Shown here: positions 1 to 64,000 of the stretch, piece after piece | Layout: each line of letters opens with the position of its first letter | Position numbering within the stretch: the first letter of the stretch is position 1 | Virus record (IMG/VR): IMGVR_UViG_3300009527_000006 | Coordinates: 28,026 to 92,025 of that record | Source of the DNA: a virus | Reading direction: 5' to 3' (one strand) | DNA: 64,000 bases | Notes under the pieces: model-generated | What the model was told of the DNA's origin: nothing | Databases searched by the model: none | What the model saw: only the letters and a program-made list of their open reading frames with translations | Position numbers and translations under genes: made by a program

Positions 1-360
1 AATGCACCATTTTCAAAGGGAAGACAGAATTTTTCTAACTTACAAATAATGTTTTTAGATACTAATCAATCCTTTACTGATGGTGTTTTGCGTCCATGGA
101 CAATATTAGCAATGCATGAAGGTCTATTAGCTAGACCGAAAGATAAATCTATTAAGGCTGATATTCATGTATATCAATTAGCAAAAGCAGGAACCACTAC
201 TCCAAATGTAATTACTAAATCGTGGACTTATAGAAATTGTGTTCCTGTTGAAATATCCAAAGATGATCTTAAATATGATGGAACCTCTATAATAAAAAGA
301 CAGGCATATTTTACCTATACAACATATGACCTTAACCAAGAGCCTCAATCATCTTGTTAA
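1..360 (+). CDS. tail tube / baseplate tail-tube initiator (gp19/gp54-like), 5'-truncated by window
   Basis: Frame open from base 1; C-terminal 'WTYRNCVPVEISKDDLKYD...FTYTTY' tube-protein-like motif; precedes baseplate genes. Confidence 0.6.
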   Translation, partial: NAPFSKGRQNFSNLQIMFLDTNQSFTDGVLRPWTILAMHEGLLARPKDKSIKADIHVYQLAKAGTTTPNVITKSWTYRNCVPVEISKDDLKYDGTSIIKRQAYFTYTTYDLNQEPQSSC

Positions 361-1307
361 TGAAAAAAAGTAACTACCCTATATGGATACCTTCTCTTCA
401 AAAAGAACTCTATTTTAAAGAAGTAGATAGCGACCAACATAGACGCATTCTTAAAATAATAAATGATCTTAGAGACAACGAATTTTCAGACTTATTAAAC
501 GAAATAATAAAAGAAAATATAGAAGATGATAAATTCTATAAAAATTTGACAGTACTAGACCGATTTATCATAATTTTATATTCTAGAATGTATAGCTTTG
601 GAGATAAGATACGATTAGAAAAGACTTGTCAGAAATGTGGCGGAAAGCATGTCATTCAAATAGAACTTCCTAAAATAATAGATTCTCTTACACCATACAT
701 AGATCGTAAATTCAATAAAACCTTGTATATAGACGATTGTTATACTATAGAAGCAGACCTTCCTAATATACGTCATTCAGATACAATTAAGAAAGGTTTT
801 TCTAACATATCCCAACATATAGACGTTAACCAAAATAGATTTTACAGCTCATTTATCAAAAATATAAAAATTCATGATAAAATTTTTGAATCACTATCAT
901 TAAGATTGGATGAAATGACAGAAGTGATGAACTGCTTACCATCTGCTGTAGCGGATAATTTATATAAAAATTTTATAAAAGATATTACAAATTTATTTTC
1001 AGAATTGGTTATTGTTGATGCTGCATGTCCTACTACATCATGTGCCGAAAAATATCAAGTATCTATGAGATTGGACGATCTTAATACTGTATGTAGAATA
1101 CTTTTTTCGGACGATAATCTAGAAACCTTTTTCATGAATATCTACAACCTATCATCAGCAGCTCACATACCACCAAATTTTCTACTAAATCTATCTCCAT
1201 TAGAAGTCAGTATGTTTACTAATTTTCTGAGACAGGAAAATAAACAAAGACATAAGAATGCCGGACATGATAAGAATTTATTTGAAGGTCCGTCAGAATT
1301 TTCTTAA
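354..1307 (+). CDS. baseplate hub assembly protein (T4 gp26-like)
   Basis: 'IPSLQKELYFK', 'LTVLDRFIIILYSRMYSFGD..CQKCG' gp26-type pattern; synteny. Confidence 0.65.
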   Translation: MLMKKSNYPIWIPSLQKELYFKEVDSDQHRRILKIINDLRDNEFSDLLNEIIKENIEDDKFYKNLTVLDRFIIILYSRMYSFGDKIRLEKTCQKCGGKHVIQIELPKIIDSLTPYIDRKFNKTLYIDDCYTIEADLPNIRHSDTIKKGFSNISQHIDVNQNRFYSSFIKNIKIHDKIFESLSLRLDEMTEVMNCLPSAVADNLYKNFIKDITNLFSELVIVDAACPTTSCAEKYQVSMRLDDLNTVCRILFSDDNLETFFMNIYNLSSAAHIPPNFLLNLSPLEVSMFTNFLRQENKQRHKNAGHDKNLFEGPSEFS

Positions 1308-1316
1308 ATATCACAA

Positions 1317-2132
1317 ATGGACGAACCTATTACTAATATAAATGAAGTATTGAATTTAATTCATATAGCTAATAAAAAGCTAGAGCAAGAATTTACAGTT
1401 CCTAGCACCGGGGAAAAAATATTACTGAAACCATTAACTGCTCTTCACACCAAAGATATTACAAAAAGTTCGGTAGATGGGAATTTTATTCAAAATCAAT
1501 TTAATATAGAATTTTTCAAAATACTGCACAATATAATCGTAGGAGATAAAGAAGTAGTGCATAGAATTAATACTGTCGATAAGATTGCTTTGATCTTATT
1601 TTTGCGTATGCATAATATCAGTAAAAGAATAAAGGTAAGTTATAGTTCAGACAATTCTGACGAAAATCAAGAAACTTTTGAAATGGATATTGAGAAAATT
1701 CTTTCAAAATTCTATAAAAATAAAAAAGAGTTCAAATCAATACTAACCAATGATGATTATTCTATAGTATTAGATTTGCCTACAGTATCCGAAGAATATA
1801 TTTTTGATACTAGCTTACACGCTAACCATATTAGTAAATTTGATCGAAACAAGCAGGATAATGCAAAAAATATGATAGGAACATTATTTTTATACACATT
1901 AGCGTCTTATATCAAAGAATTACTTCTTCCCACTTCGCATGTTCCTCTTAAACAGATGTCGGTCGATTCTCGTATCAAAATAGTGGAGAATTTGAGTGCA
2001 GATAAAATAACTAAAGTATTAGAAACTATTGATAAAGATTATGGAGAGAGAATTTCTGAATTATTAACTGTTGAAACAAAGAATAAAAAAGGAAAAATAG
2101 AAATAACTCCTTTACTACTTCTTGCAAGTTAA
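1317..2132 (+). CDS. second gp26-like baseplate hub paralog
   Basis: 'VPSTGEKILLKPLT', 'DKIALILFLR', 'LDLPTV' resemble the upstream gene. Confidence 0.55.
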   Translation: MDEPITNINEVLNLIHIANKKLEQEFTVPSTGEKILLKPLTALHTKDITKSSVDGNFIQNQFNIEFFKILHNIIVGDKEVVHRINTVDKIALILFLRMHNISKRIKVSYSSDNSDENQETFEMDIEKILSKFYKNKKEFKSILTNDDYSIVLDLPTVSEEYIFDTSLHANHISKFDRNKQDNAKNMIGTLFLYTLASYIKELLLPTSHVPLKQMSVDSRIKIVENLSADKITKVLETIDKDYGERISELLTVETKNKKGKIEITPLLLLAS

Positions 2133-2142
2133 TTTGAAACAT

Positions 2143-2172
2143 AAAAAACCCGGATAATTATCCGGGTTTTTT
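2143..2172. terminator. bidirectional intrinsic terminator
   Basis: Palindrome AAAAAACCCGGATAATTATCCGGGTTTTTT between convergent genes. Confidence 0.85.
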
Positions 2173-2183
2173 ATAAAACATTG

Positions 2184-3086
2184 TTATCTAGTCATAATGT
2201 AAACTTTTGCTACAGAAGAATATAAATCGTCAATATCATTTGTACGAGAAGTATTATCACCGTCTAAATCTTCATTGTCTGACATAAACATTGCATTACC
2301 ATAACGTCCTTCAATTCTTTTGATAAAATGGTCTACTTTACGTTCTTCCTCATCAGTTAATCCACTATAATCACCATCTATTAAAGCAGATAGTGCCCAT
2401 GTAGGAACTGTGAAATCTACTGTCGAGGAATCAGTGTCCTCTGGTTCATGAGATTCTTGGACAGGCTGATTTTGTTGAGGTTGCTGCTGATTTTGTTGCG
2501 ACTGTTGAGCGGTATTAGCACTATTACCAGCCATATCATATATAAATTGTTTAATTTTTGCAGTAATATCTTGTGGATTGGCAAATGGCATACCCAACTT
2601 AGTAAAATCATTTACAATAGTTTGTGAAACAGAGTTAATGTAGCTCTCAATTTTAGCATTATTCGGCATTGTTTTAGCTTGTTGTATTTTTTGATTACCT
2701 TGCTGCTGTAATGCTTGGCCTCTTTGAGAGAGCGTATTGTTAGAGCCATCTATATTTGTTCCATATACAGAATTAGCCGCATTAGCAGCTTTATTTGCCA
2801 GATTACCAGCAGCATTATAAGCACTGCCTTTCAATTTATCTACCATTCCCCCGGCTGCTTGTTTTGCACCCTGATATGCCCCCTTTGCTTGGCCAAATCG
2901 GGATTTCATTCGATCAAACATTCCTTCCTCAACCAATCTTTTTTTAGTAATAGAGTCACAGCTCTCAAGCAATTTAAGCACTTCGGCAAAATCTCCGCGT
3001 TTTTCTGCAAGAGCTATTTTATCATAATTGGTAGAAAATTTAGCGGTACTTTCTACGCACAACATAGTTAATTCATCGTATCTCAT
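2184..3086 (-). CDS. hypothetical Q/A-rich protein, likely virion-associated
   Basis: 300-aa ORF; TAAATA box 6 nt upstream of ATG. Confidence 0.6.
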   Translation of the reverse strand: MRYDELTMLCVESTAKFSTNYDKIALAEKRGDFAEVLKLLESCDSITKKRLVEEGMFDRMKSRFGQAKGAYQGAKQAAGGMVDKLKGSAYNAAGNLANKAANAANSVYGTNIDGSNNTLSQRGQALQQQGNQKIQQAKTMPNNAKIESYINSVSQTIVNDFTKLGMPFANPQDITAKIKQFIYDMAGNSANTAQQSQQNQQQPQQNQPVQESHEPEDTDSSTVDFTVPTWALSALIDGDYSGLTDEEERKVDHFIKRIEGRYGNAMFMSDNEDLDGDNTSRTNDIDDLYSSVAKVYIMTR

Positions 3087-3092
3087 TTATAT

Positions 3093-3110
3093 TATTTAGC
3101 ATAATAAATA
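3093..3110. promoter_or_regulatory. back-to-back late-promoter-like TAAATA boxes
   Basis: TATTTA 3093-3098 (- strand box) and TAAATA 3105-3110, each 6 nt from a divergent ATG; resembles T4 gp55 TATAAATA. Confidence 0.65.
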
Positions 3111-3116
3111 ATATAA

Positions 3117-5450
3117 ATGGCTTCCTCATTCAAAGACTTCTTTATTGCAGTAGACAAATATCTTCAATCTAACGGAAAGGGAAGTGGAGGTAATACTATT
3201 GCACAGAAAATAAACAATCTTTTTGATAATACTAAATCACCTTTGTCTCTGAAAAGCGGCAGTGTTTTAGAAAAACTTTATCTTAATATGAATAGCTTTG
3301 CTGATAGCATAGCATTAAATGAAATAATAATAAATGATTTGGGAAAAGATATTATTAATACTGGAGTTTCTAAAAACTTCACAAAAATTAATACAGGAAT
3401 AGGTAAATTTATCAGGAGTATGGATGCCATGTCTTCTGCGGCAGGCAATGTTACTTCTAAATTATCAGCATTTAAAATAAAAGGTCTTAATACCAGACCT
3501 GCAATTTCTGGAGCAGGAATAGCAGATGCATTTTCTAGCAGATTTACATCAACCAGAATAGATACTAATACTCGTAATGGGGTTCGTTACAGTCGTGCAT
3601 TAGATGTAAATTTAAGTAAAAATAGCATAACAAACTTTCTTAATGAATGGACTATACGAAGCATCTATATCGGTAAAAATATTCCAATGCAAGTATCTAT
3701 TCATAATATAGATGAAATTATTGCTCGCTGGACTAATCGACTTTCAACAGAAAAACTGCAAACACAGAACCCTAATGGAACTTTAGATACTAAAAATCTT
3801 TTGAATGTAAGAATAATGGGATTGTCAGATGAAGTATCAAAATCAATCCGTCAATTATCTGGAAAATCTAACAAAGACTCTGAAAATTCAGGGGGATTGT
3901 TTGGCAGAATTTTCGGAACATTTGCTAGCGGAATCGCACTGTTTGGAACTCTGGCAGGATTAAATTATCTACTCAATAATACTCCAGTAGGAGGGATGAT
4001 TAAAAATTTCTTATGGGCAGGAATAGATTTGGTATGGGAAAATAGAGAACCTATTGGTGAATTTTTATATGAGCAAATAAATGGAGTATATAATTTAGTT
4101 ACAGGTTACTTCAAAAATCTTTTCAATTTATTAGGTCTTAAAGACAGATTAGGAAAAGAAGGTGAAGGAACTGCGGTTTTTTTGACTAGATTAGCCCATA
4201 AAATCATAGGATTCTTTGATACTAAATTTCTTGGAGGATTGGGAGGAAAAATAGCTAATTCTGTAAAAAGTATAGCAAAATTACCCGAAACTATTCTTCA
4301 GAAAATTGGAGGATTTTTAATGGGGGACCAGATTAAACAAGGTCTGGATACTGTAATGAAAGAATTTTCTAAATCTTGGAATGTTAAAAATTTAATAACA
4401 GGAACAAAAACTCTGTTCAAAGGCGCTGGACTCACCAAAATAGCCGGATATGCCCTATCTCTTGTGGGAAAAGTGACAAAGTTATTAAAATTTATACCCG
4501 GATTAGGAGCTATTATATCATTTTATTCAGCTTATCAAAGATTTTCAGCAGGTGATTATGTAGGAGGGCTTATTGAGCTTGGAGGAGCTATTCCGGTAGT
4601 CGGCTGGGGATTCATGGCTCTTAATATGTATCTTGATGCCGCAAAGAGTGAAGAAAAAAAATCTTGGAATGCTTCAATAGGCGATTTCTTAGGAAAGGCT
4701 GGTGATTGGATCATGAAAAACGTCAAAAATATTCCATTAATAGGGGGTTTAGTTGACATAGGAGTAGGAATTTATGATATAATTAAGGGAGATTATAAGA
4801 AAGGTTTTGAAGAAATTTTCAACGGACTTTTCAGAATAACTCCTTTTGGATGGATAGCAGAAGCATATTCTGCTATCACCGCTATTACAGAAAATTCCGA
4901 TGATTCTTCTTCAAAAAACATACTTCCTAACAAAGGAAATTCTATTCCTATAGTTCAATCTATTATGGAATTTTTTACAAAACCAATTGATGCCTTTGTA
5001 GGATTTATAAAAGAATTATCTAATTCGGTTATAGGAAAACTAGCATCTATGGGAAAATCTGGTATTTTAGATACTCTTTGGAATTTCTCTATGCCGGGAA
5101 TGGCATATAATGCGGTCAAAAAAAATTCTAATTCTACTTCTTTAGACGTAAAATCTAAAGAACTAATTAGAGGCGTTGCTGCTACTTCTGAAAAAACTGC
5201 TGCGGTTAAAGAGGATAGCAACAATATAATATATGCAGAACTAGAGAAAACAAGAAGTAGTATTGACGAAATGAAAGTTTTATTAGAGATGTATCTAAAA
5301 ACTTCTATAGAGGGGATAGCAGGCATGGTAGATGCGTCTCTCAGAGGCTCACAATTAGTATCAGATACAATAGTAAAGACTACCCAAAATAATCAAAGAC
5401 CTGTTGATACGAGCATATCAGAATTCCGTAGAAATATAGATCGTAAATAA
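3117..5450 (+). CDS. tape-measure-like / tail length determinant
   Basis: 777 aa with G/hydrophobic repeats ('KFIPGLGAIIS..AYQRFSAGDYVGGLIELGGAIP') in the baseplate cluster. Confidence 0.6.
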   Translation: MASSFKDFFIAVDKYLQSNGKGSGGNTIAQKINNLFDNTKSPLSLKSGSVLEKLYLNMNSFADSIALNEIIINDLGKDIINTGVSKNFTKINTGIGKFIRSMDAMSSAAGNVTSKLSAFKIKGLNTRPAISGAGIADAFSSRFTSTRIDTNTRNGVRYSRALDVNLSKNSITNFLNEWTIRSIYIGKNIPMQVSIHNIDEIIARWTNRLSTEKLQTQNPNGTLDTKNLLNVRIMGLSDEVSKSIRQLSGKSNKDSENSGGLFGRIFGTFASGIALFGTLAGLNYLLNNTPVGGMIKNFLWAGIDLVWENREPIGEFLYEQINGVYNLVTGYFKNLFNLLGLKDRLGKEGEGTAVFLTRLAHKIIGFFDTKFLGGLGGKIANSVKSIAKLPETILQKIGGFLMGDQIKQGLDTVMKEFSKSWNVKNLITGTKTLFKGAGLTKIAGYALSLVGKVTKLLKFIPGLGAIISFYSAYQRFSAGDYVGGLIELGGAIPVVGWGFMALNMYLDAAKSEEKKSWNASIGDFLGKAGDWIMKNVKNIPLIGGLVDIGVGIYDIIKGDYKKGFEEIFNGLFRITPFGWIAEAYSAITAITENSDDSSSKNILPNKGNSIPIVQSIMEFFTKPIDAFVGFIKELSNSVIGKLASMGKSGILDTLWNFSMPGMAYNAVKKNSNSTSLDVKSKELIRGVAATSEKTAAVKEDSNNIIYAELEKTRSSIDEMKVLLEMYLKTSIEGIAGMVDASLRGSQLVSDTIVKTTQNNQRPVDTSISEFRRNIDRK

Positions 5451-5455
5451 TATAA

Positions 5456-6526
5456 ATGACTGTTAGATATAAAATTTCGGACAAATCTTCTAAATTTCTA
5501 ATTCCTGATAGTAATGGAGGAAATATAGATGTCACTCAAATGGCATGGACTGTCACGCCAAAGAGCGGTAGAACTGAAATACCCAGCGCAACACTGATAG
5601 AGTATCAACAATCCGCAGGACAACTAATTTCATCTATAGCAAATTATACCAAAGCCGGAATAGACTTTTTTGCCGGAACATCTGAAGATAGTAGAAACAA
5701 TGCTTATCTACACAAATACTTCGCAAATCCTACTGGGTTTGTTTATAAAATTCCATTCTTTTCTGAAACAAAATATTCTAAAACAAATGATTTTGGTGGA
5801 GATGATAAAGATAGCATATCATCTATACTGAGTGGAATAACTGGCACAGGCGGTTCGTCTAATAAATATTCAAATATTTTATCTACTCTATCAGTTGCAA
5901 AAACAATAGTGCAGTCATCCATGGCTTCAAAATTAAATTTTGAAAATCCGCAACATTGGACATCATCATCAGTTCCATCAATAAAAATTACTTGGGATTT
6001 GCATAATACAGGTTCGGTGGAAGATATAGTCAATAACAGAAATCTAGCATATATTCTTAACTATCAAAATAGTCCGTCAAGAAAAAATGCCATTTTAATG
6101 GACCCTCCAGTAATATATACTCTTCACATTCCTGATTGCGTTCACATGCCTGCATGTTTTGTAGATTCATTGGAAATAACTAATTTAGGAAATACCTGGG
6201 AAAAGGTTCTTCCTAATTCTGGAAGTAATGAAAAAAGAATAATTCCCGAAGCATACCGTTTTAATATAAGTTTCAAGTCTTTACTAATGGATACTAGAAA
6301 TATGCAAACTGGCATGGATGATGGCAAATTTCCTTCAGCAATAACAGATTCAAAATTACTAGAAGATTTCGCAAATGTTTTATCCGAATTAGAAGCTACT
6401 AAGAACGAAGATATTAAAAATAGGGCACTATCTTTAGCAAATAGATTATCATCAGAATTAGGTTTTCCATTAACCCCTCTAATCAACACTGTCAATCAGA
6501 CCGCAGTAAATCAACCGACTCCATAA
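5456..6526 (+). CDS. baseplate tail-tube cap (gp48-like)
   Basis: 'ITWDLHNT..PPVIYTLHIP..ACFVDSLEI' tube-initiator-like fold; position before gp53. Confidence 0.5.
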   Translation: MTVRYKISDKSSKFLIPDSNGGNIDVTQMAWTVTPKSGRTEIPSATLIEYQQSAGQLISSIANYTKAGIDFFAGTSEDSRNNAYLHKYFANPTGFVYKIPFFSETKYSKTNDFGGDDKDSISSILSGITGTGGSSNKYSNILSTLSVAKTIVQSSMASKLNFENPQHWTSSSVPSIKITWDLHNTGSVEDIVNNRNLAYILNYQNSPSRKNAILMDPPVIYTLHIPDCVHMPACFVDSLEITNLGNTWEKVLPNSGSNEKRIIPEAYRFNISFKSLLMDTRNMQTGMDDGKFPSAITDSKLLEDFANVLSELEATKNEDIKNRALSLANRLSSELGFPLTPLINTVNQTAVNQPTP

Positions 6527-6530
6527 ATTT

Positions 6531-6845
6531 ATGCAAAAACTTCCAACAGATTACTCTAAATTATTTGATATTCATACTGATTCAAACGGATTAGGATTTT
6601 TGAATTTATATGATTCTATAATAATAGGTGATAATATTAATCCTGATTTTTACTCCGATTATTATTTTTCTGATGGTGATGATTTCTATTCTCTTGCTAA
6701 TAAATTCTACGAAAATCATAGATTGTGGTGGATAATTCTTCTAGTGAATAGAATAGACAATCCTTTTGAATTTACAGGTGGACTTATTAAAATTCCTAAC
6801 CAATCTCTCATAAACATCATATTAGATGCCTTAAATAATAAATAA
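6531..6845 (+). CDS. baseplate wedge LysM protein (gp53-like)
   Basis: 'DDFYSLANKFYENHRLWWIILLVNRIDNPF' signature. Confidence 0.85.
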   Translation: MQKLPTDYSKLFDIHTDSNGLGFLNLYDSIIIGDNINPDFYSDYYFSDGDDFYSLANKFYENHRLWWIILLVNRIDNPFEFTGGLIKIPNQSLINIILDALNNK

Positions 6846-8395
6846 TGTCAGATTTTCCATATAATTTTAATAGAACTGATTACATTTTTTCAATAAAACT
6901 ACTCAATGGAACGCATGAAGTTGAGCTGAAACCCGGAGTATGGGACTATCTAACATTACATGAAGATATTTTTCGTTGGTGGACAGTAGGTTCTATAGAA
7001 ATAAATTCATCCAATGAATCTTTAGAAAGAGGTTCAGATTATTTTGGCGTAGTTGGCATTGATGAGAAACAGGTAAATTATAAATTTAGAAATGATGGAA
7101 GAGACACTATTTTTATAAAAATACGGCCCAAAGATGAAAATTTATCAATTTCAGATGCTTCTTTTGATGAAAAAAGATGGCATATAGAATTAGATTGCGT
7201 AATATATCAAGTTGAGGATTTGGCTCATAGTTCTTTAGGCGACAAGAGAAAAAAATTATTCTTCCATGAAAAAACTTATCAGTTGATGCTAGAAAAAAAT
7301 ACAACTTTTTCGACATCTACAGTAGGCGAAAATGCTAAAAAGGAAAAGATATACAAACTCACTAATGAAGAAAGAAGTCTTCCTTCTGGAGAGGCTATTA
7401 AAGAACTGCTCAAAAATGACCCAGACTTTTCTAAACATGCCGAAAATACAGATAATACAGAATTATGGGACTTAGGTAGTAAGGATAACAAGATATTTTA
7501 TAATTCGCCTAGCAATTATAAATTTATAGATGACCTATATTATCTTTTAGAAAATCACATTTCTTCTGAAGAGAACAATTACATGCCCTGTTTGCTGAAG
7601 TTTGAACGAAATGGTGAAAACAAACCTAAACAATTTTCACTAATATCATTCAAAAAATTATTTGAAAAAGCTGGAAAATCGGTTCCCGGAGAATATCAAT
7701 TAGAACACATATTTTTAGAAGAAAATTCAGAAAATCATAATAAAGATCAAATCTTAATTAAAAAGGCACCTTTGAATAAAGATAGTTCTGTGAATGGAGA
7801 ATTAAAAGCAACGCACTTCACTGATGCACCTCGTTATCAATTAATTGATATGAGCGGAATGGACTATTCTACAAAATTGTTCAATAGAAATGTAGTGGCA
7901 TATAACAGTAAAGATGGGCAATGGAATATAGAAATGGAGGAAAATAAAGCAGAAAAATTCAAAGACTTTTTCAAAAACGCCATTTCTCAGAATGTGATGA
8001 CAAATCTTAAAGAAGATCGGTTGCCTATAACACGTTTCTTAAAAGACGGCTACAATACTGAAGACGTATATAGTATTCATCCAAGTGATAAATTGCGTTT
8101 AGCCGACGGAAGAAATGCTATTATTAAAAATTATCTCTTCCAAAATTTAGCAATAAGTTTAGATTTAAGAGGTCTTACACAAAGACAGCCCGGAAGATTT
8201 TTTGGATTATCTAAATCTACCGAAAATACTCAAGAACATGATAATAAACTCGAAGGTCAATACTTAACAGTAAACGTCATTCACCTTTTTAGCACGTCAT
8301 CTCATTCTTATTCCAATAAAATAATAGGAATAAAAACGCACACGTATCAAGAAAAATTTGCTCTTGTGGATGATGATGTAATAACGACTTCTTAA
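6845..8395 (+). CDS. baseplate hub protein (gp27-like)
   Basis: C-terminal 'RGLTQRQPGRF..LEGQYLTVNVIHLF' hub motif; synteny gp53-hub-gp5. Confidence 0.6.
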   Translation: MSDFPYNFNRTDYIFSIKLLNGTHEVELKPGVWDYLTLHEDIFRWWTVGSIEINSSNESLERGSDYFGVVGIDEKQVNYKFRNDGRDTIFIKIRPKDENLSISDASFDEKRWHIELDCVIYQVEDLAHSSLGDKRKKLFFHEKTYQLMLEKNTTFSTSTVGENAKKEKIYKLTNEERSLPSGEAIKELLKNDPDFSKHAENTDNTELWDLGSKDNKIFYNSPSNYKFIDDLYYLLENHISSEENNYMPCLLKFERNGENKPKQFSLISFKKLFEKAGKSVPGEYQLEHIFLEENSENHNKDQILIKKAPLNKDSSVNGELKATHFTDAPRYQLIDMSGMDYSTKLFNRNVVAYNSKDGQWNIEMEENKAEKFKDFFKNAISQNVMTNLKEDRLPITRFLKDGYNTEDVYSIHPSDKLRLADGRNAIIKNYLFQNLAISLDLRGLTQRQPGRFFGLSKSTENTQEHDNKLEGQYLTVNVIHLFSTSSHSYSNKIIGIKTHTYQEKFALVDDDVITTS

Positions 8396-8406
8396 ATAAT
8401 ATTATT

Positions 8407-9375
8407 ATGATAGTAACCGAAACATTTACAAAGAATCTTACTGCAAATCCTTCTGGTAAAAGAAAAGAGTCGCCTACTATTTTTGATGAACTCAGATGGG
8501 CAATGCAACATAGTGAGGATCCACTGAGACAAACTATGCAGTTGATTTCTGAAATACACGGTCCTTGGACTGGAATGACCGAAGACGTTTTAGGATTACT
8601 TAATTTAATACTATCATTATATAATAGCAAATCATCTAAAATAAACATCAATGCAAAGGCGGCAGTAGGAGCACTGGGTAAATTAGTTGCCCCTAGTAGT
8701 AATATTGGAAGGCTCTCTTCTATTACTGCAAATGATATGAACCCTGCCTTTCTTAGAGAATTTGTAAGGCGTTCTCAAAATATAAACCCAGCAGTATTCA
8801 CTTTTATCCAGCACAATATCGGAAAATATCCATATTTCCAACAAGTTTCTGAACAAGTAGGAAGCCTTGGCCAAGCAATATTGACCAAACGCGATGTTAA
8901 ATTAGAAGATCGCGTAAAAACTAATGGGAAAAATTCATGGCAAACCTCATATCCAGTAAGAAGAAATTCTGATATAAAGATATTTTCGCAAATATCATCT
9001 AATATAGATATAAGTGATGCTTTTTTAGATGTATGTTTTCTTAGATGTTTAAGCAGCAGCAATAATGGTGCAATACTAGAAAAATCTGATACTTCTATTT
9101 CGCATGGATTTGATTTATCACCTGATATTCTTAACAAAGACCGTGTTAAAAAATCATCTGCCCCGTGCTTAGCAGAAGCCGTTAATCGTTTCGGGCCGAC
9201 AATTAAATTATTAGATACTTTCTTTCCAGTAAAATATGAAGTTAAACCCGTTCCAGAGTTTAAAACTATAAAAACTGAAATTGGCTCGGTCATGGTAGAC
9301 CAATTAGCAAGACCTGTTAAAAACGATCCTGCATTACCTGTTGCTAAACAAGAATACAAGAAAAACAATTCTTAA
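8407..9375 (+). CDS. hypothetical late protein
   Basis: 322-aa ORF with TAAATA box upstream. Confidence 0.55.
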   Translation: MIVTETFTKNLTANPSGKRKESPTIFDELRWAMQHSEDPLRQTMQLISEIHGPWTGMTEDVLGLLNLILSLYNSKSSKININAKAAVGALGKLVAPSSNIGRLSSITANDMNPAFLREFVRRSQNINPAVFTFIQHNIGKYPYFQQVSEQVGSLGQAILTKRDVKLEDRVKTNGKNSWQTSYPVRRNSDIKIFSQISSNIDISDAFLDVCFLRCLSSSNNGAILEKSDTSISHGFDLSPDILNKDRVKKSSAPCLAEAVNRFGPTIKLLDTFFPVKYEVKPVPEFKTIKTEIGSVMVDQLARPVKNDPALPVAKQEYKKNNS

Positions 9376-9383
9376 ATAAACAT

Positions 9384-11021
9384 ATGGATTATAATAGAAA
9401 TTATCGCGGAATCATTGTGCAAAATGATGATCCTGAAGAAATGGGACGTGTCAAAGTTTTCGTTCCATCGGTAAACATGACTTTATATGAAAATTGGAAC
9501 AAAGAAAAGAAGGATAAAAAATTTACCAAATTTGGTGCAAATCTAAACGAAGAAGGAGACGGAATAACACCAGAAATTATGTCAAAGTTGGCAGATTCTC
9601 TTCCTTGGGCAATAGTTCAACAACCGATATTTGGAGGAGGTAATGCAGTTAATTTCCATAGAGATATTGATTATTCTGAAAAAAGCAATGATTCGGATAA
9701 TTCTATTCAGCACACTTTCACAAATAAAGAACTTCCTCCAAACAATAATACTGATAAACCTTCTTTAGAAGATAGATTAGCACATGAAAATGCCATTCCA
9801 TCAGAAAATTCTTCAGAAAAATCCGAAGATTCATCAAATGATTGGATAAAAAACATAGTTTCATCTGATGAAGCTACTAAAACGAGTAATAATGCTGCGG
9901 CAGAAGAAGAGGCAGAAACCTCTAATGTCGGAGGTATTACTATAACTCATATTTCAAAAAATATTCAAAATTTGAGAGGCCGAAAGTTTTTCTCAACTTC
10001 TAGTATAGAAACAGGAAACCAAAAATTCAACCAATACTATGATATTACCAACAATAGAATGAGAAATTCTTATATTGGCATTGATGGTAATATAGTAAAT
10101 GTTCCTCCTCTTTTGACATATTCAAATCCTAATCAAAGTAATGTACCAGACTTCACAGAGTTTGTTAGAATATCCCCTCAAGGAGTAGATCGTTATAAAA
10201 TAAACTCAGAGCTGCTCCTAATGAATAATGGTAAGATTGTGGCAAAAGACGAATTAGATGCTACTGGCAAAAAAAGAAGTAATAGCTTTTCTATAAATGT
10301 AGAGGACATAGTTGAAATAAATGTAGTCCCCACAAATAGTCTGCCTATAAATTTAATCAATGGCACGTTTAATTTTATAGCAAATTTAATACAGCCCGCA
10401 TTAGTTCCAATCACTCCATCTAAAAATCCTGTATTGCCGCCTTTTCCTGTGCCGTTCCCTATGCACAATGCGGGCGGTGGAGGTGCCGATATGAACACAC
10501 TCACATCTTCAGACCTACTTCCCACAAATGCCTTGAAAAACAGCCTCTCTGGAGGAAGTAACCCAAATTCAGTATCACGTCAAAATCAAGGAACCGAACC
10601 AGACAAACAGACCGATCCTAATAAAACTAAACATCCTAATACTAATCATCCAGATAAGAATAAACATCCATTGCGTTCAAGCACACAAGGAAATAAAGTT
10701 AAAGGAATGGTCAGTATTCCTGCGGTAGGAACAAATGTAAATGTATTTTTTGAACAGGGAAATATTAACTATCCTATAGTAACAGGCTACTATTTCACAA
10801 AAGAAGATTTAAGAGGTATTCATGATTCCAGCACTGAAAAAGAGAGAGAAAACAGTATTAGTGAAAAAGGAATGTTTGATAAAATAGTAGAAGCAGCGAC
10901 AGAGGCAAATACTGATATAGCGCATAGTATTACTACTAAATTATCAAAATTGATTTATGGAGATTGGACAAAACCATTTACAGAAGAACAATTAAAATCA
11001 TTTACACAGAAAGAGCCTTAA
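9384..11021 (+). CDS. gp5/VgrG N-terminal OB-fold protein with large internal insertion
   Basis: 'YRGIIVQNDDPEEMGRVKVFVP..LPWA' and, far downstream, 'IPAVGTNVNVFFEQGNINYPIVTG'. Confidence 0.75.
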   Translation: MDYNRNYRGIIVQNDDPEEMGRVKVFVPSVNMTLYENWNKEKKDKKFTKFGANLNEEGDGITPEIMSKLADSLPWAIVQQPIFGGGNAVNFHRDIDYSEKSNDSDNSIQHTFTNKELPPNNNTDKPSLEDRLAHENAIPSENSSEKSEDSSNDWIKNIVSSDEATKTSNNAAAEEEAETSNVGGITITHISKNIQNLRGRKFFSTSSIETGNQKFNQYYDITNNRMRNSYIGIDGNIVNVPPLLTYSNPNQSNVPDFTEFVRISPQGVDRYKINSELLLMNNGKIVAKDELDATGKKRSNSFSINVEDIVEINVVPTNSLPINLINGTFNFIANLIQPALVPITPSKNPVLPPFPVPFPMHNAGGGGADMNTLTSSDLLPTNALKNSLSGGSNPNSVSRQNQGTEPDKQTDPNKTKHPNTNHPDKNKHPLRSSTQGNKVKGMVSIPAVGTNVNVFFEQGNINYPIVTGYYFTKEDLRGIHDSSTEKERENSISEKGMFDKIVEAATEANTDIAHSITTKLSKLIYGDWTKPFTEEQLKSFTQKEP

Positions 11022-11032
11022 TATTATTGAAT

Positions 11033-11530
11033 TCAATCCCATAGATTACGAAAATATTTTCCTAGAAGAACAAATCCTTCATCAATCCGTGTCTCATGTT
11101 CTTTCACAGGTGTCCAATCAATAGATTTTTGCATTTCGTCGCTCATGGTATATTTTCCATCAGCAGTCTTAATCATATTGAAGAATGACATTTCATCATA
11201 ATTTTGCGGATAAATGGGTTTCACAAATTCTTCATGATGCTCCATAGACCATATAATTTTGTCCAAAATATCATTCCATTCTTGCTCTGTCAAAGTTGCA
11301 GGATGGCCACTTAAATTATTTCTATAATGTTTAAGCCTCGGAAGTATCCATGCACAGGTGTAACTATACAAATCCCAAGATTCTTTTTCATGAAAACCGT
11401 TTTTGATACGAAAAATACAACGCTTGACACTCTTACAAATATCATATTTGAATTCTTTGATCATAAATTTAAGGTGTGAAAATGACCAAAATCCTTCATC
11501 TAAATCATCATATATAGCAAATCTTCTCAT
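11033..11530 (-). CDS. hypothetical phage protein
   Basis: 165-aa ORF ending 'GKYFRNLWD'; own sigma70-like promoter. Confidence 0.65.
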   Translation of the reverse strand: MRRFAIYDDLDEGFWSFSHLKFMIKEFKYDICKSVKRCIFRIKNGFHEKESWDLYSYTCAWILPRLKHYRNNLSGHPATLTEQEWNDILDKIIWSMEHHEEFVKPIYPQNYDEMSFFNMIKTADGKYTMSDEMQKSIDWTPVKEHETRIDEGFVLLGKYFRNLWD

Positions 11531-11535
11531 TTCTC

Positions 11536-11564
11536 ACTATAACATAGACTCCTAATATTGTCAA
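11536..11564 (-). promoter_or_regulatory. sigma70-like early promoter
   Basis: TTGACA-17 nt-TATAGT, ending 5 nt before ATG 11530. Confidence 0.7.
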
Positions 11565-11577
11565 ATTAAATAAATAT

Positions 11578-13638
11578 ATGGCATCAACAACTTATCCCGG
11601 AGTCAGAGAAAATGACCCCGAAAGTAATCAATATCCTAGCAGAGATTTATCAGTTATAAATCAACCTGCTGGAGCAATAGAATTTATAAACACTAAAGAT
11701 GAAGAAGTGTTAATGATTTCTTATAAAGATGGTTCTTTTGAAAAATATAATAAGTTTTCTAAAGATGAGCTATGTGTAAATGATAGGAGATTATACGTTC
11801 AAGGCGATTCTATTTCACAATTTAATTCAAATAAAATTGAAGTGGTTGATGGTGATACTGATGAGGTGATTTACGGCGATTCGTTGAAAAAAATTGGTGA
11901 TGTTTCTAAATGGTTTCCGATATACCAAAAAATTAAAGCCAAATTACGTCCTTTACATGAGCTAAAAAGACTTTTTGAAATAAAGAGGACAAAAAAACAT
12001 AATTCTATAGATCAAGGAGGGCAACAAACTAAAATAGGTTCGTATGCAGAATCACCTGCTGACAGCCAAAGCAATAAAGTATTAATTTCCTCATCTGCAA
12101 CAAAATATATTCCTGCTACTAAAGGCGGACCCGGAAGAAAAATATTTGAAATAGAAGACCCTGAAGAATCTTATACTACTACATCTGCTGGAGAGGGCTC
12201 TTTCGGAGACTTCACATCATATGGAACCGGACATTCTCCGTCTACTCAAGATGGAATATGGGAACCTGAAAGTAAAAAATTAGATATAGAGAAAACAAGA
12301 ATATCTATTCAAAAGGATTTATTGGAACTAGAGAAAGAACTTGGTCAAAATAAACATCCTAGCGGCGGGTCAGAAATATCTACAATTTCTAAAGATAAAA
12401 TAGAAATTGTAGGTCTAGAGTTCAATGACATGGAATCTTACAGAAAAGACCCATTTGGAAAACTAGTTCCGGCAGGCGTGAAAATAGATCCTTCAGGTAA
12501 AAGTGTTTACACTCAATATAAACCTAGTGATCTGGTTGAGCTAGTATCTGTAGATTCTCTTCCGGGAGGAAAGTACGTGCTAAAGGTGGGCGATGAATAC
12601 AAATTACTAGTCGGAGCAAATGGCATAGACATGAAAACGGTAGGTCCAATAGAAATGTATGGTTCGACTATACAATCTGCTTCGCAATATATGGAATTTA
12701 ATTCTGCTACTGATTTTAATGTAAAGGCAAAAAGAATAGATCTCAATGCGGATATTATCAGCATCAGACCTAATGAACACACTGATGATTTAGGAGTAGA
12801 TAAAACTCTCCCTCTTAATAAAAAAGACAAAACTGAAATAGAAAAACAACTGCTATTAGATTGTAATGTAGGAATAACCGGGAACGCTATTATAAAAGGC
12901 GGTTTGCATACAGAAGGAAACATAACATATCATTCACAAACTGCTCCCGCTGAATATCATATTTCAGAGACAGATTTTGAATTTGTTAAAGAAAAATATT
13001 CTATTGAGCCTAGTAATGCAGGATGTGCAGGCAAAACCGATGAAATGGATGAGACTGTTGATAAAGATTATGTATGTGCGTCACCTGTTAAAGATGCAAC
13101 CCGCGCAGATTTATTGGGCGGTTATTTAATAGGCTACTGCCATGTATCCTGTGGTGAATGTGAAGGCTGCTTTCCAGTTTACTCTGTTCTTTCACCGAAC
13201 TGTATAATGGTTCATGCACACCATCATTATTATAAAATGCCTCCTACTAAATTTATAGAAACTGACACACCCTTCAATATTCAAGTAGGCGATAATATTC
13301 AAGGACTGCCTTTATCAACACATGATGCAATTCGTGCTATCGGAAGCCGAAACAACTACGTTGAACCAGTTCTTCCTTTTCCTACAGTGCATGATTTGAC
13401 TAATTATACCTCTGTTGAAAAATTTGGAGGAAGTACAATTATCAAAGATTGTGAACCTATTGAGATTGTAAATGGTAGTATGTTAGTTGAAAATCAAAAA
13501 GAAATTGTTCCTGATGGCAGTGGTATTCGCCAAAAGGAACAAGAACTTGATTTTTTAATTGAAAAAGCTAAAGATTGGGAATCTAAGATGGAAAAAGCAT
13601 ATCTAGAATTACAAGAAAAACTAAAAAATATTAAATAA
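11578..13638 (+). CDS. gp5 C-terminal beta-helix / central spike protein
   Basis: 'VQGDS..VDGDT..IYGDS' beta-helix repeats, 'VGITGNAIIKGGLHTEGNI', His cluster HAHHH. Confidence 0.6.
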   Translation: MASTTYPGVRENDPESNQYPSRDLSVINQPAGAIEFINTKDEEVLMISYKDGSFEKYNKFSKDELCVNDRRLYVQGDSISQFNSNKIEVVDGDTDEVIYGDSLKKIGDVSKWFPIYQKIKAKLRPLHELKRLFEIKRTKKHNSIDQGGQQTKIGSYAESPADSQSNKVLISSSATKYIPATKGGPGRKIFEIEDPEESYTTTSAGEGSFGDFTSYGTGHSPSTQDGIWEPESKKLDIEKTRISIQKDLLELEKELGQNKHPSGGSEISTISKDKIEIVGLEFNDMESYRKDPFGKLVPAGVKIDPSGKSVYTQYKPSDLVELVSVDSLPGGKYVLKVGDEYKLLVGANGIDMKTVGPIEMYGSTIQSASQYMEFNSATDFNVKAKRIDLNADIISIRPNEHTDDLGVDKTLPLNKKDKTEIEKQLLLDCNVGITGNAIIKGGLHTEGNITYHSQTAPAEYHISETDFEFVKEKYSIEPSNAGCAGKTDEMDETVDKDYVCASPVKDATRADLLGGYLIGYCHVSCGECEGCFPVYSVLSPNCIMVHAHHHYYKMPPTKFIETDTPFNIQVGDNIQGLPLSTHDAIRAIGSRNNYVEPVLPFPTVHDLTNYTSVEKFGGSTIIKDCEPIEIVNGSMLVENQKEIVPDGSGIRQKEQELDFLIEKAKDWESKMEKAYLELQEKLKNIK

Positions 13639-14305
13639 CGCTGCAACCATTATCAGTTTTTATAACACCTAATAAATCCCAATTATTATTATTGATGATT
13701 TTCAAATAAGATTGTGTTCTGTATGCAGAATTTCTGACTGCGCGGTTAGAATGTGTTTTGAGCCATTGTTGCCTTGCAATGATATATTCAGTAATCCATT
13801 TCTTTTCATCACCCCCATTTCTAGGAGTTTTTTCAGAAAATCGGTTTCTTAAAAAACCGAATATTTGACCTGATTGCAAAAACGAATCAAATATACATAA
13901 AATAGCTAGATTAGTCTTAAATCCTTCTGTATGAGCCCACTTCATAGCAGGAGTAAAATACTTCTCTTCAAAAATAGTATCCTGACAATCCATCATTATA
14001 CCATCTTTTTTAGAAGCAATCTTGAGAAGTTCAACGAAAGAAGCATCATTTACTAGTGGAATTTTTCCGATTTTATCAACAAAAGGAGACAATTTATCTG
14101 CATAAATTCCCTTTTTATTGACATACAACTGAACCACTTTCTTCAAATTTCCGCCAAATTCTGTGAAACCTACGCCAAGAGTTATTTGCCGAATTCCTTT
14201 AGGACCATCAGGCAGAATAGTTATCATATCATATTTCATGTAAGGCGTTCCAGTTTCCATACATGAAAGCAAATTCCACATTTTCTTTTTTATAGAATGA
14301 TTCAT
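13631..14305 (-). CDS. GH46 chitosanase-like endolysin
   Basis: 'METG..Y..I..LPDG..RQITLG.GFTE.GGNL', 'QD.IFEEKYFTPA', 'FDSFLQSG'. Confidence 0.75.
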   Translation of the reverse strand: MNHSIKKKMWNLLSCMETGTPYMKYDMITILPDGPKGIRQITLGVGFTEFGGNLKKVVQLYVNKKGIYADKLSPFVDKIGKIPLVNDASFVELLKIASKKDGIMMDCQDTIFEEKYFTPAMKWAHTEGFKTNLAILCIFDSFLQSGQIFGFLRNRFSEKTPRNGGDEKKWITEYIIARQQWLKTHSNRAVRNSAYRTQSYLKIINNNNWDLLGVIKTDNGCSVI

Positions 14306-14323
14306 GACATTATTTAATGTGTA

Positions 14324-14641
14324 TTATTCATTGTCCTCTGAACCAGAAGATTGTTCTGCATACAGTAGATTATTAGAAACCTTTTCTAAAAGCCGCATCG
14401 TCGCCTCATGTTGCATAGGAGATTCACTGTGCATAAATCCTACATGATTTTCATTAACATCATAACCTATAATGACGAAAGAAGACATATACTCTTTAAG
14501 AGTAGACGTTAAACTTTGCATAAATCGACTTCTTTGTGACTTGCTGCTGATTTTTCGCTTTTTAGGCATTTTTACAACATCAGGAACCTGACTTAAAAGT
14601 TCATCTGCTATTTCATCATCCGTCTTTTCTTTCTTAGCCAT
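14324..14641 (-). CDS. hypothetical protein
   Basis: ORF; start reassigned to MAKK, 5 nt after a TAAATA box. Confidence 0.55.
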   Translation of the reverse strand: MAKKEKTDDEIADELLSQVPDVVKMPKKRKISSKSQRSRFMQSLTSTLKEYMSSFVIIGYDVNENHVGFMHSESPMQHEATMRLLEKVSNNLLYAEQSSGSEDNE

Positions 14642-14760
14642 GCACATATTTATATTTTACTTGTCAAAGGTTATATTATTTCGGTTTGGTATAATTATAT
14701 AATAAAGAATCTATGCATAGATATGTCACATAACCATTACATAGATTCTTTATCAATTTA

Positions 14761-15078
14761 CTAGACAGACTCGTTAAACTGTTTTCCGTAACTCCAGTGT
14801 TTGCTGAAAATGTGATAGCTGTTAAGAATATCAACCAAGACTTCTACAGAATCTGCGGAATACCGCAGTTTATGAAATGATTTACCTCCATCGTTAAAGT
14901 GAAAGTATCCATCCTTATAGCATGTTATAATAATAGAATGATAACCGTTATCCATTAAAATAGAGTATTTTCTCTTATCTTCGGGAGAATATTTAATATC
15001 TAATTTATCTACAGTATAACCGCTATCTTTAAGTCGTTTTACTAAATAAGAGCGTGTTGTAATATTATTGGTGGCCAT
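14761..15078 (-). CDS. hypothetical protein (paralog of next gene)
   Basis: 'VDKLDIKYSPEDKRKYSILMD' matches neighbour 'VNKLEIKYAKYDSRVWTAVVN'. Confidence 0.6.
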   Translation of the reverse strand: MATNNITTRSYLVKRLKDSGYTVDKLDIKYSPEDKRKYSILMDNGYHSIIITCYKDGYFHFNDGGKSFHKLRYSADSVEVLVDILNSYHIFSKHWSYGKQFNESV

Positions 15079-15080
15079 AA

Positions 15081-15428
15081 TTATATAATTTTCTGATTAA
15101 GTTCTAAGAGTGATTCTAAATCCACTTTCTCTGGAGATGCTATTGCAACTATAGTATCTATAACAGAATCTAAATCCAAATCATATACTATTCTATTAGA
15201 AGCAAAAACATCAAAGGTTTCTTGATCTAGTTCCTCTTTATTGATATGATAATTAATTATAATATTATCCATATTAGGATTAACTACCGCAGTCCATACT
15301 CTAGAATCATATTTTGCATATTTAATTTCTAGTTTATTAACTATAATAGAAGCATCATCTAGTTTTTTACTAAATTCTTCCACAGTCATTGCCCATTTTT
15401 TAGGCTTTTTGTTTATATATTTTTTCAT
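15081..15428 (-). CDS. hypothetical protein (paralog of previous gene)
   Basis: Tight operon spacing; shared motif. Confidence 0.6.
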   Translation of the reverse strand: MKKYINKKPKKWAMTVEEFSKKLDDASIIVNKLEIKYAKYDSRVWTAVVNPNMDNIIINYHINKEELDQETFDVFASNRIVYDLDLDSVIDTIVAIASPEKVDLESLLELNQKII

Positions 15429-15430
15429 TA

Positions 15431-16159
15431 TTACTTGTTTTTTGAAGTACAGTAAATGGTTGTGTTTGTTTTGTTAGATGCTATTATTGAGCCTATATCT
15501 AGAATTTTTATATTGACTCCTTCTTTAACGGAAAGAATTCTATCTAAAAAATCTAACCGATATACATGTTCTTTGATAGCAAAAGAGTTATTGGACGAAA
15601 TTAAAATTTTCATTCCATCTAGATGATTTTGTTTTTTATCACCGAAGAATAGATATAAATTAGAATTTTCAGTCTCTAAACCAAATTTCTTATGCTCGGA
15701 TGAAAAGGAAAGTCCTTTTTTAAGTATCTGATACTGTTTCTCGTCAAGAGAAAACTCAGCTTGAATCTTTTTATACGCAAGTAAAGAAAAGGGATTGAAT
15801 GCTGGAGGAGCAACACTTGCATCAGTCAATAATCTTATTCTAAAAGAGTGATCTGCCCCACAATAAGTCAAAAATGAAAAATTGTTAATAGTTTCTACTC
15901 GAAGAACTACCAAATCATCTGCTATACATTCCAGTGCCTGACGAAGTTTAGAAATATCTAAATTTATTTTTTCCAGACCATCTGCAAATTCTTCTAATGT
16001 GAACGTAGAGTAAAAATGAACTTCATCTATTACAGATGAATAAATGGTATATACTTGATCATTTTTGAAGAAAAGTGTTCCCATTCCGTTTCTATTGATG
16101 GCTAATAGGGGATTTATAAACTCTGTAATAGCGCGTTTTCTATTGATCTTGAATGTCAT
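15431..16159 (-). CDS. putative sliding clamp (gp45-like)
   Basis: 242 aa, two-domain alpha/beta pattern, near gp32; no diagnostic motif. Confidence 0.5.
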   Translation of the reverse strand: MTFKINRKRAITEFINPLLAINRNGMGTLFFKNDQVYTIYSSVIDEVHFYSTFTLEEFADGLEKINLDISKLRQALECIADDLVVLRVETINNFSFLTYCGADHSFRIRLLTDASVAPPAFNPFSLLAYKKIQAEFSLDEKQYQILKKGLSFSSEHKKFGLETENSNLYLFFGDKKQNHLDGMKILISSNNSFAIKEHVYRLDFLDRILSVKEGVNIKILDIGSIIASNKTNTTIYCTSKNK

Positions 16160-16727
16160 TTTCGCTGTTGGTAGAAGGTTCTACTTCTTTAGTTAGTTTA
16201 GCATCTCTCACTTCCTCAAGCAACTCTTTAATCATCTTTTTTATTGCCCTAAGCTCAGACAGCATACTTTTTTCATAATCAGTGTTTTTTTCCTTTTTAG
16301 TAGAAGATGACTTATCTTGGGATGCCTCAAATCTATTATATTGAGGCATTGTGAAAGTAGCACCGCCTGAAGGAATATTAGGATTTTGTAAAGGATTATT
16401 ATACTGAGGAGGAGCATAATTCACCGGAGCATTATGATCTACAATCATATTTCCTTTTTCATCTATTCCTACTGGAACGGGAATAAAAGTTGGGGGGGTT
16501 TGCTCAATATTAACATTAAAATTTCCTACAGGATGTGACTGTATTTGCGGAATATGTGCCTGTTGAGGAATATTTCTATTAGAGCTTATAAATTTTTTCG
16601 GTGACACGTCATGGGTTCCCATAATATTATTAAGTTCACTTCTACGACTATTACTAAACAGTCTTTTCATTTCTTGTGAAGTAGAATGTGCTAATTTAGC
16701 CAAATCCATCATATCATCAGTTTGCAT
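16140..16727 (-). CDS. hypothetical P/Q-rich protein
   Basis: 195-aa ORF with TAAATA box 6 nt upstream. Confidence 0.55.
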   Translation of the reverse strand: MQTDDMMDLAKLAHSTSQEMKRLFSNSRRSELNNIMGTHDVSPKKFISSNRNIPQQAHIPQIQSHPVGNFNVNIEQTPPTFIPVPVGIDEKGNMIVDHNAPVNYAPPQYNNPLQNPNIPSGGATFTMPQYNRFEASQDKSSSTKKEKNTDYEKSMLSELRAIKKMIKELLEEVRDAKLTKEVEPSTNSENDIQDQ

Positions 16728-16756
16728 GGAGATTATTTATAAGTTAATATTAATAT

Positions 16757-16790
16757 AAAAAGGGGGAAGACGTAGGTCTTCCCCCTTTTT
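16757..16790. terminator. intrinsic terminator
   Basis: AAAAAGGGGGAAGAC-GTAG-GTCTTCCCCCTTTTT downstream of gp32. Confidence 0.85.
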
Positions 16791-16800
16791 TAATATCTAA

Positions 16801-17754
16801 TTAGATATTAACATCGTCATCATCATCATCATCCAAAATAAAGTCATTAAGACCATCGTCATCACCATCATCATTATCAACAACTCTATTCTGTGTTTGA
16901 GAGCGAGAATTTGTCGAGCTATTAACAGATTCATTGGCAATAGGACCATCCTCCCCAAACCAATACTGGTCAATGAGAGATTTGAGTTCGTCTTCAGACT
17001 TTACCGCAGGAACTAATTCCAAAAGATTGTGAACTGAATTTTCAATCCTCTCGTAATCAGAAGGTGACAAATTATCAACTGCTTTACTGTCAGCAAATTT
17101 TGAAGTAGAATAATTATTCCAATCAGCCTTTGTAGTAACACGGACAATCAGCGACCTTCCTTTAGGTGAAAGATCAAATGCCTTAATTCCTACATCATCT
17201 CCACCTAAAACTTCTTCATCAATAAGTTTCGCTAAATCACTCTTAATTTCACCAGTTTTCTTGTCTATACCAGCAGAATATTTAAGGACAACTACTGTTC
17301 CTATTTTTTGTTGTGCATCAGGATCATCGCCTTCCACTTTGTGCAAGAAGGCATTTACCAATTCATGACGCTGTGGAATCAATTTGTAACTACGCTTCAT
17401 AGCATCTTCATCACCACTCTTTTTGGCTTCACTAAAAAGCTTCCATTGTAGTTTGTTGATGTAATCATTTTTTGCTTGAGTAGGATCTGCATCTGATAGA
17501 GATCTTCCTAGATAAATGTATTCAGAAGGAGTTGTCAACGTCTCAAACCCAATATCTTTATAGTTTACAAAAGTTTGATCATTTCCATCTGAATCTGTGG
17601 AACGCAAAAGTCTTACATAGTATTTGCAATTTTTCTTGAATTTCAAGATTCTTGGATCAGAATTTCCAGACCCTCCACTTTTTTCCTTTTTAAGCTTTTC
17701 TGCTTTTGAATTTCTAATTTTTTCTAATGTTTCTTCTAATGTTGGTTTTCTCAT
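16801..17754 (-). CDS. single-stranded DNA-binding protein (gp32-like)
   Basis: 'DPRILKF..VRLL', 'AFDLSPKG', 'WNNYSTSKF', very acidic C-terminal tail. Confidence 0.8.
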   Translation of the reverse strand: MRKPTLEETLEKIRNSKAEKLKKEKSGGSGNSDPRILKFKKNCKYYVRLLRSTDSDGNDQTFVNYKDIGFETLTTPSEYIYLGRSLSDADPTQAKNDYINKLQWKLFSEAKKSGDEDAMKRSYKLIPQRHELVNAFLHKVEGDDPDAQQKIGTVVVLKYSAGIDKKTGEIKSDLAKLIDEEVLGGDDVGIKAFDLSPKGRSLIVRVTTKADWNNYSTSKFADSKAVDNLSPSDYERIENSVHNLLELVPAVKSEDELKSLIDQYWFGEDGPIANESVNSSTNSRSQTQNRVVDNDDGDDDGLNDFILDDDDDDDVNI

Positions 17755-17810
17755 AATATATTATTGTTCTTATTGTTCTTATTCTAGATAGAATATCTAT
17801 CCGAAAGTAT

Positions 17811-18434
17811 TTATAGTTTATTTGCCAGTATAACCTGATTTATAGTTTTTTTAAGCAATTTACTGGCAGAATATTTTGTATGTAAAAAATTTAATTGATC
17901 TTTCGTATCACCAAGATAAAGCTCATATTCTTCTGGTGGAAGATTAAGAAGTTTGGCAAAACCCTCTAGATAGAAAACGGTATATAGGTTAGTGCTTTTA
18001 TTTTTAAGATGAAGAAGATAATCTGGCTGATGAACAGTAGCATAGTTTAGGTAGTCTGTCAACTTTATTTTCTTTTCTTTACAGAAATCCAGCACAAATT
18101 TTACGCATTCTGTAGTATATCTAATATTATCAGGATGATCGGTATTTTCAGATACTAGTAAGTTTACATAGCTAGAACATACTAGCATACACTTAACTGT
18201 AGAAAAATAATTCAAAGAAAAAAACTTTTTATCTTTATAAATTTTATAGGGTGCGATAAAATATGTTCTTGACATTAGGTGAGGATGTTTTTGAAAAAAC
18301 TTTTCAAGTTTTTCAAGAGCACCCTTTTTAGAATCATCTAATTTTTCATATTTTAGCAAACTTTTACATGGGCGATCATTTGCTTCAGCAAGAGCCTCTA
18401 GGAAAAGATTGTAAATTTTTAATTTATTGTCCAT
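17811..18434 (-). CDS. hypothetical protein (helicase-loader gp59 position)
   Basis: ORF from MDNKLK, overlapping the upstream gene's stop; function by synteny only. Confidence 0.45.
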   Translation of the reverse strand: MDNKLKIYNLFLEALAEANDRPCKSLLKYEKLDDSKKGALEKLEKFFQKHPHLMSRTYFIAPYKIYKDKKFFSLNYFSTVKCMLVCSSYVNLLVSENTDHPDNIRYTTECVKFVLDFCKEKKIKLTDYLNYATVHQPDYLLHLKNKSTNLYTVFYLEGFAKLLNLPPEEYELYLGDTKDQLNFLHTKYSASKLLKKTINQVILANKL

Positions 18435-18888
18435 TGTTGCGACTATACAGAAATTTATCAATATTATCAAGACTTTCAGGACCAACTAGTTCTCCACTTA
18501 TAGCGATAGAATGGCCGTCTTTGAGCAAAGTTACTAATGACTCAACCACATCACTTGATAAAAAATCAAATTTAGCTCCTAGAAAAAATAAATATATTTG
18601 TTCTAAAGTTACAAGACCGTCTTTCCATTTAATATAATAAGAACAGAAATCAGTATATTTTACGAGAATATCTAGATAAGAATAAGCATTACTGTCGTTG
18701 TCTAAAATATTACTACAATCTATATGATCCTGATTTAAAAATTTTTCTTTACTAGAAAGGTAAGTTCCGCAATAATAAACAATTTCAGTATCTTTTGACA
18801 CCGTATTTGTAAAAAATTGTAGCGTTAGTGCAAATGATTCTAACCAAGTATCAAAATCGTAGTCAGGGCAGAGAGTTTTAATTTTCAT
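18424..18888 (-). CDS. hypothetical protein
   Basis: ORF from MKIKTL, just after a TTGACT..TATTCT promoter (18895-18922). Confidence 0.55.
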   Translation of the reverse strand: MKIKTLCPDYDFDTWLESFALTLQFFTNTVSKDTEIVYYCGTYLSSKEKFLNQDHIDCSNILDNDSNAYSYLDILVKYTDFCSYYIKWKDGLVTLEQIYLFFLGAKFDFLSSDVVESLVTLLKDGHSIAISGELVGPESLDNIDKFLYSRNNGQ

Positions 18889-18973
18889 AATAATAGAATA
18901 CAGCACATAATTCAGAAGTCAAGCGCTAAATTCAATCATTTAGATATTTTGAAGACACTACTAAATCACAAGA

Positions 18974-19062
18974 GGCGAACAAAACGGATGCAGACAACGC
19001 TCTATAAGTTGTTTGTCACATTCATAGTCTTTTATTCGCGTGTCTGATCCGAAGCGTTCGGG
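18974..19062 (+). repeat. attC site 1 (type A)
   Basis: GGCGAAC AAAA CGGAT(G)CAGACA(A)CGC...GCG TGTCTG ATCCG AAGC GTTCGGG; two extrahelical bases 6 bp apart. Confidence 0.88.
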
Positions 19063-19088
19063 CAATACGCATCCACACAAAATCACGC

Positions 19089-19529
19089 ATGTATAATAGA
19101 CCGTCTAATTCTGAAGTTGCGGAAATTACTGGATACAATCTTCCTATAGAAGAAATCTCAGAATTTCCCACAGCTAAACAGCAACAAGAAGGAGGTTATA
19201 TTTTGAAGTATATTGGCCGCATCTCAGATACTTGTGATACCTTCTTGAAAACTGCACATGGTAAGGTAGTTGCTATAATATTGCTTATCCATGGAATCAT
19301 CGGATTTGCTAGAGATGCATTTGATGGTGCAACATACATCTATAATGCATCTGCTCCTATGCTTGAAAGGATTGAGACTTTTGTATTTTCTCATAAGAAC
19401 CAAGAAGTCTCTCCCGAATACCTAGTATTGATCCCAAAAGAAACGCACCTGACACTGCCCGTAAAAGATTGGGCTGATTTTCCGGCAGGAACCCAATTTG
19501 CGCCAGCCAGTAGCATAGATTACACATAG
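19089..19529 (+). CDS. cassette 1 forward ORF, membrane-anchored hypothetical
   Basis: Starts ~30 nt after the GTT core; hydrophobic 'VVAIILLIHGIIGF'. Confidence 0.6.
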   Translation: MYNRPSNSEVAEITGYNLPIEEISEFPTAKQQQEGGYILKYIGRISDTCDTFLKTAHGKVVAIILLIHGIIGFARDAFDGATYIYNASAPMLERIETFVFSHKNQEVSPEYLVLIPKETHLTLPVKDWADFPAGTQFAPASSIDYT

Positions 19530-19608
19530 CCAACGATCCAAAATATATAAATGCAAATATTTCACAACAAACCCATACTTTATTCAAATAATTATATTTA
19601 TTAGACAT
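19357..19608 (-). CDS. cassette 1 reverse ORF, small 2-TM protein
   Basis: TATAAATA (19615-19622) 6 nt before ATG; two hydrophobic segments; overlaps the forward ORF. Confidence 0.45.
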   Translation of the reverse strand: MSNKYNYLNKVWVCCEIFAFIYFGSLAMCNLCYWLAQIGFLPENQPNLLRAVSGAFLLGSILGIRERLLGSYEKIQKSQSFQA

Positions 19609-19644
19609 TTTACCTATTTATAAAGACTTTAGACTAAAACAAGA

Positions 19645-19734
19645 CCCGAACAAAGAAACTGGAGACAACAGCTCAGCATAGTTATTCTCCTATATTAGTT
19701 CTGTGTTCGCTGTGTCTCAGTTTAGACGTTCGCC
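19645..19734 (+). repeat. attC site 2 (type B)
   Basis: CCCGAAC AAAG AAACT(G)GAGACA(A)CAGC...GCTG TGTCTC AGTTT AGAC GTTCGCC. Confidence 0.88.
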
Positions 19735-19758
19735 TAACAACACACAGCCTCTACTACA

Positions 19759-20031
19759 ATGTATAAAACTCAGCCTAAATATCGGGCCATCATTCGTTTC
19801 TCCTTGGATAAGGATGAGAGTTCAAAGTTTCGCAACTCTGTTATTAGAAAACTTAGAAAAGCTAAATTCACCAACACAAATAAGACTGGTTCTTGGGAGA
19901 CTCCATCCGCAGATTTATCTATTATTCAGTCATTAGTCTGCACCGTTATGAACGAACTAGGTAAAGTAACGAATGACGACGGAAAGCCCGTAACATTGGA
20001 CCATATGTGGATGTGCATAGATAAAGTTTAA
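19759..20031 (+). CDS. cassette 2 forward ORF, basic 90-aa hypothetical
   Basis: Starts ~30 nt after GTT; stop overlaps the reverse-gene stop (TTAA). Confidence 0.6.
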   Translation: MYKTQPKYRAIIRFSLDKDESSKFRNSVIRKLRKAKFTNTNKTGSWETPSADLSIIQSLVCTVMNELGKVTNDDGKPVTLDHMWMCIDKV

Positions 20032-20198
20032 TCTTCTTCGTTCCACCTAGGGTCATCATCTGACCATTCATTCCATCCAGATTCGATTTCGTCTGAGTCT
20101 GAATTGATAACTATTTTTGTTTTAGATTCAGTATGACACCCACAGTTGCCACATACGCCGCTAATAACGACTTCTATAGGTTGAGAATTATTTTTCAT
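20028..20198 (-). CDS. cassette 2 reverse ORF, 56-aa acidic CxxC peptide (not in ORF track)
   Basis: MKNNSQPIEVVISGVCGNCGCHTES...; ATAAATA at 20206-20212 upstream. Confidence 0.55.
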   Translation of the reverse strand: MKNNSQPIEVVISGVCGNCGCHTESKTKIVINSDSDEIESGWNEWSDDDPRWNEED

Positions 20199-20236
20199 AA
20201 TCAGCTATTTATTGGCAGCTCTTGCTATAAACAAGA

Positions 20237-20325
20237 GGCGAACAAAACGGATGCAGACAACGCTCTATAAGTTTTATGTCACATTCAGAGTTTAGTATTC
20301 GCGTGTCTGATCCGAGACGTTCGTC
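20237..20325 (+). repeat. attC site 3 (type A)
   Basis: Arms near-identical to attC1; ends GTTCGTC. Confidence 0.88.
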
Positions 20326-20912
20326 TTATGAAATGCCACCCAGTGAGTCTGCGCTTTCTTGCCGCTACGGTGGCCGTAGAGCGGGCGTTCTGGCGTGAGT
20401 GCCAGCACTTCGCGGAGCGGGATTTCAGCCTCGCACCATTTGAAGATCATCGTTCCATTCACTTTCAGGACACGGAAGCATTCAGCGAATCCCGCCCGCA
20501 GGTCGTCGCGCCATGTCGCATCCAGAAGCCCGAAGTCGAAGGCGATGCGTCCCGTTGCCCCGGCTCCTTTATGGAAGTGCGGCGGATCGAATACCACATG
20601 CCAGAACGACTCATCAGGGAACGGCATGTTTCGGAAGTCCACCACCATATCAGGCGCGACGGTTTTCGGGGTGCGCCCGATGGTTCCCGGCGTTCCCACG
20701 TCGATGATTCGCGTGCCTTGGCGTTTGTCCACATACAGGGCGCGGTCATCCTGTTTATCGAACCAGAACATTCTGGTTGAGCAGCACGCATCCAATACCG
20801 GAGGCAAAGACGAACAAGTCGCTGCATGCAACCCGCTTTCTGCGTGCTGTTGGCGCGTTAATGTGAAGAGGTCATCCATAGGTGTATCGGTGTATTGTGT
20901 CAGCGGGTGCAT
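20292..20912 (-). CDS. cassette 3: class I SAM-dependent (probably DNA adenine) methyltransferase, GC-rich
   Basis: 'VLDACCSTRMFWFDK', 'DFRNMPFPDESF..VVFDPPH', 'ECFRVLK..FKW'; start lies inside attC4 and stop inside attC3. Confidence 0.85.
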   Translation of the reverse strand: MHPLTQYTDTPMDDLFTLTRQQHAESGLHAATCSSLPPVLDACCSTRMFWFDKQDDRALYVDKRQGTRIIDVGTPGTIGRTPKTVAPDMVVDFRNMPFPDESFWHVVFDPPHFHKGAGATGRIAFDFGLLDATWRDDLRAGFAECFRVLKVNGTMIFKWCEAEIPLREVLALTPERPLYGHRSGKKAQTHWVAFHKTNVSDQTREY

Positions 20913-20928
20913 GAGCTAGGCGTTCGCC
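20809..20928 (+). repeat. attC site 4 (type C, canonical geometry)
   Basis: GACGAAC AAGTC GCT(G)CATGCA(A)CCCGCT...AGCGGG TGCATG AGC TAGGC GTTCGCC. Confidence 0.92.
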
Positions 20929-20937
20929 TAAAAACCA

Positions 20938-21192
20938 ATGCACTCATCACAAACTAATTCGCAGATGATAATCGCGCACATGCTAGCCAATGATAACGGA
21001 GCCATTTTTCATTTTGAGGACTATAGATTCAATGTTCGTCCTGAAGATCGAGTCACTTCCAGCAATTGGCCTAGTGGTATAACATTGCACATTAGACTTT
21101 CTAGCACAGGGCTGAGCGCAGCTTCTTACGAGAACGAGACAGTGCTCGGTGAATATGTGGATGAAAGAGGAACTCCCATTTTGCCTTATTAG
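20938..21192 (+). CDS. cassette 4 forward ORF, 84-aa hypothetical
   Basis: Starts ~10 nt after the R' box; stop overlaps the reverse-gene stop. Confidence 0.55.
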   Translation: MHSSQTNSQMIIAHMLANDNGAIFHFEDYRFNVRPEDRVTSSNWPSGITLHIRLSSTGLSAASYENETVLGEYVDERGTPILPY

Positions 21193-21428
21193 GAATTATT
21201 ACTTGGATCATTCGGAATTGCATGGCCGAATCTCAGCACTTCACCATTGTCATATAGATAGGCCATTCCACGAATTCCAAAAGGACCATTATACTTACCT
21301 TTCTCATTCTGTATTTTTATGTTCTCGTGCATAGTCCATCTTCGCCAGATTCCAATAGCTTCATCATACGGAAGTGCCTCTGGATCTGGGTATTTGGTTA
21401 AGTCTATTGGGTTGTCTAAATTTAACAT
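21189..21428 (-). CDS. cassette 4 reverse ORF, ~79-aa hypothetical
   Basis: TAAGTA box (21438-21443) upstream of ATG 21428. Confidence 0.6.
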   Translation of the reverse strand: MLNLDNPIDLTKYPDPEALPYDEAIGIWRRWTMHENIKIQNEKGKYNGPFGIRGMAYLYDNGEVLRFGHAIPNDPSNNS

Positions 21429-21468
21429 ATTCAAAGCTACTTATTCGTAGTCAAATGCTAAAACAAGA

Positions 21469-21558
21469 GGCGAACAAAGAAACTGGAGACAACAGCTCAG
21501 CATAGCTATTCTCCTATATTAGTTCTGTGTTCGCTGTGTCTCAGTTTAGATGTTCGCC
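21469..21558 (+). repeat. attC site 5 (type B)
   Basis: Nearly identical to attC2; GGCGAAC...GTTCGCC. Confidence 0.88.
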
Positions 21559-21573
21559 CAACCTCACCACACC

Positions 21574-21759
21574 ATGTCTATTATAAAGAAACCTAGTTCG
21601 TGCGTATTTTGCAGATCTGCACTGATTAAAGGTCCGATTAAGAGAGATCGTAATTTAAATGAAACTATTGAAATGAAGAGTGTCGTTTATATTTGTGAGC
21701 AATGTAATTTTGTTCACGAATTTAATATTCATACTACTAAAAAATCTAAGATGAAGTAG
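21574..21759 (+). CDS. cassette 5 forward ORF, zinc-ribbon protein
   Basis: CVFC...CEQC motif pair; AC-rich leader. Confidence 0.65.
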   Translation: MSIIKKPSSCVFCRSALIKGPIKRDRNLNETIEMKSVVYICEQCNFVHEFNIHTTKKSKMK

Positions 21760-21910
21760 TAGACACGAAACATGCAAGCCCATCACATTGAGCATTCCAC
21801 ATTTCATCCAGAATTCTATCATTATTTTCCTGTTCTTCTTTGGAAAGTCTCATCCAATGACACTGCTCCACTTCTAACCATTCACGTATCTTTGCTTTTA
21901 TCCATTGCAT
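21746..21910 (-). CDS. cassette 5 reverse ORF, 54 aa (not in ORF track)
   Basis: MQWIKAKIREWLEVEQCHW...; TAAGTA box 21920-21925 upstream. Confidence 0.55.
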   Translation of the reverse strand: MQWIKAKIREWLEVEQCHWMRLSKEEQENNDRILDEMWNAQCDGLACFVSTTSS

Positions 21911-21949
21911 AGTAGTCAATACTTATGAAGCTAATAAACAGAAACAAGA

Positions 21950-22038
21950 GGCGAACAAAACGGATGCAGACAACGCTCTATAAGTTTTATGTCACATTCA
22001 TAATTTTATATTCGCGTGTCTGATCCGAGACGTTCGGG
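21950..22038 (+). repeat. attC site 6 (type A)
   Basis: Arms identical to attC3; ends GTTCGGG. Confidence 0.88.
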
Positions 22039-22194
22039 TAAAACAGAACATAAACACCACAATGAATGAATCTACGTTAGTTGATTGCGCTAAATGGTTA
22101 TATGAAAAGCAGCAAGAGAACCTAAAAGCCGGAAAGAATCTACTTTGGCAGCCACATATAATAACCGTTCTTTTAAACTTACAAAAATCTAAAG

Positions 22195-23421
22195 TCATAC
22201 TTTTAAGATATAAACTCTCGATTTTTTGTTAAATTCCTGCTTCACAGACGGGCTAACCAAAGTCGTTTCCGACAATGGTGAACTCCCATCTCCACAGGCT
22301 TGAATTCCCGAAGAACTTTCGGTATAAATTTGTTTCAGATTCAAACTCGCATTTAAATCTCTATCTATTTTCATATCACACATTTTACATTCAAATACTC
22401 GGTCTGTCAACTTCAAATCTGAATTTTTCCATCCGCAACATGAACATAATTTAGAACTGGCGTAGAAAGTATCTGCGAAGACAACTTTTCTATTATTCCA
22501 TTTCGCTTTATATTCAATTTGGCGACGAAATTCATAAAGTCCTACGTCACTGATAGCCTGAGCCAAACAGTGATTTTTCAACATATTGCTTACTTTCAAA
22601 TCTTCCAACACAATTACATTGTTTTTCTGTATTATGTTAGAAGTGATTCTATGTAAGCAATCTTTACGAATATTTGATATGTGATAATGTAATTTTGCTA
22701 ACTTTTGTTTTGCTTTTCCATAATTTTTACTTCCTTTTTTCTTTCTTGATAATTGTTTTTGTTTGCGTTTTAGTCTCTTGAGATTTTTCTTTAATGCTTT
22801 TGGATTTTCATAAGTTGTCCCATCTGAGCAAGTAGCTAAAGTTTTAATACCTAAATCAATTCCTACTACCTCATTCTTGGCGTTAGAATGCTCTCTGTCA
22901 GGTGTCTCTACTTGAACTGATACAAACCACTTACCCGCACGTTTCGAGACTGTAGCAGACAGTATTTTACAATCTGTTGGGATGTAATCTTTCTCGGATA
23001 ATTTGAGTTTGTCGATTCGTGGTAGCTTAATGTAATCAGATTCAACTGAAATCGCGCCGTCTAGTCTGAAGGATTGCTTTTCGTTTTTCTTAGATTTAAA
23101 TTTTGGAAATCCTTTCTTACCTTTAACTTTCTTTTTACAACGAGTGAAGAAATTTTGAAATGCTTTATCACAATCTCTTAACGCATTTTGTGGAGAAGTC
23201 TTGCTTGAATTATACATCCAAGGAACATCTGTCTGTTTTAGCTTGTTTAATTCTCTATGAATCTCAATAGCATTTTGAATTTTCTCTTTCTTATCAAATT
23301 GTTCTTTCTTTTTAGCTAATGCCCAATTATATGCCCATCTAGCGCAACCAATATGCTGTAATAACAAGGTTTGTTGCTTGTTATTTACATCTAGCTGAAC
23401 TTTATAGGCGCGGAGAATCAT
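22195..23421 (-). CDS. tnpB: RNA-guided endonuclease TnpB
   Basis: HTH_OrfB N-terminus, RuvC GIDLG / VLEDL / DRDLNAS, zinc finger CSCC..CKMC; all catalytic residues present. Confidence 0.95.
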   Translation of the reverse strand: MILRAYKVQLDVNNKQQTLLLQHIGCARWAYNWALAKKKEQFDKKEKIQNAIEIHRELNKLKQTDVPWMYNSSKTSPQNALRDCDKAFQNFFTRCKKKVKGKKGFPKFKSKKNEKQSFRLDGAISVESDYIKLPRIDKLKLSEKDYIPTDCKILSATVSKRAGKWFVSVQVETPDREHSNAKNEVVGIDLGIKTLATCSDGTTYENPKALKKNLKRLKRKQKQLSRKKKGSKNYGKAKQKLAKLHYHISNIRKDCLHRITSNIIQKNNVIVLEDLKVSNMLKNHCLAQAISDVGLYEFRRQIEYKAKWNNRKVVFADTFYASSKLCSCCGWKNSDLKLTDRVFECKMCDMKIDRDLNASLNLKQIYTESSSGIQACGDGSSPLSETTLVSPSVKQEFNKKSRVYILKV

Positions 23422-24283
23422 TTTAATCTTTCTAAACAAATATCATAATACTCTTTTTCTTTTTCGATGCCGATAAACTGACGATTGAGATTTTTGGCGG
23501 CAACCAGAGTTGTTCCCGAACCAGCAAAAGGATCGAACACCAAATCCTCTTTATTTGAGATAGACTTCACCAAGTCTTCCATCATATTCAACGGTTTTTC
23601 ACATGGATGTTTGTCTTTTCTTTGCGAGACTATTTCATATTCAATTACATCTTCAAATGAAGATAGCGATAACGAATCAAATTTTCGTTTGGATAATTTA
23701 ATACCTAAATCTCCTCTAATTTGGGAAGAAATTTTGGAGATGGAAAGCATCTACCACATTCCCAATTTGATACTTGACCACCATTATTAACGTTTCCATA
23801 AGCACCCAATATTTCAGTAAGCTCTTTTACCGATACCCCCTTAGAAATGCGGGCATTCTTAATGTCATTTGGATAAGAATCTTGTGAAAAATAAATTATT
23901 CTTTCTGATGCTGGATATGGTCGTCTAAGGGAATTTTTATTACACTTATTTTTCCAACCCTCACTCCCCTTATTTGGAAAAGTTTTCTTCCACACAATTT
24001 CAGATTGGAAATTGAAATATTGATTTATCAGGACGGCTAAAAATGGAGCCAATGATGGCTTACAAAAAACGTAACCACTACAAGTATTTTTCATCTTCGG
24101 TTTAAGAATTTTGAAAAAATAATCAAACCATTTTAAAAATTCAGTATCGTTATCATGTTCATTGTCCCAAGTGTGCTTTTTAACATTGTGATAAGGTGGA
24201 TCGGTGACAAGGATATCCACGCTTCCATCTGGAATGTCCTTCATCAATTCTAAACAGTCGCCATGCCAAATTTCTTGTTTCAT
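23418..24283 (-). pseudogene. N6/N4 DNA methyltransferase (beta class) with inserted XRE HTH, frameshifted
   Basis: 'GDCLELMKDIPDGSVD..TDPPY' in 23705-24283; 'HPCEKP..DPFAGSGTT..IGIE' in 23418-23750; one extra T at 23707-23709 joins them (EEILGIKL). Confidence 0.85.
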
Positions 24284-25311
24284 TCCATCGCCTCCTTTTC
24301 TTTCTTTTTACGATTCTGTGAGCTAATCATACCCAATCCTTCTCTAATTAGATACAGGCGACCAGTCGAAGTTTTTAACTCTTTTGCTACGCCTCTCCAA
24401 GTTTGATGTTTATCAAACAAATCGTGCAGTTGTTTTACTGTAATATCTGAACGCTTTTTCCGTAAAATTTGCTGAGATAGACACTCTAAATATAATTCAT
24501 ACTTTCTATCCAAATACACTTTAGCGTTTGAGTATATTGGTCTTAATATGTTTTGAACTAACTCGACCCCCGCCGAAGATATGCAGCAAGTTTCTGAATC
24601 TCCCTCTCCATATTTTGATAGGATTTTTGCGCGACATTTGCTATACGAAAGAATATACTCTTGAAATTTCTCAATAACAAGCCTATTTCCAACAAGATTA
24701 ATTGTCCACACCCAAGATTTTTTATATTTGGGTTCAAGCGTTTTAGAAATGCAGCCATCACCGTCAAATATGCCTCGCCAAAAATGACAGTGTAAATCCT
24801 TTGGAATTAAATTTAACGGAGGAATAAAGCTAAAAGATTTTCTCGGTAAAATACCAAATTTAGCCAAATCATTGCATATTTTTCTGTTACCAATTACAAT
24901 TCGACACGACTCAAATATTTTACTATTATCACCCCCTTCAAAAGAGGGCGAACTTCTACATATTTTAATTGGATGCGCCGAACGGCAAAATTTCTTAAAT
25001 TTTTCTAAGTGCAACAAATCTGACTTTTTTAAACCTATATTCAATCCTCCATAATCGGTTACGTTGCCGTCGGCGGCAATGAATCCAAGCCAATAAGCCT
25101 TATCTTCTGTGTCAATTTTTTCAAAAATAGAATCGTCAATAGTATATTTAGAGTTATTTTTAATTTTGATACCCCTTTTTTTGGCTTCTCTGGTGCAGCA
25201 TTCGCTACTTAATCCGTAAACAGCCGCCGCCCTTTGTGCAGAATCCCCGTTTACATATAGATTAATCATTCCGTCCTTTTCTTCTTGTGTAATAGTGCGT
25301 CTCATATACAT
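24280..25311 (-). CDS. free-standing LAGLIDADG homing endonuclease
   Basis: 'KAYWLGFIAADG' and 'HFWRGIFDGDG' motifs; HTH-like termini. Confidence 0.9.
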   Translation of the reverse strand: MYMRRTITQEEKDGMINLYVNGDSAQRAAAVYGLSSECCTREAKKRGIKIKNNSKYTIDDSIFEKIDTEDKAYWLGFIAADGNVTDYGGLNIGLKKSDLLHLEKFKKFCRSAHPIKICRSSPSFEGGDNSKIFESCRIVIGNRKICNDLAKFGILPRKSFSFIPPLNLIPKDLHCHFWRGIFDGDGCISKTLEPKYKKSWVWTINLVGNRLVIEKFQEYILSYSKCRAKILSKYGEGDSETCCISSAGVELVQNILRPIYSNAKVYLDRKYELYLECLSQQILRKKRSDITVKQLHDLFDKHQTWRGVAKELKTSTGRLYLIREGLGMISSQNRKKKEKEAME

Positions 25312-25327
25312 ATATTTACACTAAAAA

Positions 25328-25888
25328 TCACTCTTTTTCACAAAAATCTGATAAAACTTCATCATCGGGATAGATTTCTGTAGTCACCTCTTCCACCTTT
25401 TCAATTCTAACTCCATAGGAATTAAAATAAGACAAAAGATAATTAAAACAAAATCTTGATAATCTATCTTTATGCTCAATTAAGACTACATCAATTTCTT
25501 TCTTTTCTACTAACTCAAAAAGTTTCTGCAATTTCTTGCGATTGTCGTTCATTCCTGAACCAACTTCATCAAAAACAGCAACAATAGAATAACCACGCTT
25601 CAATGCCTCTGTAGTCATTCTGCCGACTTGTCTTTCTAAATCACCTTTAGTCTTCTGTTCATGTGAACTAACGCGACAATAGATAGCCACACGCTTACCA
25701 TCTGTTACTTTAACAGGTTCTACATAGATTCCCGCCAATTTCTCAATATCGGCTCTGTAATAGCGTCTATGACCACCTTTTGTATGGAATGGCGTTAATT
25801 TGCCTTCTCGCTCCCAATTTCTAAGAGTTTCGTCGGAAACGCCTAAAATGGACGCAGCATCACTAATTGATAGAATCTTTTTATCCAT
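25328..25888 (-). CDS. tnpA: IS607 transposase TnpA (MerR HTH + serine resolvase), C-terminally disrupted
   Basis: 'TLRNWEREG..TKGGHRRY', 'IYCRVSS..DLERQ', 'EHKDRLSRF'; usual C-terminal helix missing. Confidence 0.9.
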   Translation of the reverse strand: MDKKILSISDAASILGVSDETLRNWEREGKLTPFHTKGGHRRYYRADIEKLAGIYVEPVKVTDGKRVAIYCRVSSHEQKTKGDLERQVGRMTTEALKRGYSIVAVFDEVGSGMNDNRKKLQKLFELVEKKEIDVVLIEHKDRLSRFCFNYLLSYFNSYGVRIEKVEEVTTEIYPDDEVLSDFCEKE

Positions 25889-26057
25889 TTTTGTCTATCA
25901 ATCCTTTCTGTTGAAACAACCTAAACCATTCGTCATAGATTCGTTGAAATTCCTCTACGGTTGGAACTTCATCTAATTCAAACGGAATATCATGGATAAC
26001 TCCATCATCGGTTTCAAATTCTGTTGCTGTAACTCTTGTAATCATTTTTGGCTTCAT
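25881..26057 (-). CDS. 58-aa ORF at IS left end (not in ORF track)
   Basis: MKPKMITRVTATEFETDDG...VPTVEEFQRIYDEW; overlaps the tnpA start; TAAATA box upstream. Confidence 0.6.
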   Translation of the reverse strand: MKPKMITRVTATEFETDDGVIHDIPFELDEVPTVEEFQRIYDEWFRLFQQKGLIDKNG

Positions 26058-26248
26058 ATATATTTACACTAAAAGTTTAGATTTTCTACGAAAAAAGTGA
26101 AAATATTTTAACTTTCTTTAGATATTTTAGATTATCGGGCAACTGTTGTCAACCCTCGGAAAGTTGTGGTTACTATTTGTTTCCTGTTTTGCGATATTAT
26201 CCACTGCTCTGATCACCGAGTTTATAAAACAAGATGGGTATAAGTTGT

Positions 26249-26503
26249 TTAAGTCCAGCCTAAATAATGAACACACAAAAGCATCGGAACCACCCCCATC
26301 ACAAACAACAAAACACATAAAATAATCAACCATCCTAATGCCATGAAGAGGCATTCTACAAAAGCCTTAAACTCACCATCAAACCCGAACAAAACGGATG
26401 CAGGCAACACCTCTGGGCTGTCTGTCGTATTATTCATAGTATTTTCGTTCGGTGTGCCTGATCCGAGACGTTCGCCTTCTGCTAATTTAGTTTGTTTTTT
26501 CAT
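26249..26503 (-). CDS. cassette 6 reverse ORF, membrane peptide read through attC7
   Basis: ATAAATA 26511-26517 before ATG 26503; second in-frame ATG (26437) inside attC7; hydrophobic C-half. Confidence 0.5.
   Translation of the reverse strand: MKKQTKLAEGERLGSGTPNENTMNNTTDSPEVLPASVLFGFDGEFKAFVECLFMALGWLIILCVLLFVMGVVPMLLCVHYLGWT
26384..26476 (+). repeat. attC site 7 (type A variant)
   Basis: CCCGAAC AAAA CGGAT(G)CAGGCA(A)CACC...GGTG TGCCTG ATCCG AGAC GTTCGCC; compensatory changes relative to attC1. Confidence 0.88.
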
Positions 26504-26671
26504 CAAAAGCTATTTATGAAATAATATTATTAATTCAACCAGCATAATAATAACCATGTTTAACTACCTAAAGACTAGCTTGTGTCAATTTTGTAAAGGA
26601 ACCACTGACCCATCCACAAAGAAAGAGATTTAAACTCTTCATTTGAGATAAAGTGTGTTATTTATATTTTT

Positions 26672-26763
26672 GAGGCTCTATAAGTTTTATGTCACATTCA
26701 TAGCTTAGAACTCACTATGTCTCAGCGTAAACTTACCATTCATGTCTGCGCTAGGCGTTTGCC
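26672..26763 (+). repeat. decayed attC site 8
   Basis: Type A loop 'GCTCTATAAGTTTTATGTCACATTCATA' with left arm deleted; right arm TGTCTGCGCTAGGCGTTTGCC. Confidence 0.65.
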
Positions 26764-26782
26764 TTAACTGCATAATGTTCAA

Positions 26783-27064
26783 CTACAGTGGAACCAAATC
26801 TTCAAATTTTATTTTCTTACTTTTATGAAGAATTGGATATTTATTAGAAAGAATTTCTACTATCTCAAACCAAGAAAGATTTGTCATATCTATGAAAATA
26901 TCACGTAAATTTTGGCTTTTTTCAAGAGTTAAATATAAATGAATACATGATACAGGTTTATCATATACAGTCGTCAAAAACCCTCCTAAACACCTAAATT
27001 GATGGTCTAGTTCTTCTCGGTCAATGAGTTCAAATGCAGTAGGCTGCTCAAGATTTTTAATCAT
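26783..27064 (-). CDS. hypothetical protein
   Basis: 93-aa ORF following the helicase. Confidence 0.5.
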   Translation of the reverse strand: MIKNLEQPTAFELIDREELDHQFRCLGGFLTTVYDKPVSCIHLYLTLEKSQNLRDIFIDMTNLSWFEIVEILSNKYPILHKSKKIKFEDLVPL

Positions 27065-27109
27065 ATTTTTACTTAAAAAAATAAAAATCTATTGCAATAA
27101 TTTACTGTT

Positions 27110-28465
27110 TTAGGTTGTCATAAATTCTTCCATCGAGAATTTCTTTTTCAATATACTTGACCTAGAATCTTCATATGATTGCTCAGTATCTTCTTCTTCA
27201 AAAAATCTCAGTGTGCTATAATCAATATTCAAGTATCCCCCGCCATTGAGAGCACCGTCTCTAGATTTCTTACCCTTAACTAATACTCTGTTAAGTTCAC
27301 GGTCTTCATCTGTTTGTGACATGACTGTAAGATTATCAAAATCGCCTAGCATTGAATATGAACCAGCCATATTATCCAAGTCAGCAGAATTATTTCGATG
27401 TCCGTCTCTATTGAGTTGTGCAGGAGTTAATAGAGGGCATTCAAAAATATAACTGAGCCCTCTTACTTCTTGAGTAATATACTGAAATTCGTCGTGCTTA
27501 GGAACATTGCTTTTTGTAGATTTACATAGAGTAATATAATCCAGTATTATCACCGATGGTTTGAAATTTTTCTTTCTTTCTAATTTTTTAATAAAGGATT
27601 TAATGTTAGTAGGAGTCACTGATTTAGCCGCGAACTCTTTGATTACTAATCTAGAAGTTTTATCAGAAATAAAATCATCCACATACTCTCTATACTCTAA
27701 TAGCCTGTCTCCTATTTCTCCTAGAGCAATACCCGTTAACATACCAGAAATTCTACGAGCATATCTTTTTTCACTCATTTCTAAAGTTATAATTACTACA
27801 TCCTCATTCTGTCTGAGAATGTTAGTTCCAATGTTTCCCACCAAAAGTGATTTTCCGACATTAGTGGAGCCAGCTACGCCATATATTGCTCGCCCTTCTT
27901 TAAACATTCCTCCACCAAATGCTTCATCCACTATCTTATATCCGGTGCTTAGAAAAACATCCTTTTCAGTTAAAATAGATTCTACCCTACTTCTTTCGGC
28001 AAAATATTCCAACCCTAGATTATCTACTAATGAAATATTAGATATAGTTTCTTGTTCAGTTTGAAAATCATCTAAATCTATTTCTTGTTTTTCTGTCTTA
28101 TCATCAATAGCCTTTTCTAGAAGATTTTCTGTTTTTCTCTGCTTTATAAAATACTCTGCATTAGCAAGCAATTCGTCTTCATTACATTCATCCGCAATAT
28201 TTTCATTTTTTATAAGATCAATCGCTTTTTTAAGATGTTCTTTATTTTTAGTAGTATTAAACCGGGTTTTTAATTCTGTAAAATTAGGAACTGCGGACCT
28301 TTCTACATAAAAATCTTTAATAGTCTGTGCTATTGCAGAGAAGTTTTCGTTTTTGAAAATATCTGCTCCAATATATTCTATGCAAGAACCTAGTAATATT
28401 CCATCTTTTTTGAGAAGATTCTTCATAAGAATCTTCTCAAAAAAATCTAAATCAATTTTGCTCAT
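27110..28465 (-). CDS. DnaB-like replicative helicase (gp41)
   Basis: Walker A 'GSTNVGKS', 'ITLEMSE', 'IILDYI', 'AQLNR', 'KSRDG'. Confidence 0.92.
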   Translation of the reverse strand: MSKIDLDFFEKILMKNLLKKDGILLGSCIEYIGADIFKNENFSAIAQTIKDFYVERSAVPNFTELKTRFNTTKNKEHLKKAIDLIKNENIADECNEDELLANAEYFIKQRKTENLLEKAIDDKTEKQEIDLDDFQTEQETISNISLVDNLGLEYFAERSRVESILTEKDVFLSTGYKIVDEAFGGGMFKEGRAIYGVAGSTNVGKSLLVGNIGTNILRQNEDVVIITLEMSEKRYARRISGMLTGIALGEIGDRLLEYREYVDDFISDKTSRLVIKEFAAKSVTPTNIKSFIKKLERKKNFKPSVIILDYITLCKSTKSNVPKHDEFQYITQEVRGLSYIFECPLLTPAQLNRDGHRNNSADLDNMAGSYSMLGDFDNLTVMSQTDEDRELNRVLVKGKKSRDGALNGGGYLNIDYSTLRFFEEEDTEQSYEDSRSSILKKKFSMEEFMTT

Positions 28466-28474
28466 ATGTATTTG

Positions 28475-28768
28475 CTAGACTATAGCATATGTAACCTCTA
28501 ACAGTCTAGAAGAATCTTTAGATAGGTATTTCATTTCTACCCATTTTTCAAAATAATCTCCGGTAACTTGATCTTCCAGTTCGGTAGGCTGGTCAGTATA
28601 AAAATTACCGCTTTTATATAATTTATATAATTGTCCAGCAGTGACTACTAATTTTGCCCCATTAGCATCTACTGTTTCTATAGCAGGGGTAGATTCATCA
28701 ATATGAAAATATTGAATCTTAGGTTTGTCTACAAACATCGAAGTCTTTTTTATTGTGACACGAATCAT
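28475..28768 (-). CDS. hypothetical protein
   Basis: 97-aa ORF coupled to uvsX (4-nt overlap). Confidence 0.55.
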   Translation of the reverse strand: MIRVTIKKTSMFVDKPKIQYFHIDESTPAIETVDANGAKLVVTAGQLYKLYKSGNFYTDQPTELEDQVTGDYFEKWVEMKYLSKDSSRLLEVTYAIV

Positions 28769-29784
28769 ACGTTATCTGGATTTAATGCAAACATCTTATT
28801 GCACATAGTTTTGAAAGACGCATCTTCTACTAGTGATTGCATAAGATTATCAGTTTCTTCTAGCTCTTTGCGTCTAAAAACTTTGTCATTGCCAATGAGT
28901 TTATACCATCCTTGCTTTTCTGAATAGATATGTTTAGTTTCAAGTGCAAGGTCAAATATTCCAGAGTATTTAGAAATTCCATCATCAAAACTAACGGTTA
29001 CTGGAAAATCGGATTTTTCTCTGACATATCTAGAAAATTTTGATTTCAATACAAAATCAAATCCAGTCAATTCAGAATCAACCTTCTTTTGTCGTTTTCC
29101 AATATTCCACAACGTATGTCCAGCATATTCTGCCCCTCTTCCTCCAGAAGCCTTTTCTTCAGGAAACATGTCCATTGTTTGGTAGCTATGATTAATTACT
29201 ATACAAGTAATGCCCTTGAAATTTATCTGTCCATTAGCAATTCGGAATACAGATTTCAACGCCTTTGCTCTAGTGAAATCAGCTTTATCATTTTCGTTCT
29301 TTGCATCCTCTACTTCTTTCGCACTGGCTAACATACCAATACTATCGACGCAAATAAGAACCTTATCACCGACTTCTATATCAGTAACTAAATTAGCCAA
29401 ATCACTCTTCCACTGTTCTACAGTAAAAATAGGTCTTCTGTCAAAATTTTCACCCGGACGAATATCTATTCCTACTCCTTCAAAATATGAATTAGGTGAG
29501 CCGAACTCCGAATCATAAAAAATGATGAGATTATCTTGGTCCTTATACTTCCTTTGGAACGACTTCATTGCTTGAATCATTAGATTAGTTTTGAAGTGCT
29601 TTGGTGGAGCAGCAATCATAACTATCCCAGCCGGAAGACCTTTATCGAAAGATCCTGATATTGCTAAATTAAGAATAGGAACATCAAAAGGTATAAAATT
29701 TTCAGATTCCCAATAATTAGATTTCTCTAATATTTTTTTATCAATTACAGTATTGGCACGAAGTTTATCAAAAAGTTTTGACAT
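28765..29784 (-). CDS. uvsX: RecA-like recombinase
   Basis: 'AAPPKHFKT', 'FYDSEFG', 'DSIGMLAS.KEVEDA..ADFTRAK', 'SGGRG'. Confidence 0.93.
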   Translation of the reverse strand: MSKLFDKLRANTVIDKKILEKSNYWESENFIPFDVPILNLAISGSFDKGLPAGIVMIAAPPKHFKTNLMIQAMKSFQRKYKDQDNLIIFYDSEFGSPNSYFEGVGIDIRPGENFDRRPIFTVEQWKSDLANLVTDIEVGDKVLICVDSIGMLASAKEVEDAKNENDKADFTRAKALKSVFRIANGQINFKGITCIVINHSYQTMDMFPEEKASGGRGAEYAGHTLWNIGKRQKKVDSELTGFDFVLKSKFSRYVREKSDFPVTVSFDDGISKYSGIFDLALETKHIYSEKQGWYKLIGNDKVFRRKELEETDNLMQSLVEDASFKTMCNKMFALNPDNV

Positions 29785-29822
29785 ATATTAACTATAGCAC
29801 ATCAAATTGACAGTTTCAAGTT

Positions 29823-30188
29823 TTAGTATAAATTAAATTCTGGAACATCTTCTTTAGGAAGAAATCTTTTCACAAATTTTTCATTTTTATAACCATTTAT
29901 TAATTCAGGAGAAAGTTGTAAATTGTCCATGAGAAGACTTTTTTTATGAAGTTTAATATAGTATTCATTAAAATCTGTATCTGGACTTAAAATAGCCTTC
30001 AGAGAAACTGGAACAGGTTCTAATGAAAGTAAATCAATTGGAGGAAATTGAACTTGATAATCTCCGGGCTTAGATGATTTAACCGACACCACTGCGGCTG
30101 CTTTTAAGTAGATAAATTCTTCATCTTCTTTATAAAGTAATCCTATAATTGTTTCTGAAATGTTTCTATAAACTGCTCTAACTTCCAT
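29823..30188 (-). CDS. hypothetical (possible Sm-like fold)
   Basis: 'ETIIGLL..EDEEFIYLK'; ATCAATA box upstream. Confidence 0.45.
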   Translation of the reverse strand: MEVRAVYRNISETIIGLLYKEDEEFIYLKAAAVVSVKSSKPGDYQVQFPPIDLLSLEPVPVSLKAILSPDTDFNEYYIKLHKKSLLMDNLQLSPELINGYKNEKFVKRFLPKEDVPEFNLY

Positions 30189-30214
30189 TATATTATTGAT
30201 AACGAATATTACGT

Positions 30215-30520
30215 TTATGCAAGAAAATAATCTTCTTTCTTTAGAGAATCTTGTCTATCATACTCTTGCCTAACACCTATTTTGAAATTCATTACTAAAT
30301 TATCTTTTTCAAATTGCTCTCTTTGAACTGCTTTTATAAGTTTAGTAACATCATTAGAATACAATCTATACAATTCTTGCTTAGAAATCCACCGACCCTC
30401 AGAAAAATCATCAGATATAATTTCTATATCACGATTTTCAAAAACACTCTGATACGATCTATATAATTCAGCAGAGTATTTGTTTTTAATACTTAAAAAT
30501 TTCTGATATAGGTGCTTCAT
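30215..30520 (-). CDS. hypothetical protein
   Basis: 101-aa ORF overlapping the polymerase end. Confidence 0.45.
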   Translation of the reverse strand: MKHLYQKFLSIKNKYSAELYRSYQSVFENRDIEIISDDFSEGRWISKQELYRLYSNDVTKLIKAVQREQFEKDNLVMNFKIGVRQEYDRQDSLKKEDYFLA

Positions 30521-33044
30521 ATTGAAAATCTGGATCTGGTAATTCCCAATTTATTGCTTCATAAATAGGCTTCAGACAGCTATTTACAGATTTATCAAAC
30601 ATAGTTCTATAATCTATAGATAAATTAAATTCTACTGGAAATTTGTCAATAAAAGCAATACCTTCAATACCATATCCATTCTTCTCAACATGAATAAGTT
30701 TTATTTTTTGCCCGTCCTCAATTTTTGCATAAACATTCTGTAAACCATTTTTATCAATAAGAGCATTATAATGCAGTGACCATTTTGCATGTCTTTGGCA
30801 TCCTAATTCAGTATATATACCATCAGAATGTTTCCATTTATGTAAAATTTTCATACTGCTCCTAAGAGCAATTTTATCTATGGCCATACTTTGATAATTA
30901 TTATAAGCATCTACATAAAGCATATCACATTCATTTTTAGAATATCCTGACATGATATTCTTAACAATATTCTTTGCAATGTCCTTAACTTCATCAGAAT
31001 ATATAGATTTGACCAAAGCTATTCCAGAGTATTTTATTTTATTAGTCTTTTTCCCTTCGTTGTTTATTACGTTCAATATATAATGTTTCTTTTTAAGCCA
31101 TATCGCTCTTGTGCAGATGGCCTCTCTCTTAAACTCAATTCTAGGATCTTTGGAATTGAGTTTATTGCGCATCAACTCGCTCAAACGTCCATTCACTGTA
31201 GTAACAATTTGTTTTTCGAATTTAGAAAAATCTTCTGTAAGATTTCCTTCAGAATCAGCTATTTTTAAGTTAGTCAATTTAATAACTTTATCTAAAGAGA
31301 TATACTGGCTATCAGTATCTCCAGCAATAATATGGTCATCATTAGAATTGCAATATTGATTAAGAACCTCATTTATTATTCGTTCACTATTCTTTATGAT
31401 AAACTGACCTGTGGTAGTTATAGAACTGGCACAATCAATATCATACAAGCAGAAAAATCTATTAGCAAAAACACCATAGGTAGAATTTAATAGAATTTTA
31501 TACAAATACTGTTCAGTGTCTAATCTAGCAATAAGGTCATATTCTTTACTTCCACTAGTTTCTAGCTCTAACATTGTGCCCTTAACAAATTTTCTCTTTT
31601 GGTATAAGTCATCAATAAATTTAGAACAAATACTTTTTTCTTTCTGATCAAAAAGAACTCCGCACGATGATATAGACCACCCCTTTTTCGATACGTATTC
31701 TAACAACTGGTCATCTTCCAATTTAATAGTCCTTTCAGAACCATGTAAAAGATGAACTATAGAATGTCCATCATCTGTTTTAGTGACCTGTCCGCGTTTA
31801 CTCTCTGGAGATATATTAAGGGTGATAATAATATTAGGATATAGGCTGTTAATGTCTAAGCTCATGACATTGTCATACATGCCCGGAACAGGGACTTTCA
31901 CATAACCTCCTGCTATTTTTTCTTTTTCAACATCATCGTCAAATCTTGTTAAAAGTATTTTATTTTCTAGATATGCTTGTTTAGCCAATACTCCTGTAAT
32001 AATAGGAACTTTGCTCATTGCTCGGTCAACATTACAGAAACCATAAAATGCAGAGAATTTGGCCACGTCTAAGTATCTTCTTTTATTATCTATAAGAAGC
32101 AGCAGGTGCGTATCCCAAATGTTATAATTAATAAACTTGTTCCAGTTTTTTTCCGAAAGAGATTGCAGAGATTCACCAGAATAGTCTAATTTTCCTTGAC
32201 CTACTTCTAACTTAGAAATAAAATCAAGTGCAAAGCTCTCTTTTTCACCCGGATTATATGTCTTATACAATTGCATATAATCAATGTGTGAAAATCCGCC
32301 AAAAGTGTATTCTTTATACCTTTTCTGAAAGCTGTCCACTACATCTCTTGCATATATGTTATCTACTGGGGATAGTTTTGCAGAAAGACCTTCTTTGAGT
32401 TTTTCCAATCTTCCTACAATATAAGGAACATCAAAGCTAGCAGAGTTCCATCCAACTAAAACATCTGGATAGTTTCGTCTCCAGAACTTGACGAAACTTT
32501 TCAGCAACAACAATTCAGTAGGACAGTAATAGTATTCTATCTTCTCAGAATCTACACCTTTAATATCATCAAATGCGGTCCATTTATCATAAGGTTTTAT
32601 TCCCCATACATAATATTTTTCAGTTTTTGAATCATATATAGTAATGGATGTTATCGGAAATTTACTAGTAATAGGGTCTGGAAATTCATCTGCAATGACC
32701 TCTATGTCAAAATAGAATATACGAAGTTTGTTTTTGGTCAATTCATCTATGCTAGAAGAATGGTATTTCTCTAATAAAAATTGCTGTGTTGGAGGAAGAT
32801 TTAGATAAACCTCCCCACGATAAGATTTTACAAAATTTTTACGCTCTTTTTCGTTGAAGAATTCTCTACGCACCAAACCCTGACCATCAATGCCAAATGC
32901 TTCATCATTTTTACCTTTAGGTGTCTTAATATACAAGAAAGGTCTGAAATTATATTCATATTTTGCAGATTCCTCATTTTCATCATATGCCCATAGATGA
33001 ATTTTGCTATTTTTATGATCGTAGTAACAATTACGGTAAGCCAT
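30486..33044 (-). CDS. family B DNA polymerase (gp43)
   Basis: Exo 'FDIEV', 'GWNSASFDVPY', 'YNIWD'; pol 'SLDINSLYP', 'KILLNSTYG', 'AGDTDS'. Confidence 0.97.
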   Translation of the reverse strand: MAYRNCYYDHKNSKIHLWAYDENEESAKYEYNFRPFLYIKTPKGKNDEAFGIDGQGLVRREFFNEKERKNFVKSYRGEVYLNLPPTQQFLLEKYHSSSIDELTKNKLRIFYFDIEVIADEFPDPITSKFPITSITIYDSKTEKYYVWGIKPYDKWTAFDDIKGVDSEKIEYYYCPTELLLLKSFVKFWRRNYPDVLVGWNSASFDVPYIVGRLEKLKEGLSAKLSPVDNIYARDVVDSFQKRYKEYTFGGFSHIDYMQLYKTYNPGEKESFALDFISKLEVGQGKLDYSGESLQSLSEKNWNKFINYNIWDTHLLLLIDNKRRYLDVAKFSAFYGFCNVDRAMSKVPIITGVLAKQAYLENKILLTRFDDDVEKEKIAGGYVKVPVPGMYDNVMSLDINSLYPNIIITLNISPESKRGQVTKTDDGHSIVHLLHGSERTIKLEDDQLLEYVSKKGWSISSCGVLFDQKEKSICSKFIDDLYQKRKFVKGTMLELETSGSKEYDLIARLDTEQYLYKILLNSTYGVFANRFFCLYDIDCASSITTTGQFIIKNSERIINEVLNQYCNSNDDHIIAGDTDSQYISLDKVIKLTNLKIADSEGNLTEDFSKFEKQIVTTVNGRLSELMRNKLNSKDPRIEFKREAICTRAIWLKKKHYILNVINNEGKKTNKIKYSGIALVKSIYSDEVKDIAKNIVKNIMSGYSKNECDMLYVDAYNNYQSMAIDKIALRSSMKILHKWKHSDGIYTELGCQRHAKWSLHYNALIDKNGLQNVYAKIEDGQKIKLIHVEKNGYGIEGIAFIDKFPVEFNLSIDYRTMFDKSVNSCLKPIYEAINWELPDPDFQYEAPISEIFKY

Positions 33045-33077
33045 TTATATCTAACATAACACTGCTACAGTCTGCTA

Positions 33078-34427
33078 TCAAGCAAACTGTTTTTCATTTC
33101 GTGAATAAAAATCTGAGAAAGATTTTCTAGAAGAGTCTCCATAAGGAGTAAGATAAACAGACAGATATTCATCAATATGGTCTTCAAGCCAATATCTTGA
33201 TACATAACTAGCAGCATTTTCAAGTGACTGTCTATAAGATTTGGTAGAAGATGTTATGTTTGCTAGATGCTCCATCATCTGTTCACCCGTATCAAATAAA
33301 TAATTCCATCCATCACTATTATAACAGGATAAATTCTGTGCAATGCATGGTATTCCCATAGCAGCAGCTTCTGTAATTTTTATGTTAGCCTTTGCATGAT
33401 TAAACGGATTATCTGCAAGAGGAGCAATAGCAACATCAGCCCCTATAGAACTGTAGACCGAAGCATAATTAAGAATATCGGTCCAAGGATAATATTCTAC
33501 CAAACCCTTTTCCACATATTTGGCCAGCTCAACAGGATGTCCTCCAAAAAAACACCATTGGTATTTCTTATCCTTTTCAATATCATTTACTATATGCTGA
33601 ATAACATGAGTAAAGTCATCTCTTCTATTATTTAGATTTGCCATGTCAATATGAGTAGCACTCCCGGCAAATAAAACTCTTGGTTTTTTATTTTTAGACA
33701 TGCTACTAATTCTTCCCTCTATATCACATCTGAAGTCGAATAAGTAACGAGGAACATAATTGGGTATGATTGAAATTCTGGGCATACCTAAATACTTTGA
33801 ATAATGATCAGCCATATATTGGCTAGGGACAATCATCTCATCTATGTTGCGCATTATACTTCTCATATTAGTTTCAATGCTAGGATCTAGGAAGCCGCTT
33901 TTTGCCACATTATAATTGTTTATAAAACTGGATGGAGCGATAATATCATCAATTTCATATAAAATCTTAAATCCACTTTCACCTTTGGTTTTTTGAACAT
34001 CTGAAACATTTTTCAGAAATTCAACATAGCGTTTTTGCTCATCCGAACATTGTCTCTGGAGTTTGATCGCATTAACTCCGTTAAAGGTATCAGGATGAGT
34101 AGTTATTCTATACATTCCATCAACCATTGCCTTTTTCTTAGACATTATTATTTGTTGTGGAAAGTGCATACGCCAAAAAGAACAACCTCCTTGATCTGCA
34201 TATTGATGTATCAAACGAGGCATATCACTAGGATTCTGTTTTACAGAAACTCTTCTAGACCTAGCCTCGTCCATTTTTTTAGCAATATTATTATCAACAA
34301 AAGAATTTTTTGACCACGGACTCTTAAAAGAATTTTTCAGATTATAATTTTTTTCAAGTATGCCATTATCAGTTCGATAATTATTAGTTCGATAAGTTTG
34401 GTTTCCTCTGCTAGAAGAATTGTGCAT
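33078..34427 (-). CDS. GT-B glycosyltransferase
   Basis: 'GGCSFWRMHFP', 'YEIDD', 'DVAIAPLADNPFNHAKANIKITEAAAMGIP'. Confidence 0.8.
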   Translation of the reverse strand: MHNSSSRGNQTYRTNNYRTDNGILEKNYNLKNSFKSPWSKNSFVDNNIAKKMDEARSRRVSVKQNPSDMPRLIHQYADQGGCSFWRMHFPQQIIMSKKKAMVDGMYRITTHPDTFNGVNAIKLQRQCSDEQKRYVEFLKNVSDVQKTKGESGFKILYEIDDIIAPSSFINNYNVAKSGFLDPSIETNMRSIMRNIDEMIVPSQYMADHYSKYLGMPRISIIPNYVPRYLFDFRCDIEGRISSMSKNKKPRVLFAGSATHIDMANLNNRRDDFTHVIQHIVNDIEKDKKYQWCFFGGHPVELAKYVEKGLVEYYPWTDILNYASVYSSIGADVAIAPLADNPFNHAKANIKITEAAAMGIPCIAQNLSCYNSDGWNYLFDTGEQMMEHLANITSSTKSYRQSLENAASYVSRYWLEDHIDEYLSVYLTPYGDSSRKSFSDFYSRNEKQFA

Positions 34428-34456
34428 CTATTATTGATACATATTCAGTTATAATA

Positions 34457-36199
34457 TCAAATAGTATTTTCTATAAAAGTTACATCATCCTTTTTACGCA
34501 ATTTTAAGTAAGTCGCATCTGAAGGAATTGCATCTGGTCTGTGAGTCACAATATAAAAACAATCGTCATTTTCTTCCGCCATCTCTTTGAGCATACTTTG
34601 TATTTCTTCTTGACCTTTAGAGTCTATGGCAGAATCAAATAGTTCATCAAATACAGATATATTAAGAGAAATTCCACTTTGCATTTTCCTAATATCTCTG
34701 AATGCAAACATAAGAGCAAAATCTATCCTAACCGCTTCTCCTCCTGAAGCATTTCCATAAGACACTTCATCACCCCTAGAATCTGTGATTTTTTCTTCAA
34801 AAAATTCATCAAAAATACAAGAATACGGAGATTCTAACCTATTAAGATAATATGCTAATCTGTCATTCAATGTGCCCAGTATCTTATCAACTATAACAGT
34901 TTTAACTCCTTGTGAAGATGCTACAAATTTAACAGCTTCACAAATTAAATCTTCTTCAACTGCTGCATCAAATGATATTTTATACTCGTCTATATCATTT
35001 TTGTGTTTCTCAATTTTGCCAAAGAACGTATTAGGTTTATTCAAACATTGTTCATATTCTTCTTGTTTTAAACGTAGGATTTGCTGTTGTAAATTAGCAT
35101 CGGATAAATCTGCTTCTAATTTCTTTAGTTTTGATTCATCAGTCTTTATATCTGAGGAGTGGCGAGACAATTTAGTTTCTGCCTTTCTAATTTTAGAAAT
35201 GAATAAATCGTATTCATTTTTCTTCTCTAATAGTTCTTGCTTAACTATATTTTTTTCATTCTCTATCTCAGCCTTATCATGTTCGTTTAGAGGACGTTTA
35301 CAAGAAGGACATATTTTATTTTTCTCAGTCAAATCTTTTAATTTATTCTCTAAAGAAAGCACTATAGATTGAAATTTGACCTTCTTATTATTGGCCTTTA
35401 TGATTTTATCAGATAACTCTCTTTGCTCAGTGATTCTATTTTTAATAGAATCTTTAATCTTAGTCATCTCATCTAAAATATCAGAAACTATAAATGTAGA
35501 ATTTCTTCTATTATCTATATCTCGTTGAATTTTATTCAATTCTATTTTACGAGCCTGTTCTTCTTCATCAGCATAATTCTGCAAATTCTGCAAATTTTTA
35601 ATAGCACTATTGTAAATTGTTTCTTTTTTAACTAAATCCTTAGATGCCGAAGATGCTTGTTCTTTAGCGGATGAAAATATATCTGAAAAACATTCTAGTG
35701 ACAATATTCCCTCAATAAATTTGGTCTTTAAATCTTTGCTCTGTGAGATAAAAGAATTTTTAGAATTATTTGTCATTACTAAAGTATGATTAAAAATACT
35801 CTGAGACACCCCTAATACCTTTTGTATTTCTTTTTCGGTTTCATTTATAGTTTTAGACAAATCTTCGTTATTTTTATAAAATAACAACTTATTAGGTTTC
35901 AGAGTTCTAATTACTTTATAGTAATCTTTTTCTATAGAAAATTCCAATTCTACTTCACATGGCCCTTTGCTGCGTTTATGAATTATTTTGCTTTGTTTTA
36001 TTTTTCTATGAGTATCGCCAAATAAGGCAAAGCTTATGCTTTCTACAAGCAGAGTAGTTTTGCCAACTCCGTTATTGGATTGTTTATCTTCATTATATCC
36101 TGATACAAAAGTTAAGCCGGGAGAATAACACAATTCTCCCGGCTTTTCACCAAATGATAAGAAATTTTTAACTTTAACTTTGTTGAAGACTACTCTCAT
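34457..36199 (-). CDS. recombination endonuclease ATPase subunit (gp46/SbcC)
   Basis: 'NFLSFG', 'NGVGKTT', zinc hook CPSC, 'ASGGE', 'FDELFD', 'VTH'. Confidence 0.95.
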   Translation of the reverse strand: MRVVFNKVKVKNFLSFGEKPGELCYSPGLTFVSGYNEDKQSNNGVGKTTLLVESISFALFGDTHRKIKQSKIIHKRSKGPCEVELEFSIEKDYYKVIRTLKPNKLLFYKNNEDLSKTINETEKEIQKVLGVSQSIFNHTLVMTNNSKNSFISQSKDLKTKFIEGILSLECFSDIFSSAKEQASSASKDLVKKETIYNSAIKNLQNLQNYADEEEQARKIELNKIQRDIDNRRNSTFIVSDILDEMTKIKDSIKNRITEQRELSDKIIKANNKKVKFQSIVLSLENKLKDLTEKNKICPSCKRPLNEHDKAEIENEKNIVKQELLEKKNEYDLFISKIRKAETKLSRHSSDIKTDESKLKKLEADLSDANLQQQILRLKQEEYEQCLNKPNTFFGKIEKHKNDIDEYKISFDAAVEEDLICEAVKFVASSQGVKTVIVDKILGTLNDRLAYYLNRLESPYSCIFDEFFEEKITDSRGDEVSYGNASGGEAVRIDFALMFAFRDIRKMQSGISLNISVFDELFDSAIDSKGQEEIQSMLKEMAEENDDCFYIVTHRPDAIPSDATYLKLRKKDDVTFIENTI

Positions 36200-36398
36200 A
36201 ATTACTTTTAGCCTGCTTCAACTGATTAAGAGAAGCATTTCCAATTATAACATCATCTATAGTCTTGAGCAAGTCTGAAAATACCGGATTATGAATATAT
36301 TCAATCTTGACAGTTTCTTCTTTTTTTCTAGGTTGTTCATAATTAAACCTAGAAGTATTATTTCCGCTCATAAAAACGCTCTTGTAGTTATTGCTCAT
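36174..36398 (-). CDS. hypothetical protein
   Basis: 74-aa ORF; ATCAATA box upstream. Confidence 0.5.
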   Translation of the reverse strand: MSNNYKSVFMSGNNTSRFNYEQPRKKEETVKIEYIHNPVFSDLLKTIDDVIIGNASLNQLKQAKSNYESSLQQS

Positions 36399-36462
36399 AC
36401 TATTAATTATTGATTAATAGTATGAGCATCAACATAAATTTATAATCAAATAAATAAATAAA

Positions 36463-37740
36463 ATGACAAATTTCAGAGAGCATTTCCAAAATATTTTAGA
36501 ACATAACGAATCAAGAATGCCTAAATTGTTTTCAATTCTGAAAAATTACAGTAATCCTTATGTAGGGGTCCATTTTTCAAAAATTTCACAGGTATCCTTA
36601 AATCCTAAACCTTTTCACAGAGATCCTATAGGCGTTTATACCTTTCCTAGACAATATATCATAGACGGGAAATTAAAAAATAACACAGGGTTTTCAAAAT
36701 ATCCATTTATTTTCGTTATAGCGCCTACTGATAGTGCCAAAATTCTAAATCTTGACATGAGCGCTGCCACTGCTAAGAAATTATTAGATTCTATGGAAAT
36801 TCCTACAGATATATATGATAAAACAATTGCCCACTACAACTACCGAGAATCACATCTTCCGGGAGAAGTATTATGGGACTCTATAGAAAGATGGATAGAG
36901 GACAATAAATTGCCACGAAATTCAGCCTTTAATAAATTGATTAAAAAGACTGGATATAATGTCATATATGATCCCGGATTGAAAATTATCCATTATAATG
37001 AGTCTTCCCAAATAGTTTTTTTAGAGCCGGGAACATATAAAGTTTTAGACATTATTACTAATAATCTTGCAGGAATTATTCCTCTTTTACGAAAAGAATT
37101 TTATGATTTTAAGATAACCAACAAAACTAATAAATTTGCCGAATCATACTACTACTATTTTGAATGTCCTGAATCGAAAAAATACTTTTCTATAGAACTC
37201 AGCAAATTGAACAATGATATTACAGTATCTACCTATGATAGTTTAAAAACTTATAGTGAAGAAAATAATTTCTCAGAAATTGTTGATTACATCAAGCATA
37301 CACTAGCAACTAGTAATTCTATTAGACATGAAGAATTAGATTACTCTAAGTCTCCTATTGCAGAAATAGCCAAATTATATGGCTTTTCTTTTGACGAAAG
37401 AACGCATAAAATAGATAGAAATTATAAATCAAAAAGCGCTAAAATAAATCTAAATATCAATTACTATCCGGCAACATCTTATTCTCCAGATTCTTCTCTT
37501 AATATTATATTAAAAAAAGATGGCCCTTTTAGTTCGTTTGATAATTATTACTATTATGACGGAATAAAAAATCCAATAGGAAGTCCAGAAGAAATGGTGA
37601 AAAAACTGTTAGATTCTATAGAAGAATCCGCAAAAGAAGACTCACAACTTACAAATTTTGATAGTTCGTATAAAGGTCAAATAGCATTAAAAGATATTGC
37701 CTTTTTAAGGAATCGAGTTTTCATAAAAAGAAGAAAATAA
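36463..37740 (+). CDS. hypothetical late protein
   Basis: 425 aa; TAAATA 6 nt upstream. Confidence 0.6.
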   Translation: MTNFREHFQNILEHNESRMPKLFSILKNYSNPYVGVHFSKISQVSLNPKPFHRDPIGVYTFPRQYIIDGKLKNNTGFSKYPFIFVIAPTDSAKILNLDMSAATAKKLLDSMEIPTDIYDKTIAHYNYRESHLPGEVLWDSIERWIEDNKLPRNSAFNKLIKKTGYNVIYDPGLKIIHYNESSQIVFLEPGTYKVLDIITNNLAGIIPLLRKEFYDFKITNKTNKFAESYYYYFECPESKKYFSIELSKLNNDITVSTYDSLKTYSEENNFSEIVDYIKHTLATSNSIRHEELDYSKSPIAEIAKLYGFSFDERTHKIDRNYKSKSAKINLNINYYPATSYSPDSSLNIILKKDGPFSSFDNYYYYDGIKNPIGSPEEMVKKLLDSIEESAKEDSQLTNFDSSYKGQIALKDIAFLRNRVFIKRRK

Positions 37741-37756
37741 CTATATTGAACAATGA

Positions 37757-37845
37757 CGGTTAGTGAAAGAATTGAACTTTCGGCGGTTTATTAGACCGCG
37801 CTTGTTTAGCAAACAAGTCGGAAATACCAACATTCCAAACTAACC
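37757..37845 (-). tRNA. tRNA-Ser(GCT)
   Basis: CTTGT-TTGCTAA-ACAAG arm, long variable arm, GTTCAA T-loop. Confidence 0.85.
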
Positions 37846-37855
37846 AAAAAATTAA

Positions 37856-37940
37856 CGGACCATGATCGCATCGAACAATTAGCCTTTTACAGCTACCACT
37901 GTTTTCAAGACAGTTTGAGGAGCCAACCTCGGCATAGTCC
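37856..37940 (-). tRNA. tRNA-Ser(TGA)
   Basis: ACTGT-CTTGAAA-ACAGT arm, long variable arm. Confidence 0.8.
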
Positions 37941-37955
37941 TTTTCAAATTATCAA

Positions 37956-38026
37956 AGTCTATTATAAGAATCGAACTTATATAGGAAGTTTTGCAGACTT
38001 CTGCCTAACCACTCGGCCAAATAGAC
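37956..38026 (-). tRNA. tRNA-Cys(GCA)
   Basis: GAAGT-CTGCAAA-ACTTC; canonical cloverleaf. Confidence 0.9.
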
Positions 38027-38036
38027 GATTAAAAAA

Positions 38037-38110
38037 TTCTCTAGTCCAGAGTCGCACTGGAATTTTTTGATTCACAATCAAAGGTTTTTACTATTAAACT
38101 ACGTAGAGAA
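38037..38110 (-). tRNA. tRNA-His(GTG), atypical
   Basis: TTTGA-TTGTGAA-TCAAA; T-loop TGCGACT; bulged acceptor stem. Confidence 0.65.
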
Positions 38111-38116
38111 TAAAAA

Positions 38117-38187
38117 CAGGCAGATTGAGAATCGAACTCAAACTAATCATTTTGGAGACGATTTTGCTACCACTACAACATCTGCCT
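38117..38187 (-). tRNA. tRNA-Trp(CCA)
   Basis: ATCGT-CTCCAAA-ATGAT; GTTCGA. Confidence 0.88.
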
Positions 38188-38191
38188 TTAA

Positions 38192-38264
38192 ACATCGACT
38201 GACAGACTTGAACTGTCACAAACAAAATCAAAATTTGGTATGCTACCATTACATCAAATCGACA
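38192..38264 (-). tRNA. tRNA-Gln(TTG)
   Basis: CAAA-TTTTGAT-TTTG; GTTCAA. Confidence 0.75.
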
Positions 38265-38280
38265 GTATTACTTATTAAAC

Positions 38281-38868
38281 TTAACCAAAAACATACTTTT
38301 CCCATTCAGGACGCATAAAATCTAATACTCTACCATTTTTAGGTTGATATGGCTGATTTATCAGATTCAATCCACATTCTTCAGGAGTTCTATCCGCTTT
38401 CCACACATTCAAAGATTTAGAACACGTTACCAAATTTGTCCAAGTATTTTTCCCACCTTTTGAAATAGGAATTATATGATCGGTACTCACAGTTTCTTTA
38501 GTTAATAGTTCTCCCGTATATTGACAAATATAATTATCTCTCTTCCAGATATTTTGCTTGGACGGAAATTGAAGAGTCTTATACGGAATTTTATCATATG
38601 AATTGCAAACTATTATTGCGGGTAGCTTATATTTTCTACCTCCTGCTCCACTAATAAACTCATCATTATTATTAATTTCCAATTTTGACCAACTTTCCCA
38701 ACTATCCACAATATGAAAGTATTCTATCTCATTATCAGAACTCATTGAAATATCAATAGGTTTTACTGAACCGGATAAAATATCCGTAAAAGCTCTCTGC
38801 CATGTAGATACACTTATAGGAAAGAGATTTTTATTAAGTTTCAAAATTTCAGATTTCTTAGATGACAT
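38281..38868 (-). CDS. HNH endonuclease within tRNA array
   Basis: 'RDNYICQYTG..TDHIIPISKGG..WTNLVTC...N..K'. Confidence 0.9.
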   Translation of the reverse strand: MSSKKSEILKLNKNLFPISVSTWQRAFTDILSGSVKPIDISMSSDNEIEYFHIVDSWESWSKLEINNNDEFISGAGGRKYKLPAIIVCNSYDKIPYKTLQFPSKQNIWKRDNYICQYTGELLTKETVSTDHIIPISKGGKNTWTNLVTCSKSLNVWKADRTPEECGLNLINQPYQPKNGRVLDFMRPEWEKYVFG

Positions 38869-38968
38869 ATACTATAAACATTATCCACAACACTACTCAA
38901 GTCAAGAAGAAACATCTAAAATTGTGCATGTTTACAGGACAAATCAGAGGCATTAGATGTATAAAACA

Positions 38969-39039
38969 TGCGAAATATCAGAATCGAACTGATGTCTTAT
39001 CTTTGGAAGAGATCGGTTCTACCATTAAACTAATTTCGC
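38969..39039 (-). tRNA. tRNA-Gly(TCC)
   Basis: ATCT-CTTCCAA-AGAT; GCG acceptor. Confidence 0.88.
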
Positions 39040-39053
39040 TTATAAAATTATAA

Positions 39054-39125
39054 TAACCTGTGCCAGAATCGAACTGGCGTCATTTCTTAGAAAGAGAAAT
39101 GTGCTAACCACTGCACCAACAGGTC
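39054..39125 (-). tRNA. tRNA-Glu(TTC)
   Basis: TTTCT-CTTTCTA-AGAAA; GTTCGA. Confidence 0.88.
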
Positions 39126-39132
39126 TTTTAAA

Positions 39133-39205
39133 TCTACTACTTGAGGATCGCACTCAACAATTCATGTTCCCAAAACATGCGCGTTCACTAGCTCGCTCGT
39201 AGAAG
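39133..39205 (-). tRNA. tRNA-Pro(TGG)
   Basis: CATGT-TTTGGGA-ACATG; T-loop TGCGATC. Confidence 0.75.
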
Positions 39206-39226
39206 TATGTTTTACTAAGCACTTAA

Positions 39227-39297
39227 TCGGAAAACCAAGAGTTGCACTTGGACAAAAAGGATATGAGCCTTTTATGCTACTATTACATCATTTTCCA
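39227..39297 (-). tRNA. tRNA-Met(CAT), possibly initiator type
   Basis: AAAGG-CTCATAT-CCTTT; weak 1:72 pair; T-loop TGCAACT. Confidence 0.75.
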
Positions 39298-39305
39298 TTA
39301 TACAA

Positions 39306-39376
39306 AGCCTCGCAACCGTAATGCTCGGTTTTCTTCAGTTTGCAAGACTGATGTATCACTTTAATACTTGTGAGGA
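39306..39376 (-). tRNA. degenerate tRNA, anticodon TGC on a Thr-like body
   Basis: TCAGT-CTTGCAA-ACTGA; acceptor mismatches; no G3:U70. Confidence 0.5.
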
Positions 39377-39388
39377 AGTTATCTAAAA

Positions 39389-39461
39389 CTCCCAAGGTAG
39401 GGCACGATCCTACGACATCCAAATTAACAGTTTGGCGCTCTACCAATTGAGCTACTTGGGA
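39389..39461 (-). tRNA. tRNA-Asn(GTT)
   Basis: CCAAA-CTGTTAA-TTTGG; TCCCAAG/CTTGGGA acceptor. Confidence 0.88.
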
Positions 39462-39465
39462 TTAT

Positions 39466-39538
39466 GTTAATTGTGCAAGATTTGGTCTTGCATTTCACTT
39501 TACTACAAAGTGGTCTTACTAATTAGATGAACAATTAA
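39466..39538 (-). ncRNA. tRNA-like cloverleaf with aberrant loops
   Basis: Paired acceptor, anticodon and T stems, but loops TGTAGTA and ACCAAAT. Confidence 0.5.
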
Positions 39539-39548
39539 ATTATCAAAA

Positions 39549-39621
39549 TACTCCTCGCCAGACTTGCACTGGCCTATCCAGATTAAAAGTCTGGCACATC
39601 AGCTATCAATGTTTGAGGAGC
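39549..39621 (-). tRNA. tRNA-Lys(TTT)
   Basis: CCAGA-CTTTTAA-TCTGG; T-loop TGCAAGT. Confidence 0.82.
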
Positions 39622-39635
39622 CTCTGTTAAACACA

Positions 39636-39720
39636 TGAAAAATGGTGGTATTGCGCCACTCGCTCACTTCCATTCTTATAAAAGCAACGGTTTTACAGAC
39701 CGCCGAACGGGACATTTTTC
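39636..39720 (-). tRNA. tRNA-Tyr(GTA)-like, D-arm absent, long variable region
   Basis: GCGGT-CTGTAAA-ACCGT; GAAAAAT/ATTTTTC acceptor. Confidence 0.6.
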
Positions 39721-39748
39721 AAAAAACATATTATAACACTACATAAAA

Positions 39749-39819
39749 TTGACCTTGCAGGTATTGCACCTGCTACTCAGACTTATCAAGTCTGTGTTAT
39801 GCTTTTTAACTAAAGGTCA
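39749..39819 (-). tRNA. tRNA-Ile(GAT)
   Basis: CAGAC-TTGATAA-GTCTG; T-loop TGCAATA. Confidence 0.8.
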
Positions 39820-39899
39820 TTAAAGAACTACTTCGGTTTTAACCCGATTTTTTACTTATCTAAGTTTACACCACTTTTATCTCTTGTCAAACACTTTTA

Positions 39900-40631
39900 T
39901 TAATTTTTATTCATCAATATCCAATTCATGCGTAATTTAGGATGACCTCTCAATCTTCCGTCCTCTAGAGCTGTCATGCCCAAAGGAGTATTCATTAGAT
40001 ATTTTTCAGCAGTTTTAATATTCATCTGATCTACTAAATTCATAAAACAACTTTCAATTAAAACATGTTTATCAGCTTTTTCAAGAATTTTGAGCCAGTC
40101 AAAAACTGAATAACCTATTATAGGCTCAATTTTAACCGTGTCAAGTTCTGTTTTTATAGGAGCTTTTATATGACAAACCGAAGACTGTTCTTGTAAAACA
40201 ATATATTTTCCAGAATGATTTACTAACTTATTATAGAGTTCTTCCTCTTTATTTTTATTTCTAGTTATTTGCAAATTCCACTTTTCAGAAAAATCTACAT
40301 CTGCCAAAAAATACTTGTATTCATCAAAAGAAAATTTAGTATTATTTCTCATATATTCATGAGAACTATGTGGATTTGCTCCCGGTATAGAAAATGATAA
40401 ATCTATTATACGAGCACAATGCGCGGCATAGCACTCACGATATGAGTGCCTACAGTCAAAATCCACAGGTATAAAAGTAACATAATCTACATACCCCACA
40501 AAATTACCGATAATTCTTCTATCAACTGGCCAAATTACAGTCCAACCACGATCATAGTAATATTTTGCTATAGGTAAACATATAATAATATCTCCTATTT
40601 TACCGGGTTGTATTATTCCTAATTTTCTCAT
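39900..40631 (-). CDS. glycosyltransferase-like (GT9-like N-terminus)
   Basis: 'IIQPGKIGDIIICLP..YY', 'DWLKILEKA..IESCF'. Confidence 0.55.
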   Translation of the reverse strand: MRKLGIIQPGKIGDIIICLPIAKYYYDRGWTVIWPVDRRIIGNFVGYVDYVTFIPVDFDCRHSYRECYAAHCARIIDLSFSIPGANPHSSHEYMRNNTKFSFDEYKYFLADVDFSEKWNLQITRNKNKEEELYNKLVNHSGKYIVLQEQSSVCHIKAPIKTELDTVKIEPIIGYSVFDWLKILEKADKHVLIESCFMNLVDQMNIKTAEKYLMNTPLGMTALEDGRLRGHPKLRMNWILMNKN

Positions 40632-41479
40632 TTATAGTTTTTAATTTTATTGAACATTTCGACCAAAGACAGTTTAGGAATGTGCGGAACTATTATACTA
40701 TACTTTTTATAAAAAATTTCCAAATCATTAGATACGGCGGCTGTGCGCTTTCCTCCAGCATCTATTCTAGAAGATATTTCTAAATTATTTGTCACATATT
40801 CATCGCCATTTGCCAAATCTGGAAAATACCAAAAACACGGACCTTCTGGAAGCAATGATGAACGATATACACTATCAACATCAAACATACTGTAGTATTC
40901 AGTAGAATAATTTCCCAATTTTTCCCATAAATTCCTAGTTCTTACAGAAAATTCATTAGTCATATTAGGATAACAACTTATGACACAATTAGAATAATTA
41001 ATACGAGCATTAGGAGTTCTATTGCCGACTATGCCACTTTCTTGAGAGAATGAAGCATAGCACAAATACTGATGTTTTGAATTTATCAATGCATCAACAT
41101 ACGCTTGGAATGTATTTGGTTTGAGTATCAGCATATCATCTTCAACACAGAAGAGATAATCGCACCCTTGCTCATACAAATAATTCATGCCATCGTTTCT
41201 TGCTCTAGCCGGACCTAAATTGGTCGAATGCTGTATCCAATGACAATCATTTGAATAATCTTCTTTATAAGCATGGCCACCATTGACTACTACAATAGTA
41301 TAATCTAAATTTTTAGGTATAGTTTTCCATAATGCAGAAAAAGCGTGTTCTGTATTATATGTTGTTATACATATTCCTATTTTAATTTTATTCATTTTTT
41401 CCATAGAATAATTCCATTGCCTTTTCCGAACAATAAGACTGAAACTGTGCAAATGAGCCGTTTTTATAAATACTATCAA
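40628..41479 (-). CDS. family 2 glycosyltransferase (true start probably near MNKIK)
   Basis: 'ICITTYN', 'VVNGG', 'NLGPARARN', 'VEDD'. Confidence 0.8.
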   Translation of the reverse strand: MIVFIKTAHLHSFSLIVRKRQWNYSMEKMNKIKIGICITTYNTEHAFSALWKTIPKNLDYTIVVVNGGHAYKEDYSNDCHWIQHSTNLGPARARNDGMNYLYEQGCDYLFCVEDDMLILKPNTFQAYVDALINSKHQYLCYASFSQESGIVGNRTPNARINYSNCVISCYPNMTNEFSVRTRNLWEKLGNYSTEYYSMFDVDSVYRSSLLPEGPCFWYFPDLANGDEYVTNNLEISSRIDAGGKRTAAVSNDLEIFYKKYSIIVPHIPKLSLVEMFNKIKNYK

Positions 41480-42686
41480 AATCAGAAATAGTCTTTTCTT
41501 TCAGTTCTGGCCAGTCTCTGAGTATATTGCAGTATACATAATCTTTTGCTTCTGGAGAAAGAACATCCATATGTATTTTCTTATTCATTCTACCTGCTCG
41601 AATAAGAGCAGAGTCTAATTTCTCTGGATGATTAGCAGTCATTATAGTAAAGACTTTATCATTTTTTTCAGTATCACTGAGAGCATTCAATAAAGTATTA
41701 AACGTGAGCAATTGCTTAGTATGGCACGAATCCGCTAAAACATTAATTCTTTCATTGAATACAGTATCTATATCTTCTATAAGAAGAATAGTGCCGCTAC
41801 TTGAAATAGATTTGTAATACTTTATAAATTCAGTATCACTCATGTTTGCTAAGTTTATGACCACTACTGGAATGTCCAATTCACGCGCAGCTTCTATAAC
41901 CATTCTAGATTTACCTGTTCCGGGAGAACCTGTGATGAATGCAGAGTCATGCCAGATTAGTTTTCTTTCAGCAAACCATTTAGAAGAATTTAACCAAAAA
42001 CTGATACTCTGTTTAAGTTTTATATATTCTTTAGAATAGAAATATTTAGCATTATTTTTAGATTTTTCTAAAAATTCAAAATAATTAGAATAATCATAAC
42101 CATATATCTTTGCCTTGCTTTGTAATACCGAAATATCAAATCCCTCCGCGAAATTACCATCATCACCAACTATATCAGGAGCACCGCGATCTTCTTTATT
42201 GCTATCATCATTGTCTATGTCTTTTTTATCTCCGCCAGATCTTTGGATAATTCTGAAACGGGTGCCGTCTCTTTTCTCTTCAGGCACGGCATGTAAAGGA
42301 TCGAGTTTTCTAATATATTCAGAATATATCTTATCAAAATTAAATGTTCCAAAAAGATATGTAATCATATACACGCCCCAATAAGGATCTTTTTTAACTA
42401 TTAAAGGAGTCAGTCCTTTATAAAGTAAAATAATTTGCTTTTCATCTAAAATAGGCATCTGCCCTTCTCCTACTCTACAAAATATTATCTTTCTTTTTCC
42501 CCATCTAATTACCTTAGAATCTTTCAAGATATAATCTTTGACAAATACGTCAGACATTGACGCAGGGATAATATCAGTTCTTATAAAGATATTAGTCACC
42601 TCAATAACATAGCTCTTCAATTGTGTCCAAAAAGCTATTATTCCAGTAGCAAATGCTGCAATAGTTAAATGTGATAATTCAGGCAT
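41388..42686 (-). CDS. BCS1-like membrane-anchored AAA+ ATPase
   Basis: N-terminal TM segment, 'GSPGTGKS', 'LLIEDID', 'LLNAL', 'TANHPEKLDSALIRAGR'. Confidence 0.85.
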   Translation of the reverse strand: MPELSHLTIAAFATGIIAFWTQLKSYVIEVTNIFIRTDIIPASMSDVFVKDYILKDSKVIRWGKRKIIFCRVGEGQMPILDEKQIILLYKGLTPLIVKKDPYWGVYMITYLFGTFNFDKIYSEYIRKLDPLHAVPEEKRDGTRFRIIQRSGGDKKDIDNDDSNKEDRGAPDIVGDDGNFAEGFDISVLQSKAKIYGYDYSNYFEFLEKSKNNAKYFYSKEYIKLKQSISFWLNSSKWFAERKLIWHDSAFITGSPGTGKSRMVIEAARELDIPVVVINLANMSDTEFIKYYKSISSSGTILLIEDIDTVFNERINVLADSCHTKQLLTFNTLLNALSDTEKNDKVFTIMTANHPEKLDSALIRAGRMNKKIHMDVLSPEAKDYVYCNILRDWPELKEKTISDFDSIYKNGSFAQFQSYCSEKAMELFYGKNE

Positions 42687-42693
42687 ATAAATT

Positions 42694-43728
42694 TTAGTAA
42701 TTTCTATGCAGAGAATACAATACTTTCATACGCTCTGCAACTTTTTTCTTCATCTCTTCATCAAGTTTCCAGTCATCATTAGAAAGTTCTTTACAATACT
42801 TTTCTATAGATTCTACAACATCGACTAATTTAAAATCTTCAACACTTTTATCTTCTACATTTTTAGCAATATCTTTTGTAACTAACCGTGTTTTATGCAT
42901 TGCGGGATTGGAAGATTCTATCTTACTGAGCAATTCTTTGGTCGGATTTACTGCTAATATATAGTTTCCTTTAATATCATATAAATCATTTTCATCATAT
43001 ACGTATTTGAATTTAGGTGATTCTTTATTTTCTATCTTTTCTACAGTATTAGCGCTAGCGTCTAATAAAAAAACATATTTAGATTCTCCTGCATCATTAA
43101 AATCTAATGAATATGCACTGCCTGTATATATAAACGGCTTGCTATCATAAAGACGTTCTTGATATAAATGATAATGTCCAGAAAAGCAAGCCTTACCAAC
43201 CTTTTTCATAAGATCACCAGCCTTAAAACCGTGCTGCGAAAGATGGCCCTTAACTACTTCAAAAGAAACAGTATCAAAATGCCCCATCAAATAATCACAA
43301 TCAGGAATATCTTCTAGTTTAACCGCCCACGGGCAAAAGGCTATACCATCTTTAACACATACTTGATCATGCACATTTATATTAGAATAATTTTTGAAAG
43401 CACATAATGAATGAACTTTAGGTGAATTGTCATATACACAATCATGATTGCCTACACATATATCTATAGAATATTCTGCCAATTCATCAAAAAAAGCAGT
43501 TACTGCATTCATAACTTCTACTTTAATATGAAATCTATGATCGAAAATATCTCCAAGAAATATTATATTTTTAATATTTCTAGATTTACAAATATCCTTC
43601 AACCAAAAACCATAATTTTTCAATATACTGAGAAATTTTTCATCACCCTTATATTTTCCGGCATGTATGTCTCCTACAATCAAATAATAATTATTCTTCA
43701 TTATTTTCACAAGAAACATCATCATCAT
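42694..43728 (-). CDS. recombination endonuclease nuclease subunit (gp47/SbcD)
   Basis: 'GDIH', 'LGDIFD', 'GNHD', 'GH', 'SGHYH', 'YTGS'. Confidence 0.9.
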   Translation of the reverse strand: MMMMFLVKIMKNNYYLIVGDIHAGKYKGDEKFLSILKNYGFWLKDICKSRNIKNIIFLGDIFDHRFHIKVEVMNAVTAFFDELAEYSIDICVGNHDCVYDNSPKVHSLCAFKNYSNINVHDQVCVKDGIAFCPWAVKLEDIPDCDYLMGHFDTVSFEVVKGHLSQHGFKAGDLMKKVGKACFSGHYHLYQERLYDSKPFIYTGSAYSLDFNDAGESKYVFLLDASANTVEKIENKESPKFKYVYDENDLYDIKGNYILAVNPTKELLSKIESSNPAMHKTRLVTKDIAKNVEDKSVEDFKLVDVVESIEKYCKELSNDDWKLDEEMKKKVAERMKVLYSLHRNY

Positions 43729-44428
43729 ACATTATCTTCTGTCTCCTCACGTTCTTCCATGATTCTGAAGCATAAACTTTTTCATACATTTCTTCCTGAA
43801 AACGCTTATGAGTATCAGTTCTTTTATTTTCATCTTTAATTCTGTTAATAAAACAATTCCAGCATATTCTAGAATAAAAACCGAAAGGATTGTTTTTGAA
43901 CACCACTAGTTCATTTCCATCTTCATCAAATTCTAATGAATCTTCTTCTCCAAGAATTTTAATTACAGATACTAATTTTTTATTTCGCATCTTTTCAAAT
44001 TTAACAGTTGTCCTGCCATCCGATTCATCCACGTGCTTCAACAGAACCTTTCCTCTAGTATTAAGAGAGAACAACTGTTCTTTAACAGCCTTGAACATTT
44101 TAATCTTAGCATCTCCAACCATTTCTTCTAGCCACGAATACTGATTGAAATTTCCCAATCTTTTCATATTTTCAGGAATATCACTTATCATTTTTGCTAA
44201 TTTTTCAGTAATATAAGAATCTGGATTTTTTTCACATAAATCATAGTATTCCTTAAAGGCCAACCACATATCATCTTTATTGATATATTCATTGGTCTTT
44301 TTATCTTTTTTTTCTTTTCTTTTTCTAGTCGGTCTTTCAGAAAGATCAAGAAGTTCTTCTATAGATTCATCACTATCTATTATACTTTCATCTAAGTCAA
44401 TATATTCGGGTTCAAAGTCGTCTTTCAT
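43691..44428 (-). CDS. late-transcription sigma factor (gp55-like)
   Basis: 'YINKDD', 'NFNQYSWLEEMVGDA', 'NPFGFYSRICWNCFINRIKDENK'; adjacent to gp47. Confidence 0.85.
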   Translation of the reverse strand: MKDDFEPEYIDLDESIIDSDESIEELLDLSERPTRKRKEKKDKKTNEYINKDDMWLAFKEYYDLCEKNPDSYITEKLAKMISDIPENMKRLGNFNQYSWLEEMVGDAKIKMFKAVKEQLFSLNTRGKVLLKHVDESDGRTTVKFEKMRNKKLVSVIKILGEEDSLEFDEDGNELVVFKNNPFGFYSRICWNCFINRIKDENKRTDTHKRFQEEMYEKVYASESWKNVRRQKIMYDDDVSCENNEE

Positions 44429-45915
44429 AGTTTTATTTTTTTAATTGTGTATTTTATCTTTTCCTTATCATATAATTCCAACCTCTCTAAAAAATGCTTT
44501 TTAGAGTATTCTGTATTATCAGAAATATCAAAAATATACGATTTCTTTTTGGAAGAATGTTTTCTCATAGTTCTACCTATAGACTGCATAATTTTGACCA
44601 CACTTTTTCCTACAAAAGGCAATACCAACCTATGTAAGTTTTTAATGTTTATTCCGGTAGAAAAACACTTACTCATAGCAACACATACAATACCGACTCT
44701 GTCTTCCATAGCATCAATAATGGCTTGGCGTTCAGATGTGGGCATTTCTCCAGTAACGAAATAGCATTCCTTTTTCGCAGAAATATTATCAAATAATATT
44801 TGACCTTGCTCAAGACTATCTACCAAAATCATAGTATTAATAGAACTATCGTCACAGATTTTGTATATTACTTCATTTCTTGCCTGATTCTTGTATAAAA
44901 ATTGTTTTTCTTTTTCATATTTTGCTGTCGGAAAAGGGTCTTCTACCCATTCACCATCTACCTCTATCATTGGTGCATCAGGAAATTCTTGGTGTATAAA
45001 GTATATTGCCTTGATATGAATGTCTGTTGCTGTTCCTTTTTCTCTGACATCTGAATTAGATAATACACTTAAAATAGGCCCGATTTTTCCTATAATGTTC
45101 CAACTACTCAACAAATTATTGGGAAGAGTTCCTGTAAGACCGAATCTATATTTTGAAGGCAAATTTTTAAGTATTTTACTGAGAAGATGAGATTCTACTA
45201 TTTTACCATTAACAGGTTTTCTGGATTCTTGCGCACCCACTGTATGAGCTTCATCAATAATTATGTAGTCATAGCATGAAACATTTTCCAGTGTAAACTC
45301 TATATCAGTGTATAGGCTTTTCATAGAAGCCACTAAAATACTTTTTGTAAAAGAAGGCGTCTCTCCATCACCCCATATTTCTACTGAGGGTATGTTGAAA
45401 TTATCAACAAATTCAGAATATGTCTGTCTTAGTAGAGAAACTCCCGGAACAATAATAAGAATCTTTTTATTAGAGTCATTATCTAGCAGAGTTTTCGCCA
45501 ATCCTCCCATGACTAATGTTTTACCCGCAGAAGTAGCGGCTAGACAAATTCCTCTTCCGTTTTTTATAAAATGATTTATCATTTCTTCTTGATAATCGTA
45601 GTAATTGAAATTTTCTATTTTAGAAATTTCTTTTATATCAAGAGATGGACGATATGCTAGCTTGAATTCAGAAGATATATCCCACCTGACTCGCACTTGT
45701 AATTTTTTGACATATTGAACAATTTCTTCAAAAATGCCCACCTCAAATACTCCTGAAAGTGTGATAACATAGGTTCTATTATCATATTGCCTTTTAGCAT
45801 AATTAGGAGTAGATACACTAAAATGTTCTCTGATAATTTTGAATAAATTTTTGTCAGAGCAAGTCAGCTTGCCCATAGAATCTTTATGAAGAATCACTTT
45901 TATGACAGGTATCAT
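44425..45915 (-). CDS. uvsW: SF2 helicase UvsW
   Basis: 'ATSAGKT', 'IIDEAH', 'GLTGT', 'QSIGR.MR'. Confidence 0.9.
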   Translation of the reverse strand: MIPVIKVILHKDSMGKLTCSDKNLFKIIREHFSVSTPNYAKRQYDNRTYVITLSGVFEVGIFEEIVQYVKKLQVRVRWDISSEFKLAYRPSLDIKEISKIENFNYYDYQEEMINHFIKNGRGICLAATSAGKTLVMGGLAKTLLDNDSNKKILIIVPGVSLLRQTYSEFVDNFNIPSVEIWGDGETPSFTKSILVASMKSLYTDIEFTLENVSCYDYIIIDEAHTVGAQESRKPVNGKIVESHLLSKILKNLPSKYRFGLTGTLPNNLLSSWNIIGKIGPILSVLSNSDVREKGTATDIHIKAIYFIHQEFPDAPMIEVDGEWVEDPFPTAKYEKEKQFLYKNQARNEVIYKICDDSSINTMILVDSLEQGQILFDNISAKKECYFVTGEMPTSERQAIIDAMEDRVGIVCVAMSKCFSTGINIKNLHRLVLPFVGKSVVKIMQSIGRTMRKHSSKKKSYIFDISDNTEYSKKHFLERLELYDKEKIKYTIKKIKL

Positions 45916-46310
45916 AGTTGTTCAAACTTCATAAGATCAATAAGATTTTTAATATCATATCCCATTTGATATAAGTTCTTATTAACTGCAACTTCAAGAT
46001 ATTCTATAAGAATGAGATATTCTTTAATAGAAGTTTGTAAAACTCTGTAATTAGAGTCATTTTCTGCCTTTTTTGCTGCCTTGGCTTTGGATAAATCTAC
46101 GGGGCAGTCACTTAATACTTTATTAAGAAAATCTTTTTCGGCTTCTTCTAATTTGAGCAAATCTCTTTTGGCATTCATAAGACGAAATTGCCATTTATGT
46201 CGAATATTAGGCAAACGTCTTTGTTTATCCAAAACGTCTAAAATATCAATATCAGTATCTTGCTCTAATTCTTTAGAATAAAGATCTATTAGTTCATCCG
46301 CACTCTTCAC
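45912..46310 (-). CDS. uvsY: recombination mediator UvsY-like
   Basis: Helical 132 aa ending 'GYDIKNLIDLMKFE'; next to uvsW. Confidence 0.7.
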   Translation of the reverse strand: MKSADELIDLYSKELEQDTDIDILDVLDKQRRLPNIRHKWQFRLMNAKRDLLKLEEAEKDFLNKVLSDCPVDLSKAKAAKKAENDSNYRVLQTSIKEYLILIEYLEVAVNKNLYQMGYDIKNLIDLMKFEQL

Positions 46311-46386
46311 TAATAAGTATAACTCTACTCTGACTCTATTTCAAGAAATAAGTTGAACTAATTAAAGAAAAGACGTATATTCCTGT

Positions 46387-46848
46387 ATGAAGTTCTCATT
46401 TATAGATCTCTATAGTATCTTCAAAAACTGTCAAAAACCTATTATAGATTTTTTATATGACTATGATATGTTGAATAAATGGTCCAATGATGTTAAAAAG
46501 ACTGTCATTTATTTTCTTCTCATAGAAATTGATAAAGTTCTAAAAGATAAAAATGTATTAATTTTTATAGGAGATTTTTATGATTACGTATTTGAAATTA
46601 CAGAATACTATAGCACTGATAGCATTAAAAAATTATTAAATGACGTATTCAAGAAAATAGGAAAATTGACAAAGAGAACTGTGGTTCTTAAAAAGAAAGT
46701 GCCTTCTACACAGTCATTACTGAGCGAACTAGACGGAGAGCTAATAGATCAGATACTATTATTAAAACATGCTCCAATAAATCAAGCAGAGCTTAAAAAA
46801 TATCTGCACAGCAACAGACTAAAGTCTATATTCAATACAATTTATTGA
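46387..46848 (+). CDS. hypothetical protein
   Basis: 153-aa ORF. Confidence 0.5.
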   Translation: MKFSFIDLYSIFKNCQKPIIDFLYDYDMLNKWSNDVKKTVIYFLLIEIDKVLKDKNVLIFIGDFYDYVFEITEYYSTDSIKKLLNDVFKKIGKLTKRTVVLKKKVPSTQSLLSELDGELIDQILLLKHAPINQAELKKYLHSNRLKSIFNTIY

Positions 46849-47492
46849 AACTTGTCAAATAATTTATAAATATGCTTCCAATTACCATTTAATTCTTCTT
46901 TGGTAAGCAGTCTATTTGGAAGAAGTTCTTTAATATCTTCTATTGCAAAATTTTCTGGAAAAGCATAGTAACTTCCTTCTATGCCTCTTTTATATAGATA
47001 ATCATAAACTAGAATATATGCATTAGTTTCTCTGCAATAATTATCTTCATCAATCCCTAAACCCAATTGATTGTTATATTGAAGAACTCTCCTATCTGCA
47101 TCTAATTCTAATTGTTGTATAACTCTCACATTTTTTTTAGATATTTTAGATACAACGCATTCTCTCCAGTCCCAAAACAACTGATGGTTTTTTATGACAT
47201 TATTCCATTTCCTTTTACCAAATTCTTTCCACTGTTCATAATGACAATATTCATGTATAAAAATGTCAAAATGAAATAACCTATCAAAAACATTCATTGT
47301 AAACTCTGGTTTTTGATAAAGTTCATCACATGCAAAATAATTCATATCATTCTTGCTTTTATTTACACGATATACAAAATTTACAGAAACGCCATCAGAA
47401 ATCATTTCTTTTATTTTTTCACCTATAAAAATATTTTGATTATCATTCATTGAATTGTATATATTACTATTTTTCATAAGAAGACTGCTCAA
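46842..47492 (-). CDS. HExxH zinc-metallopeptidase-like protein
   Basis: 'FIHEYCHYEQW...ELDAD'; start uncertain. Confidence 0.55.
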   Translation of the reverse strand: MSSLLMKNSNIYNSMNDNQNIFIGEKIKEMISDGVSVNFVYRVNKSKNDMNYFACDELYQKPEFTMNVFDRLFHFDIFIHEYCHYEQWKEFGKRKWNNVIKNHQLFWDWRECVVSKISKKNVRVIQQLELDADRRVLQYNNQLGLGIDEDNYCRETNAYILVYDYLYKRGIEGSYYAFPENFAIEDIKELLPNRLLTKEELNGNWKHIYKLFDKFQ

Positions 47493-47532
47493 CTGAGATA
47501 ACTTGTGGTTATTTATCTCAGTTGAGCAGTCT
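47482..47532. repeat. 20-bp perfect inverted repeat
   Basis: AGACTGCTCAACTGAGATAA / TTATCTCAGTTGAGCAGTCT with an 11-nt loop. Confidence 0.85.
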
Positions 47533-47558
47533 GGATTTGGGTCAGATTATCTAATTTT

Positions 47559-47843
47559 TCACGCAATAAATGCATTTATACGAGATTGCAGAATGTCAGA
47601 GTATTCCTTCATTACTTCGCACTGTCTTTTTAATAGTGCCTGCTCATCTTTAGGAAGGTTATGAAAAATTAAAGAACCTTTAATAAAGCCATCTAAAGCA
47701 TTTATTTTGATATTGAGATCATCACGTTCAGTGACAACTCGTTGCTGATGTGGTTGCAGTTCAACAGAAGATTTTATAGTATCCATATTATATATTATTT
47801 TCAGCGCTATAAACCTATTCAGTATGACAAGCAAGTTTGTCAT
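47559..47843 (-). CDS. small coiled-coil phage protein
   Basis: 'HQQRVVTERDDL..KINAL..F..EQALL..Q..VM..YSDIL..RI' widespread phage motif. Confidence 0.65.
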   Translation of the reverse strand: MTNLLVILNRFIALKIIYNMDTIKSSVELQPHQQRVVTERDDLNIKINALDGFIKGSLIFHNLPKDEQALLKRQCEVMKEYSDILQSRINAFIA

Positions 47844-48243
47844 GATCTGAAACTACTGAAGATTCAAACGAAAATGAAAAAGGTTTAAGCTGCTTGAAGA
47901 GATTTTTACTACCTTTAATAAAACTATTATGAATAGATTTGCACTTAGAATTTAGTGCAAATTCACGCATAACATCATTGCATGTTGTGTAAAACGCAGT
48001 ATCATTATTAATTTGTCCACATGGTGTTACATAACCCACAGTTGCAAAACGATGAAGTTTCCGTTTCATTGCAATAGCAATGGGAGAACTATCTCCTAAG
48101 AATAGTTGTTTTTCAGTTCCTTTGATAGCCGCATCTTCAATCATAGAGCGCCGTTTAATCGAGTGCAAAATATCTTTTTCAGTTACATTGACAGTTACTC
48201 TATTTGTTGTCGTTTTTTTGTTTTTTTGTTTTGTGTTTTTCAT
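47815..48243 (-). CDS. hypothetical early protein
   Basis: 142 aa; TTGACA-17-TATAGT at 48300-48328. Confidence 0.55.
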   Translation of the reverse strand: MKNTKQKNKKTTTNRVTVNVTEKDILHSIKRRSMIEDAAIKGTEKQLFLGDSSPIAIAMKRKLHRFATVGYVTPCGQINNDTAFYTTCNDVMREFALNSKCKSIHNSFIKGSKNLFKQLKPFSFSFESSVVSDHDKLACHTE

Positions 48244-48380
48244 AAGAAAAAATGTTTTTGTGATTTATGAGATTTAAGTGTCGCTTGATATTGAGATGAA
48301 CTATAGCATGTAGTGTCTGATCTGTCAACCATAAATTTAACAGATATATCTATTTCAATACTCAATTAAATTATTTTATT

Positions 48381-49278
48381 TTAATTTTTATTGTATTTTT
48401 TAGCAATATTTTCAATTTCTTCAAAAAATTGTTCAAATGATAATTCTACAAAAATCATTCTATTTTCACCTCTTTTAGAAAAAATAGAAATTTTACCATC
48501 TTCTTCTATGCGTATTTGAGTGTCAAGATCTTTATGTCCAATATCTCTGCCACTCCATACATCAAGTTTATTATACTTGTGTTGAATAAACAACTGTTCG
48601 GTTTGTGAAGTATATCAAGTCATAAAATCATAACAAATAAAATTTAACTAATACCAAAGCTGAGACAGCGTGATATAGCACAGAAAATAGATATAACCTA
48701 GCATTTAGCGCATCAGATAAATATTCCTCATCATACCAAATTACAAGAAAAAATTCGGCTAATATTCCTATAAAAGGAACCCAACACAAGATTTTTAATA
48801 AAATTTGAAAATTTCTAAAAAGTTCTGATTTATTAGTTTTTTTTTGACATTTTCTGTAATAAATGTTTCTGCTGTATCTACAATTTTTTGATATCGTAGT
48901 AATATTGGGCACGGTTCATTATAATTGTGTCTATCCTTTTTAGGATGATGAAAATCTGAACAATGTCCCGTAGGAAGATGCTTTAGCAATGATATAATAA
49001 CATTACAAGCATCTGATAATTTTTTATCCGCAGCATTAGTTTTCATCTGATGCAGCTTTCTCAGCTTCATTCTTTGAACTGTATAGATAATTAGTATGAT
49101 GTTCTATTGTAAACAGCCTCATATTTACTAGTCCTCCTACTGAAATCAGTAGAAGAACCATTGTTCCAAAAAAATTAGTGTTACTTGATAGTATTAGTTC
49201 TAGTGTTTCTTTCATATTATTAACTTCCGGTTGAGCCAAATCCTCCAGTATTACGAGATTCATTAGCAACCACAACAC
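48381..49278 (-). other. run of four small hypothetical ORFs (48381-48593, 48628-48912, 48795-49070, 49036-49278)
   Basis: ORF track; tightly packed, starts uncertain. Confidence 0.4.
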
Positions 49279-49642
49279 CTTCAGTGAATGTAGCGTGAAT
49301 GCACTCTTGTAAAACTAGCTGAGCAATTCGTTGTCCTTTATTGACTAGATAGTATAAGTCTTCTCCGGCATATGTCAAGATGATTTTAATTGGTCCTGTG
49401 TATGATGGGTCAATAACTCCGCCAGAGACACTAATATTTCTTGATGCAAGAGAAGAGCGGTCTTTAATAATTCCTCCAATATTTTTATCAAATTGTAGAC
49501 ATAATCCAGTATCCACAACATTTAATCCACGATATAAAACAGTATCAACAGGAACATATAAATCCCAACCAAGGTCATCTTCATGTGCTTTGGTAGGAAT
49601 AATAGCATCTGGGTGTATTTTTTGAACAGTTATGTTTTTCAT
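49220..49642 (-). CDS. dut: trimeric dUTPase
   Basis: 'GWDL', 'RSSLA', 'GVIDPSYTG', 'RIAQL', 'RNTGGFGSTG'. Confidence 0.96.
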   Translation of the reverse strand: MKNITVQKIHPDAIIPTKAHEDDLGWDLYVPVDTVLYRGLNVVDTGLCLQFDKNIGGIIKDRSSLASRNISVSGGVIDPSYTGPIKIILTYAGEDLYYLVNKGQRIAQLVLQECIHATFTEGVVVANESRNTGGFGSTGS

Positions 49643-50436
49643 TTTAGGTATTTTTTAATGAGGTCTTTGTTTGTCTTAGCAAAATCAGGAATCATGTCTA
49701 TGTAATGTGCTTTTTTCTTAAAAAGCACAAATGGAGAATGACTCACCATAATGACTTGGAAGTATTTGGCCAAATTTTCAATAGTATCAAAAAGCTCTAG
49801 TTGTTTAGCAAGGCTCAGTGCTTTTTCAGGTTCATCAAGAAGAACAGTCGGTGCTCCGTTTCTAGGCAGGCTTTTGATATATTCTACTTCTGCCATTGCT
49901 GCTTTTTGCGTCTCGGTAGAGAGACTTTTGAAAAATAAAGGCAATCCCTGAGTCAGATCAGGAACACTCTTTAGCATTTCCATAATTTTATTGATTTTAG
50001 AAATACGATACTGCCCACTGCTAGGATGATTTGTCATAATTTCTAATTGCTCTTGTTCAGTAGTTATTCCATCAAGAGAATGTTTTGGATTCAAAAACCA
50101 AGACAAGTCATTTTTCGCAAGCATATCAGAATCATTATAAAAACTTGCAGTGCCATCCCATTCTACTGCTGCATGTGTTTTTCCCGGTGCATAACGATGG
50201 TATACATAAGGAAAATGTCCTATGCTAGCAGAACCTAATTTTGCAGGGTCAGAAATTTCAGAAAAACCACCTTTTTCAATACCGCAGTATGCAGCAATTG
50301 TTTTAAGAAGTGATGATTTGAAACTGCCATTATCACCTACAATAATATTAAGTCCCGGCTTAAATTCAATCACCTTACCTGCAATACAAGGTGATTGTAG
50401 CATAAATCCTGTTTTGATTTGAACTTTAGTAATCAT
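49639..50436 (-). CDS. ABC-type ATPase
   Basis: 'GDNGSFKS', 'SSGQ', 'LLDEPE', 'VSHSP'. Confidence 0.85.
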   Translation of the reverse strand: MITKVQIKTGFMLQSPCIAGKVIEFKPGLNIIVGDNGSFKSSLLKTIAAYCGIEKGGFSEISDPAKLGSASIGHFPYVYHRYAPGKTHAAVEWDGTASFYNDSDMLAKNDLSWFLNPKHSLDGITTEQEQLEIMTNHPSSGQYRISKINKIMEMLKSVPDLTQGLPLFFKSLSTETQKAAMAEVEYIKSLPRNGAPTVLLDEPEKALSLAKQLELFDTIENLAKYFQVIMVSHSPFVLFKKKAHYIDMIPDFAKTNKDLIKKYLK

Positions 50437-50443
50437 AATAAGA

Positions 50444-51067
50444 TTAGTTTATAAAATCACTATTTGAATCAATTCCATTAGCAAATTCCTCAAGATTCAT
50501 AGAAATTTGATCTAAAAGATCATTTGGAATAGGTTTAGGTTGCGTCTTTTTAGAAAACAAGAATTGCAAATCATAAACAGTGACAAAAAGCATAGAAGAG
50601 ACTAATTCTTCAGTATTTCTTTTAGAGACAAATCCCGGATGATTAGTCACATACTGAAGTTCTTCTTTATATACGTCTCGGTCTGCATTGATAATTACGG
50701 TATAGTTCATATCATCAACCAAAACATCATAATATTCTAAATTTTGTAATGGTCCAGAATCAACAGGAACTTCTATAAGTTTAGGAGGTGCAGAATCTTT
50801 TACACTATTAATAATGCTGTTAATTTCATCATTATTTTCAAATACCCCATTGTGCATAGCTTCATATGCTTTTTTGTAATCATCTACTTCATTATCAATA
50901 TAATCTTTGGCAGAAATTTCGATACCTTCTGATTTTACTGGAGAAAAAAGATTCAACATAATTTCTGAAAGTTCTTCATCAGAAACATTTGATAATCCTA
51001 AATCTGCTTTTATAGTTTGACGCAGACGACTTTCGTCAAACTGAGGAGCATTGTTTGTAGTTAACAT
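50444..51067 (-). CDS. hypothetical protein
   Basis: 207-aa ORF with sigma70-like promoter upstream. Confidence 0.55.
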   Translation of the reverse strand: MLTTNNAPQFDESRLRQTIKADLGLSNVSDEELSEIMLNLFSPVKSEGIEISAKDYIDNEVDDYKKAYEAMHNGVFENNDEINSIINSVKDSAPPKLIEVPVDSGPLQNLEYYDVLVDDMNYTVIINADRDVYKEELQYVTNHPGFVSKRNTEELVSSMLFVTVYDLQFLFSKKTQPKPIPNDLLDQISMNLEEFANGIDSNSDFIN

Positions 51068-51113
51068 AATTGACTAATACTATACTACACTGCACAAGTC
51101 TTTTCAAGAAAGA

Positions 51114-52454
51114 TTACAACAAAAATAAATTTTCTTTTGGTCTTGTAACGGCTGTATAAAGAATACGCTTCATTTCTTCATCATTCTGATTCAGAGTAAT
51201 ATCACTATAAACTACAAAAGCATTAGTGTAAGTGCTTCCTTGAGAACAGTGGCATGTTACTGCATAATTATAATTAACATAATCGAAATGATCTTTATAC
51301 TCAAAATATGCAATCCAATTTTGACTTTTCTGATAAGAAGTAGTTTGTGCTTTTGCATGTTCTTCCATAACTTTAAGTTTATGTGAAAACATTCCCTGAG
51401 AACTCTCATGCAAAATTTTAATAGTATCAGTTCTTTCAATACCTTCGACTAAACATTCATAGTATTGATATGTGTCATCTCCAATTTTAACAGTTTTAAT
51501 TTCTATTTTCTTAACATTCAATTCATCATTTATACTGAAAATGACAGCATCTCCTCTTTTAATAGGTCGGTCTACAATAAGTTTTTCTTGTAGAACAATT
51601 TTAGGTGCAGAATTGCCATATTTCATTTTTCTGATAACTTTATTAAATTTATCTACAGTAGCATTTCTCCATGCCAATACTTTACAGTAATCTGCATTTT
51701 TATCAAATTCATCAGAACAAAAATAGTGATCTAAAAGAGAATTTACTACTTCTGGTTGGTGTTTGTTCAATACTGCTAAACCTCTTCCATCAACAAAATT
51801 CTTTTGTCCCGGTGTTAGTTCTATATTATCAAAATTATATAATATATCTTGTGAAAATTCAATAATAGGATTTCCTTTTGCCTGACGAACAACTTCTGTA
51901 AGAGAAGTAATTTCGATATTATATTTTTTACGAGATTCTTCTATCATAGGAATAGAGTGCTCATGATTCACGGGATTTATCTGATTAGGATCGCCTACAA
52001 AAATAACTTTTATTCCTGTTTTATTTTGATTTTGTAATTCATGAAACACTTCGTCACTTATCATAGATGATTCATCAATAATAAGAAGATCAAACATAGA
52101 TACTTTACTACGTTCTTTAGGGTCTTTTTCAAAAACCTCTTTACCATTTGCAGTAATCTTATGTTTTAGACCTAAAATAGAATGTAGTGTAGAAAATTTA
52201 ACTTTGTCTCTGTATTTTGCCGGAAGCATGTCTTTTACAACTTTAGTAGCTTTGTTAGTAGTAGCAGTAACAGCTACTCTATTAAATTTAGCTTCATCTA
52301 CAAATTTACAAATAAGTTGAATAATACTAGTAGATTTACCACTACCAGCACAACCTGTAAAAAGATAATAATTGCTATCTGCTGAAGATTCTATAAAATT
52401 CCACAATTTGTCAAAACTTTCTTGTTGATGATCTGTTAATGTAACTGCTTTCAT
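51114..52454 (-). CDS. dda: Dda-like SF1B DNA helicase
   Basis: 'GCAGSGKS', 'IIDESSM', 'VGDPNQINPV', 'LAWRN', 'TCHCSQGST', 'YTAVTR'. Confidence 0.9.
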   Translation of the reverse strand: MKAVTLTDHQQESFDKLWNFIESSADSNYYLFTGCAGSGKSTSIIQLICKFVDEAKFNRVAVTATTNKATKVVKDMLPAKYRDKVKFSTLHSILGLKHKITANGKEVFEKDPKERSKVSMFDLLIIDESSMISDEVFHELQNQNKTGIKVIFVGDPNQINPVNHEHSIPMIEESRKKYNIEITSLTEVVRQAKGNPIIEFSQDILYNFDNIELTPGQKNFVDGRGLAVLNKHQPEVVNSLLDHYFCSDEFDKNADYCKVLAWRNATVDKFNKVIRKMKYGNSAPKIVLQEKLIVDRPIKRGDAVIFSINDELNVKKIEIKTVKIGDDTYQYYECLVEGIERTDTIKILHESSQGMFSHKLKVMEEHAKAQTTSYQKSQNWIAYFEYKDHFDYVNYNYAVTCHCSQGSTYTNAFVVYSDITLNQNDEEMKRILYTAVTRPKENLFLL

Positions 52455-52962
52455 TGTATGTTATATGTATACCAATAATATACCACAAAAACCAAAGGCT
52501 TGCAAGCCTTTTATGAGGCATTTAATTTTTTTTTGCATTAATATTAAAAATTTTACGCATTAATATTAAGAATGTTGAGAATATTAGAAAGATTGGATAT
52601 TATTATGGATAATTTGGCGAGTGTTTTTTTCTTCTTTGTTTGAAATTAGCTATAAATCACCCCCCTACCCCCCATAAGAATTTTGAGAAGTAGTTGTGTG
52701 ATTTATCGCGGTAGAATACTTCTCAAACAAATTTAGAAAAAATCACTCTAAGTGCCCTTTTCTTCTTCGTCCCGAAACCAGCTACCTCTTACCGTTTTAT
52801 TCGCAGAAGCACCAAAACTGCACGGCTCGAAGATAAAATTCCCATTTCCCCTAAAATGGGATACTTTTTATGTGAAATTACTTAACCACACAGTTTAGTT
52901 CATTGCAAGTTTTTATTTTCATTTTTGAAATAAAGTTTTTCTGTCTTAAATAGTAAAGACTT

Positions 52963-53436
52963 ATGACACCTAAATTTGAAAAACTTGTAAATGAATATCT
53001 GACAGATTCCTATATAGATGATGTAGTAGAAGAAGCAGGCATGGATTTATCTCAACAAGGAACTGGAGGTATATCAAAAATGGCCGCAGGAGCCTCTCCA
53101 AAGCCTCAGCCTAGCAATCCTATATCAAGTCCCAAACCTGCTGCAAAACCTCCTGTAACAGCCCCTAAAGTGGCAACTACCCCTCAACAAGGAAATGTTG
53201 ATAGAATGGCCAATCTTAATAATGCGATTACTGGTAATGATTATGATTCAGCGGCTGCTGCATTAGCAGATATTACCGTGGATGATCCTGATTTTTTCGA
53301 TAAACCAGAGTCTGAGGTAGTTCAAAAATGGGCAAGTGATCCTAATGTGTTAAAATCTTTACAGACTGCACAAGCAAATCGTATTAAAAAAATGGCACAA
53401 ACTGCATCTAGCTTAGAGAATGATTTTGTAGAATAA
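52963..53436 (+). CDS. hypothetical late protein
   Basis: 'KFEKLVNEYL' N-terminus; TAAATA upstream. Confidence 0.55.
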   Translation: MTPKFEKLVNEYLTDSYIDDVVEEAGMDLSQQGTGGISKMAAGASPKPQPSNPISSPKPAAKPPVTAPKVATTPQQGNVDRMANLNNAITGNDYDSAAAALADITVDDPDFFDKPESEVVQKWASDPNVLKSLQTAQANRIKKMAQTASSLENDFVE

Positions 53437-53458
53437 TAAAAAAGAATAAATAATAATA

Positions 53459-54163
53459 GTGACTTCTAAATTTGACATTTCTATAAATTCTATATTGAAT
53501 GAGGCATCTGGAGATGATTCAGATCTTCCTGATTTTGGACAGTCTCCAGATAGAGCATCAAGCATGATTCCACCAGATTCTACTCTTGATGGTGGAGGGG
53601 GTGCTTCAGATGATATTCCTGAAGAAGGTGAAGAAGAGCAGCAGCCTGATAATAGTCAATTAAAAGGGACTAATGAAGAACTTGAATATGCTAATATGGC
53701 AGTGCGTGCATTAAATTTTAATACTACAGAATATTATTTACTAAATCATTCTCTTATGGTAAATGGTGAGTCTTTTTCTGTAGCATCACTGTCTGATTTC
53801 TTTGAAAGAACTAAACAGTGGAAAGCAGTTATACAATTTATAGATTGGATTATCAATAAATTTGAAGGGGGTAATACCCAATGGGTGATGGATCAAGAAC
53901 TTGCTGGTGCTCCTATAATTACTAGATTAAAGGCAGCTAAGACAAAGGACGAAAAAGGCAGCAATGCTATAGATAATCCTAAAAGAGTGTTATGGACTAG
54001 AATAATATTAAATTGTTTCTTAAATAACGATCATTCATTTAACCTGAATTCTACAGACGTGACATTGCAGTCTATACCTGATATTTTGAATTTGCTCAAA
54101 CAACATTTCAATAGAAATACCAGAGGATTGTTTTCTATAAATCTCAGAGGTCCGGGACAATAA
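53459..54163 (+). CDS. hypothetical late protein
   Basis: GTG start 6 nt after TAAATA; acidic N-terminus. Confidence 0.55.
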   Translation: MTSKFDISINSILNEASGDDSDLPDFGQSPDRASSMIPPDSTLDGGGGASDDIPEEGEEEQQPDNSQLKGTNEELEYANMAVRALNFNTTEYYLLNHSLMVNGESFSVASLSDFFERTKQWKAVIQFIDWIINKFEGGNTQWVMDQELAGAPIITRLKAAKTKDEKGSNAIDNPKRVLWTRIILNCFLNNDHSFNLNSTDVTLQSIPDILNLLKQHFNRNTRGLFSINLRGPGQ

Positions 54164-54214
54164 ATTTGAAATTTTTCTTGACAGTTTAGGTATGTCGTTC
54201 TATATTCAAGTCAT

Positions 54215-54742
54215 ATGAATAAACAAAAAATGACAGAGTTGAGGAATGCACTAATTAAGGAAGGATTGGAGGTTTCTGAAAAGAATTTAAAATTATTTTC
54301 TCCAAGAAAAGGACAGGTAGTATTTAGAAATAATTTATGGGCCAAGCGTCTTGAAGAAAATAAAAGAAAGGCACGAAACACGATGATTGATAAGAACGGT
54401 GGAAGATGTTGTTTGCGAGTTGCAGAAGATATTATGGTAAATGAATTTGGTGTGAAATTGTCTTCCAGAGAATTCCTTCTTCCTACAAAATTAGCCCATC
54501 ATTTTTTTGGTTGGGAAAGTGATAATATGTGCGTTCCTAAATTAATTATTAATAAATCTAACGATTCTTTAACTGCATCTAATATCAACGATACATATAA
54601 CCTTAATAAATCTGACGAATCTTTAACTGCATCTGATATCAATGATAAATATAAACAATGGACCGGAACTGGAACTTCACATAAAAAAATTGCTAAATAT
54701 GTGAGGAATACTTATGTTCATCCTAAGAATATGAGATTTTGA
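54215..54742 (+). CDS. hypothetical early protein with internal 18-aa duplication
   Basis: TTGACA-17-TATATT at 54178-54206; 54-bp tandem repeat at 54550-54654. Confidence 0.6.
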   Translation: MNKQKMTELRNALIKEGLEVSEKNLKLFSPRKGQVVFRNNLWAKRLEENKRKARNTMIDKNGGRCCLRVAEDIMVNEFGVKLSSREFLLPTKLAHHFFGWESDNMCVPKLIINKSNDSLTASNINDTYNLNKSDESLTASDINDKYKQWTGTGTSHKKIAKYVRNTYVHPKNMRF

Positions 54743-54803
54743 TAGTGAAACCGAGTGATTGAGTTCTAGATACGTTAGAAACCGCGCATAAATATCATTA
54801 CAT

Positions 54804-56072
54804 ATGTCATTCGTTGATTGGTATAAAACAGACACTCATTACGTTTTCGTCAGAGAAAATGAATCAGAATATTTGATAGAATATAATAAACTTAAAAAGA
54901 TATTAGAAAGTTATTCTGATTTTAATGGGTTCCCGGTCACTACTTCGAGAATAGCAATGAGAGTAGGAGTCTCTAAGTCTATTATTGCAAGTATGTTGAA
55001 ATTGTTGAAGTTCACTCATAGCTCACTTCCAGTTCTTCCTTCTAAAATTATAGACTTAAATGAAGACGAAACTCTTGAAGAATTAAAAATTGCATCAGAG
55101 TCATCTTTTGAGTATAAATTTCAACAATTCAAAGTTAAAGATGAACAATCTTGTGCTAAAAATTGGAAAATGTTAAAGGCTGGAATGCTAGATCCTGCGG
55201 AAAACTTTTTCAAAAAAAATCCAGTAGTTTCTAAAAAACCAGTCATCTCTAAAGTAGTAGCTAAGTCTTTAGATAAAAAGAAGCATGTAATAGCTAGCTT
55301 GCAAGATATTCATTTAGGAGAGAAAACATTAAAGGAACATTTATTTCATGGTAAAGATTATAATTCTGATATTGCTATTGAATTAGTGGAGAAATATATC
55401 AAAGATTTATGTCAAAAAAACAAAGGCATCAACAGTATAACTTTGATTATAAACGGTGATTTTTTACATACATGTTTTAATGGGACAACAGCTCAAGGAA
55501 CTAAGCTAACTAGTGATAGTTTGAATGAAGATTTGTTTGAACGGGCACTAGAGATTCTAACATGGGCGATAGATGAATTGAATGAGAATTTTGCCAATGT
55601 AGAAGTAGTTTTCTTGAAGGGAAACCATGATAGTGTTGTTGCTTCATATTTGGGGTATGCTATACAGTCATATTACAGAACTATTAAAGAGGTAAAAATC
55701 TTTATAATTAAAACATGGGCTACTATGTTTAGAGTAGGCAGTTTGGCAGTTATTGCTACTCATGGAGGAAGCGATTCTCTGAAATTCGCAAATATTCCTA
55801 AAAATGATTTACAATTACGAACTTATGTTCAAGAAATGATGCTTGCTAAGAGAGATCAAATTGTAGGCTGTAAAAATACTATTGTTATAAGCGGTCATTT
55901 GCATTCTTTTGAACATCGTGATATGGGAGCTTTTGATCATTATGTAATGGGAACTACTGTGTTAGGTGACAAGTATGCAGATGCTATGAATTTTCCTAGG
56001 TCTAAGCCTAGACTGAATGCTCTTATTGTAGAAGATGGTGCGGTCATAGAAACTCAACATTATTATTTTTAA
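54804..56072 (+). CDS. calcineurin-like metallophosphoesterase
   Basis: 'QDIHLG', 'NGDFLH', 'GNHD', 'THG', 'GHLH'. Confidence 0.85.
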   Translation: MSFVDWYKTDTHYVFVRENESEYLIEYNKLKKILESYSDFNGFPVTTSRIAMRVGVSKSIIASMLKLLKFTHSSLPVLPSKIIDLNEDETLEELKIASESSFEYKFQQFKVKDEQSCAKNWKMLKAGMLDPAENFFKKNPVVSKKPVISKVVAKSLDKKKHVIASLQDIHLGEKTLKEHLFHGKDYNSDIAIELVEKYIKDLCQKNKGINSITLIINGDFLHTCFNGTTAQGTKLTSDSLNEDLFERALEILTWAIDELNENFANVEVVFLKGNHDSVVASYLGYAIQSYYRTIKEVKIFIIKTWATMFRVGSLAVIATHGGSDSLKFANIPKNDLQLRTYVQEMMLAKRDQIVGCKNTIVISGHLHSFEHRDMGAFDHYVMGTTVLGDKYADAMNFPRSKPRLNALIVEDGAVIETQHYYF

Positions 56073-56100
56073 TTTGATTTAGTTAGTTTCATAGGCTAAC

Positions 56101-56607
56101 TTGTCACATAGCAGTATGAAAAATTCAGAAACCCCAACTATTGAACAAGATATTAGTGATTGGATCGTTGCGAATTATCCAGAACTAGTATATGATGATA
56201 TTAATGAAATGTACTGGGATTGCCCGAATGGATGGCGTGAAGTGGTAGAATCAACTATCCAAACATTAGCATTATTGAATAAAGTGACTACAGGTGCCCG
56301 TGTAGGAATATGTCAAATAAAACAGAAGTTTGGCGAACTTAGAATTTATGTAGATTTTTCAGATACCGAAAATGACCCAAATTATAATGACTTTAGGAAA
56401 TTAATCTATAATATTATTACATATGCCGAACATCAATGCGAAAAAACTTGTGAATCTACTGGCAAATACGGAGTCCTATGCAGTAGAGGAGGATGGCTGC
56501 GAACGCTACATCCAAGGGTCGCCAAAGAAACTGGATATATTCCTCTATCAAGAAATAGAGAATTATATTCCGAGCTTTCTGAGGAAATTCCAACAGAAGA
56601 TTTGTAG
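56101..56607 (+). CDS. conserved hypothetical phage protein
   Basis: 'CPNGW..', 'QIKQKFGELRIY', 'TCESTG..GWLRTL'. Confidence 0.65.
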   Translation: MSHSSMKNSETPTIEQDISDWIVANYPELVYDDINEMYWDCPNGWREVVESTIQTLALLNKVTTGARVGICQIKQKFGELRIYVDFSDTENDPNYNDFRKLIYNIITYAEHQCEKTCESTGKYGVLCSRGGWLRTLHPRVAKETGYIPLSRNRELYSELSEEIPTEDL

Positions 56608-56763
56608 TCATGAATGGAAAGAGGCTGATGAAGTTGTTCTTTCTGATGATTATTTTGAGATTGATGGGAATGTGCCCATAATTTATGGATTTGAAACCTA
56701 TATACAAAATTATTGTTGTTCTAAGTGCGGCAATGAAAAAAGTATAGAAAAAAATAGACCAAA

Positions 56764-57252
56764 ATGAAAATTTACCCAAATGCCATCTCAAATACTGATA
56801 AAATTGTAAATTCTTTGAATATAGATTATAGTCACCTGTTCTTTCCGAGAACAGGTAATGATCAACATACTGGAATAATAAATGGAGTGTATTCTAAATT
56901 CAGCACTCTTAAAAATACAGACATGAGTGATATTTTTATTGACTACATATTCGATAATATTCATTTACCGGATGATAGTCAGGATACTCTTAGATTTGTC
57001 TATTCATTTATACAAATACAAAGATACTATCCGGGCGATTTTATAGTCCCACATTTTGATTTATATGATATTACTAAGTTGTATCTTTTTAATTTGACAA
57101 GTTCAGATGTCGATGCTTTAATAATTGAAGATGAAGGAACATTGGTAAGAGTTCCTGATGTGGCTGGACAGTATATTGATTTTGATGGGAAAAATGTTCA
57201 TTGGGTAAACCCTGTAAAAGATATAAGATATTCATTAGTAATAGGAAATTAA
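56764..57252 (+). CDS. 2OG-Fe(II) oxygenase
   Basis: 'IQRYYPGDFIVPHFD' (HxD), 'HWVNPV..RYSLV'. Confidence 0.8.
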   Translation: MKIYPNAISNTDKIVNSLNIDYSHLFFPRTGNDQHTGIINGVYSKFSTLKNTDMSDIFIDYIFDNIHLPDDSQDTLRFVYSFIQIQRYYPGDFIVPHFDLYDITKLYLFNLTSSDVDALIIEDEGTLVRVPDVAGQYIDFDGKNVHWVNPVKDIRYSLVIGN

Positions 57253-57264
57253 AATTTATAAGTT

Positions 57265-58209
57265 ATGCAAAAGGTAATAATGACATGCGGTATTTCTGGT
57301 AGCGGAAAATCTACTTGGGCTACAGAATTTGTCTCTACTAATTCTAATTGGGTCAGATTTAATAGGGATGATATGCGTAAAAGTTTATATCCAGATATGA
57401 GTAATTACTATACTAGTAGTAATAAAAATCTTATGGAAGAAACTGTTACGGCTATGGCAGATAGCGGATTTTTGACTGCTCTTTCTAATGGACTTAACAT
57501 AGTTATTGATAATACACATCTCAATAAAACTTATGTAGATAGTATTAAAAAATTGATTGAAAAAAATAGTAAAGTTAGTGTTCTTTTTTCTGTAAAAATA
57601 TTTGATGTAGATGTAGAGACTGCAATTCTAAGAGACTTGACTAGACAGTTTCCAGTAGGAAAAACGGTCATTAACAAGCAATTTTATCAATTCCTTAAAA
57701 TCAAAGGAAAGTTTGCTATCAATTATAATGACTTGATTATAAATCCTGTATTTTTTGATAAGTTAGAAATAGACACATCTCTCCCCAAAGCAGTTATTTT
57801 TGATATTGACGGGACTCTTGCGCATCGTGGAGACAGAGGACCGTTCGATCTTAGAAAGGTTTACCAAGACACTTGTGATGAACACGTTCTAGACATGCTT
57901 CGATCAATGTCATATGACAGTAAATATTCTGCCACACTAATAGTTTCTGGTCGTTCGGATGAATGTAGAGGTGAAACTGAAAGATGGTTATTTGACAAAT
58001 GTGGTATTGAACTAGGAACTTCATTCAAACTTTTTATGCGAAAGTCTGATGATAATAGATCAGATGATATTATCAAAAGAGAAATAATTGAAAAAGATAT
58101 AATTCCATACTACTATCCGTATACATGGTTTGATGATCGTGACCGTGTGGTTAAAATGGTCAGGCAGTCTGGTATTAAGTGTTTCCAAGTTGAATATGGT
58201 GATTTTTAG
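57265..58209 (+). CDS. pseT: polynucleotide kinase / 3'-phosphatase
   Basis: 'GISGSGKST', 'NRDDMR', HAD 'FDIDGTLA', 'SGR', 'FDDR..VV'. Confidence 0.93.
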   Translation: MQKVIMTCGISGSGKSTWATEFVSTNSNWVRFNRDDMRKSLYPDMSNYYTSSNKNLMEETVTAMADSGFLTALSNGLNIVIDNTHLNKTYVDSIKKLIEKNSKVSVLFSVKIFDVDVETAILRDLTRQFPVGKTVINKQFYQFLKIKGKFAINYNDLIINPVFFDKLEIDTSLPKAVIFDIDGTLAHRGDRGPFDLRKVYQDTCDEHVLDMLRSMSYDSKYSATLIVSGRSDECRGETERWLFDKCGIELGTSFKLFMRKSDDNRSDDIIKREIIEKDIIPYYYPYTWFDDRDRVVKMVRQSGIKCFQVEYGDF

Positions 58210-58250
58210 TAGAAACGTGAATAAGATGATTATAATTAAATTGAAATTGT

Positions 58251-58757
58251 ATGCTAAGTGGTTCACCAGTTAATACTAACAAAATATATGCCGTCTTTAA
58301 TATTAAGACTAGACAGTTGATATGTCTAATAGATGAAGAAAATAAGCAATATTTTCCTGAAGAGAGATTCTTGATAAAATGTCTAGAAATTGTCGGTGAT
58401 GTTTTTGAATTATCAAAATTTCATTATGTAGGTGATTATGATTCAGGCGATTTCTTAGATCTTGCTTCATCTAAAACTGCGGTTGTTTATGAGCGAGAAA
58501 TTGATCGTAAGTATGAATTAATATTTGATAGAAAATATCCTTCTATCAAAGAAGTTGTATTAGCTATTTTAGATGGTTCTGAAAAATTGACAGAGATTAG
58601 AGAATTTTATAAAAAAATTCAGAAATTAAAAGCTAAAAATAAAGAACATATTTCAAATTCTTCAAATCATATATATGTATCTTTAGAACAAGAAATGGCT
58701 AGACAAAATTTAAGTTTTTCTACTGAACCACTTGAAAGTAGAGTTGATTTAGATTAA
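58251..58757 (+). CDS. hypothetical protein
   Basis: 168-aa ORF. Confidence 0.5.
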   Translation: MLSGSPVNTNKIYAVFNIKTRQLICLIDEENKQYFPEERFLIKCLEIVGDVFELSKFHYVGDYDSGDFLDLASSKTAVVYEREIDRKYELIFDRKYPSIKEVVLAILDGSEKLTEIREFYKKIQKLKAKNKEHISNSSNHIYVSLEQEMARQNLSFSTEPLESRVDLD

Positions 58758-58767
58758 CTTAATCTAA

Positions 58768-59475
58768 ATGAGAATCGCAATTTGTTCTGTCCAATGTAAC
58801 GGTAAAACTACTTTAATTAATGCTATTAAAGAAAAATGGCCCATGTATAAGACTTTAGATTATACATACCGTGATGAAATTAGAGAAAATAAAATACCAG
58901 TAAATCTTCAAACAACTAGAGAATCTCAAAGACTAATTAGAGATGCTCTTTTTATGCAAGACACCGTAACCAAATCTCAAAAATATATTATTACTGATAG
59001 ATGTATATTAGATAATATAGTTTATTCTATGAGACTATTGGAAAATTCTCCTGAAGAAGACGGAGACGTAGATTTTATTTCCGAAAGTATTTTTCTTTGC
59101 AGAGAGGCAATAAAAAATTATGATGTTATATTTTGGTTGCCGTGGAATGATATGATAGATAGAACTGATTCTGAAAGAGAAATGCGAGAATTGGATGGAA
59201 TATTTGTTAAAGAAATTGAATCTCTTTATAAGAGCGTATACAACTCTTATGTTAGTGGACAGTGTATATTAGTAGACCCAGATGAACATCCGCCAATAAT
59301 TAAATTAAGCAGTAGAACTGTTGATGGAAAGATTGAAGAAATAGCACGTATAATAGATGATAAAGGAAATTTGAGAGGAACTTCTGGAGTTTTAGATAAT
59401 ATCGAAGAAGCCTATAAATCTCATACACTTCTTCAAGAATTCGGTCTTGTAAAAGAAGATAATACTGATAAATAA
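58768..59475 (+). CDS. NadR/thymidylate-kinase-like P-loop kinase
   Basis: 'SVQCNGKTT', 'ITDRCILD..VY', 'YDVIFWLP'. Confidence 0.75.
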   Translation: MRIAICSVQCNGKTTLINAIKEKWPMYKTLDYTYRDEIRENKIPVNLQTTRESQRLIRDALFMQDTVTKSQKYIITDRCILDNIVYSMRLLENSPEEDGDVDFISESIFLCREAIKNYDVIFWLPWNDMIDRTDSEREMRELDGIFVKEIESLYKSVYNSYVSGQCILVDPDEHPPIIKLSSRTVDGKIEEIARIIDDKGNLRGTSGVLDNIEEAYKSHTLLQEFGLVKEDNTDK

Positions 59476-59483
59476 ATCTAACT

Positions 59484-59681
59484 ATGAAATTTGATGGTGA
59501 TAGTAAAGTAATTTGGTGCAGTCGGAATAAAAAAGGTTGTAATTGTCCTACAATTGTTAAAAATTCTGAAGAAGAGTTTGTGATTACAGATGATTTTGGT
59601 GGGAGTATTAAACTAACACGCGATGATGTTAAGTATATGAAAGATACGTTCAAGGACGCAGTGGAGTCGCTGGGAGTGTAG
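59484..59681 (+). CDS. small hypothetical protein
   Basis: 'C..CNCP..ITDDFGGSIKL'. Confidence 0.55.
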   Translation: MKFDGDSKVIWCSRNKKGCNCPTIVKNSEEEFVITDDFGGSIKLTRDDVKYMKDTFKDAVESLGV

Positions 59682-59687
59682 TGTGAG

Positions 59688-59724
59688 AAAAAAAAAGGGC
59701 GGATAAAAATTATCCGCCCTTTTT
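59688..59724. terminator. bidirectional intrinsic terminator
   Basis: A-tract GGGCGGATAA-AAA-TTATCCGCCC T-tract between convergent genes. Confidence 0.85.
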
Positions 59725-59728
59725 TGTT

Positions 59729-60499
59729 TTATTTTATAATGCCTGCTTTTTCCATGACGTATTTTATAATACCGCTACGAACAATATCATTTTTATCTGC
59801 CATAGTAAAGTTATATATTCCATGCCCCCTAGATTCATCATCATTCATAAGATCAAAAAATTTAATGAATCCGCTTTTTTTACCAATGTCATTTTGAAAT
59901 GAATCACCCACAAGAAACATTTTACAATTTTCACCCATTCTAGTTACTAAAAGAAGAATGTCCTCAAATGAAAAATTAGAGGCTTCATCACAGATCATTA
60001 CGCAATTTGTTAAATTTCTGCCTCTAATAAACGCAGGTGCTAAAAATTCTACAGCTTTTTCATCTACTAGTCTTTTACTAACAGCACTATCTAAAAATTC
60101 ATCCAATTTTTCCAGCATAACAATGTTGAACATAGCAGTTTTACTTTCTACGTCTCCGGGAAGATAGCCTAATTTAGAAGTATTCGTTGACTCACACGGG
60201 GTTCTGATGTAATAGATTTTATCCGCACTTTCCGATTGGTAAAGTTTGAGAGCAGCCAATACTGCAAGATAGCTTTTGCCCGTTCCCCAGCGTCCATCTA
60301 CCATTACTATTTTGCTAGTAGAATCTACCATTTTTTCCATTATATTTCTCTGTTTTTCATTTAATTTATGAGGAGATTTTATGTGAAAATTAGAGACGCT
60401 TTTACTTAACGTATCACAAGAATATTCTTGTATATTATATTCAACCTCGAAACGATTTTTTCTTTTCGAGCCTTTTTTTGAGGATTGTTTTTTGGCCAT
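59729..60499 (-). CDS. phoH: PhoH-like ATPase
   Basis: 'GRWGTGKS', 'LGYLPGD', 'FIRGR', 'DEASN', 'TRMG', 'GD..Q.D', 'DIVRSG'. Confidence 0.93.
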   Translation of the reverse strand: MAKKQSSKKGSKRKNRFEVEYNIQEYSCDTLSKSVSNFHIKSPHKLNEKQRNIMEKMVDSTSKIVMVDGRWGTGKSYLAVLAALKLYQSESADKIYYIRTPCESTNTSKLGYLPGDVESKTAMFNIVMLEKLDEFLDSAVSKRLVDEKAVEFLAPAFIRGRNLTNCVMICDEASNFSFEDILLLVTRMGENCKMFLVGDSFQNDIGKKSGFIKFFDLMNDDESRGHGIYNFTMADKNDIVRSGIIKYVMEKAGIIK

Positions 60500-60535
60500 C
60501 CTATACTATATTTAATGATTTGTAAGTAAAGATAC

Positions 60536-61126
60536 ATGCGTTCATTTTCAAGTTATTTCAGACAATTATTAATAGAGATGCCAGCAAGAATAAGTTCATT
60601 TGGAACTAATAGATCATCAGAAAAACGTGCAGCTTTTGTTAATAATTCTTCAGCAGAAGCTAAAATGAAAGACTCGGAATTAGTTGATAAATTTTATATA
60701 GGCCAGAATGAGATAGATGTGCTAGAAAAAAGAATGACTGAAGAATGGGTAAGATATTTCTTTTTATCTGGCAAAGAAAAAATAGCATATTATGCAGGCT
60801 TTGTAAATGATGGACGCATTTTAACACAAATAATAGAGGCTAAAAAGGGATTTCTTCCGGGAAAGTCTTTGATGGCAGAAATCTATAAAAATTTTATTCT
60901 AAAAAGATATAATACAGTCATTTCTGATAGTGGATTGACCGCTAGCGGTTTACACTTTTGGAAAAATAATTTTCAGAATTTCAAAAATGCCGGATACTCT
61001 GTGGGTGCTTGTAAAATTGACAGTATTAATAATCTCAATATGCAAGACATGATTTTATTCAGTGATGTTTCACAATTTGACAAGTATTATGGACATAAAG
61101 AATGGCACTACTTTATAAGAAGATAG
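60536..61126 (+). CDS. hypothetical late protein
   Basis: 196 aa; TAAGTA 7 nt upstream. Confidence 0.55.
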   Translation: MRSFSSYFRQLLIEMPARISSFGTNRSSEKRAAFVNNSSAEAKMKDSELVDKFYIGQNEIDVLEKRMTEEWVRYFFLSGKEKIAYYAGFVNDGRILTQIIEAKKGFLPGKSLMAEIYKNFILKRYNTVISDSGLTASGLHFWKNNFQNFKNAGYSVGACKIDSINNLNMQDMILFSDVSQFDKYYGHKEWHYFIRR

Positions 61127-61907
61127 GTTGAAGAGCTGCTAATGATTTGTCAAGAGCCTCTTGTTTTTTGAGTTCATCATACAATTCCGGGAATTGGTTT
61201 GAAAATATCTCTACATTAAAATCTGCTTTAGGATACATTGTTTTTTCTCTTATTTCAAAAAAATTATTTAATTTAGAACTAGGATTTAGTTGTCCGACAT
61301 TTACAAAATCAAAATCATCTAGTATGACTACCTTTTGCTCGATATAATCACCATAAACATAGTAACAAGAAGTCTGTCCAACTACTTCTGTAAATAGAGC
61401 GCCTGCTGCGGGCGTATTTGGACCCAATGTTTTTAAGTGTCTATTATATGCTGCATATTCTCCTCTGGCACTAAAAGGATGTTTACCGTAGTAATGAGCA
61501 ATAATATCATGCACCCACCTAAGTTTTACATTAAAATCATTGTCGAATAGAGGATGGCCTTGTTTTTCGTAGTTTCCTTCTGGTCCGGGAAGTTCCGCAA
61601 ACACACTTACTTTAGGTTTCTTTTTGCCTGATTTTTTCTGATCATCTATAGATTTTACTAGATGTTTCATTGAGGTATAAGGATCTTTATGAACTGGGTC
61701 AAATTCAAATTTAGAGGATACGAAATCATACTGTCTGCTAAATTTTTTAATTAAATCGTTGAATGCTGGTATAGCTTTGAGGTCAAAACTTTCTGCTAAG
61801 ACATAATTAGCGGCAACTAATCTTTGATATACGCCGCCTTTATAATTTCCTTTAAGGGATAGTTTTTCATAAAGGATATTATTGAAATGTTCAGAGAAAG
61901 ATAGCAT
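61113..61907 (-). CDS. hypothetical late protein
   Basis: 'LRWVHDIIAH..FSARGEYAA..ALFTEVVGQ'; TAAATA 5 nt upstream. Confidence 0.6.
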   Translation of the reverse strand: MLSFSEHFNNILYEKLSLKGNYKGGVYQRLVAANYVLAESFDLKAIPAFNDLIKKFSRQYDFVSSKFEFDPVHKDPYTSMKHLVKSIDDQKKSGKKKPKVSVFAELPGPEGNYEKQGHPLFDNDFNVKLRWVHDIIAHYYGKHPFSARGEYAAYNRHLKTLGPNTPAAGALFTEVVGQTSCYYVYGDYIEQKVVILDDFDFVNVGQLNPSSKLNNFFEIREKTMYPKADFNVEIFSNQFPELYDELKKQEALDKSLAALQPIFL

Positions 61908-61915
61908 GAATTTAT

Positions 61916-62377
61916 TTATAAAATAGATTGTATATTTTTCTCAGTTAATAACTTGAATATATATCCTTTCTTATCGGCATAATTTTTAGCAGCTTCCCAT
62001 TTATCCTGATTAATAGACCACATCTGCTGTTCGTAAATTACGGTGCTTCTTTTTTTATTGCCTGTATTAGAACTAGGAGCTTTGCATTGCTTCTCTGGTT
62101 TGACCTCAAGAAGCCATGTTTCTAATTTACCATTTATTTCTACTATTACTGTGAAGTCCATAAAATAACGAGCATATCTTTTTTCTACAGATTTATAGTA
62201 AGGAATAATAGTATGTTCGCTTCCCCATTTCTTAACTATACTAGACTTGTCAAGAACTAGCATTACAGAAAGTTCTAATCCGCTACGATATATTATAGGT
62301 TTTTTACTCAGTAATTTATTTCCATTAACAGGTTTATATATTCCTTGTTTGAATTCTTTATACTGGGTTTTTTTCAT
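61916..62377 (-). CDS. head completion nuclease (gp4, TnsA-like)
   Basis: 'IYRSGLE', 'WGSE..IPY', 'YFMDF', 'EVKP.KQ', 'NQDKWEAA', 'LLTEK'. Confidence 0.9.
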   Translation of the reverse strand: MKKTQYKEFKQGIYKPVNGNKLLSKKPIIYRSGLELSVMLVLDKSSIVKKWGSEHTIIPYYKSVEKRYARYFMDFTVIVEINGKLETWLLEVKPEKQCKAPSSNTGNKKRSTVIYEQQMWSINQDKWEAAKNYADKKGYIFKLLTEKNIQSIL

Positions 62378-62606
62378 TACTAGAAAGAATACTTATTTGT
62401 GTCTCTTTTTCTTGAAGTTTGTCTTCTAATTTACTAATAGTATTATGGTTAAAATAATACGTTATTGCGCTAGATGCCACGGCCATAAAGGTAGGCGTAT
62501 CTATTAATTTCATGAAGAAACCTATTACTACTGCTAGAGAGAAAATAAAAGATATAATTGCTCTAGTTGTTATTTGAGTTAAGAATGTATTATTCTTTGC
62601 CATCAC
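62358..62606 (-). CDS. small 2-TM membrane protein (holin-like)
   Basis: Two hydrophobic helices and a charged tail. Confidence 0.45.
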   Translation of the reverse strand: MMAKNNTFLTQITTRAIISFIFSLAVVIGFFMKLIDTPTFMAVASSAITYYFNHNTISKLEDKLQEKETQISILSSNEKNPV

Positions 62607-62958
62607 TGTCTAATACTGCATGTAGTTCTTTTATTGCTTTTTCTAATTCTATATCTAAAGGCGAATTAGAAAGAAGATAAACAGTTTGCTCTGCTCCTAG
62701 TAGAGGTGAATATTTTTGGATAGTTTTCTTAACAGCATTAACTGCGTCTTTTACTAGAGGAAGATATTTCGTGAACACTTCTGATTTATTATTTTCCCCA
62801 AAGCTATCTTCTAAAAAATCTATTACATATAATGTTTTCAAGCAAACACCATAGGTTGCTTCAATAACCATGCGTATATTTTTAATATTGGATGCAATTT
62901 TATAAGCTATTTTAAGTTTATCTAGCATAACACTATTATTTACCAAAGATTTTAGCAA
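62590..62958 (-). CDS. hypothetical protein
   Basis: ~120-aa ORF in operon. Confidence 0.45.
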   Translation of the reverse strand: MLKSLVNNSVMLDKLKIAYKIASNIKNIRMVIEATYGVCLKTLYVIDFLEDSFGENNKSEVFTKYLPLVKDAVNAVKKTIQKYSPLLGAEQTVYLLSNSPLDIELEKAIKELHAVLDSDGKE

Positions 62959-63781
62959 GAGCTTCTTTTTTTATAAGTCTTATTTGCTTAACGTCTATGT
63001 GTTTAGAAAATTCTTTTTCTATTTCGTCTAATTTGGGATGGTCTGGTGTCCCATAAATTTCAGCCCATCCTAGATAGTAATTCCATACACGGTCATTAAG
63101 GCTGTTTATGTAAGGAGTTCCTGACGGTCTGCCGAAACGATGCAGCCATTTTAATTGAGGAATTGATATGCATTTTCCTCCGTTCATTCTGAATCTTTGA
63201 TGGATATACCATTCTTCGCCACCAAATCCTTTGAAATTTTCATTTATTTTAGGAAAATTGCTCTTTTTACATGCAAAAAGCCCCATACCAATCATAGGTA
63301 TCTCATAAGGATCTTTGATATTGACTTTATCAGTGTCAGTATGCCATTTTCCATACATGCACCCGCTCCATTCTTCTCTCCATTGAGTAGAAATATGGTC
63401 TAGAGAATCATAAATTAACGGTCCTTGAATGATATTATTGGTATTAGGATTTTTTTTGAAATAGTCAATTAAATGGCTCATTGCCCCGTCTGATAACAAT
63501 ACATGACAATCTACTCCTAAATAATAATCTCCTTTAGCATGTTTTAATATTTCATATTTGCTAAATGAACTAGTTTTTTCAGTGTAAGGCATATAGGTGC
63601 CTTTGATAGATTTTATATATTTCTCTACGGCCCTTCCGTATTTTGAAGTAGGATTATTGTCTAGAACAAAAAATTCAATATCGTGTTCTTTTAATATTGG
63701 ATGGTGCATCCTGAGAGATTGTATTGTAAAATACACTCCATCATAATCATCATATGTTGACATTCCTATAGTTAATTTCAT
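62936..63781 (-). CDS. family 2 glycosyltransferase
   Basis: 'IGMSTYDD', 'VLDNNP', 'VDCHV', 'GFGGEE'. Confidence 0.8.
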   Translation of the reverse strand: MKLTIGMSTYDDYDGVYFTIQSLRMHHPILKEHDIEFFVLDNNPTSKYGRAVEKYIKSIKGTYMPYTEKTSSFSKYEILKHAKGDYYLGVDCHVLLSDGAMSHLIDYFKKNPNTNNIIQGPLIYDSLDHISTQWREEWSGCMYGKWHTDTDKVNIKDPYEIPMIGMGLFACKKSNFPKINENFKGFGGEEWYIHQRFRMNGGKCISIPQLKWLHRFGRPSGTPYINSLNDRVWNYYLGWAEIYGTPDHPKLDEIEKEFSKHIDVKQIRLIKKEALAKIFGK

Positions 63782-63817
63782 AATTATTTTTTATTGATTT
63801 CTGCACCTTATTTTAAA

Positions 63818-64000
63818 TTACATAGGAGGTGGTTCCTCTGTTGTAGGAGGTGGTTCTGTTGTAGGAGGTGGTTCTGTTGTAGGTTCCTCTGTTGTAGTTG
63901 TAGTTGTAGGTTCCTCTGTTGTAGTTGTAGTTGTAGGTTCCTCTGTTGTAGTTGTAGTTGTAGGTTCCTCTGTTGTAGTTGTAGTAGGTTCCTCTGTTGT
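63818..64000 (-). CDS. 3' end of a Thr-rich repeat protein (TTEEP/TTTTT), truncated by window
   Basis: ~27-bp tandem repeats GGTTCCTCTGTTGTAGTTGTAGTTGTA; stop at 63818. Confidence 0.7.
   Translation of the reverse strand, partial: TTEEPTTTTTEEPTTTTTTEEPTTTTTTEEPTTTTTTEEPTTEPPPTTEPPPTTEEPPPM

Follow-up and report, generated by a model that had tools for sequence, protein, structure and literature searches.

It is likely that the region described here is an integron-type cassette array of the CALIN kind (two or more attC sites that share a strand, are spaced by less than 4 kb and have no integron integrase nearby), with the integron integrase (IntI) of the host most likely recombining it. Seven hairpin sites of 85-116 nt each, all on the + strand, span positions 18976-26474 of the window, the whole stretch of 64,000 nucleotides that was analysed. 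The window is part of a record of 92,025 bp with a GC content of 33%, which according to CheckV covers ~35% of the phage genome.

The array is embedded in the replication genes of a T4-like phage, as an earlier inspection of the letters alone (the sequence-only reading) had concluded. It is flanked by genes for a gp32-like SSB and a gp41-like helicase, and further replication genes follow on the right:

16801..17754, - strand: gp32-like single-strand DNA-binding protein, left flank (phrog_224, E 2e-8)
27110..28465, - strand: gp41-like DnaB-type replicative helicase, right flank
28765-29784: UvsX-like recombinase, after the gp41-like helicase
30486-33044: PolB of the gp43 type, after the UvsX-like recombinase

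The PolB has only ~31% identity to those of known T4-like phages, and the carrier of the array is a distant T4-like, probably virulent phage. No attI-like start site was found left of site 1 and the left end of the array is undefined.

The sites and one degenerate copy are:

18976..19060, + (top) strand: attC-type site 1, type A (R1 84.9 bits; fold)
19647..19732, + strand: attC-type site 2, type B (R1 86.6 bits; fold)
20239..20323, + strand: attC-type site 3, type A (R1 85.7 bits; fold)
20811..20926, + strand: attC-type site 4, type C, GC-rich (R1 38.7 bits, E 2e-6)
21471..21556, + strand: attC-type site 5, type B (R1 85.2 bits; fold z -4.3)
21952..22036, + strand: attC-type site 6, type A (R1 87.2 bits; fold z -3.9)
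26386..26474, + strand: attC-type site 7, type A' (R1 92.7 bits; alignment A2)
26675..26767, + strand: decayed remnant, 3' halves only, a type-A loop followed by a type-C-like end with GTTTG (repeat families D3 and D17)

All seven palindromes of the sequence-only reading, their single orientation and their type order A,B,A,C,B,A,A' were confirmed. The covariance model R1 was built from the window sites and their relatives and shows family membership rather than being an independent test for attC. With default filters, R1 finds exactly these seven sites in the 64-kb window and, with filters off, the same seven and nothing else between 12000 and 32000. Six sites reach 85-93 bits on the + strand versus 13-22 bits on the - strand, while site 4 drops from 38.7 bits with default filters to 21.3 bits with filters off. 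A motif scan of the whole 92,025 bp found no further sites, and no family matched in Rfam, which does not include the curated attC model of IntegronFinder. The remnant suspected near 26672 is real in part: it resembles the type-A loop at 90% over 39 nt and the 3' end of type C at 86% over 21 nt, but it has no 5' arm and no R1 score and is unable to fold into a site.

When folded as DNA, the four sequence types all adopt the same geometry. From the base, a 5-bp CGAAC/GTTCG stem is followed by a 4x4 internal loop (5x5 in type C), an L box of 5 bp (3 bp in type C), a 1-nt bulge G, 6 bp, a 1-nt bulge A, a stem of 3-5 bp and a variable terminal loop of ~25 to >70 nt; both single-base bulges are on the AAC-carrying arm of the + strand, 6 bp apart. 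Structural support comes from covariation and not from the single-sequence fold z-scores, which are modest (-0.7 to -4.3). Across 55 family members, in an alignment that had been fitted to the model, 95.5% of the cells are paired and 15 of 20 pairs have changes on both sides; none of 500 shuffles reaches the observed level, and slid controls pair at 22-42%. The bulged bases are G in 54 and A in 55 of the 55 members (on the bottom strand, C and a conserved T). AAC and GTT are near-invariant, with 53-55 of 55 sites agreeing per position, and are present in all seven window sites. The core, the unpaired spacer and the two extrahelical bases 6 bp apart, all proposed from the letters, are thus confirmed by the folds and the 55-site alignment.

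The 55-member family matches the extrahelical-base description of attC by Nivina et al. 2016 (PMC5027507). Like the attC sites of mobile integrons (attCaadA7, VCR; PMC5027507), the sites have an AAC/GTT R box, an unpaired central spacer, an L box, two extrahelical bases opposite AAC that are separated by a 6-bp stem and of which the distal is T, a variable terminal structure and a length in the usual range; compensatory changes and a G|TT cassette boundary complete the attC features found. Three differences from the mobile-integron sites (PMC5027507) exist, and the first two count against an attC identity: R' reads GTTCGSC and not GTTRRRY, with C at the fourth position where the consensus (RYYYAAC / GTTRRRY) has a purine; the proximal (L-box) flipped base on the bottom strand is C and not the usual G; and the L box has 5 bp in most copies.

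Relatives of the sites are found in bacterial chromosomes. More than 120 stretches of species genomes contain a 22-mer from the type-A arm, and 78 of the 80 matches listed are from Verrucomicrobiota, the exceptions being one Gemmatales MAG and one metagenome chromosome. Many of these matches are clustered into arrays; locus L051, for instance, has 11 copies within 8 kb. Integron integrases (TIGR02249) above the curated cut-off were detected in three of five and then in four of four such genomes, and in G091 and G010 they adjoin sites of the R1 family. G091 has two intI genes on the - strand, each with R1 sites on the + strand 1-2 kb beyond (C10: intI 24052-24960, sites from 26112; C3: intI 293261-293974, sites from 294953); this canonical divergent layout independently fixes + as the top strand. 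Integrons in Verrucomicrobiota were noted by Cury et al. 2016 (PMC4889954). By both sequence and structure, with R1 scores of up to 93 bits, the window sites belong to the same attC family as the sites of the sedentary chromosomal integrons and CALINs of this phylum; the GTTCG core, the bulged bases, the loop motif and the cassette footprint are common to both. Site 7 is the nearest of the sites to the Verrucomicrobiota consensus and also matches its loop motif TCTGTCGTATT. Unlike the phage sites, whose loops are AT-rich (42-49% GC) and which lack a neighbouring intI, the bacterial sites have 55-65% GC and some adjoin intI. The carrier genomes have 55-62% GC, a large gap to the 33% of the phage for a phage and its host, which counts against such a host. 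Only six of 121 genomes drawn evenly from the phylum matched under a strict filter, indicating that the host group is narrow or the host assignment loose.

The sites enclose six cassettes; cassettes 1, 2, 4 and 5 carry small ORFs and cassette 3 a methyltransferase gene:

19089..19529, + (top) strand: cassette 1, ORF of 146 aa, orphan
19357-19608, bottom strand: cassette 1, overlapping second ORF
19759..20031, + (top) strand: cassette 2, ORF of 90 aa
20028-20198, bottom strand: cassette 2, convergent ORF of 56 aa
20292..20912, - strand: cassette 3, class I SAM-dependent DNA methyltransferase (phrog_954, E 8e-61)
20938..21192, + (top) strand: cassette 4, ORF of 84 aa
21189-21434, bottom strand: cassette 4, convergent ORF of 81 aa
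21574..21759, + (top) strand: cassette 5, ORF of 61 aa, Cys-rich
21746-21919, bottom strand: cassette 5, convergent ORF of 57 aa

From GTT to GTT, the cassettes measure 672, 591, 603, 630, 480 and 4438 bp; the sixth is long because an IS element has inserted. Positions 3-6 past the GTT pair with the inner end of the next site in 17 of 24 cases and with that of their own site in 10 of 24 (window), while random assignment predicts 10.7 +/- 2.3 (P 0.011). The same footprint is seen in L001 (28 of 32 for the next site versus 10 of 32 for the own site). This R'/R'' chain, a circular-cassette footprint, supports the view that the cassettes were formerly circles.

A search with PF00589 found no tyrosine recombinase in the whole 92 kb (~35% of the genome), extending what had been reported for the 64 kb, and the array is therefore classified as a CALIN: sites 1-6 are spaced 480-672 bp on the + strand. 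Site 7 is 4.35 kb past site 6 owing to the IS element and would be separated by the default CALIN rule. No complete integron, with intI, attI and a promoter at the array head, was found in the record. As the sites belong to the family found in chromosomal integrons of Verrucomicrobiota, the acting integrase is most likely a host IntI, working in the infected cell; we infer both the enzyme and the timing of its action. The - strand would be the recombinogenic bottom strand and would fold as a single-stranded hairpin, presenting the R box (AAC/GTT), the unpaired spacer, the L box and the flipped C and T 6 bp apart opposite AAC. The integrase would cut in the R box and exchange strands between two folded sites, so that cassettes could exit as circles and then enter at another site. 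T4-like phages usually shut off host expression, and this may limit IntI activity and counts against a host enzyme.

The sites could also be genuine attC sites served by the phage's own integron integrase, encoded in the ~65% of the genome beyond the record, so that array and intI would be separated parts of one complete phage integron. We regard this as unlikely, even though the record is only 35% complete and temperate phages with complete integrons exist (PMC9892861). The 90-aa protein of cassette 2, which has a 75%-identical homologue, occurs in identical form on a 126-kb contig, and base composition is phage-like in five of the six cassettes, suggesting long residence; both would suit a phage enzyme. 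However, the 92 kb without a PF00589 match contain the entire replication module, intI normally adjoins its array, and PF00589 matches are also absent from two further phages whose arrays belong to the same family, one of these phages being rated 100% complete.

The third cassette and its natural variants are informative on how cassettes moved. The methyltransferase gene has 58% GC and is oriented like the phage genes but opposite to the attC top strand, with its start within site 4 and its stop within site 3. Its homologues have 92-94% identity, and one is named as Verrucomicrobiota. Contigs L144-L147 contain the cassette at 90.5-92% nucleotide identity and L148-L149 contain copies with ~81% identity; in L144-L146 and L148-L149, there are R1 sites on either side of the gene, on the strand opposite to it. 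The homology shared with L144-L147 begins in site 3, at its R' core (BLAST starts 20307-20319), the alignment start being the GTT at 20319, which is the left edge of the cassette; the upstream sequence is unrelated to the window. Site 4 belongs to the imported cassette: its 5' arm is conserved in L144-L149, with the compensatory change CATGCA/TGCATG versus CATGGA/TCCATG, and its loop contains a second, decayed copy of the 3' arm. We infer that the methyltransferase cassette was recently acquired from the pool of bacterial cassettes.

Comparison with other assemblies revealed a natural variant: a contig from X2, an independent freshwater run, joins 20317 to 20921 and is the locus minus exactly the methyltransferase cassette. 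It has no mismatches across a 420-nt piece on the window (20921-21340); the short side of the joint is 60 nt, 6 nt fit both sides and the joined sites are of different type (A and C). A contig from run X4 joins 20228 to 21942; both sites at this joint are of type A, and 59 nt fit either side. Other contigs diverge exactly at the site ends 22036, 19738 and 18969 into different sequence, which is AT-rich in two of the three cases and not AT-rich after 22036.

Could the repeats now serve mainly as portable homology for homologous recombination of the UvsX type by the phage, with integrase action in the past? Same-type sites do share long near-identical stretches (D1, 122 nt at 78-84%; D2, 110 nt at 94%), UvsX is encoded 2 kb off, and homologous exchange explains the X4 joint equally well. 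Yet homologous recombination predicts neither the X2 joint, which unites types A and C with only 6 nt in common at the core, nor the start of the homology with foreign arrays exactly at the GTT, nor the R'/R'' chain, which needs a cut within the core. We therefore consider this explanation improbable, and integrase-mediated exchange between attC sites is preferred.

The sixth cassette contains an IS607-family element:

22165..26125 (ends approximate), - strand: IS607-family element within cassette 6 (Pfam)
22195-23439: TnpB
23418-23750 and 23705-24283: N6_N4 methyltransferase, split over two frames
24280-25311: LAGLIDADG protein
25328-25888: MerR-HTH serine recombinase TnpA

Loose contig ends mark its borders at 22164-22166 and 26098-26155, and a TnpB-only joint was seen (22990->26093). 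The sequence-only reading was correct that no tyrosine recombinase is visible and overlooked the serine recombinase; as part of the IS607/TnpB element, this protein was rejected as the actor on the sites. IS200/IS605-family elements employ subterminal hairpins, and a serine recombinase and TnpB are located between sites 6 and 7, but there is next to no chance that the hairpins are recognition sites of this element or its recombinase: none of the seven sites is at an end of the element in the window (sites 6 and 7 are 130-260 bp from ~22165 and ~26125), no IS lies close to the other five sites, and R1 alone explains the arrays in the searched bacterial loci (IS607 genes were outside that search).

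Equally negligible is the prospect of an assembly artefact, a bacterial integron fragment misjoined to a phage contig. It is true that the sites belong to a bacterial family, that one cassette has 58% GC within a 33% GC genome, and that repeats break short-read assemblies: Logan contigs end at most sites, and the cassette order of the record rests on the assembler resolving 85-nt repeats. Against this, the depth in the likely source run is 8-11x over backbone and cassettes alike, contigs of a second assembly connect the backbone to sites 1 and 7, and one of them (20258-21500) links the GC-rich cassette with the AT-rich cassette 4, giving no sign of a chimera at the array borders. Five cassettes and the site loops are also phage-like in composition, and segments of the locus, together with phage flanks, were seen again in three runs that represent two other samples and studies (X2; X3 and X4 from one sample).

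T4-type phages have another kind of shuffle module, the promoter-early stem-loop (PeSL), a promoter-plus-terminator unit exchanged by homology. A present role of the repeats as portable homology would resemble this module. Like PeSLs, the array occupies a plastic part of a T4-type genome and consists of repeated stem-loops around small accessory ORFs, and circular forms of ORF plus repeat are expected from both; unlike PeSLs, its sites have the fine structure of attC, bacterial relatives adjacent to intI, and GTT boundaries.

The previous assumption that such phages lack attC arrays has been overtaken by the work of Qi et al. 2023 (PMC9892861), who described 17 integrase-less attC clusters in phages, some of them virulent, and IntI1 recombined five of six tested phage attC sites. 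The present array shares with these (PMC9892861) the lack of an integrase, a phage without signs of lysogeny, DNA methyltransferase cassettes and a mostly uniform cassette orientation. It differs in its location in a T4-like replication module, its verrucomicrobial attC type and the mostly phage-like composition of its cassettes, and it has seven sites and a remnant where phage CALIN TJE1, the only array with a count in the legend, has three attC sites. Recombination was tested experimentally for the published clusters (PMC9892861), whereas the present array, known from sequence, offers natural presence and absence of a cassette and a cassette in common with other arrays.

The intI-adjacent site family, the R'/R'' chain, the GTT-bounded shared cassette and the cassette-less variant all support the attC reading. 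The locus is still best described as a shufflable platform on which either an IntI of the host or a phage integrase with a gene elsewhere would act. The phage CALIN as a kind has been known since 2023; the present array is larger, phage-adapted and visibly polymorphic. As to what its cassettes do for the phage, the imported methyltransferase may protect phage DNA from restriction.

Seven attC-type hairpins, all on the + strand, were found in the window by repeat finding, direct reading and a motif scan, and their types follow the order A, B, A, C, B, A, A'. Both the seven imperfect palindromes in one orientation and the order of types described in the sequence-only reading were borne out. Type A sites are mutually 78-84% alike over 122 nt and type B sites 94% over 110 nt; the motif scan found no additional copy in the whole 92 kb.

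Sites of the attC-type array, each found by all three methods, and a remnant:
18976-19060, + strand, site 1, type A
19647-19732, + strand, site 2, type B
20239-20323, + strand, site 3, type A
20811-20926, + strand, site 4, type C
21471-21556, + strand, site 5, type B
21952-22036, + strand, site 6, type A
26386-26474, + strand, site 7, type A'
26675-26767, partial remnant of a site

The window is the final 64 kb of a linear IMG/VR record of 92,025 bp (GC 32.7%, CheckV completeness about 35%). The record terminus is a 27-nt tandem repeat (63876-64000; 4.7 copies, 97% matches) just behind an 18-nt repeat (63823-63883), and this terminal repeat is probably what stopped the assembly.

When folded as single-stranded DNA, all seven copies have one architecture in common: an outer helix of 5 bp (CGAAC/GTTCG), an internal loop of 4x4 nt (5x5 in type C), a helix of 5 bp (3 bp in type C) and then, further inward, a single bulged G, exactly 6 bp, a single bulged A, another 3-5 bp and a variable loop. 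The arm sequences vary between site types while the base pairs are kept. R1, a covariance model of this family trained on six window sites and four relatives, picked out these seven sites and nothing else in the window. For six of them the score is 85-93 bits on + versus 13-22 bits on -; for site 4 (type C) it is 38.7 bits under default filters and 21.3 bits once filters are turned off. In an alignment of 55 family members, taken from the window and other loci, pairing holds in 95.5% of cells and both partners vary at 15 of the 20 pairs, figures that are flattered by the fitting of the alignment to R1; none of 500 shuffles reached the observed level and slid controls pair at 22-42%. Compensatory changes are also seen in plain MAFFT alignments. 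An Rfam scan of 18000-28000 returned chance-level matches only.

An attC site is defined by AAC/GTT as the sole conserved triplet, in the R box, by an unpaired central spacer, an L box and a variable terminal structure, and by two or three extrahelical bases in the bottom strand, on the arm facing AAC; the proximal base is usually G, the distal base is a conserved T, and a 6-bp stem separates them (Nivina et al. 2016, PMC5027507). On the + strand the bulged bases are in the arm that has AAC, which makes + the top and - the bottom strand. Top and bottom bases are A and T at the distal bulge (55 of 55 family members) and G and C at the proximal bulge (54 of 55). The window sites show every structural feature of this definition, but differ in the R' sequence, which is GTTCGSC instead of the consensus GTTRRRY, and in the proximal flipped base, C instead of the usual G.

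In integrons, the cut falls within the GTT triplet, and the bases beyond it come from the following cassette and agree with the R'' of that cassette itself. Among the window sites, positions 3-6 past the triplet pair with the inner end of the following site in 17 of 24 cases and with their own end in 10 of 24, random assignment giving 10.7 ± 2.3 pairs (P 0.011); in L001, the array of another phage contig, the numbers are 28 of 32 versus 10 of 32. The cassette order is based on short-read assembly; since R'/R'' pairing is internal to each cassette, the footprint is independent of it.

The array lies between replication genes: a gp32-like SSB on one side and, on the other, a gp41-like helicase with a UvsX-like recombinase and a gp43-type PolB that is about 31% identical to those of pelagiphage and cyanophage T4-likes; further along come genes resembling SbcC, UvsW and Dda. 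A helicase search of IMG/VR found no close phage relatives. The best candidate start site for a 'cassette 0' left of site 1, GTTCTCCACTTA at 18489, has 3 mismatches and is within chance.

Genes and elements in and around the array:
16801-17754, gp32-like SSB
19357-19608, - strand, cassette ORF
20028-20198, - strand, cassette ORF
20292-20912, - strand, class I SAM-dependent DNA methyltransferase of cassette 3 (phrog_954, E 8e-61)
21189-21434, - strand, cassette ORF
21746-21919, - strand, cassette ORF
about 22165-26125, IS607-family element of about 3.96 kb in cassette 6, between sites 6 and 7, ends judged from loose contig ends
22195-23439, TnpB, in the IS607 element
23418-24283, - strand, N6_N4 DNA methyltransferase, split over two overlapping frames, in the IS607 element
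24280-25311, LAGLIDADG protein, in the IS607 element
25328-25888, TnpA, a serine recombinase with MerR-HTH, in the IS607 element
26127-26354, - strand, cassette ORF
27110-28465, gp41-like helicase

Cassettes 1, 2, 4, 5 and 6 have 35-41% GC and the backbone 32 ± 3.4%; the methyltransferase cassette (58% GC) is the sole one foreign in composition. Like ordinary integron cassettes, every cassette has a top-strand ORF, here beginning 20-30 nt past GTT. Most have a second, convergent ORF on the bottom strand that starts 40-70 nt from the next site (from the CGAAC core) and is co-directional with the flanking phage genes; three of these lie 5-10 nt behind ATAAATAG (19614, 20205, 26510), a candidate promoter from its likeness to T4 late promoters. 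A 90-aa cassette ORF has a 75%-identical homologue, with an identical protein on a 126-kb contig; a 146-aa ORF is an orphan and the other small ones match nothing in Pfam or PHROGs. An 85-codon ORF behind ATAAATAGC (26249-26506, - strand) runs straight through site 7, and the loop motif TCTGTCGTATT, common to site 7 and many bacterial sites, falls inside it.

The 4.4-kb size of the last 'cassette' and the presence of the region's only recombinase are both explained by the IS607-family insertion. A TnpB-only derivative, about 10% diverged (joint 22990 to 26093), occurs in contigs of the groundwater run and of freshwater run X4, and other contigs have different flanks at 22164, indicating more IS607 copies elsewhere. 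The two frames of its N6_N4 methyltransferase cover Pfam profile positions 1-110 (23705-24283) and 156-219 (23418-23750); frameshift, programmed slippage and sequencing error are possible causes of the split.

The groundwater metagenome run contains 98% of the region's words and is probably the source of the record; three freshwater runs from two other samples and studies (X2 to X4, with X3 and X4 from one sample) contain 24-29%. Small shares in runs X5-X11 were left out of the evidence. A chimeric assembly at the array borders, considered in the sequence-only reading, is ruled out by the even depth of 8-11x in the source run over 16000-29000, backbone and cassettes alike, and by contigs that join the backbone into site 1 (16000-18997), the GC-rich cassette into site 5 by way of the AT-rich cassette 4 (20258-21500), and site 7 into the helicase gene (26126-29000).

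The freshwater runs hold variants of the locus. In one X2 contig 20317 is followed directly by 20921; its short side measures 60 nt, and its 420-nt window piece (20921-21340) is free of mismatches. The contig represents this phage locus minus precisely the methyltransferase cassette. As this joint leads from a type-A to a type-C site with only the 6-nt core in common, it is possible by a cut at the core, not by homologous recombination. An X4 joint (20228 to 21942) runs from one type-A site to another and lacks cassettes 3-5; it is equally compatible with site-specific and with homologous exchange. A further X2 joint (19723 to 26466) has only 21 nt on its short side and was left out of the evidence. 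Other contigs depart exactly at site ends (after 22036, after 19738 and before 18969) into sequence that is AT-rich in two of three cases, the exception being the one after 22036, which suggests that other populations have other cassettes there.

The methyltransferase has protein homologues at 92-94% identity, one of them named Verrucomicrobiota, and homologues of 87-92% are on record on 23-kb contigs. Four metagenome contigs (55-60% GC) hold the cassette at 90.5-92% nucleotide identity. Their BLAST matches start at window 20307-20319, and in the alignment the common sequence begins at the GTT of site 3 (window 20319), with upstream sequence that differs from contig to contig. The gene stands between R1 sites of the opposite strand in three of the four contigs (L144-L146), as do copies of about 81% identity at two further loci (L148, L149). 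The cassette's attC has kept its 5' arm; its 6-bp stem is CATGCA/TGCATG here versus CATGGA/TCCATG elsewhere, a compensatory change. Within the loop of site 4, at 20878-20897, the 3' arm of the site is present a second time in decayed form, ATCCATAGGTGTATCGGTG versus ATCCATGAGCTTATGCGTT in the other cassette copies, which gives the methyltransferase two in-frame ATG starts. The sole blastn match of the array to INPHARED phages is the methyltransferase, and distant; the protein was not found in five Verrucomicrobiota genomes queried.

The 22-nt type-A arm is present in five other IMG/VR contigs and in more than 120 stretches of species-representative genomes, a lower bound; the type-B 22-mer has no match in IMG/VR. 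All of the 80 type-A matches listed are Verrucomicrobiota except one Gemmatales MAG and one metagenome chromosome, and the groups among them are Verrucomicrobiaceae, Prosthecobacter, Akkermansiaceae, Luteolibacter and Chthoniobacteraceae. Arrays on a single strand are frequent among them, one with 11 exact copies in 8 kb (L051). The family is not phylum-wide, with matches in just 6 of 121 evenly drawn genomes under strict filters. Verrucomicrobia were already among the phyla listed with integrons (Cury et al. 2016, PMC4889954). The curated cut-off of the integron integrase profile TIGR02249 is exceeded in three of the initial five genomes with the family, in all four further genomes with R1 matches and in none of 14 controls. 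In one of the genomes (G091), two intI genes on the - strand have runs of R1 sites on the + strand 1-2 kb upstream of the intI start:

contig C10: intI 24052-24960, - strand; R1 sites 26112, 26584 and 27850, + strand
contig C3: intI 293261-293974, - strand; R1 sites 294953 through 299604, + strand

Such an arrangement is canonical for integrons and gives independent confirmation of which strand is the top one. G010 is a weaker example, with the same orientation and less dense sites, and the intI flanks in G009 (L136, L139) have no R1 site. In G007 and G010 members of the family occur on many contigs, distant from intI, either alone or in small clusters (G007 has 26 or more sites over 6 contigs, several at contig starts), suggesting many CALINs (attC clusters without integron integrase) or insertions at secondary sites.

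Which enzyme acts on the phage sites? The sequence-only reading saw no tyrosine recombinase in the 64 kb, and PF00589 indeed has no match even in the full 92 kb, nor in five other viral contigs with the attC family. Two of these five, G001 and G005, are genuine phages: both have terminase, portal and tail genes, and G005 alone also matches a major head protein. They have 55-57% GC, are unrelated and carry arrays of the family:

G001, C1:15827-20048 (L001): 9 sites, no tyrosine recombinase
G005, C1:35577-39731 (L005): 7 sites, no tyrosine recombinase, rated 100% complete

The simplest reading is that the sites are recombined by a host IntI in infected cells, where T4-type replication and recombination would supply plentiful single-stranded DNA; a GC gap of 25 points weakens the host inference. 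That the phage encodes its own IntI in the missing part of its genome has in its favour that the record is only about 35% complete, and we regard it as improbable. The serine recombinase belongs to the IS607 element and was rejected as the enzyme.

Phage arrays of this kind are known: 17 CALINs were found among 10,705 phage genomes, virulent phages included, methyltransferase cassettes were noted, IntI1 recombined 5 of 6 phage attC sites, and TJE1, the only array with a count in the legend, has 3 attC sites (Qi et al. 2023, PMC9892861). The absolute novelty claimed in the sequence-only reading was therefore too strong. New here are a seven-site array inside a T4-like replication module, an attC type pointing to Verrucomicrobiota, cassettes that are mostly phage-like, cassette gain or loss in nature at the sequence level and a cassette in common with non-phage arrays.

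With host IntI as the recombinase, a wider reading can tentatively be put forward, at somewhat less than even chances: T4-like and other phages of Verrucomicrobiota may hold a long-lived, phage-adapted cassette pool of their own, with phage-like composition and with second genes on the bottom strand that would be read with phage transcription from behind the late-promoter-like motif, shuffled by host IntI among co-infecting phages and swapped with bacterial arrays. The evidence of traffic is unusually direct for sequence data: one cassette, that of the methyltransferase, is in phage and non-phage arrays with GTT as its junction, and precisely this cassette is missing from a natural phage variant. 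The attC type is also a host clue (Verrucomicrobiota) for an uncultured phage, and the same-family arrays of two unrelated phage contigs indicate that the phenomenon may be common in the phylum. Integron cassettes carry many anti-phage defence systems, and a lytic phage that uses the cassette system can take counter-measures, here a DNA methyltransferase, from the same pool. If the wider reading is true, integrons would be a gene market common to bacteria and lytic viruses, with anti-restriction cassettes passing to the phage.

Follow-up and report, generated by a model that had tools for sequence, protein, structure and literature searches.

An integron-type cassette array with six complete cassettes and seven attC sites spans positions 18974-26760 of the window, the 64,000-nucleotide stretch of DNA analyzed here (Table 1). 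It is carried by a large T4-like virulent phage from groundwater, represented by a 92-kb IMG/VR fragment with an estimated completeness of 35%, and is flanked by a gp32-like SSB gene, the 317-aa ORF to its left, and a DnaB-like helicase gene. The phage backbone has a GC content of 32%, and five of the six cassettes are similarly AT-rich. The first element of the array is a complete site, attC0, for which window positions 1-18973 hold no GTTCGCC partner R'. A CM search of the 64 kb returned seven same-strand matches (E 1e-19 to 2e-8) and no further matches elsewhere in that sequence; the half-attC remnant at the right end of the array was missed by the CM. TIGR02249 and PF00589 had zero matches across the 92-kb record (~35% complete), where no tyrosine recombinase of any kind was found, and the array was therefore filed as a CALIN (a cluster of attC sites without an integrase). 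The integron-integrase gene that a complete integron would have beside its array is absent, and neither Pc nor attI, for which there is no general sequence model, was identified in the 92-kb record.

Table 1. Sites, cassettes and inserted genes of the array (window positions)
Feature	Position	Strand	Details
attC0, type A	18974..19062	+	R'' GGCGAAC, R' GTTCGGG; CM R2 67.3 bits, E 7e-14; fold; first site, phage backbone genes to left
Cassette 1	19057..19728	+	672 bp, GC 0.38; from TTCGGG to G of attC1 R'
Cassette 1 ORFs	19089-19529(+), 19357-19608(-)		convergent, without family match
attC1, type B	19645..19734	+	R'' CCCGAAC, R' GTTCGCC; CM R2 62.1 bits; fold
Cassette 2	19729..20319	+	591 bp, GC 0.39; ORFs 19759-20031(+), 20028-20198(-)
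attC2, type A	20237..20325	+	R'' GGCGAAC, R' GTTCGTC; CM R2 73.1 bits
Cassette 3	20320..20922	+	603 bp, GC 0.57; bottom-strand DNA methyltransferase, phrog_954
attC3, unique 120-nt GC-rich type	20809..20928	+	R'' GACGAAC, R' GTTCGCC; CM R2 44.3 bits, E 2e-8
Cassette 4	20923..21552	+	630 bp, GC 0.41; ORFs 20938-21192(+), 21189-21434(-)
attC4, type B	21469..21558	+	R'' GGCGAAC, R' GTTCGCC; sole self-complementary site in array
Cassette 5	21553..22032	+	480 bp, GC 0.36; ORFs 21550-21759(+), 21746-21919(-)
attC5, type A	21950..22038	+	R'' GGCGAAC, R' GTTCGGG; CM R2 70.7 bits
Cassette 6	22033..26470	+	4438 bp, GC 0.35; enlarged by secondary insertions
TnpB (cassette 6 insertion)	22195-23439	-	
Split N6/N4 DNA methylase (cassette 6 insertion)	23418-24283	-	
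LAGLIDADG-like ORF (cassette 6 insertion)	24280-25311	-	
IS607-type serine recombinase (cassette 6 insertion)	25328-25888	-	
attC6, type A variant	26384..26476	+	R'' CCCGAAC, R' GTTCGCC; compensatory stem changes; CM R2 91.6 bits
Degenerate half-attC remnant	26665..26760	+	type-A loop kept, R''/L'' arm missing, GTTTGCC at end; repeat family D5

Classical cassettes are promoterless and carry top-strand genes, whereas most cassettes of the window hold convergent ORF pairs, with bottom-strand genes that begin within or beside an attC site. The methyltransferase ORF of cassette 3 starts within its own attC3 and stops within attC2, and the loop of attC6 is the start of a 62-codon bottom-strand ORF. 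The attC3 site type also occurs in two other viral contigs (L037 and L041), with compensatory changes.

All seven window sites have the AAC and GTT triplets of R'' and R'; among 65 members of the site family, AAC is found in 65 and GTT in 60-64. The fourth letter of R' is C in the window sites and in 52 of the 65 family members, so that the boxes read GTTCGnn and the RRRY of the GTTRRRY consensus is not followed. Folding of both strands showed that two bases of the L''/L' stem are extrahelical, both on the 3' arm of the bottom-strand fold. On the top strand, 62 of 65 sites bulge a G and 64 of 65 an A, with six paired positions in between; the bottom strand accordingly reads T-N6-C, where T-N6-G is usual. 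An unpaired spacer of 4x4 nt (3x3 with a G:T pair) forms an internal loop in every window site, variable loops measure 37-75 nt, and the sites, 89-120 nt long, lie within the expected range of about 57-141 nt.

The stem itself covaries. As the sequence-only reading had pointed out, the last site differs from the first by a compensatory stem change (CAGGCA/TGCCTG versus CAGACA/TGTCTG), and a second stem change (ACACC/GGTGT versus ACGC/GCGT) accompanies it. Across the family both sides have changed in 17 of 20 stem pairs. In an alignment that was fitted to the model and hence favours the structure, 87% of cells are paired, versus 73% after shuffling and 24-36% with the partner slid by 1-3 columns, and none of 500 shuffles attained the observed covariation values. 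The three outer R-box pairs behave differently from the core: they are unpaired within the site in 28-42% of distinct sites, whereas AAC/GTT is paired in 96-98%.

These outer letters match across the cassette instead. It had been claimed that the GTTCGnn 7-mer at the start of each of the six cassettes is reverse-complementary, letter for letter, to the 7-mer opening that cassette's own downstream attC. All twelve 7-mers were found where claimed and all six pairs match: GTTCGGG 19056/CCCGAAC 19645, GTTCGCC 19728/GGCGAAC 20237, GTTCGTC 20319/GACGAAC 20809, GTTCGCC 20922/GGCGAAC 21469, GTTCGCC 21552/GGCGAAC 21950 and GTTCGGG 22032/CCCGAAC 26384. The complementarity between cassette ends extends over 7-9 nt. 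The companion claim, that the two ends of one array site usually mismatch, held as well, with attC4 (21469/21552) the exception among the seven. Only the last two letters vary among these 7-mers, and the exact permutation p for six matches of six in the window alone is 12/720 = 0.017 (0.006 under a product model); window-only end matching is thus suggestive, a modest piece of evidence that is not strong by itself. Taken singly, the TC/GA pair that occurs only at the ends of the GC-rich cassette 3 is the most telling case. When each cassette was circularized in silico and folded, a fully paired R box was regained and the bottom strand became 0.9-4.8 kcal/mol more stable in six of six cases.

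The rule extends well beyond the window. About 30 other IMG/VR contigs have arrays of this attC family. Of 81 junctions in them, 67 agree at 5-6 of the six positions that follow GTT, a level reached in 6 of 112 within-site comparisons; with partners shuffled 10,000 times, the mean count was 5.9 and the maximum 15.

The site family is linked to integron integrases. Of 29 related viral records, four gave TIGR02249 matches (236-352 bits), and the matches in two, at 347 and 352 bits, exceed the 265-bit cut-off. In all four, intI is divergent from the array, with the top strand of the sites reading away from intI, which is the canonical layout. In bacterial genomes the attC family occurs at a minimum of 120 loci, the great majority of them in Verrucomicrobiota MAGs. 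Arrays in these MAGs (Prosthecobacter, Verrucomicrobiaceae, Akkermansiaceae) hold up to 12 sites in 8 kb, and three of the five MAGs tested encode IntI at 377-395 bits, above the curated cut-off. The attC left arm CGAACAAANCGGATGCAG is common to the window and the Verrucomicrobiota MAGs, and the sites of both belong to one CM family. Since this is the site family used by Verrucomicrobiota chromosomal integrons, the acting enzyme is most likely a verrucomicrobial-type IntI, which would come from the host cell or from the 65% of the phage genome that lies outside the record.

We therefore consider it highly probable that positions 18974-26760 are an integron-type cassette array without an integrase (CALIN), whose cassettes were inserted as circles by IntI at G|TT. 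IntI would act on the bottom strand of a folded attC, cutting between the G and the TT of the R' box, and each cassette would enter the array as a circle; such circles, like the identity of the integrase, are inferred, and recombination may take place in the phage genome during infection. Among the assembled contigs compared, no circular junction was seen. The six bases after the G would then belong to the next cassette and pair with R'' of that cassette's own attC rather than with that of the resident site. Six self-complementary cassettes alongside mismatched sites would be found because the IntI cut falls between G and TT of R'. The claim of circular insertion at G|TT draws support from four independent tests: the family-wide rule, the circularized folds, and the cassette 3 boundaries and whole-cassette skips described below.

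A non-IntI phage enzyme, for example an unrecognised hairpin-specific recombinase, might instead recombine attC-like hairpins in a convergent, phage-native cassette system, although we judge this improbable. It would agree with the absence of a tyrosine recombinase from this record and from most related records rated at least 90% complete by CheckV (two with terminal repeats), with the non-canonical GTTCG R box and second extrahelical base C, and with attC loops that in many relatives provide an SD and ATG for bottom-strand genes. However, the four viral records and the Verrucomicrobiota genomes have the site family beside bona fide IntI in canonical layout, some boxes in the arrays that carry this attC family read GTTAGCC or GTTGGGC, as is canonical, and no alternative candidate enzyme was found beside the arrays. 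Moreover, T-N6-C sites are good IntI substrates, being efficiently recombined by IntI1, IntI2*, IntI3 and SonIntIA (PMC3053210).

Whole cassettes are gained and lost between phage populations. A homologue of cassette 3 in contig L076 is 92.2% identical, beginning exactly at 20319 (the G of GTT) and ending at 20832 inside its own attC, and another in L075 is 90.5% identical over 20307-20832. Both are unrelated, GC-rich viral contigs (59-62% GC), and the interiors of the upstream attC sites and the downstream cassettes all differ among the three contexts. Homologous cassettes with boundaries unrelated to the GTT would have refuted the sequence-only reading; this test upheld it. A contig of run X3, from another freshwater study, lacks exactly 603 bp (20317->20921), corresponding to cassette 3, and a second freshwater contig from another study lacks exactly 1713 bp (20228->21942), corresponding to cassettes 3, 4 and 5; the breakpoints lie in the CGTTCG of R'. 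Other contigs diverge into different sequence directly after attC1 and attC5. The pattern expected of a crossover between G and TT, with fixed cassette boundaries, is seen in all six window cassettes, in the 67 of 81 junctions, in the 603-bp skip and at the cassette 3 boundaries. As for the 1713-bp skip, it lies inside 59 nt common to attC2 and attC5, and could equally reflect homologous recombination or assembly collapse.

T4-type phages also carry PeSLs, units of an early promoter and a stem-loop that are thought to be shuffled by homologous recombination, with small circles proposed. Like the window array, PeSLs, as generally described, are short repeated hairpin modules that flank small genes where T4-like genomes are plastic. 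By analogy, the sites studied here could be hairpins with a regulatory or terminator role, through which genes are shuffled by homologous recombination, with end-matching as a by-product, and their position between divergent ORF starts, the near-identity of the three type-A sites and likewise of the two type-B sites, and the 1713-bp skip inside 59 shared nucleotides would suit such exchange. We regard it as very unlikely. The sites flanking cassette 3 differ in type and share only CGTTCG, yet the cassette keeps exact boundaries in all three contexts and also in the 603-bp skip, and exchange inside a hairpin would not couple the outer R-box letters to the far end of the cassette, as at 67/81 junctions. 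Unlike those of PeSLs, the window breakpoints are site-specific at G|TT between unlike sites, in a family linked to IntI.

Chance combined with metagenome assembly artefact, whereby two variable letters agree and repeats invite chimeric joins, would fit the window-only p of 0.017 and the breaks of the source-run Logan unitigs at each type-A and type-B site, but it was tested and rejected as scarcely credible, given the unitigs, the recurrence of the rule in about 30 independent contigs (0/10,000 shuffles near the observed count) and the same cassettes in other arrangements in independent studies. In the probable source run, every Logan unitig contains the two ends of a single cassette, so that the end-matching itself is not an assembly artefact; the order of the cassettes in the window might be one.

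Bacterial integrons, with their crossover at G|TT of the core site, are among the known systems closest to the array. End-matching is reportedly the classical argument by which the crossover point of integrons was established (Hall, Brookes & Stokes 1991; Stokes et al. 1997). PMC3518468 restates the G|TT crossover. With the bacterial attC (59-base element) the window sites share the AAC/GTT core, the L stem, two extrahelical bases, the spacer and the variable loop, and with bacterial integrons the window shares same-strand arrays, the hybrid R' box and a family link to divergent IntI genes. The window differs in that intI is absent from the record. Three further differences are features that run against the best explanation: boxes of the form GTTCGnn rather than GTTRRRY, C rather than the usual G as the second extrahelical base, and convergent or bottom-strand ORFs. 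The sedentary chromosomal integrons of Verrucomicrobiota are bacterial, GC-rich and integrase-bearing, whereas the window array lies in a phage of 32% GC.

CALINs and integrons were found in 21 of 10,705 NCBI phage genomes in a survey outside of which IMG/VR lay (Qi et al. 2023, Front Microbiol, PMC9892861). The published phage attC sites recombine with IntI1 at G|TTRRRY, the CALINs occur in virulent phages, among them a myovirus whose sites are separated by several ORFs, and some of the cassettes encode DNA methyltransferases (N6_N4_Mtase, Methyltransf_11) (PMC9892861). The window likewise has attC sites clustered without an integrase in a virulent phage, and a methyltransferase cassette; it differs in its uncultured, T4-like carrier, its Verrucomicrobiota-type attC and its cassette-level differences between natural populations, known here from sequence alone. 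The end-matching rule is textbook knowledge, and a 2023 publication already described phage CALINs; the interest lies in the uncommon carrier and in the clarity of the case.

A virulent T4-like phage of 32% GC thus bears a live-looking cassette array in its replication module, with an attC type that points to Verrucomicrobiota. Recent transfer is indicated by the methyltransferase cassette, 90-92% identical to cassettes of 59-62% GC viral contigs, and turnover by whole-cassette differences between related phage populations of other freshwater studies. We suggest, tentatively, that virulent freshwater phages may keep working arrays whose cassette pool is shared with Verrucomicrobiota integrons, that swaps might occur during infection through IntI of host or phage, and that the attC loop might supply, in portable form, a ribosome-binding site and a start codon for bottom-strand expression alongside phage transcription. 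If so, phage arrays would be an active counter-defence toolkit (e.g. orphan methyltransferases) rather than passive debris, and the attC type could mark the host or donor of uncultured phages and serve as a marker for host prediction. One 17-mer retrieved more than 40 IMG/VR contigs, several rated complete, and uncultured phages may therefore contribute more to the cassette pool than the survey figure of 21/10,705 suggests.

The GTTCGnn box that opens each cassette of the array was found to be the exact reverse complement of the nnCGAAC box of the next downstream site in 6/6 cases, with complementarity extending over 7-9 nt, whereas the two ends of the same site match in 1/7 only. The sequence-only reading had described this pattern, including the usual mismatch within sites, and every 7-mer it listed was found at its position. 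For the window by itself the improbability of the pattern is modest (6/6 is reached in 12/720 permutations, p = 0.017), because only two letters vary. The rule was tested at 81 neighbouring-site junctions of the attC family by comparing the six positions that follow GTT in R' with R'' of the next site. Matches at 5-6 positions were obtained for 67/81 junctions (64/76 when the window's own junctions were left out), compared with 6/112 for within-site comparisons and, over 10,000 trials with shuffled partners, with 5.9 on average and 15 at most. Rare boxes, such as GTTCTGCTC/GAGCAGAAC and GTTAGAGGT, occur in many of the matches. Given this excess and these boxes, end-matching is therefore a property of the attC family and not a coincidence of the window.

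IMG/VR was scanned for exact matches, first to the right arm of the site and then to the left; over 45 viral contigs, with a GC of 44-66%, proved to contain related sites. The 16-mer TGATCCGAGACGTTCG gave 16 matches among viral_contigs, of which about 10 lacked any site and were discarded as chance. Covariance models built from the related sites, R1 and then R2 (65 sites), revealed same-strand arrays reaching at least 11 sites at a spacing of 220-1100 bp; an R2 search of the window matched the seven sites and none besides. In the 65-site alignment, both-sided changes occur in 17/20 pairs, and paired cells amount to 87%, compared with 73% after shuffling and 24-36% when the partner was slid. 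In 28-42% of distinct sites the outer three R-box pairs do not form, as a hybrid R' box predicts, and AAC/GTT is paired in 96-98%. The compensatory change noted earlier in the last site is real (CAGGCA/TGCCTG for CAGACA/TGTCTG) and is joined by a second pair. In 45 cassettes the longest ORF is a bottom-strand one and in 32 a top-strand one, a count given little weight since spurious antisense ORFs arise in GC-rich DNA.

The sites of the window are seven imperfect palindromes of 89-120 nt each on the plus strand, within 18974-26476. Each consists of a 7-bp R stem, an adjoining internal loop of 4x4 nt, an inner stem (5 bp, a bulge, 6 bp, a second bulge and 3-4 more pairs) and a terminal loop of 37-75 nt, and the hairpin fold is identical for both strands. 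The 5' arm of the plus strand carries both bulged bases (G, A), which places them in the bottom-strand 3' arm as T-N6-C. The usual attC has T-N6-G in the same arm, and the R box GTTCGnn differs from GTTRRRY at position 4. Efficient excision of T-N6-C sites has been reported for IntI1, IntI2*179E, IntI3 and SonIntIA (PMC3053210). On its left the array opens with an intact attC0, for which no partner R' exists upstream. On its right stands a degenerate half-attC (~26665-26760), in which a type-A loop sequence is fused to unrelated sequence terminating in GTTTGCC; the last cassette (starting at 26471) lacks an R'' to match.

The classical integron account is the best-supported explanation of these features. 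The integron integrase (IntI) would bind attC as a folded bottom strand and cut R' between G and TT, a crossover point restated elsewhere (PMC3518468). Insertion of a circular cassette into a second site would leave TTnnnn at the start of the cassette and, at its end, its own attC less those six bases. A hybrid R', together with a cassette start that complements its own inverse core site, was reportedly the original crossover evidence of Hall, Brookes and Stokes in 1991 and of Stokes et al. in 1997. Because its prediction is symmetric, end-matching alone cannot tell one box from the other as the place of the cut; the orientation follows from where the extrahelical bases lie, from the joint travel of cassette 3 and attC3 and from the intI layout in four related records. 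When the cassettes were circularised in silico (last G to first TTCGnn), the R box was fully paired again and the bottom-strand folding energy was lower in 6/6 cases, by 0.9-4.8 kcal/mol. The observation of the sequence-only reading is confirmed and its interpretation, circular cassettes inserted at G|TT, is supported; the circles themselves we infer.

An alternative reading, in which the repeat would be a conserved leader (5') plus N-terminus shared by a family of bottom-strand genes, was considered because the loop of GC-rich relatives holds a Shine-Dalgarno motif and ATG. It was rejected as the primary explanation, since the sites differ in reading frame, the stems show covariation and nothing longer than MNVT-stop is encoded by the window's type-A loops. 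The attC may nevertheless also provide a translation start that moves with it. The bottom-strand loop carries a Shine-Dalgarno-like motif and ATG in many family members (loci L008, L020, L022, L041 and others), and diverse ORFs begin at this point and continue, in differing frames, through the L''/R'' arm.

When 82 cassettes of the collected arrays were compared all against all, few proved to be shared; the yield was too sparse to be of use, and a targeted search with the protein of cassette 3 took its place. This cassette (20320-20922, 603 bp, 57% GC) encodes a DNA methyltransferase on the bottom strand (phrog_954), with 289 relatives in IMG/VR, and a family site lies over the 5' end of the gene at 9/37 loci searched. 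Two GC-rich viral contigs from different samples align with it, L076 at 92.2% identity (window 20319-20832, the first position being precisely the G of GTT) and L075 at 90.5% (20307-20832). The interiors of the upstream attC differ in all three, identity runs from GTTCGTCTTATG into the cassette's own attC, and the letters of the next R' (GCC, TCC, CCC) and the following cassettes differ again. More distant homologues (L077, L089, L063) have other R-box letters, each complementary to their own R'' (GGCT/AGCC, TGCT/AGCA). Homologous cassettes with boundaries unrelated to GTT had been named as evidence that would count against the proposal. The homologues of cassette 3 instead keep their boundaries beside different neighbours and complement their own R'', and this test therefore does not refute it. 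Cassette 3 looks like a recent import. Its methyltransferase ORF runs from a start in attC3 to a stop in attC2; the first 22-27 residues are missing from homologues that lie outside cassettes.

Gain and loss of cassettes were observed at the population level. Logan contigs of three freshwater runs from other studies (X2-X4) contain 32-40% of the array's words and were compared over window 17500-27500, stretches without cover not being counted as absence. An X3 contig joins 20317 to 20921, so that the 603 bp missing are exactly cassette 3, with six ambiguous letters (CGTTCG). In one X4 contig, 20228 is joined to 21942 and 1713 bp are missing (603+630+480, cassettes 3-5); because this joint falls within 59 nt common to attC2 and attC5, it could reflect site-specific or homologous exchange, which cannot be separated here. 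Unrelated sequence follows 19737/19738 in X2 and X3 contigs, directly past R' of attC1, and follows 22036 in an X3 contig, within R' of attC5. In the probable source run, unitigs end at every near-identical site. Since each unitig spans both ends of one cassette, the cassette ends are secure and the cassette order is less so.

The 92-kb record contains no IntI and no tyrosine recombinase of any kind; a 317-aa ORF that fits intI in size and strand encodes a gp32-like single-stranded DNA-binding protein (SSB). TIGR02249 matched 4/29 related viral records at 236-352 bits, two of them above the 265-bit cut-off. In 4/4, intI lies beside the array and is transcribed away from it, and the top strand of the sites reads away from intI; this canonical layout makes the plus strand of the window the attC top strand. 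These records (G008, G022, G023 and G019; loci L070-L073) are labelled 'viral' by IMG/VR. IntI had no match in any related record rated at least 90% complete, two of these with terminal repeats, and integrase-less phage arrays are thus common. The integrase acting on the array would come from the host or from an unsampled part of the phage, and exchange may take place in phage DNA during infection. Scanning prokaryotes (one genome per species) for the left arm gave at least 120 loci, almost all in Verrucomicrobiota MAGs (Prosthecobacter, Verrucomicrobiaceae, Akkermansiaceae, Brevifollis), one of which has 12 sites in 8 kb, and IntI was found at 377-395 bits in 3/5 Verrucomicrobiota genomes. 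Judged by these matches, the attC type is that of verrucomicrobial chromosomal integrons. Among the matches listed, the left arm (loci L155-L234) is almost limited to freshwater Verrucomicrobiota MAGs. This suggests that attC type could serve as a predictor of phage host or cassette donor, despite the 32% GC of the window's phage.

Qi et al. (2023) found integron components in 21/10,705 NCBI phage genomes, including 17 clusters of attC sites lacking an integrase (CALINs), some of them in virulent phages. A myovirus that has several ORFs between its sites was among the carriers, methyltransferases were encoded by five cassettes, and IntI1 recombined 5/6 attC sites tested (PMC9892861). The array described here differs in its Verrucomicrobiota-type attC with T-N6-C, its T4-like carrier, the direct evidence for cassette turnover between natural populations and the number of IMG/VR phage contigs with this attC family. 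The novelty is limited, as the footprint is textbook and the carrier class already published, and the value lies mainly in clean natural-population evidence. The results hint that the share of uncultured phages in the integron cassette pool is larger than one published survey suggests.

The surroundings of the array are phage replication and structural genes, and the carrier is a large, T4-like and apparently virulent phage.

Features of the carrier phage and of cassette 6 (window coordinates)
Feature	Position	Strand	Context
gp5/gpV-like baseplate protein	9384-11021	+	
gp32-like SSB	16801-17754	-	
TnpB	22195-23439	-	cassette 6
N6/N4 DNA methylase, split in two ORFs	23418-23750 and 23705-24283		cassette 6
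LAGLIDADG-like ORF	24280-25311	-	cassette 6
MerR-HTH serine recombinase (IS607-type)	25328-25888	-	cassette 6
DnaB-like helicase	27110-28465	-	
Family-B DNA polymerase	30486-33044	-	
SbcC-like ATPase	near array		phage replication gene
SF1 and SF2 helicases	near array		phage replication genes

Cassette 6 spans 4.4 kb and is enlarged by an IS607-type element, which comprises the MerR-HTH serine recombinase and TnpB; the extra genes fall within window 22195-26057. Diverged contigs of other runs (89-92% alike) join 22990 to 26093 and 24324 to 25398, lacking 22991-26092 and 24325-25397; one joint is short-sided and the other has no shared letters. These are weak hints that the extra genes may be separate insertions inside the cassette. 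Five of the six cassettes have a phage-like GC of 0.35-0.41, reflecting either long residence in the phage or circulation among AT-rich phages. Cassettes 1, 2, 4 and 5 (19057-22032) each hold one convergent pair of small ORFs with zero matches in Pfam or PHROG, the plus-strand ORF beginning ~10-30 nt past R' and the minus-strand ORF ~30-40 nt before R''. Between attC1 and the minus-strand ORF, at ~19615-19623, the minus strand carries the motif TATAAATA, which resembles a T4 late promoter.

The window corresponds to bases 28026-92025 of the 92-kb IMG/VR virus record, which has no terminal repeats and a CheckV completeness estimate of 35%, and the GC of the window is ~32%. Megablast of window 27000-37000 against a phage collection gave zero matches and no named relative. 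A groundwater metagenome run containing 99% of the stretch is the probable source. A 27-nt tandem repeat (GTTGTAGGTTCCTCTGTTGTAGTTGTA and variants) occupies window 63849-64000 and continues past the window end.

Follow-up and report, generated by a model that had tools for sequence, protein, structure and literature searches.

Convergent gene pairs in the cassettes of an integron-type attC array in a low-GC T4-like phage

A bona fide integron-type array of attC sites, of the CALIN kind, was found in a low-GC T4-like phage of freshwater or groundwater, within its replication module, and four of its six cassettes (C1, C2, C4 and C5) hold a forward gene and a reverse gene that converge at their 3' ends. 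Positions are those of the window, the whole stretch of 64,000 nucleotides that was analysed. An integron cassette normally consists of one promoterless gene and its attC site. Both genes of each pair are most likely real, and the pairs are probably explained as unrelated passengers, a cargo gene of bacterial style and a reverse gene of phage style, with compaction at their stops.

Seven hairpins (r0-r6), all on the + strand, were detected with the covariance model R1, and each of the seven folded as DNA into an R stem of 5 bp (CGAAC/GTTCG), a spacer of 4-5 unpaired nt and a bulged L stem. In the attC alignment 98% of the cells paired and eight pairs had compensatory changes, a result reached by none of 500 shuffles. 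Type A hairpins included r0 (18966-19070, 95 bits), r2 (20229-20333, 102.6 bits) and r5 (21942-22046, 100 bits), and type B included r1 (19637-19742, 97.8 bits), whose L stem covaries with type A, and r4 (21461-21566, 94 bits). A GC-rich third type was represented by r3 (20801-20936, 62.8 bits), in which the stem CATGCA replaces CAGACA and the G and A bulges are kept, and the last site, r6 (26376-26484), scored 91.6 bits. The G|TT points in R' of r0 to r6 were 19056|7, 19728|9, 20319|20, 20922|3, 21552|3, 22032|3 and 26470|1. The array is opened by r0 (R'' CGAAC at 18976 and R' GTTCG at 19056), which has no cassette on its left. The first bases of each cassette are complementary to R'' of that cassette's own attC, as in cassette 1 (19057-19728, + strand), where TTCGGG matches CCCGAA of r1, and in cassette 6, which opens with TTCGGGT complementary to R'' of r6. 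A degenerate attC remnant (26675-26770, + strand), consisting of a partial type A loop and GGCGTTTGCC (repeat families D3 and D9), was missed by R1.

In an attC site, extrahelical bases on one arm mark the strand that recombines. In all three attC sequence types here the + strand carries the G and A bulges, 6 bp apart, in its 5' arm, so that on the - strand the extrahelical bases fall in the 3' arm; there they are C/T, unlike the extrahelical G/T of class 1 attC sites. The R' of the array, GTTCG(C/G/T)(C/G), departs from the canonical consensus GTTRRRY by its C at position 4. Most sites in bacterial arrays linked to an integron integrase (IntI) deviate likewise, with some reading GTTAGGC, so the departure is apparently a lineage variant. 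R1 also detected same-orientation arrays in contigs of Verrucomicrobiota MAGs, and contig C368 of G003 carries, some 1.5 kb away from a + strand array (L034), an integron integrase on the - strand (TIGR02249, 318 bits). The phage attC sites belong to the family of Verrucomicrobiota chromosomal integrons, and a putative Verrucomicrobiota host was assigned only by this attC family and the methyltransferase cassette described below. No PF00589 match for an integron integrase was found in the 92-kb record, which represents about 35% of the estimated genome. A complete integron has intI and attI on the same replicon, and the array was filed as a CALIN.

The ORF coordinates in the preliminary description of the C1, C2, C4 and C5 pairs agreed with the program-listed frames and with the sequence. 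The forward and reverse ORFs of C2 (C2f, 19759-20031, + strand, 90 aa; C2r, 20028-20198, - strand, 56 aa) both stop within TTAA (20028-20031), and those of C4 (C4f, 20938-21192, + strand, 84 aa; C4r, 21189-21428, - strand, 79 aa) both stop within TTAG (21189-21192). The C5 ORFs (C5f, 21574-21759, + strand, 61 aa; C5r, 21746-21910, - strand, 54 aa) overlap by 14 nt. In these three cassettes the two ORFs abut by 4-14 nt and cover 87-90% of the cassette. The C1 ORFs (C1f, 19089-19529, + strand, 146 aa; C1r, 19357-19608, - strand, 83 aa) overlap by 173 nt, and within the overlap the forward frame scored -0.27 per codon, like a spurious ORF, and the reverse frame -0.09. Touching or overlapping 3' ends had been reported for five of the six cassettes. 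Clean contacts were confirmed for C2, C4 and C5 and the long overlap for C1, while the C6 pair was unsupported, which leaves three clean pairs and one overlapping pair because of the C1 overlap, the failure of C6 and the single reverse gene of C3.

When each cassette body was subjected to 4000 dinucleotide shuffles, both ORFs at their observed lengths were obtained in 0% (C1), 0.22% (C2), 0.10% (C4) and 0.43% (C5) of shuffles. Such pairs of open frames could have arisen by chance if the cassette DNA were non-coding; the ORFs are short (54-90 aa) and all cassette ORFs save C2f and the methyltransferase are ORFans. This is hardly credible given the shuffle results, the high ORF cover of C2, C4 and C5, the existence of a C2f family and the phage motif that precedes every reverse ORF. 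The tight 3'-3' abutment is not peculiar to the cassettes and probably reflects general compaction in this phage, in which other convergent genes are spaced by +11, -8, -7 and -14 nt (at 11021/11033, 13638/13631, 46848/46842 and 61126/61113, respectively).

As had been described, the forward ORFs of C1, C2, C4 and C5 begin just after GTT with AC-rich leaders and face convergent reverse ORFs. Their ATG codons lie 15-32 nt past G|TT and the leaders carry no Shine-Dalgarno sequence. The same leaders and short distances occur in the IntI-linked Verrucomicrobiota arrays, in which each cassette is filled by one forward ORF and has 50-56% GC. Codon scores of the forward ORFs were +0.01 to +0.05 per codon, placing them within the top 2-6% of a reference set of 119 spurious ORFs. 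Scores were weak for the ORFan C4f (+0.01) and +0.05 for C5f, which by eye carries a zinc-ribbon-like CxxC...CxxC. The 5' two-thirds of the ORFan C1f were coding-like (+0.11 per codon) and its final 57 codons spurious-like (-0.27). No + strand promoter was recognised, with sigma-70-like matches no more frequent than by chance.

These weak codon scores would fit a reading in which only the reverse, phage-strand genes function and the forward ORFs are silent, slowly decaying relics of captured cassettes. The forward ORFs also have neither the phage motif nor a recognisable promoter on their strand and run antisense to the direction of transcription across the region. We regard such decay as rather improbable, however, given that every forward ORF remains uninterrupted although the DNA is rich in AT (P 0.000-0.05 for each alone in the shuffle test), that the forward scores are well over the spurious-ORF mean (-0.16), and that C2f is full length and has lost none of the invariant or near-invariant residues of its family.

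The reverse ORFs are of phage style. The start-proximal motif ATAA[AG]TA was found at -13 to -16 from the ATG in all five (C1r, C2r, C4r, C5r and C6r), compared with about 20 of 103 other phage genes at that spacing and a background of 0.29 per kb per strand. It reads ATAAATA for C2r (-14, 20206-20212) and ATAAGTA for C4r (-16, 21438-21444) and C5r (-16, 21920-21926), and upstream of C1r TATAAATA (19615-19622, - strand) contains an ATAAATA core beginning at -13. In the four composite cassettes the distance from the reverse ATG to attC is nearly fixed at 38-42 nt. Like the reverse ORFs, all flanking genes between 13.6 and 36 kb lie on the - strand. Codon scores of C2r (+0.24), C4r (+0.14) and C5r (+0.18) were typical of the phage, and the range from +0.14 to +0.24 per codon was reached by none of the 119 spurious ORFs; C1r scored weakly (-0.04). 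By eye C1r has two hydrophobic stretches, and C2r has a Cys-rich start and an acidic tail. No homologue of C1r was found, C2r had no match in phage records and C4r is an ORFan; conservation of the reverse ORFs is not demonstrable because all but the methyltransferase are ORFans.

C2f is the one forward ORF with a recognised family, of about 85-100 aa with the aligned motifs RVIVRFSLDxD, TGTWE and LDHxWIYID and 72 representative clusters of homologues at E<=1e-3. No Pfam match was found for C2f. Its predicted fold is ferredoxin-like (AF2 pLDDT 91), with weak Foldseek matches to Cas2 and VapD (E about 5e-3, TM 0.5-0.6), and C2f is a member of a conserved family that appears Cas2/VapD-like. In locus L049 a bacterial C2f homologue is the sole ORF of a classical cassette of 456 nt, and its stop is followed after about 15 nt by a related attC. 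This suggests that the reverse gene of C2 is an addition. At 17 metagenome loci with C2f homologues the downstream ORFs were unrelated to C2r and to each other, and no conserved co-occurrence of C2f with C2r was seen.

Effector/antisense or toxin/immunity modules had been proposed for the pairs, and more broadly each pair could be a two-component module (toxin/antitoxin, effector/immunity, or protein and antisense regulator) obliged to move together. Both genes do lie tightly abutted in one excisable cassette, the fold of C2f weakly resembles nucleases of the Cas2/VapD type, and C2r is small with an acidic tail. Yet the lack of a conserved partnership at the 17 loci, and the solitary homologue in a classical cassette, leave the toxin/immunity or effector/partner reading unsupported, and the tight abutment is general in this phage. 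Toxin-antitoxin pairs, moreover, are not usually convergent, and a module of this kind is very unlikely.

The two remaining cassettes differ in content. C3 consists of a single reverse gene (20292-20912, - strand) for a DNA methyltransferase (phrog_954, 7.7e-61) with 57% GC, which starts in its own attC r3 and ends in the neighbouring attC r2. DNA segments 69-88% identical to cassette 3 were found in some Verrucomicrobiota genomes. The left part of cassette 6 (22033-22166, + strand), with a forward ORF start at 22062, is interrupted by an IS607-like insertion (22167-26145, - strand; Pfam) whose ends were placed at 22164-22167 and 26145-26152 by contigs of X3 and X7. The insertion encodes TnpB (22195-23439), a 110-aa ORF, an N6_N4 DNA methylase (23705-24283), a LAGLIDADG ORF (24280-25311) and a serine recombinase with a MerR-type HTH (25328-25888).

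A C6 pair had been reconstructed across this insertion and could not be upheld. In contigs of relatives 22166 is not joined to about 26152, the X3 sequence past 22166 differs from the reference phage, and the 3' piece of the reconstructed ORF (26146-26325) scored as spurious (-0.17). Its proposed partner C6r (26249-26503, - strand, 84 aa), which has a hydrophobic C-terminus, a codon score of about 0 and ATAAATA at -14 (26511-26517), begins outside the cassette, on the right-hand side of r6, and its frame crosses the attC. The status of C6r as a gene is uncertain.

Cassettes are gained and lost among related phages. In a related phage population the whole of cassette 3 (20320-20922) is missing at the G|TT crossover points, with 20317 joined to 20921 in the X3 contig, so that exactly 20318-20920 are gone. 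This deletion joins the dissimilar sites r2 and r3, with just 6 nt that could be assigned to either side of the joint, which speaks against homologous recombination between near-identical repeats and points to site-specific exchange. Variant sequences directly followed GTTCG of r5 and r6 in X3 and X7, and parts of cassette 1 in contigs of the X2, X3 and X5 runs showed zero differences.

In the explanation that we favour, cassettes come and go at G|TT, presumably through an integron integrase of the host that works on the - strand in its folded form. C1, C2, C4 and C5 are composite, comprising in + strand order a leader, the forward gene, a tail-to-tail reverse gene, the late-promoter-like phage motif ATAA[AG]TA and attC. 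The forward genes would be the original cassette cargo, kept intact, and the reverse genes phage-style units added later between cargo and attC, with no co-evolution of the two; expression of the reverse genes is probably driven by their own motif or results from read-through. Abutting or overlapping stops would reflect genome compaction and no special coupling device.

A further reading, anticipated in the preliminary description, assigns the forward gene to the bacterial integron context, where a cassette promoter would drive it, and the reverse gene to the phage, where the late-type motif would; with convergence and no terminator, transcription of one gene would silence the other, and the array would serve as a shuttle trading cassettes with host integrons. 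It is in keeping with the bacterial character of the forward leaders, the phage motif before the reverse ORFs and the phage codon usage of three of them, the number of terminator-like sites between the paired ORFs, which was no more than chance, the attC family common to IntI-linked host arrays, the cassette-level polymorphism among related phages and the relatives of cassette 3 in Verrucomicrobiota genomes. Against it, a search of 401 Verrucomicrobiota genomes revealed none of the AT-rich cassettes C1, C2, C4 and C5, nor was the C2f family found in the 301 of these that were searched for it, and the forward ORFs (30-44% GC) look long resident in AT-rich genomes and so would need selection there. 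Such a switch is rather unlikely, and the full proposition, of bilingual cassettes with mutually exclusive states shuttled by the phage into and out of Verrucomicrobiota integrons via the host integrase during infection, is doubtful. If the shuttle were true, it could open Verrucomicrobiota integrons to genes made by the phage, and the phage pan-genome to cassettes of the host.

Phage attC arrays have been published already, and the convergent layout, bilingual in appearance, is new. CALINs, clusters of attC sites without an integrase, were described in virulent phages by Qi et al. (2023, PMC9892861), who note that neighbouring attC sites sometimes enclose more than one ORF. The present array resembles these in that its carrier is a lytic-type phage, no intI accompanies the attC sites in the record and one cassette is for a DNA methyltransferase. 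It differs in that its attC family was traced to IntI-linked Verrucomicrobiota arrays, that cassette gain and loss are visible among natural phage variants, and that the systematic convergent two-ORF layout and the phage motif at a fixed distance from attC are not described in that paper. The sedentary chromosomal arrays of Verrucomicrobiota (L027, L033, L034 and L024) have the same attC architecture, family, AC-rich leaders and orientation, whereas the phage cassettes are richer in AT (35-41% against 50-56% GC), have hairpin loops that are likewise rich in AT, and contain one more gene, in reverse orientation, ahead of attC.

In most known two-gene cassettes the genes are conserved partners that form a co-directional operon. 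Two-ORF cassettes such as toxin-antitoxin pairs, and cassettes with their own promoters, have been reported (Ghaly et al. 2021, PMC8618304), and the phage cassettes are alike in having two genes and a promoter-like motif within the cassette, but their two genes are convergent and form no conserved partnership, and the promoter-like motif is the phage's own. PeSL are reported as mobile regulatory cassettes of T4-type phages (Arbiol et al. 2010, PMC2839356), comparable in that a repeated stem-loop and promoter element, which could shuffle modules, flanks small accessory ORFs. Relative to PeSL, the stem-loops here are attC sites, the motif is late-type rather than early, and the cassette 3 deletion points to site-specific and not homologous exchange.

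These results touch on the open questions of cassette construction and of the passage of cassettes from one host to another. Here a polymorphic attC array of the putative host's family is maintained in a lytic-type phage lineage which, if this is confirmed, has added its own promoter-bearing genes in four cassettes. A new small protein family (C2f) also emerges from the analysis, together with several phage ORFans for which defence or counter-defence, for example, are candidate functions. If confirmed, phages would be remodellers of cassettes and more than carriers of stray attC sites, genes for two expression systems would fit in one cassette, and a cassette exchange system would be common to freshwater Verrucomicrobiota and their phages.

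Gene content marks the phage as a distant relative of T4, with genes for a gp32-like SSB (16801-17754), a DnaB/gp41-like helicase (27110-28465), UvsX (28765-29784) and a gp43-type polymerase (30486-33044). Its IMG/VR record is 92 kb with a completeness estimate of ~35%, the window being bases 28026-92025, and genome GC is ~32%. No close relatives were detected among viral contigs using a 224-aa ORF or gp41, among metagenome contigs using the gp32-like ORF, or among phage records by megablast. Between 13.6 and 36 kb all genes are on the - strand, with the sole exception of the forward ORFs of the cassette array.

The preliminary description placed convergent forward (f) and reverse (r) ORFs in five of the six cassettes, and its coordinates were correct for C1 (19089-19529 / 19357-19608), C2 (19759-20031 / 20028-20198), C4 (20938-21192 / 21189-21428) and C5 (21574-21759 / 21746-21910). 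The two ORFs share 4, 4 and 14 nt in C2, C4 and C5 and together occupy 87-90% of the cassette body. Dinucleotide shuffles produced ORFs on both strands that were as long as those observed, or longer, in 0.22%, 0.10% and 0.43% of trials, respectively, and in 0% for C1. Convergent pairs elsewhere in the phage overlap by 7-14 nt or lie 11 nt apart, a general compaction with which the interlocked stops agree. Cassette C3 consists of a single reverse gene with 57% GC encoding a DNA methyltransferase (phrog_954, 7.7e-61), which starts inside its own attC and stops inside that of the neighbour. Pfam and PHROG gave no family for the small cassette ORFs.

The two strands followed two sets of conventions. 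Codon usage was scored as log-odds trained on 52 long phage genes versus 119 spurious ORFs inside those genes, so that the null is frames overlapping real genes and absolute values are rough; true 60-codon pieces averaged +0.17 and the spurious ORFs -0.16 (maximum +0.09). The reverse ORFs C2r (+0.24), C4r (+0.14) and C5r (+0.18) were phage-typical, while the forward ORFs C1f, C2f, C4f and C5f and the start of C6f scored +0.01 to +0.05, above nearly all spurious and below most true pieces. Within the 173-nt overlap of C1 the forward frame was spurious-like (-0.27 per codon) and the reverse only slightly better (-0.09).

The motif ATAA[AG]TA, the T4 late-promoter core (TATAAATA), has a strongly preferred position in this phage. 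It precedes the reverse ORFs C1r (-13), C2r (-14), C4r (-16), C5r (-16) and C6r (-14), and was located 6-20 nt before the ATG of ~20 of the 103 genes outside the array with a background of 0.29 per kb per strand. Around the motif the sequence differs even between cassettes whose attC sites share 94% identity (r1 and r4), so the motif did not arise by mere copying together with the repeat. The distance from the reverse ATG to the R'' outer box of the hairpin is 38-42 nt in four cassettes. Across the phage the motif, for example at 16727-16745, 14647-14660 and 61907-61925, often reads TATAAATA, and by eye the phage genes bearing it had no Shine-Dalgarno sequence. Forward ORFs start 15-32 nt past the crossover point (G|TT in the R' box) behind a C/A-rich leader that has no Shine-Dalgarno sequence. 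The same leaders and spacing occurred in the cassettes of IntI-linked bacterial arrays, where each cassette is filled by one forward ORF, with examples of 342 aa (1031-nt cassette), 226 aa (695 nt) and 136 aa (455 nt). Scans for sigma-70 promoters and for terminators both stayed at chance level, with no outstanding + strand promoter.

An IS607-like element (22164-26152) encoding a MerR-HTH serine recombinase and TnpB interrupts cassette C6, and the element's ends were placed at 22164-22167 and 26145-26152 from contigs of sequencing runs X3 and X7. Past these ends the contigs run into sequences unlike the other flank, and since both ends do so in X3 the element is at another site there. The forward ORF ending at 26325 that had been reconstructed by joining the two flanks is unsupported, as the contigs at the element ends do not match the opposite flank, and its 3' piece had a spurious score of -0.17. 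The start of the reverse ORF (26249-26503) is outside the cassette, and its reading frame runs across r6. Cargo of the element included an N6_N4 DNA methylase and a LAGLIDADG ORF, and an X3 contig that skips 24325-25397 represents a copy without the latter. Right of r6 is a decayed cassette (26475-26782) with a 25-aa forward ORF (26566-26643, + strand), a partial type A attC loop (26675-26713) and a degenerate R'-like GGCGTTTGCC (26755-26764), which looks like an eroded array end beside phage genes.

The seven hairpins r0-r6, each of ~105 nt on the + strand and together spanning 18966-26484, are attC sites. Folded as single-stranded DNA, each has an outer stem of 5 bp (CGAAC/GTTCG), an unpaired spacer of 4-5 nt above it, an inner stem whose 5' arm carries G and A bulges 6 bp apart, and a variable loop that closes the hairpin. 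Three sequence types share this one architecture, which is maintained by compensatory changes: pairing occurred in 98% of cells with eight pairs changed on both sides, matched by none of 500 shuffles, and slid controls paired in at most 41% of cells. A search of Rfam with the repeats matched no family. Pattern scans located this element in viral contigs, and the only genomes with matches were Verrucomicrobiota MAGs, in which a covariance model identified same-orientation arrays with a spacing of 0.4-1.2 kb. An integron integrase (TIGR02249, 318 bits) is encoded ~1.5 kb from one such array, on the opposite strand, a classical integron layout that makes the window + strand the canonical cassette coding strand. 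The match to this integrase (MAG G003 contig C368, 69561-70676) is broken into three segments, one of which contains an internal TGA, and the gene may carry a frameshift or be inactive in that MAG. With no tyrosine recombinase identified in the 92 kb available of a record estimated to be ~35% complete, the phage array is a CALIN, an attC cluster without integrase.

A block A(A/C)ACAAGA(G/C)(G/C) is immediately left of R'' in each phage attC site other than the GC-rich r3 and r6 (18964-18975, 19635-19646, 20227-20238, 21459-21470 and 21940-21951). Viewed on the - strand the block is a T-rich run directly after the hairpin, less T-rich in the bacterial copies, which might be a terminator tail ahead of the motif of the next reverse gene. 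Arrays of the same attC family were also present on GC-rich contigs classed as viral in IMG/VR (L009, 1225-5673; L036, identical to L039, 1286-3553; L040, 8083-9760; L035, 821-2469). PHROG matches on GC-rich contigs were to a primase (L037), a DnaE-like polymerase (L040) and a polynucleotide kinase within a cassette (L020), and these contigs could represent prophages, mobile elements of other kinds or fragments of bacterial DNA.

The cassettes are genuine units of recombination. The bases right after G|TT complement the R'' box of the same cassette's own attC, with TTCGGG/CCCGAA in C1 and C6, TTCGCC/GGCGAA in C2, C4 and C5, and TTCGTCTT/AAGACGAA in C3, as expected if cassettes entered as circles. 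Parts of the array occurred in freshwater and groundwater sequencing runs X1-X7, and the runs listed included no RNA data set. Contigs of independent freshwater metagenomes were compared with the array region, and one X3 contig joined 20317 to 20921, an exact loss of cassette 3 that was site-specific rather than homologous given that r2 and r3 are dissimilar. The sequence after GTTCG differed from the window at r5 in X3 and at r6 in X7, and an X7 contig had 12 differences over 21099-21458. An X3 joint of 19723 to 26466 was not used as its shorter side was only 21 letters. Crossover on the R'' side, which would make the - strand the coding strand, was rejected since every breakpoint seen is at R'.

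Homologues of C2f (19759-20031) formed 72 representative clusters (E<=1e-3, ~85-100 aa; proteins P0002-P0073) with the motifs RVIVRFSLDxD, TGTWE and LDHxWIYID, and C2f retains every invariant and near-invariant residue. Pfam had no family for C2f. Its AlphaFold model (pLDDT 91) was beta-alpha-beta-alpha-beta and ferredoxin-like, with weak structural matches to Cas2 and VapD (E ~5e-3). Homologues were located at 17 metagenome loci, all in DNA of 50-61% GC, and the family was not detected in 301 of the 401 Verrucomicrobiota genomes examined for the cassettes. At locus L049 the homologue occupies a 456-nt cassette that has self-complementary ends and an AC-rich leader. The stop codon of the homologue is followed ~15 nt later by a related attC that shows the G and A bulges as well, so that a second gene would not fit. 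C2f defines an unnamed family of ~90-aa proteins with a predicted ferredoxin fold, at least one member of which is in a bacterial integron cassette. ORFs downstream of the homologues at other loci were unrelated to C2r and to one another, which, together with the lone homologue at L049, indicates that a C2r-type reverse gene is not a conserved partner. The proposal that the pairs act as toxin/immunity modules failed at this point, the one test possible, and the sequence comparison indicates that the reverse gene is an addition specific to the phage cassette.

C1f, C1r and C4r had no homologue among 5.8 billion proteins, and C4f, C5f, C5r and C2r had no tblastn match in 50,697 phage records. 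For C4r, AF2 run on the single sequence gave a poor and hence uninformative model (pLDDT 44). Other contigs of up to 126 kb also carry C4r and C1f. The AT-rich cassettes were not detected in the 401 Verrucomicrobiota genomes searched, in which only the methyltransferase cassette and attC were matched.

CALINs in virulent phages, methyltransferase cassettes within them and the occasional presence of multiple ORFs between their attC sites have been published (Qi et al. 2023, PMC9892861), and bacterial cassettes with two ORFs or with their own promoters have been described (PMC8618304). The systematic convergent, bilingual cassette design, the tie between a phage array and a Verrucomicrobiota attC family, and natural cassette gain and loss within a T4-like phage population appear to be new here.

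Most likely, an AT-rich lineage of phages took up and retained classical cassettes of the host type, whose hairpin loops and bodies, now AT-rich, would have changed in composition and four of which would have gained a gene in phage style, equipped with a start motif of its own and placed between cargo and attC. The reverse genes are co-directional with the surrounding replication genes and the phage is therefore predicted to be able to express them. The earlier idea that the two strands may be used in different contexts, a host integron promoter and the phage late phase, would fit the two sets of conventions. If the motif is a late promoter as in T4, the mRNAs of about one fifth of the phage genes would be nearly leaderless.
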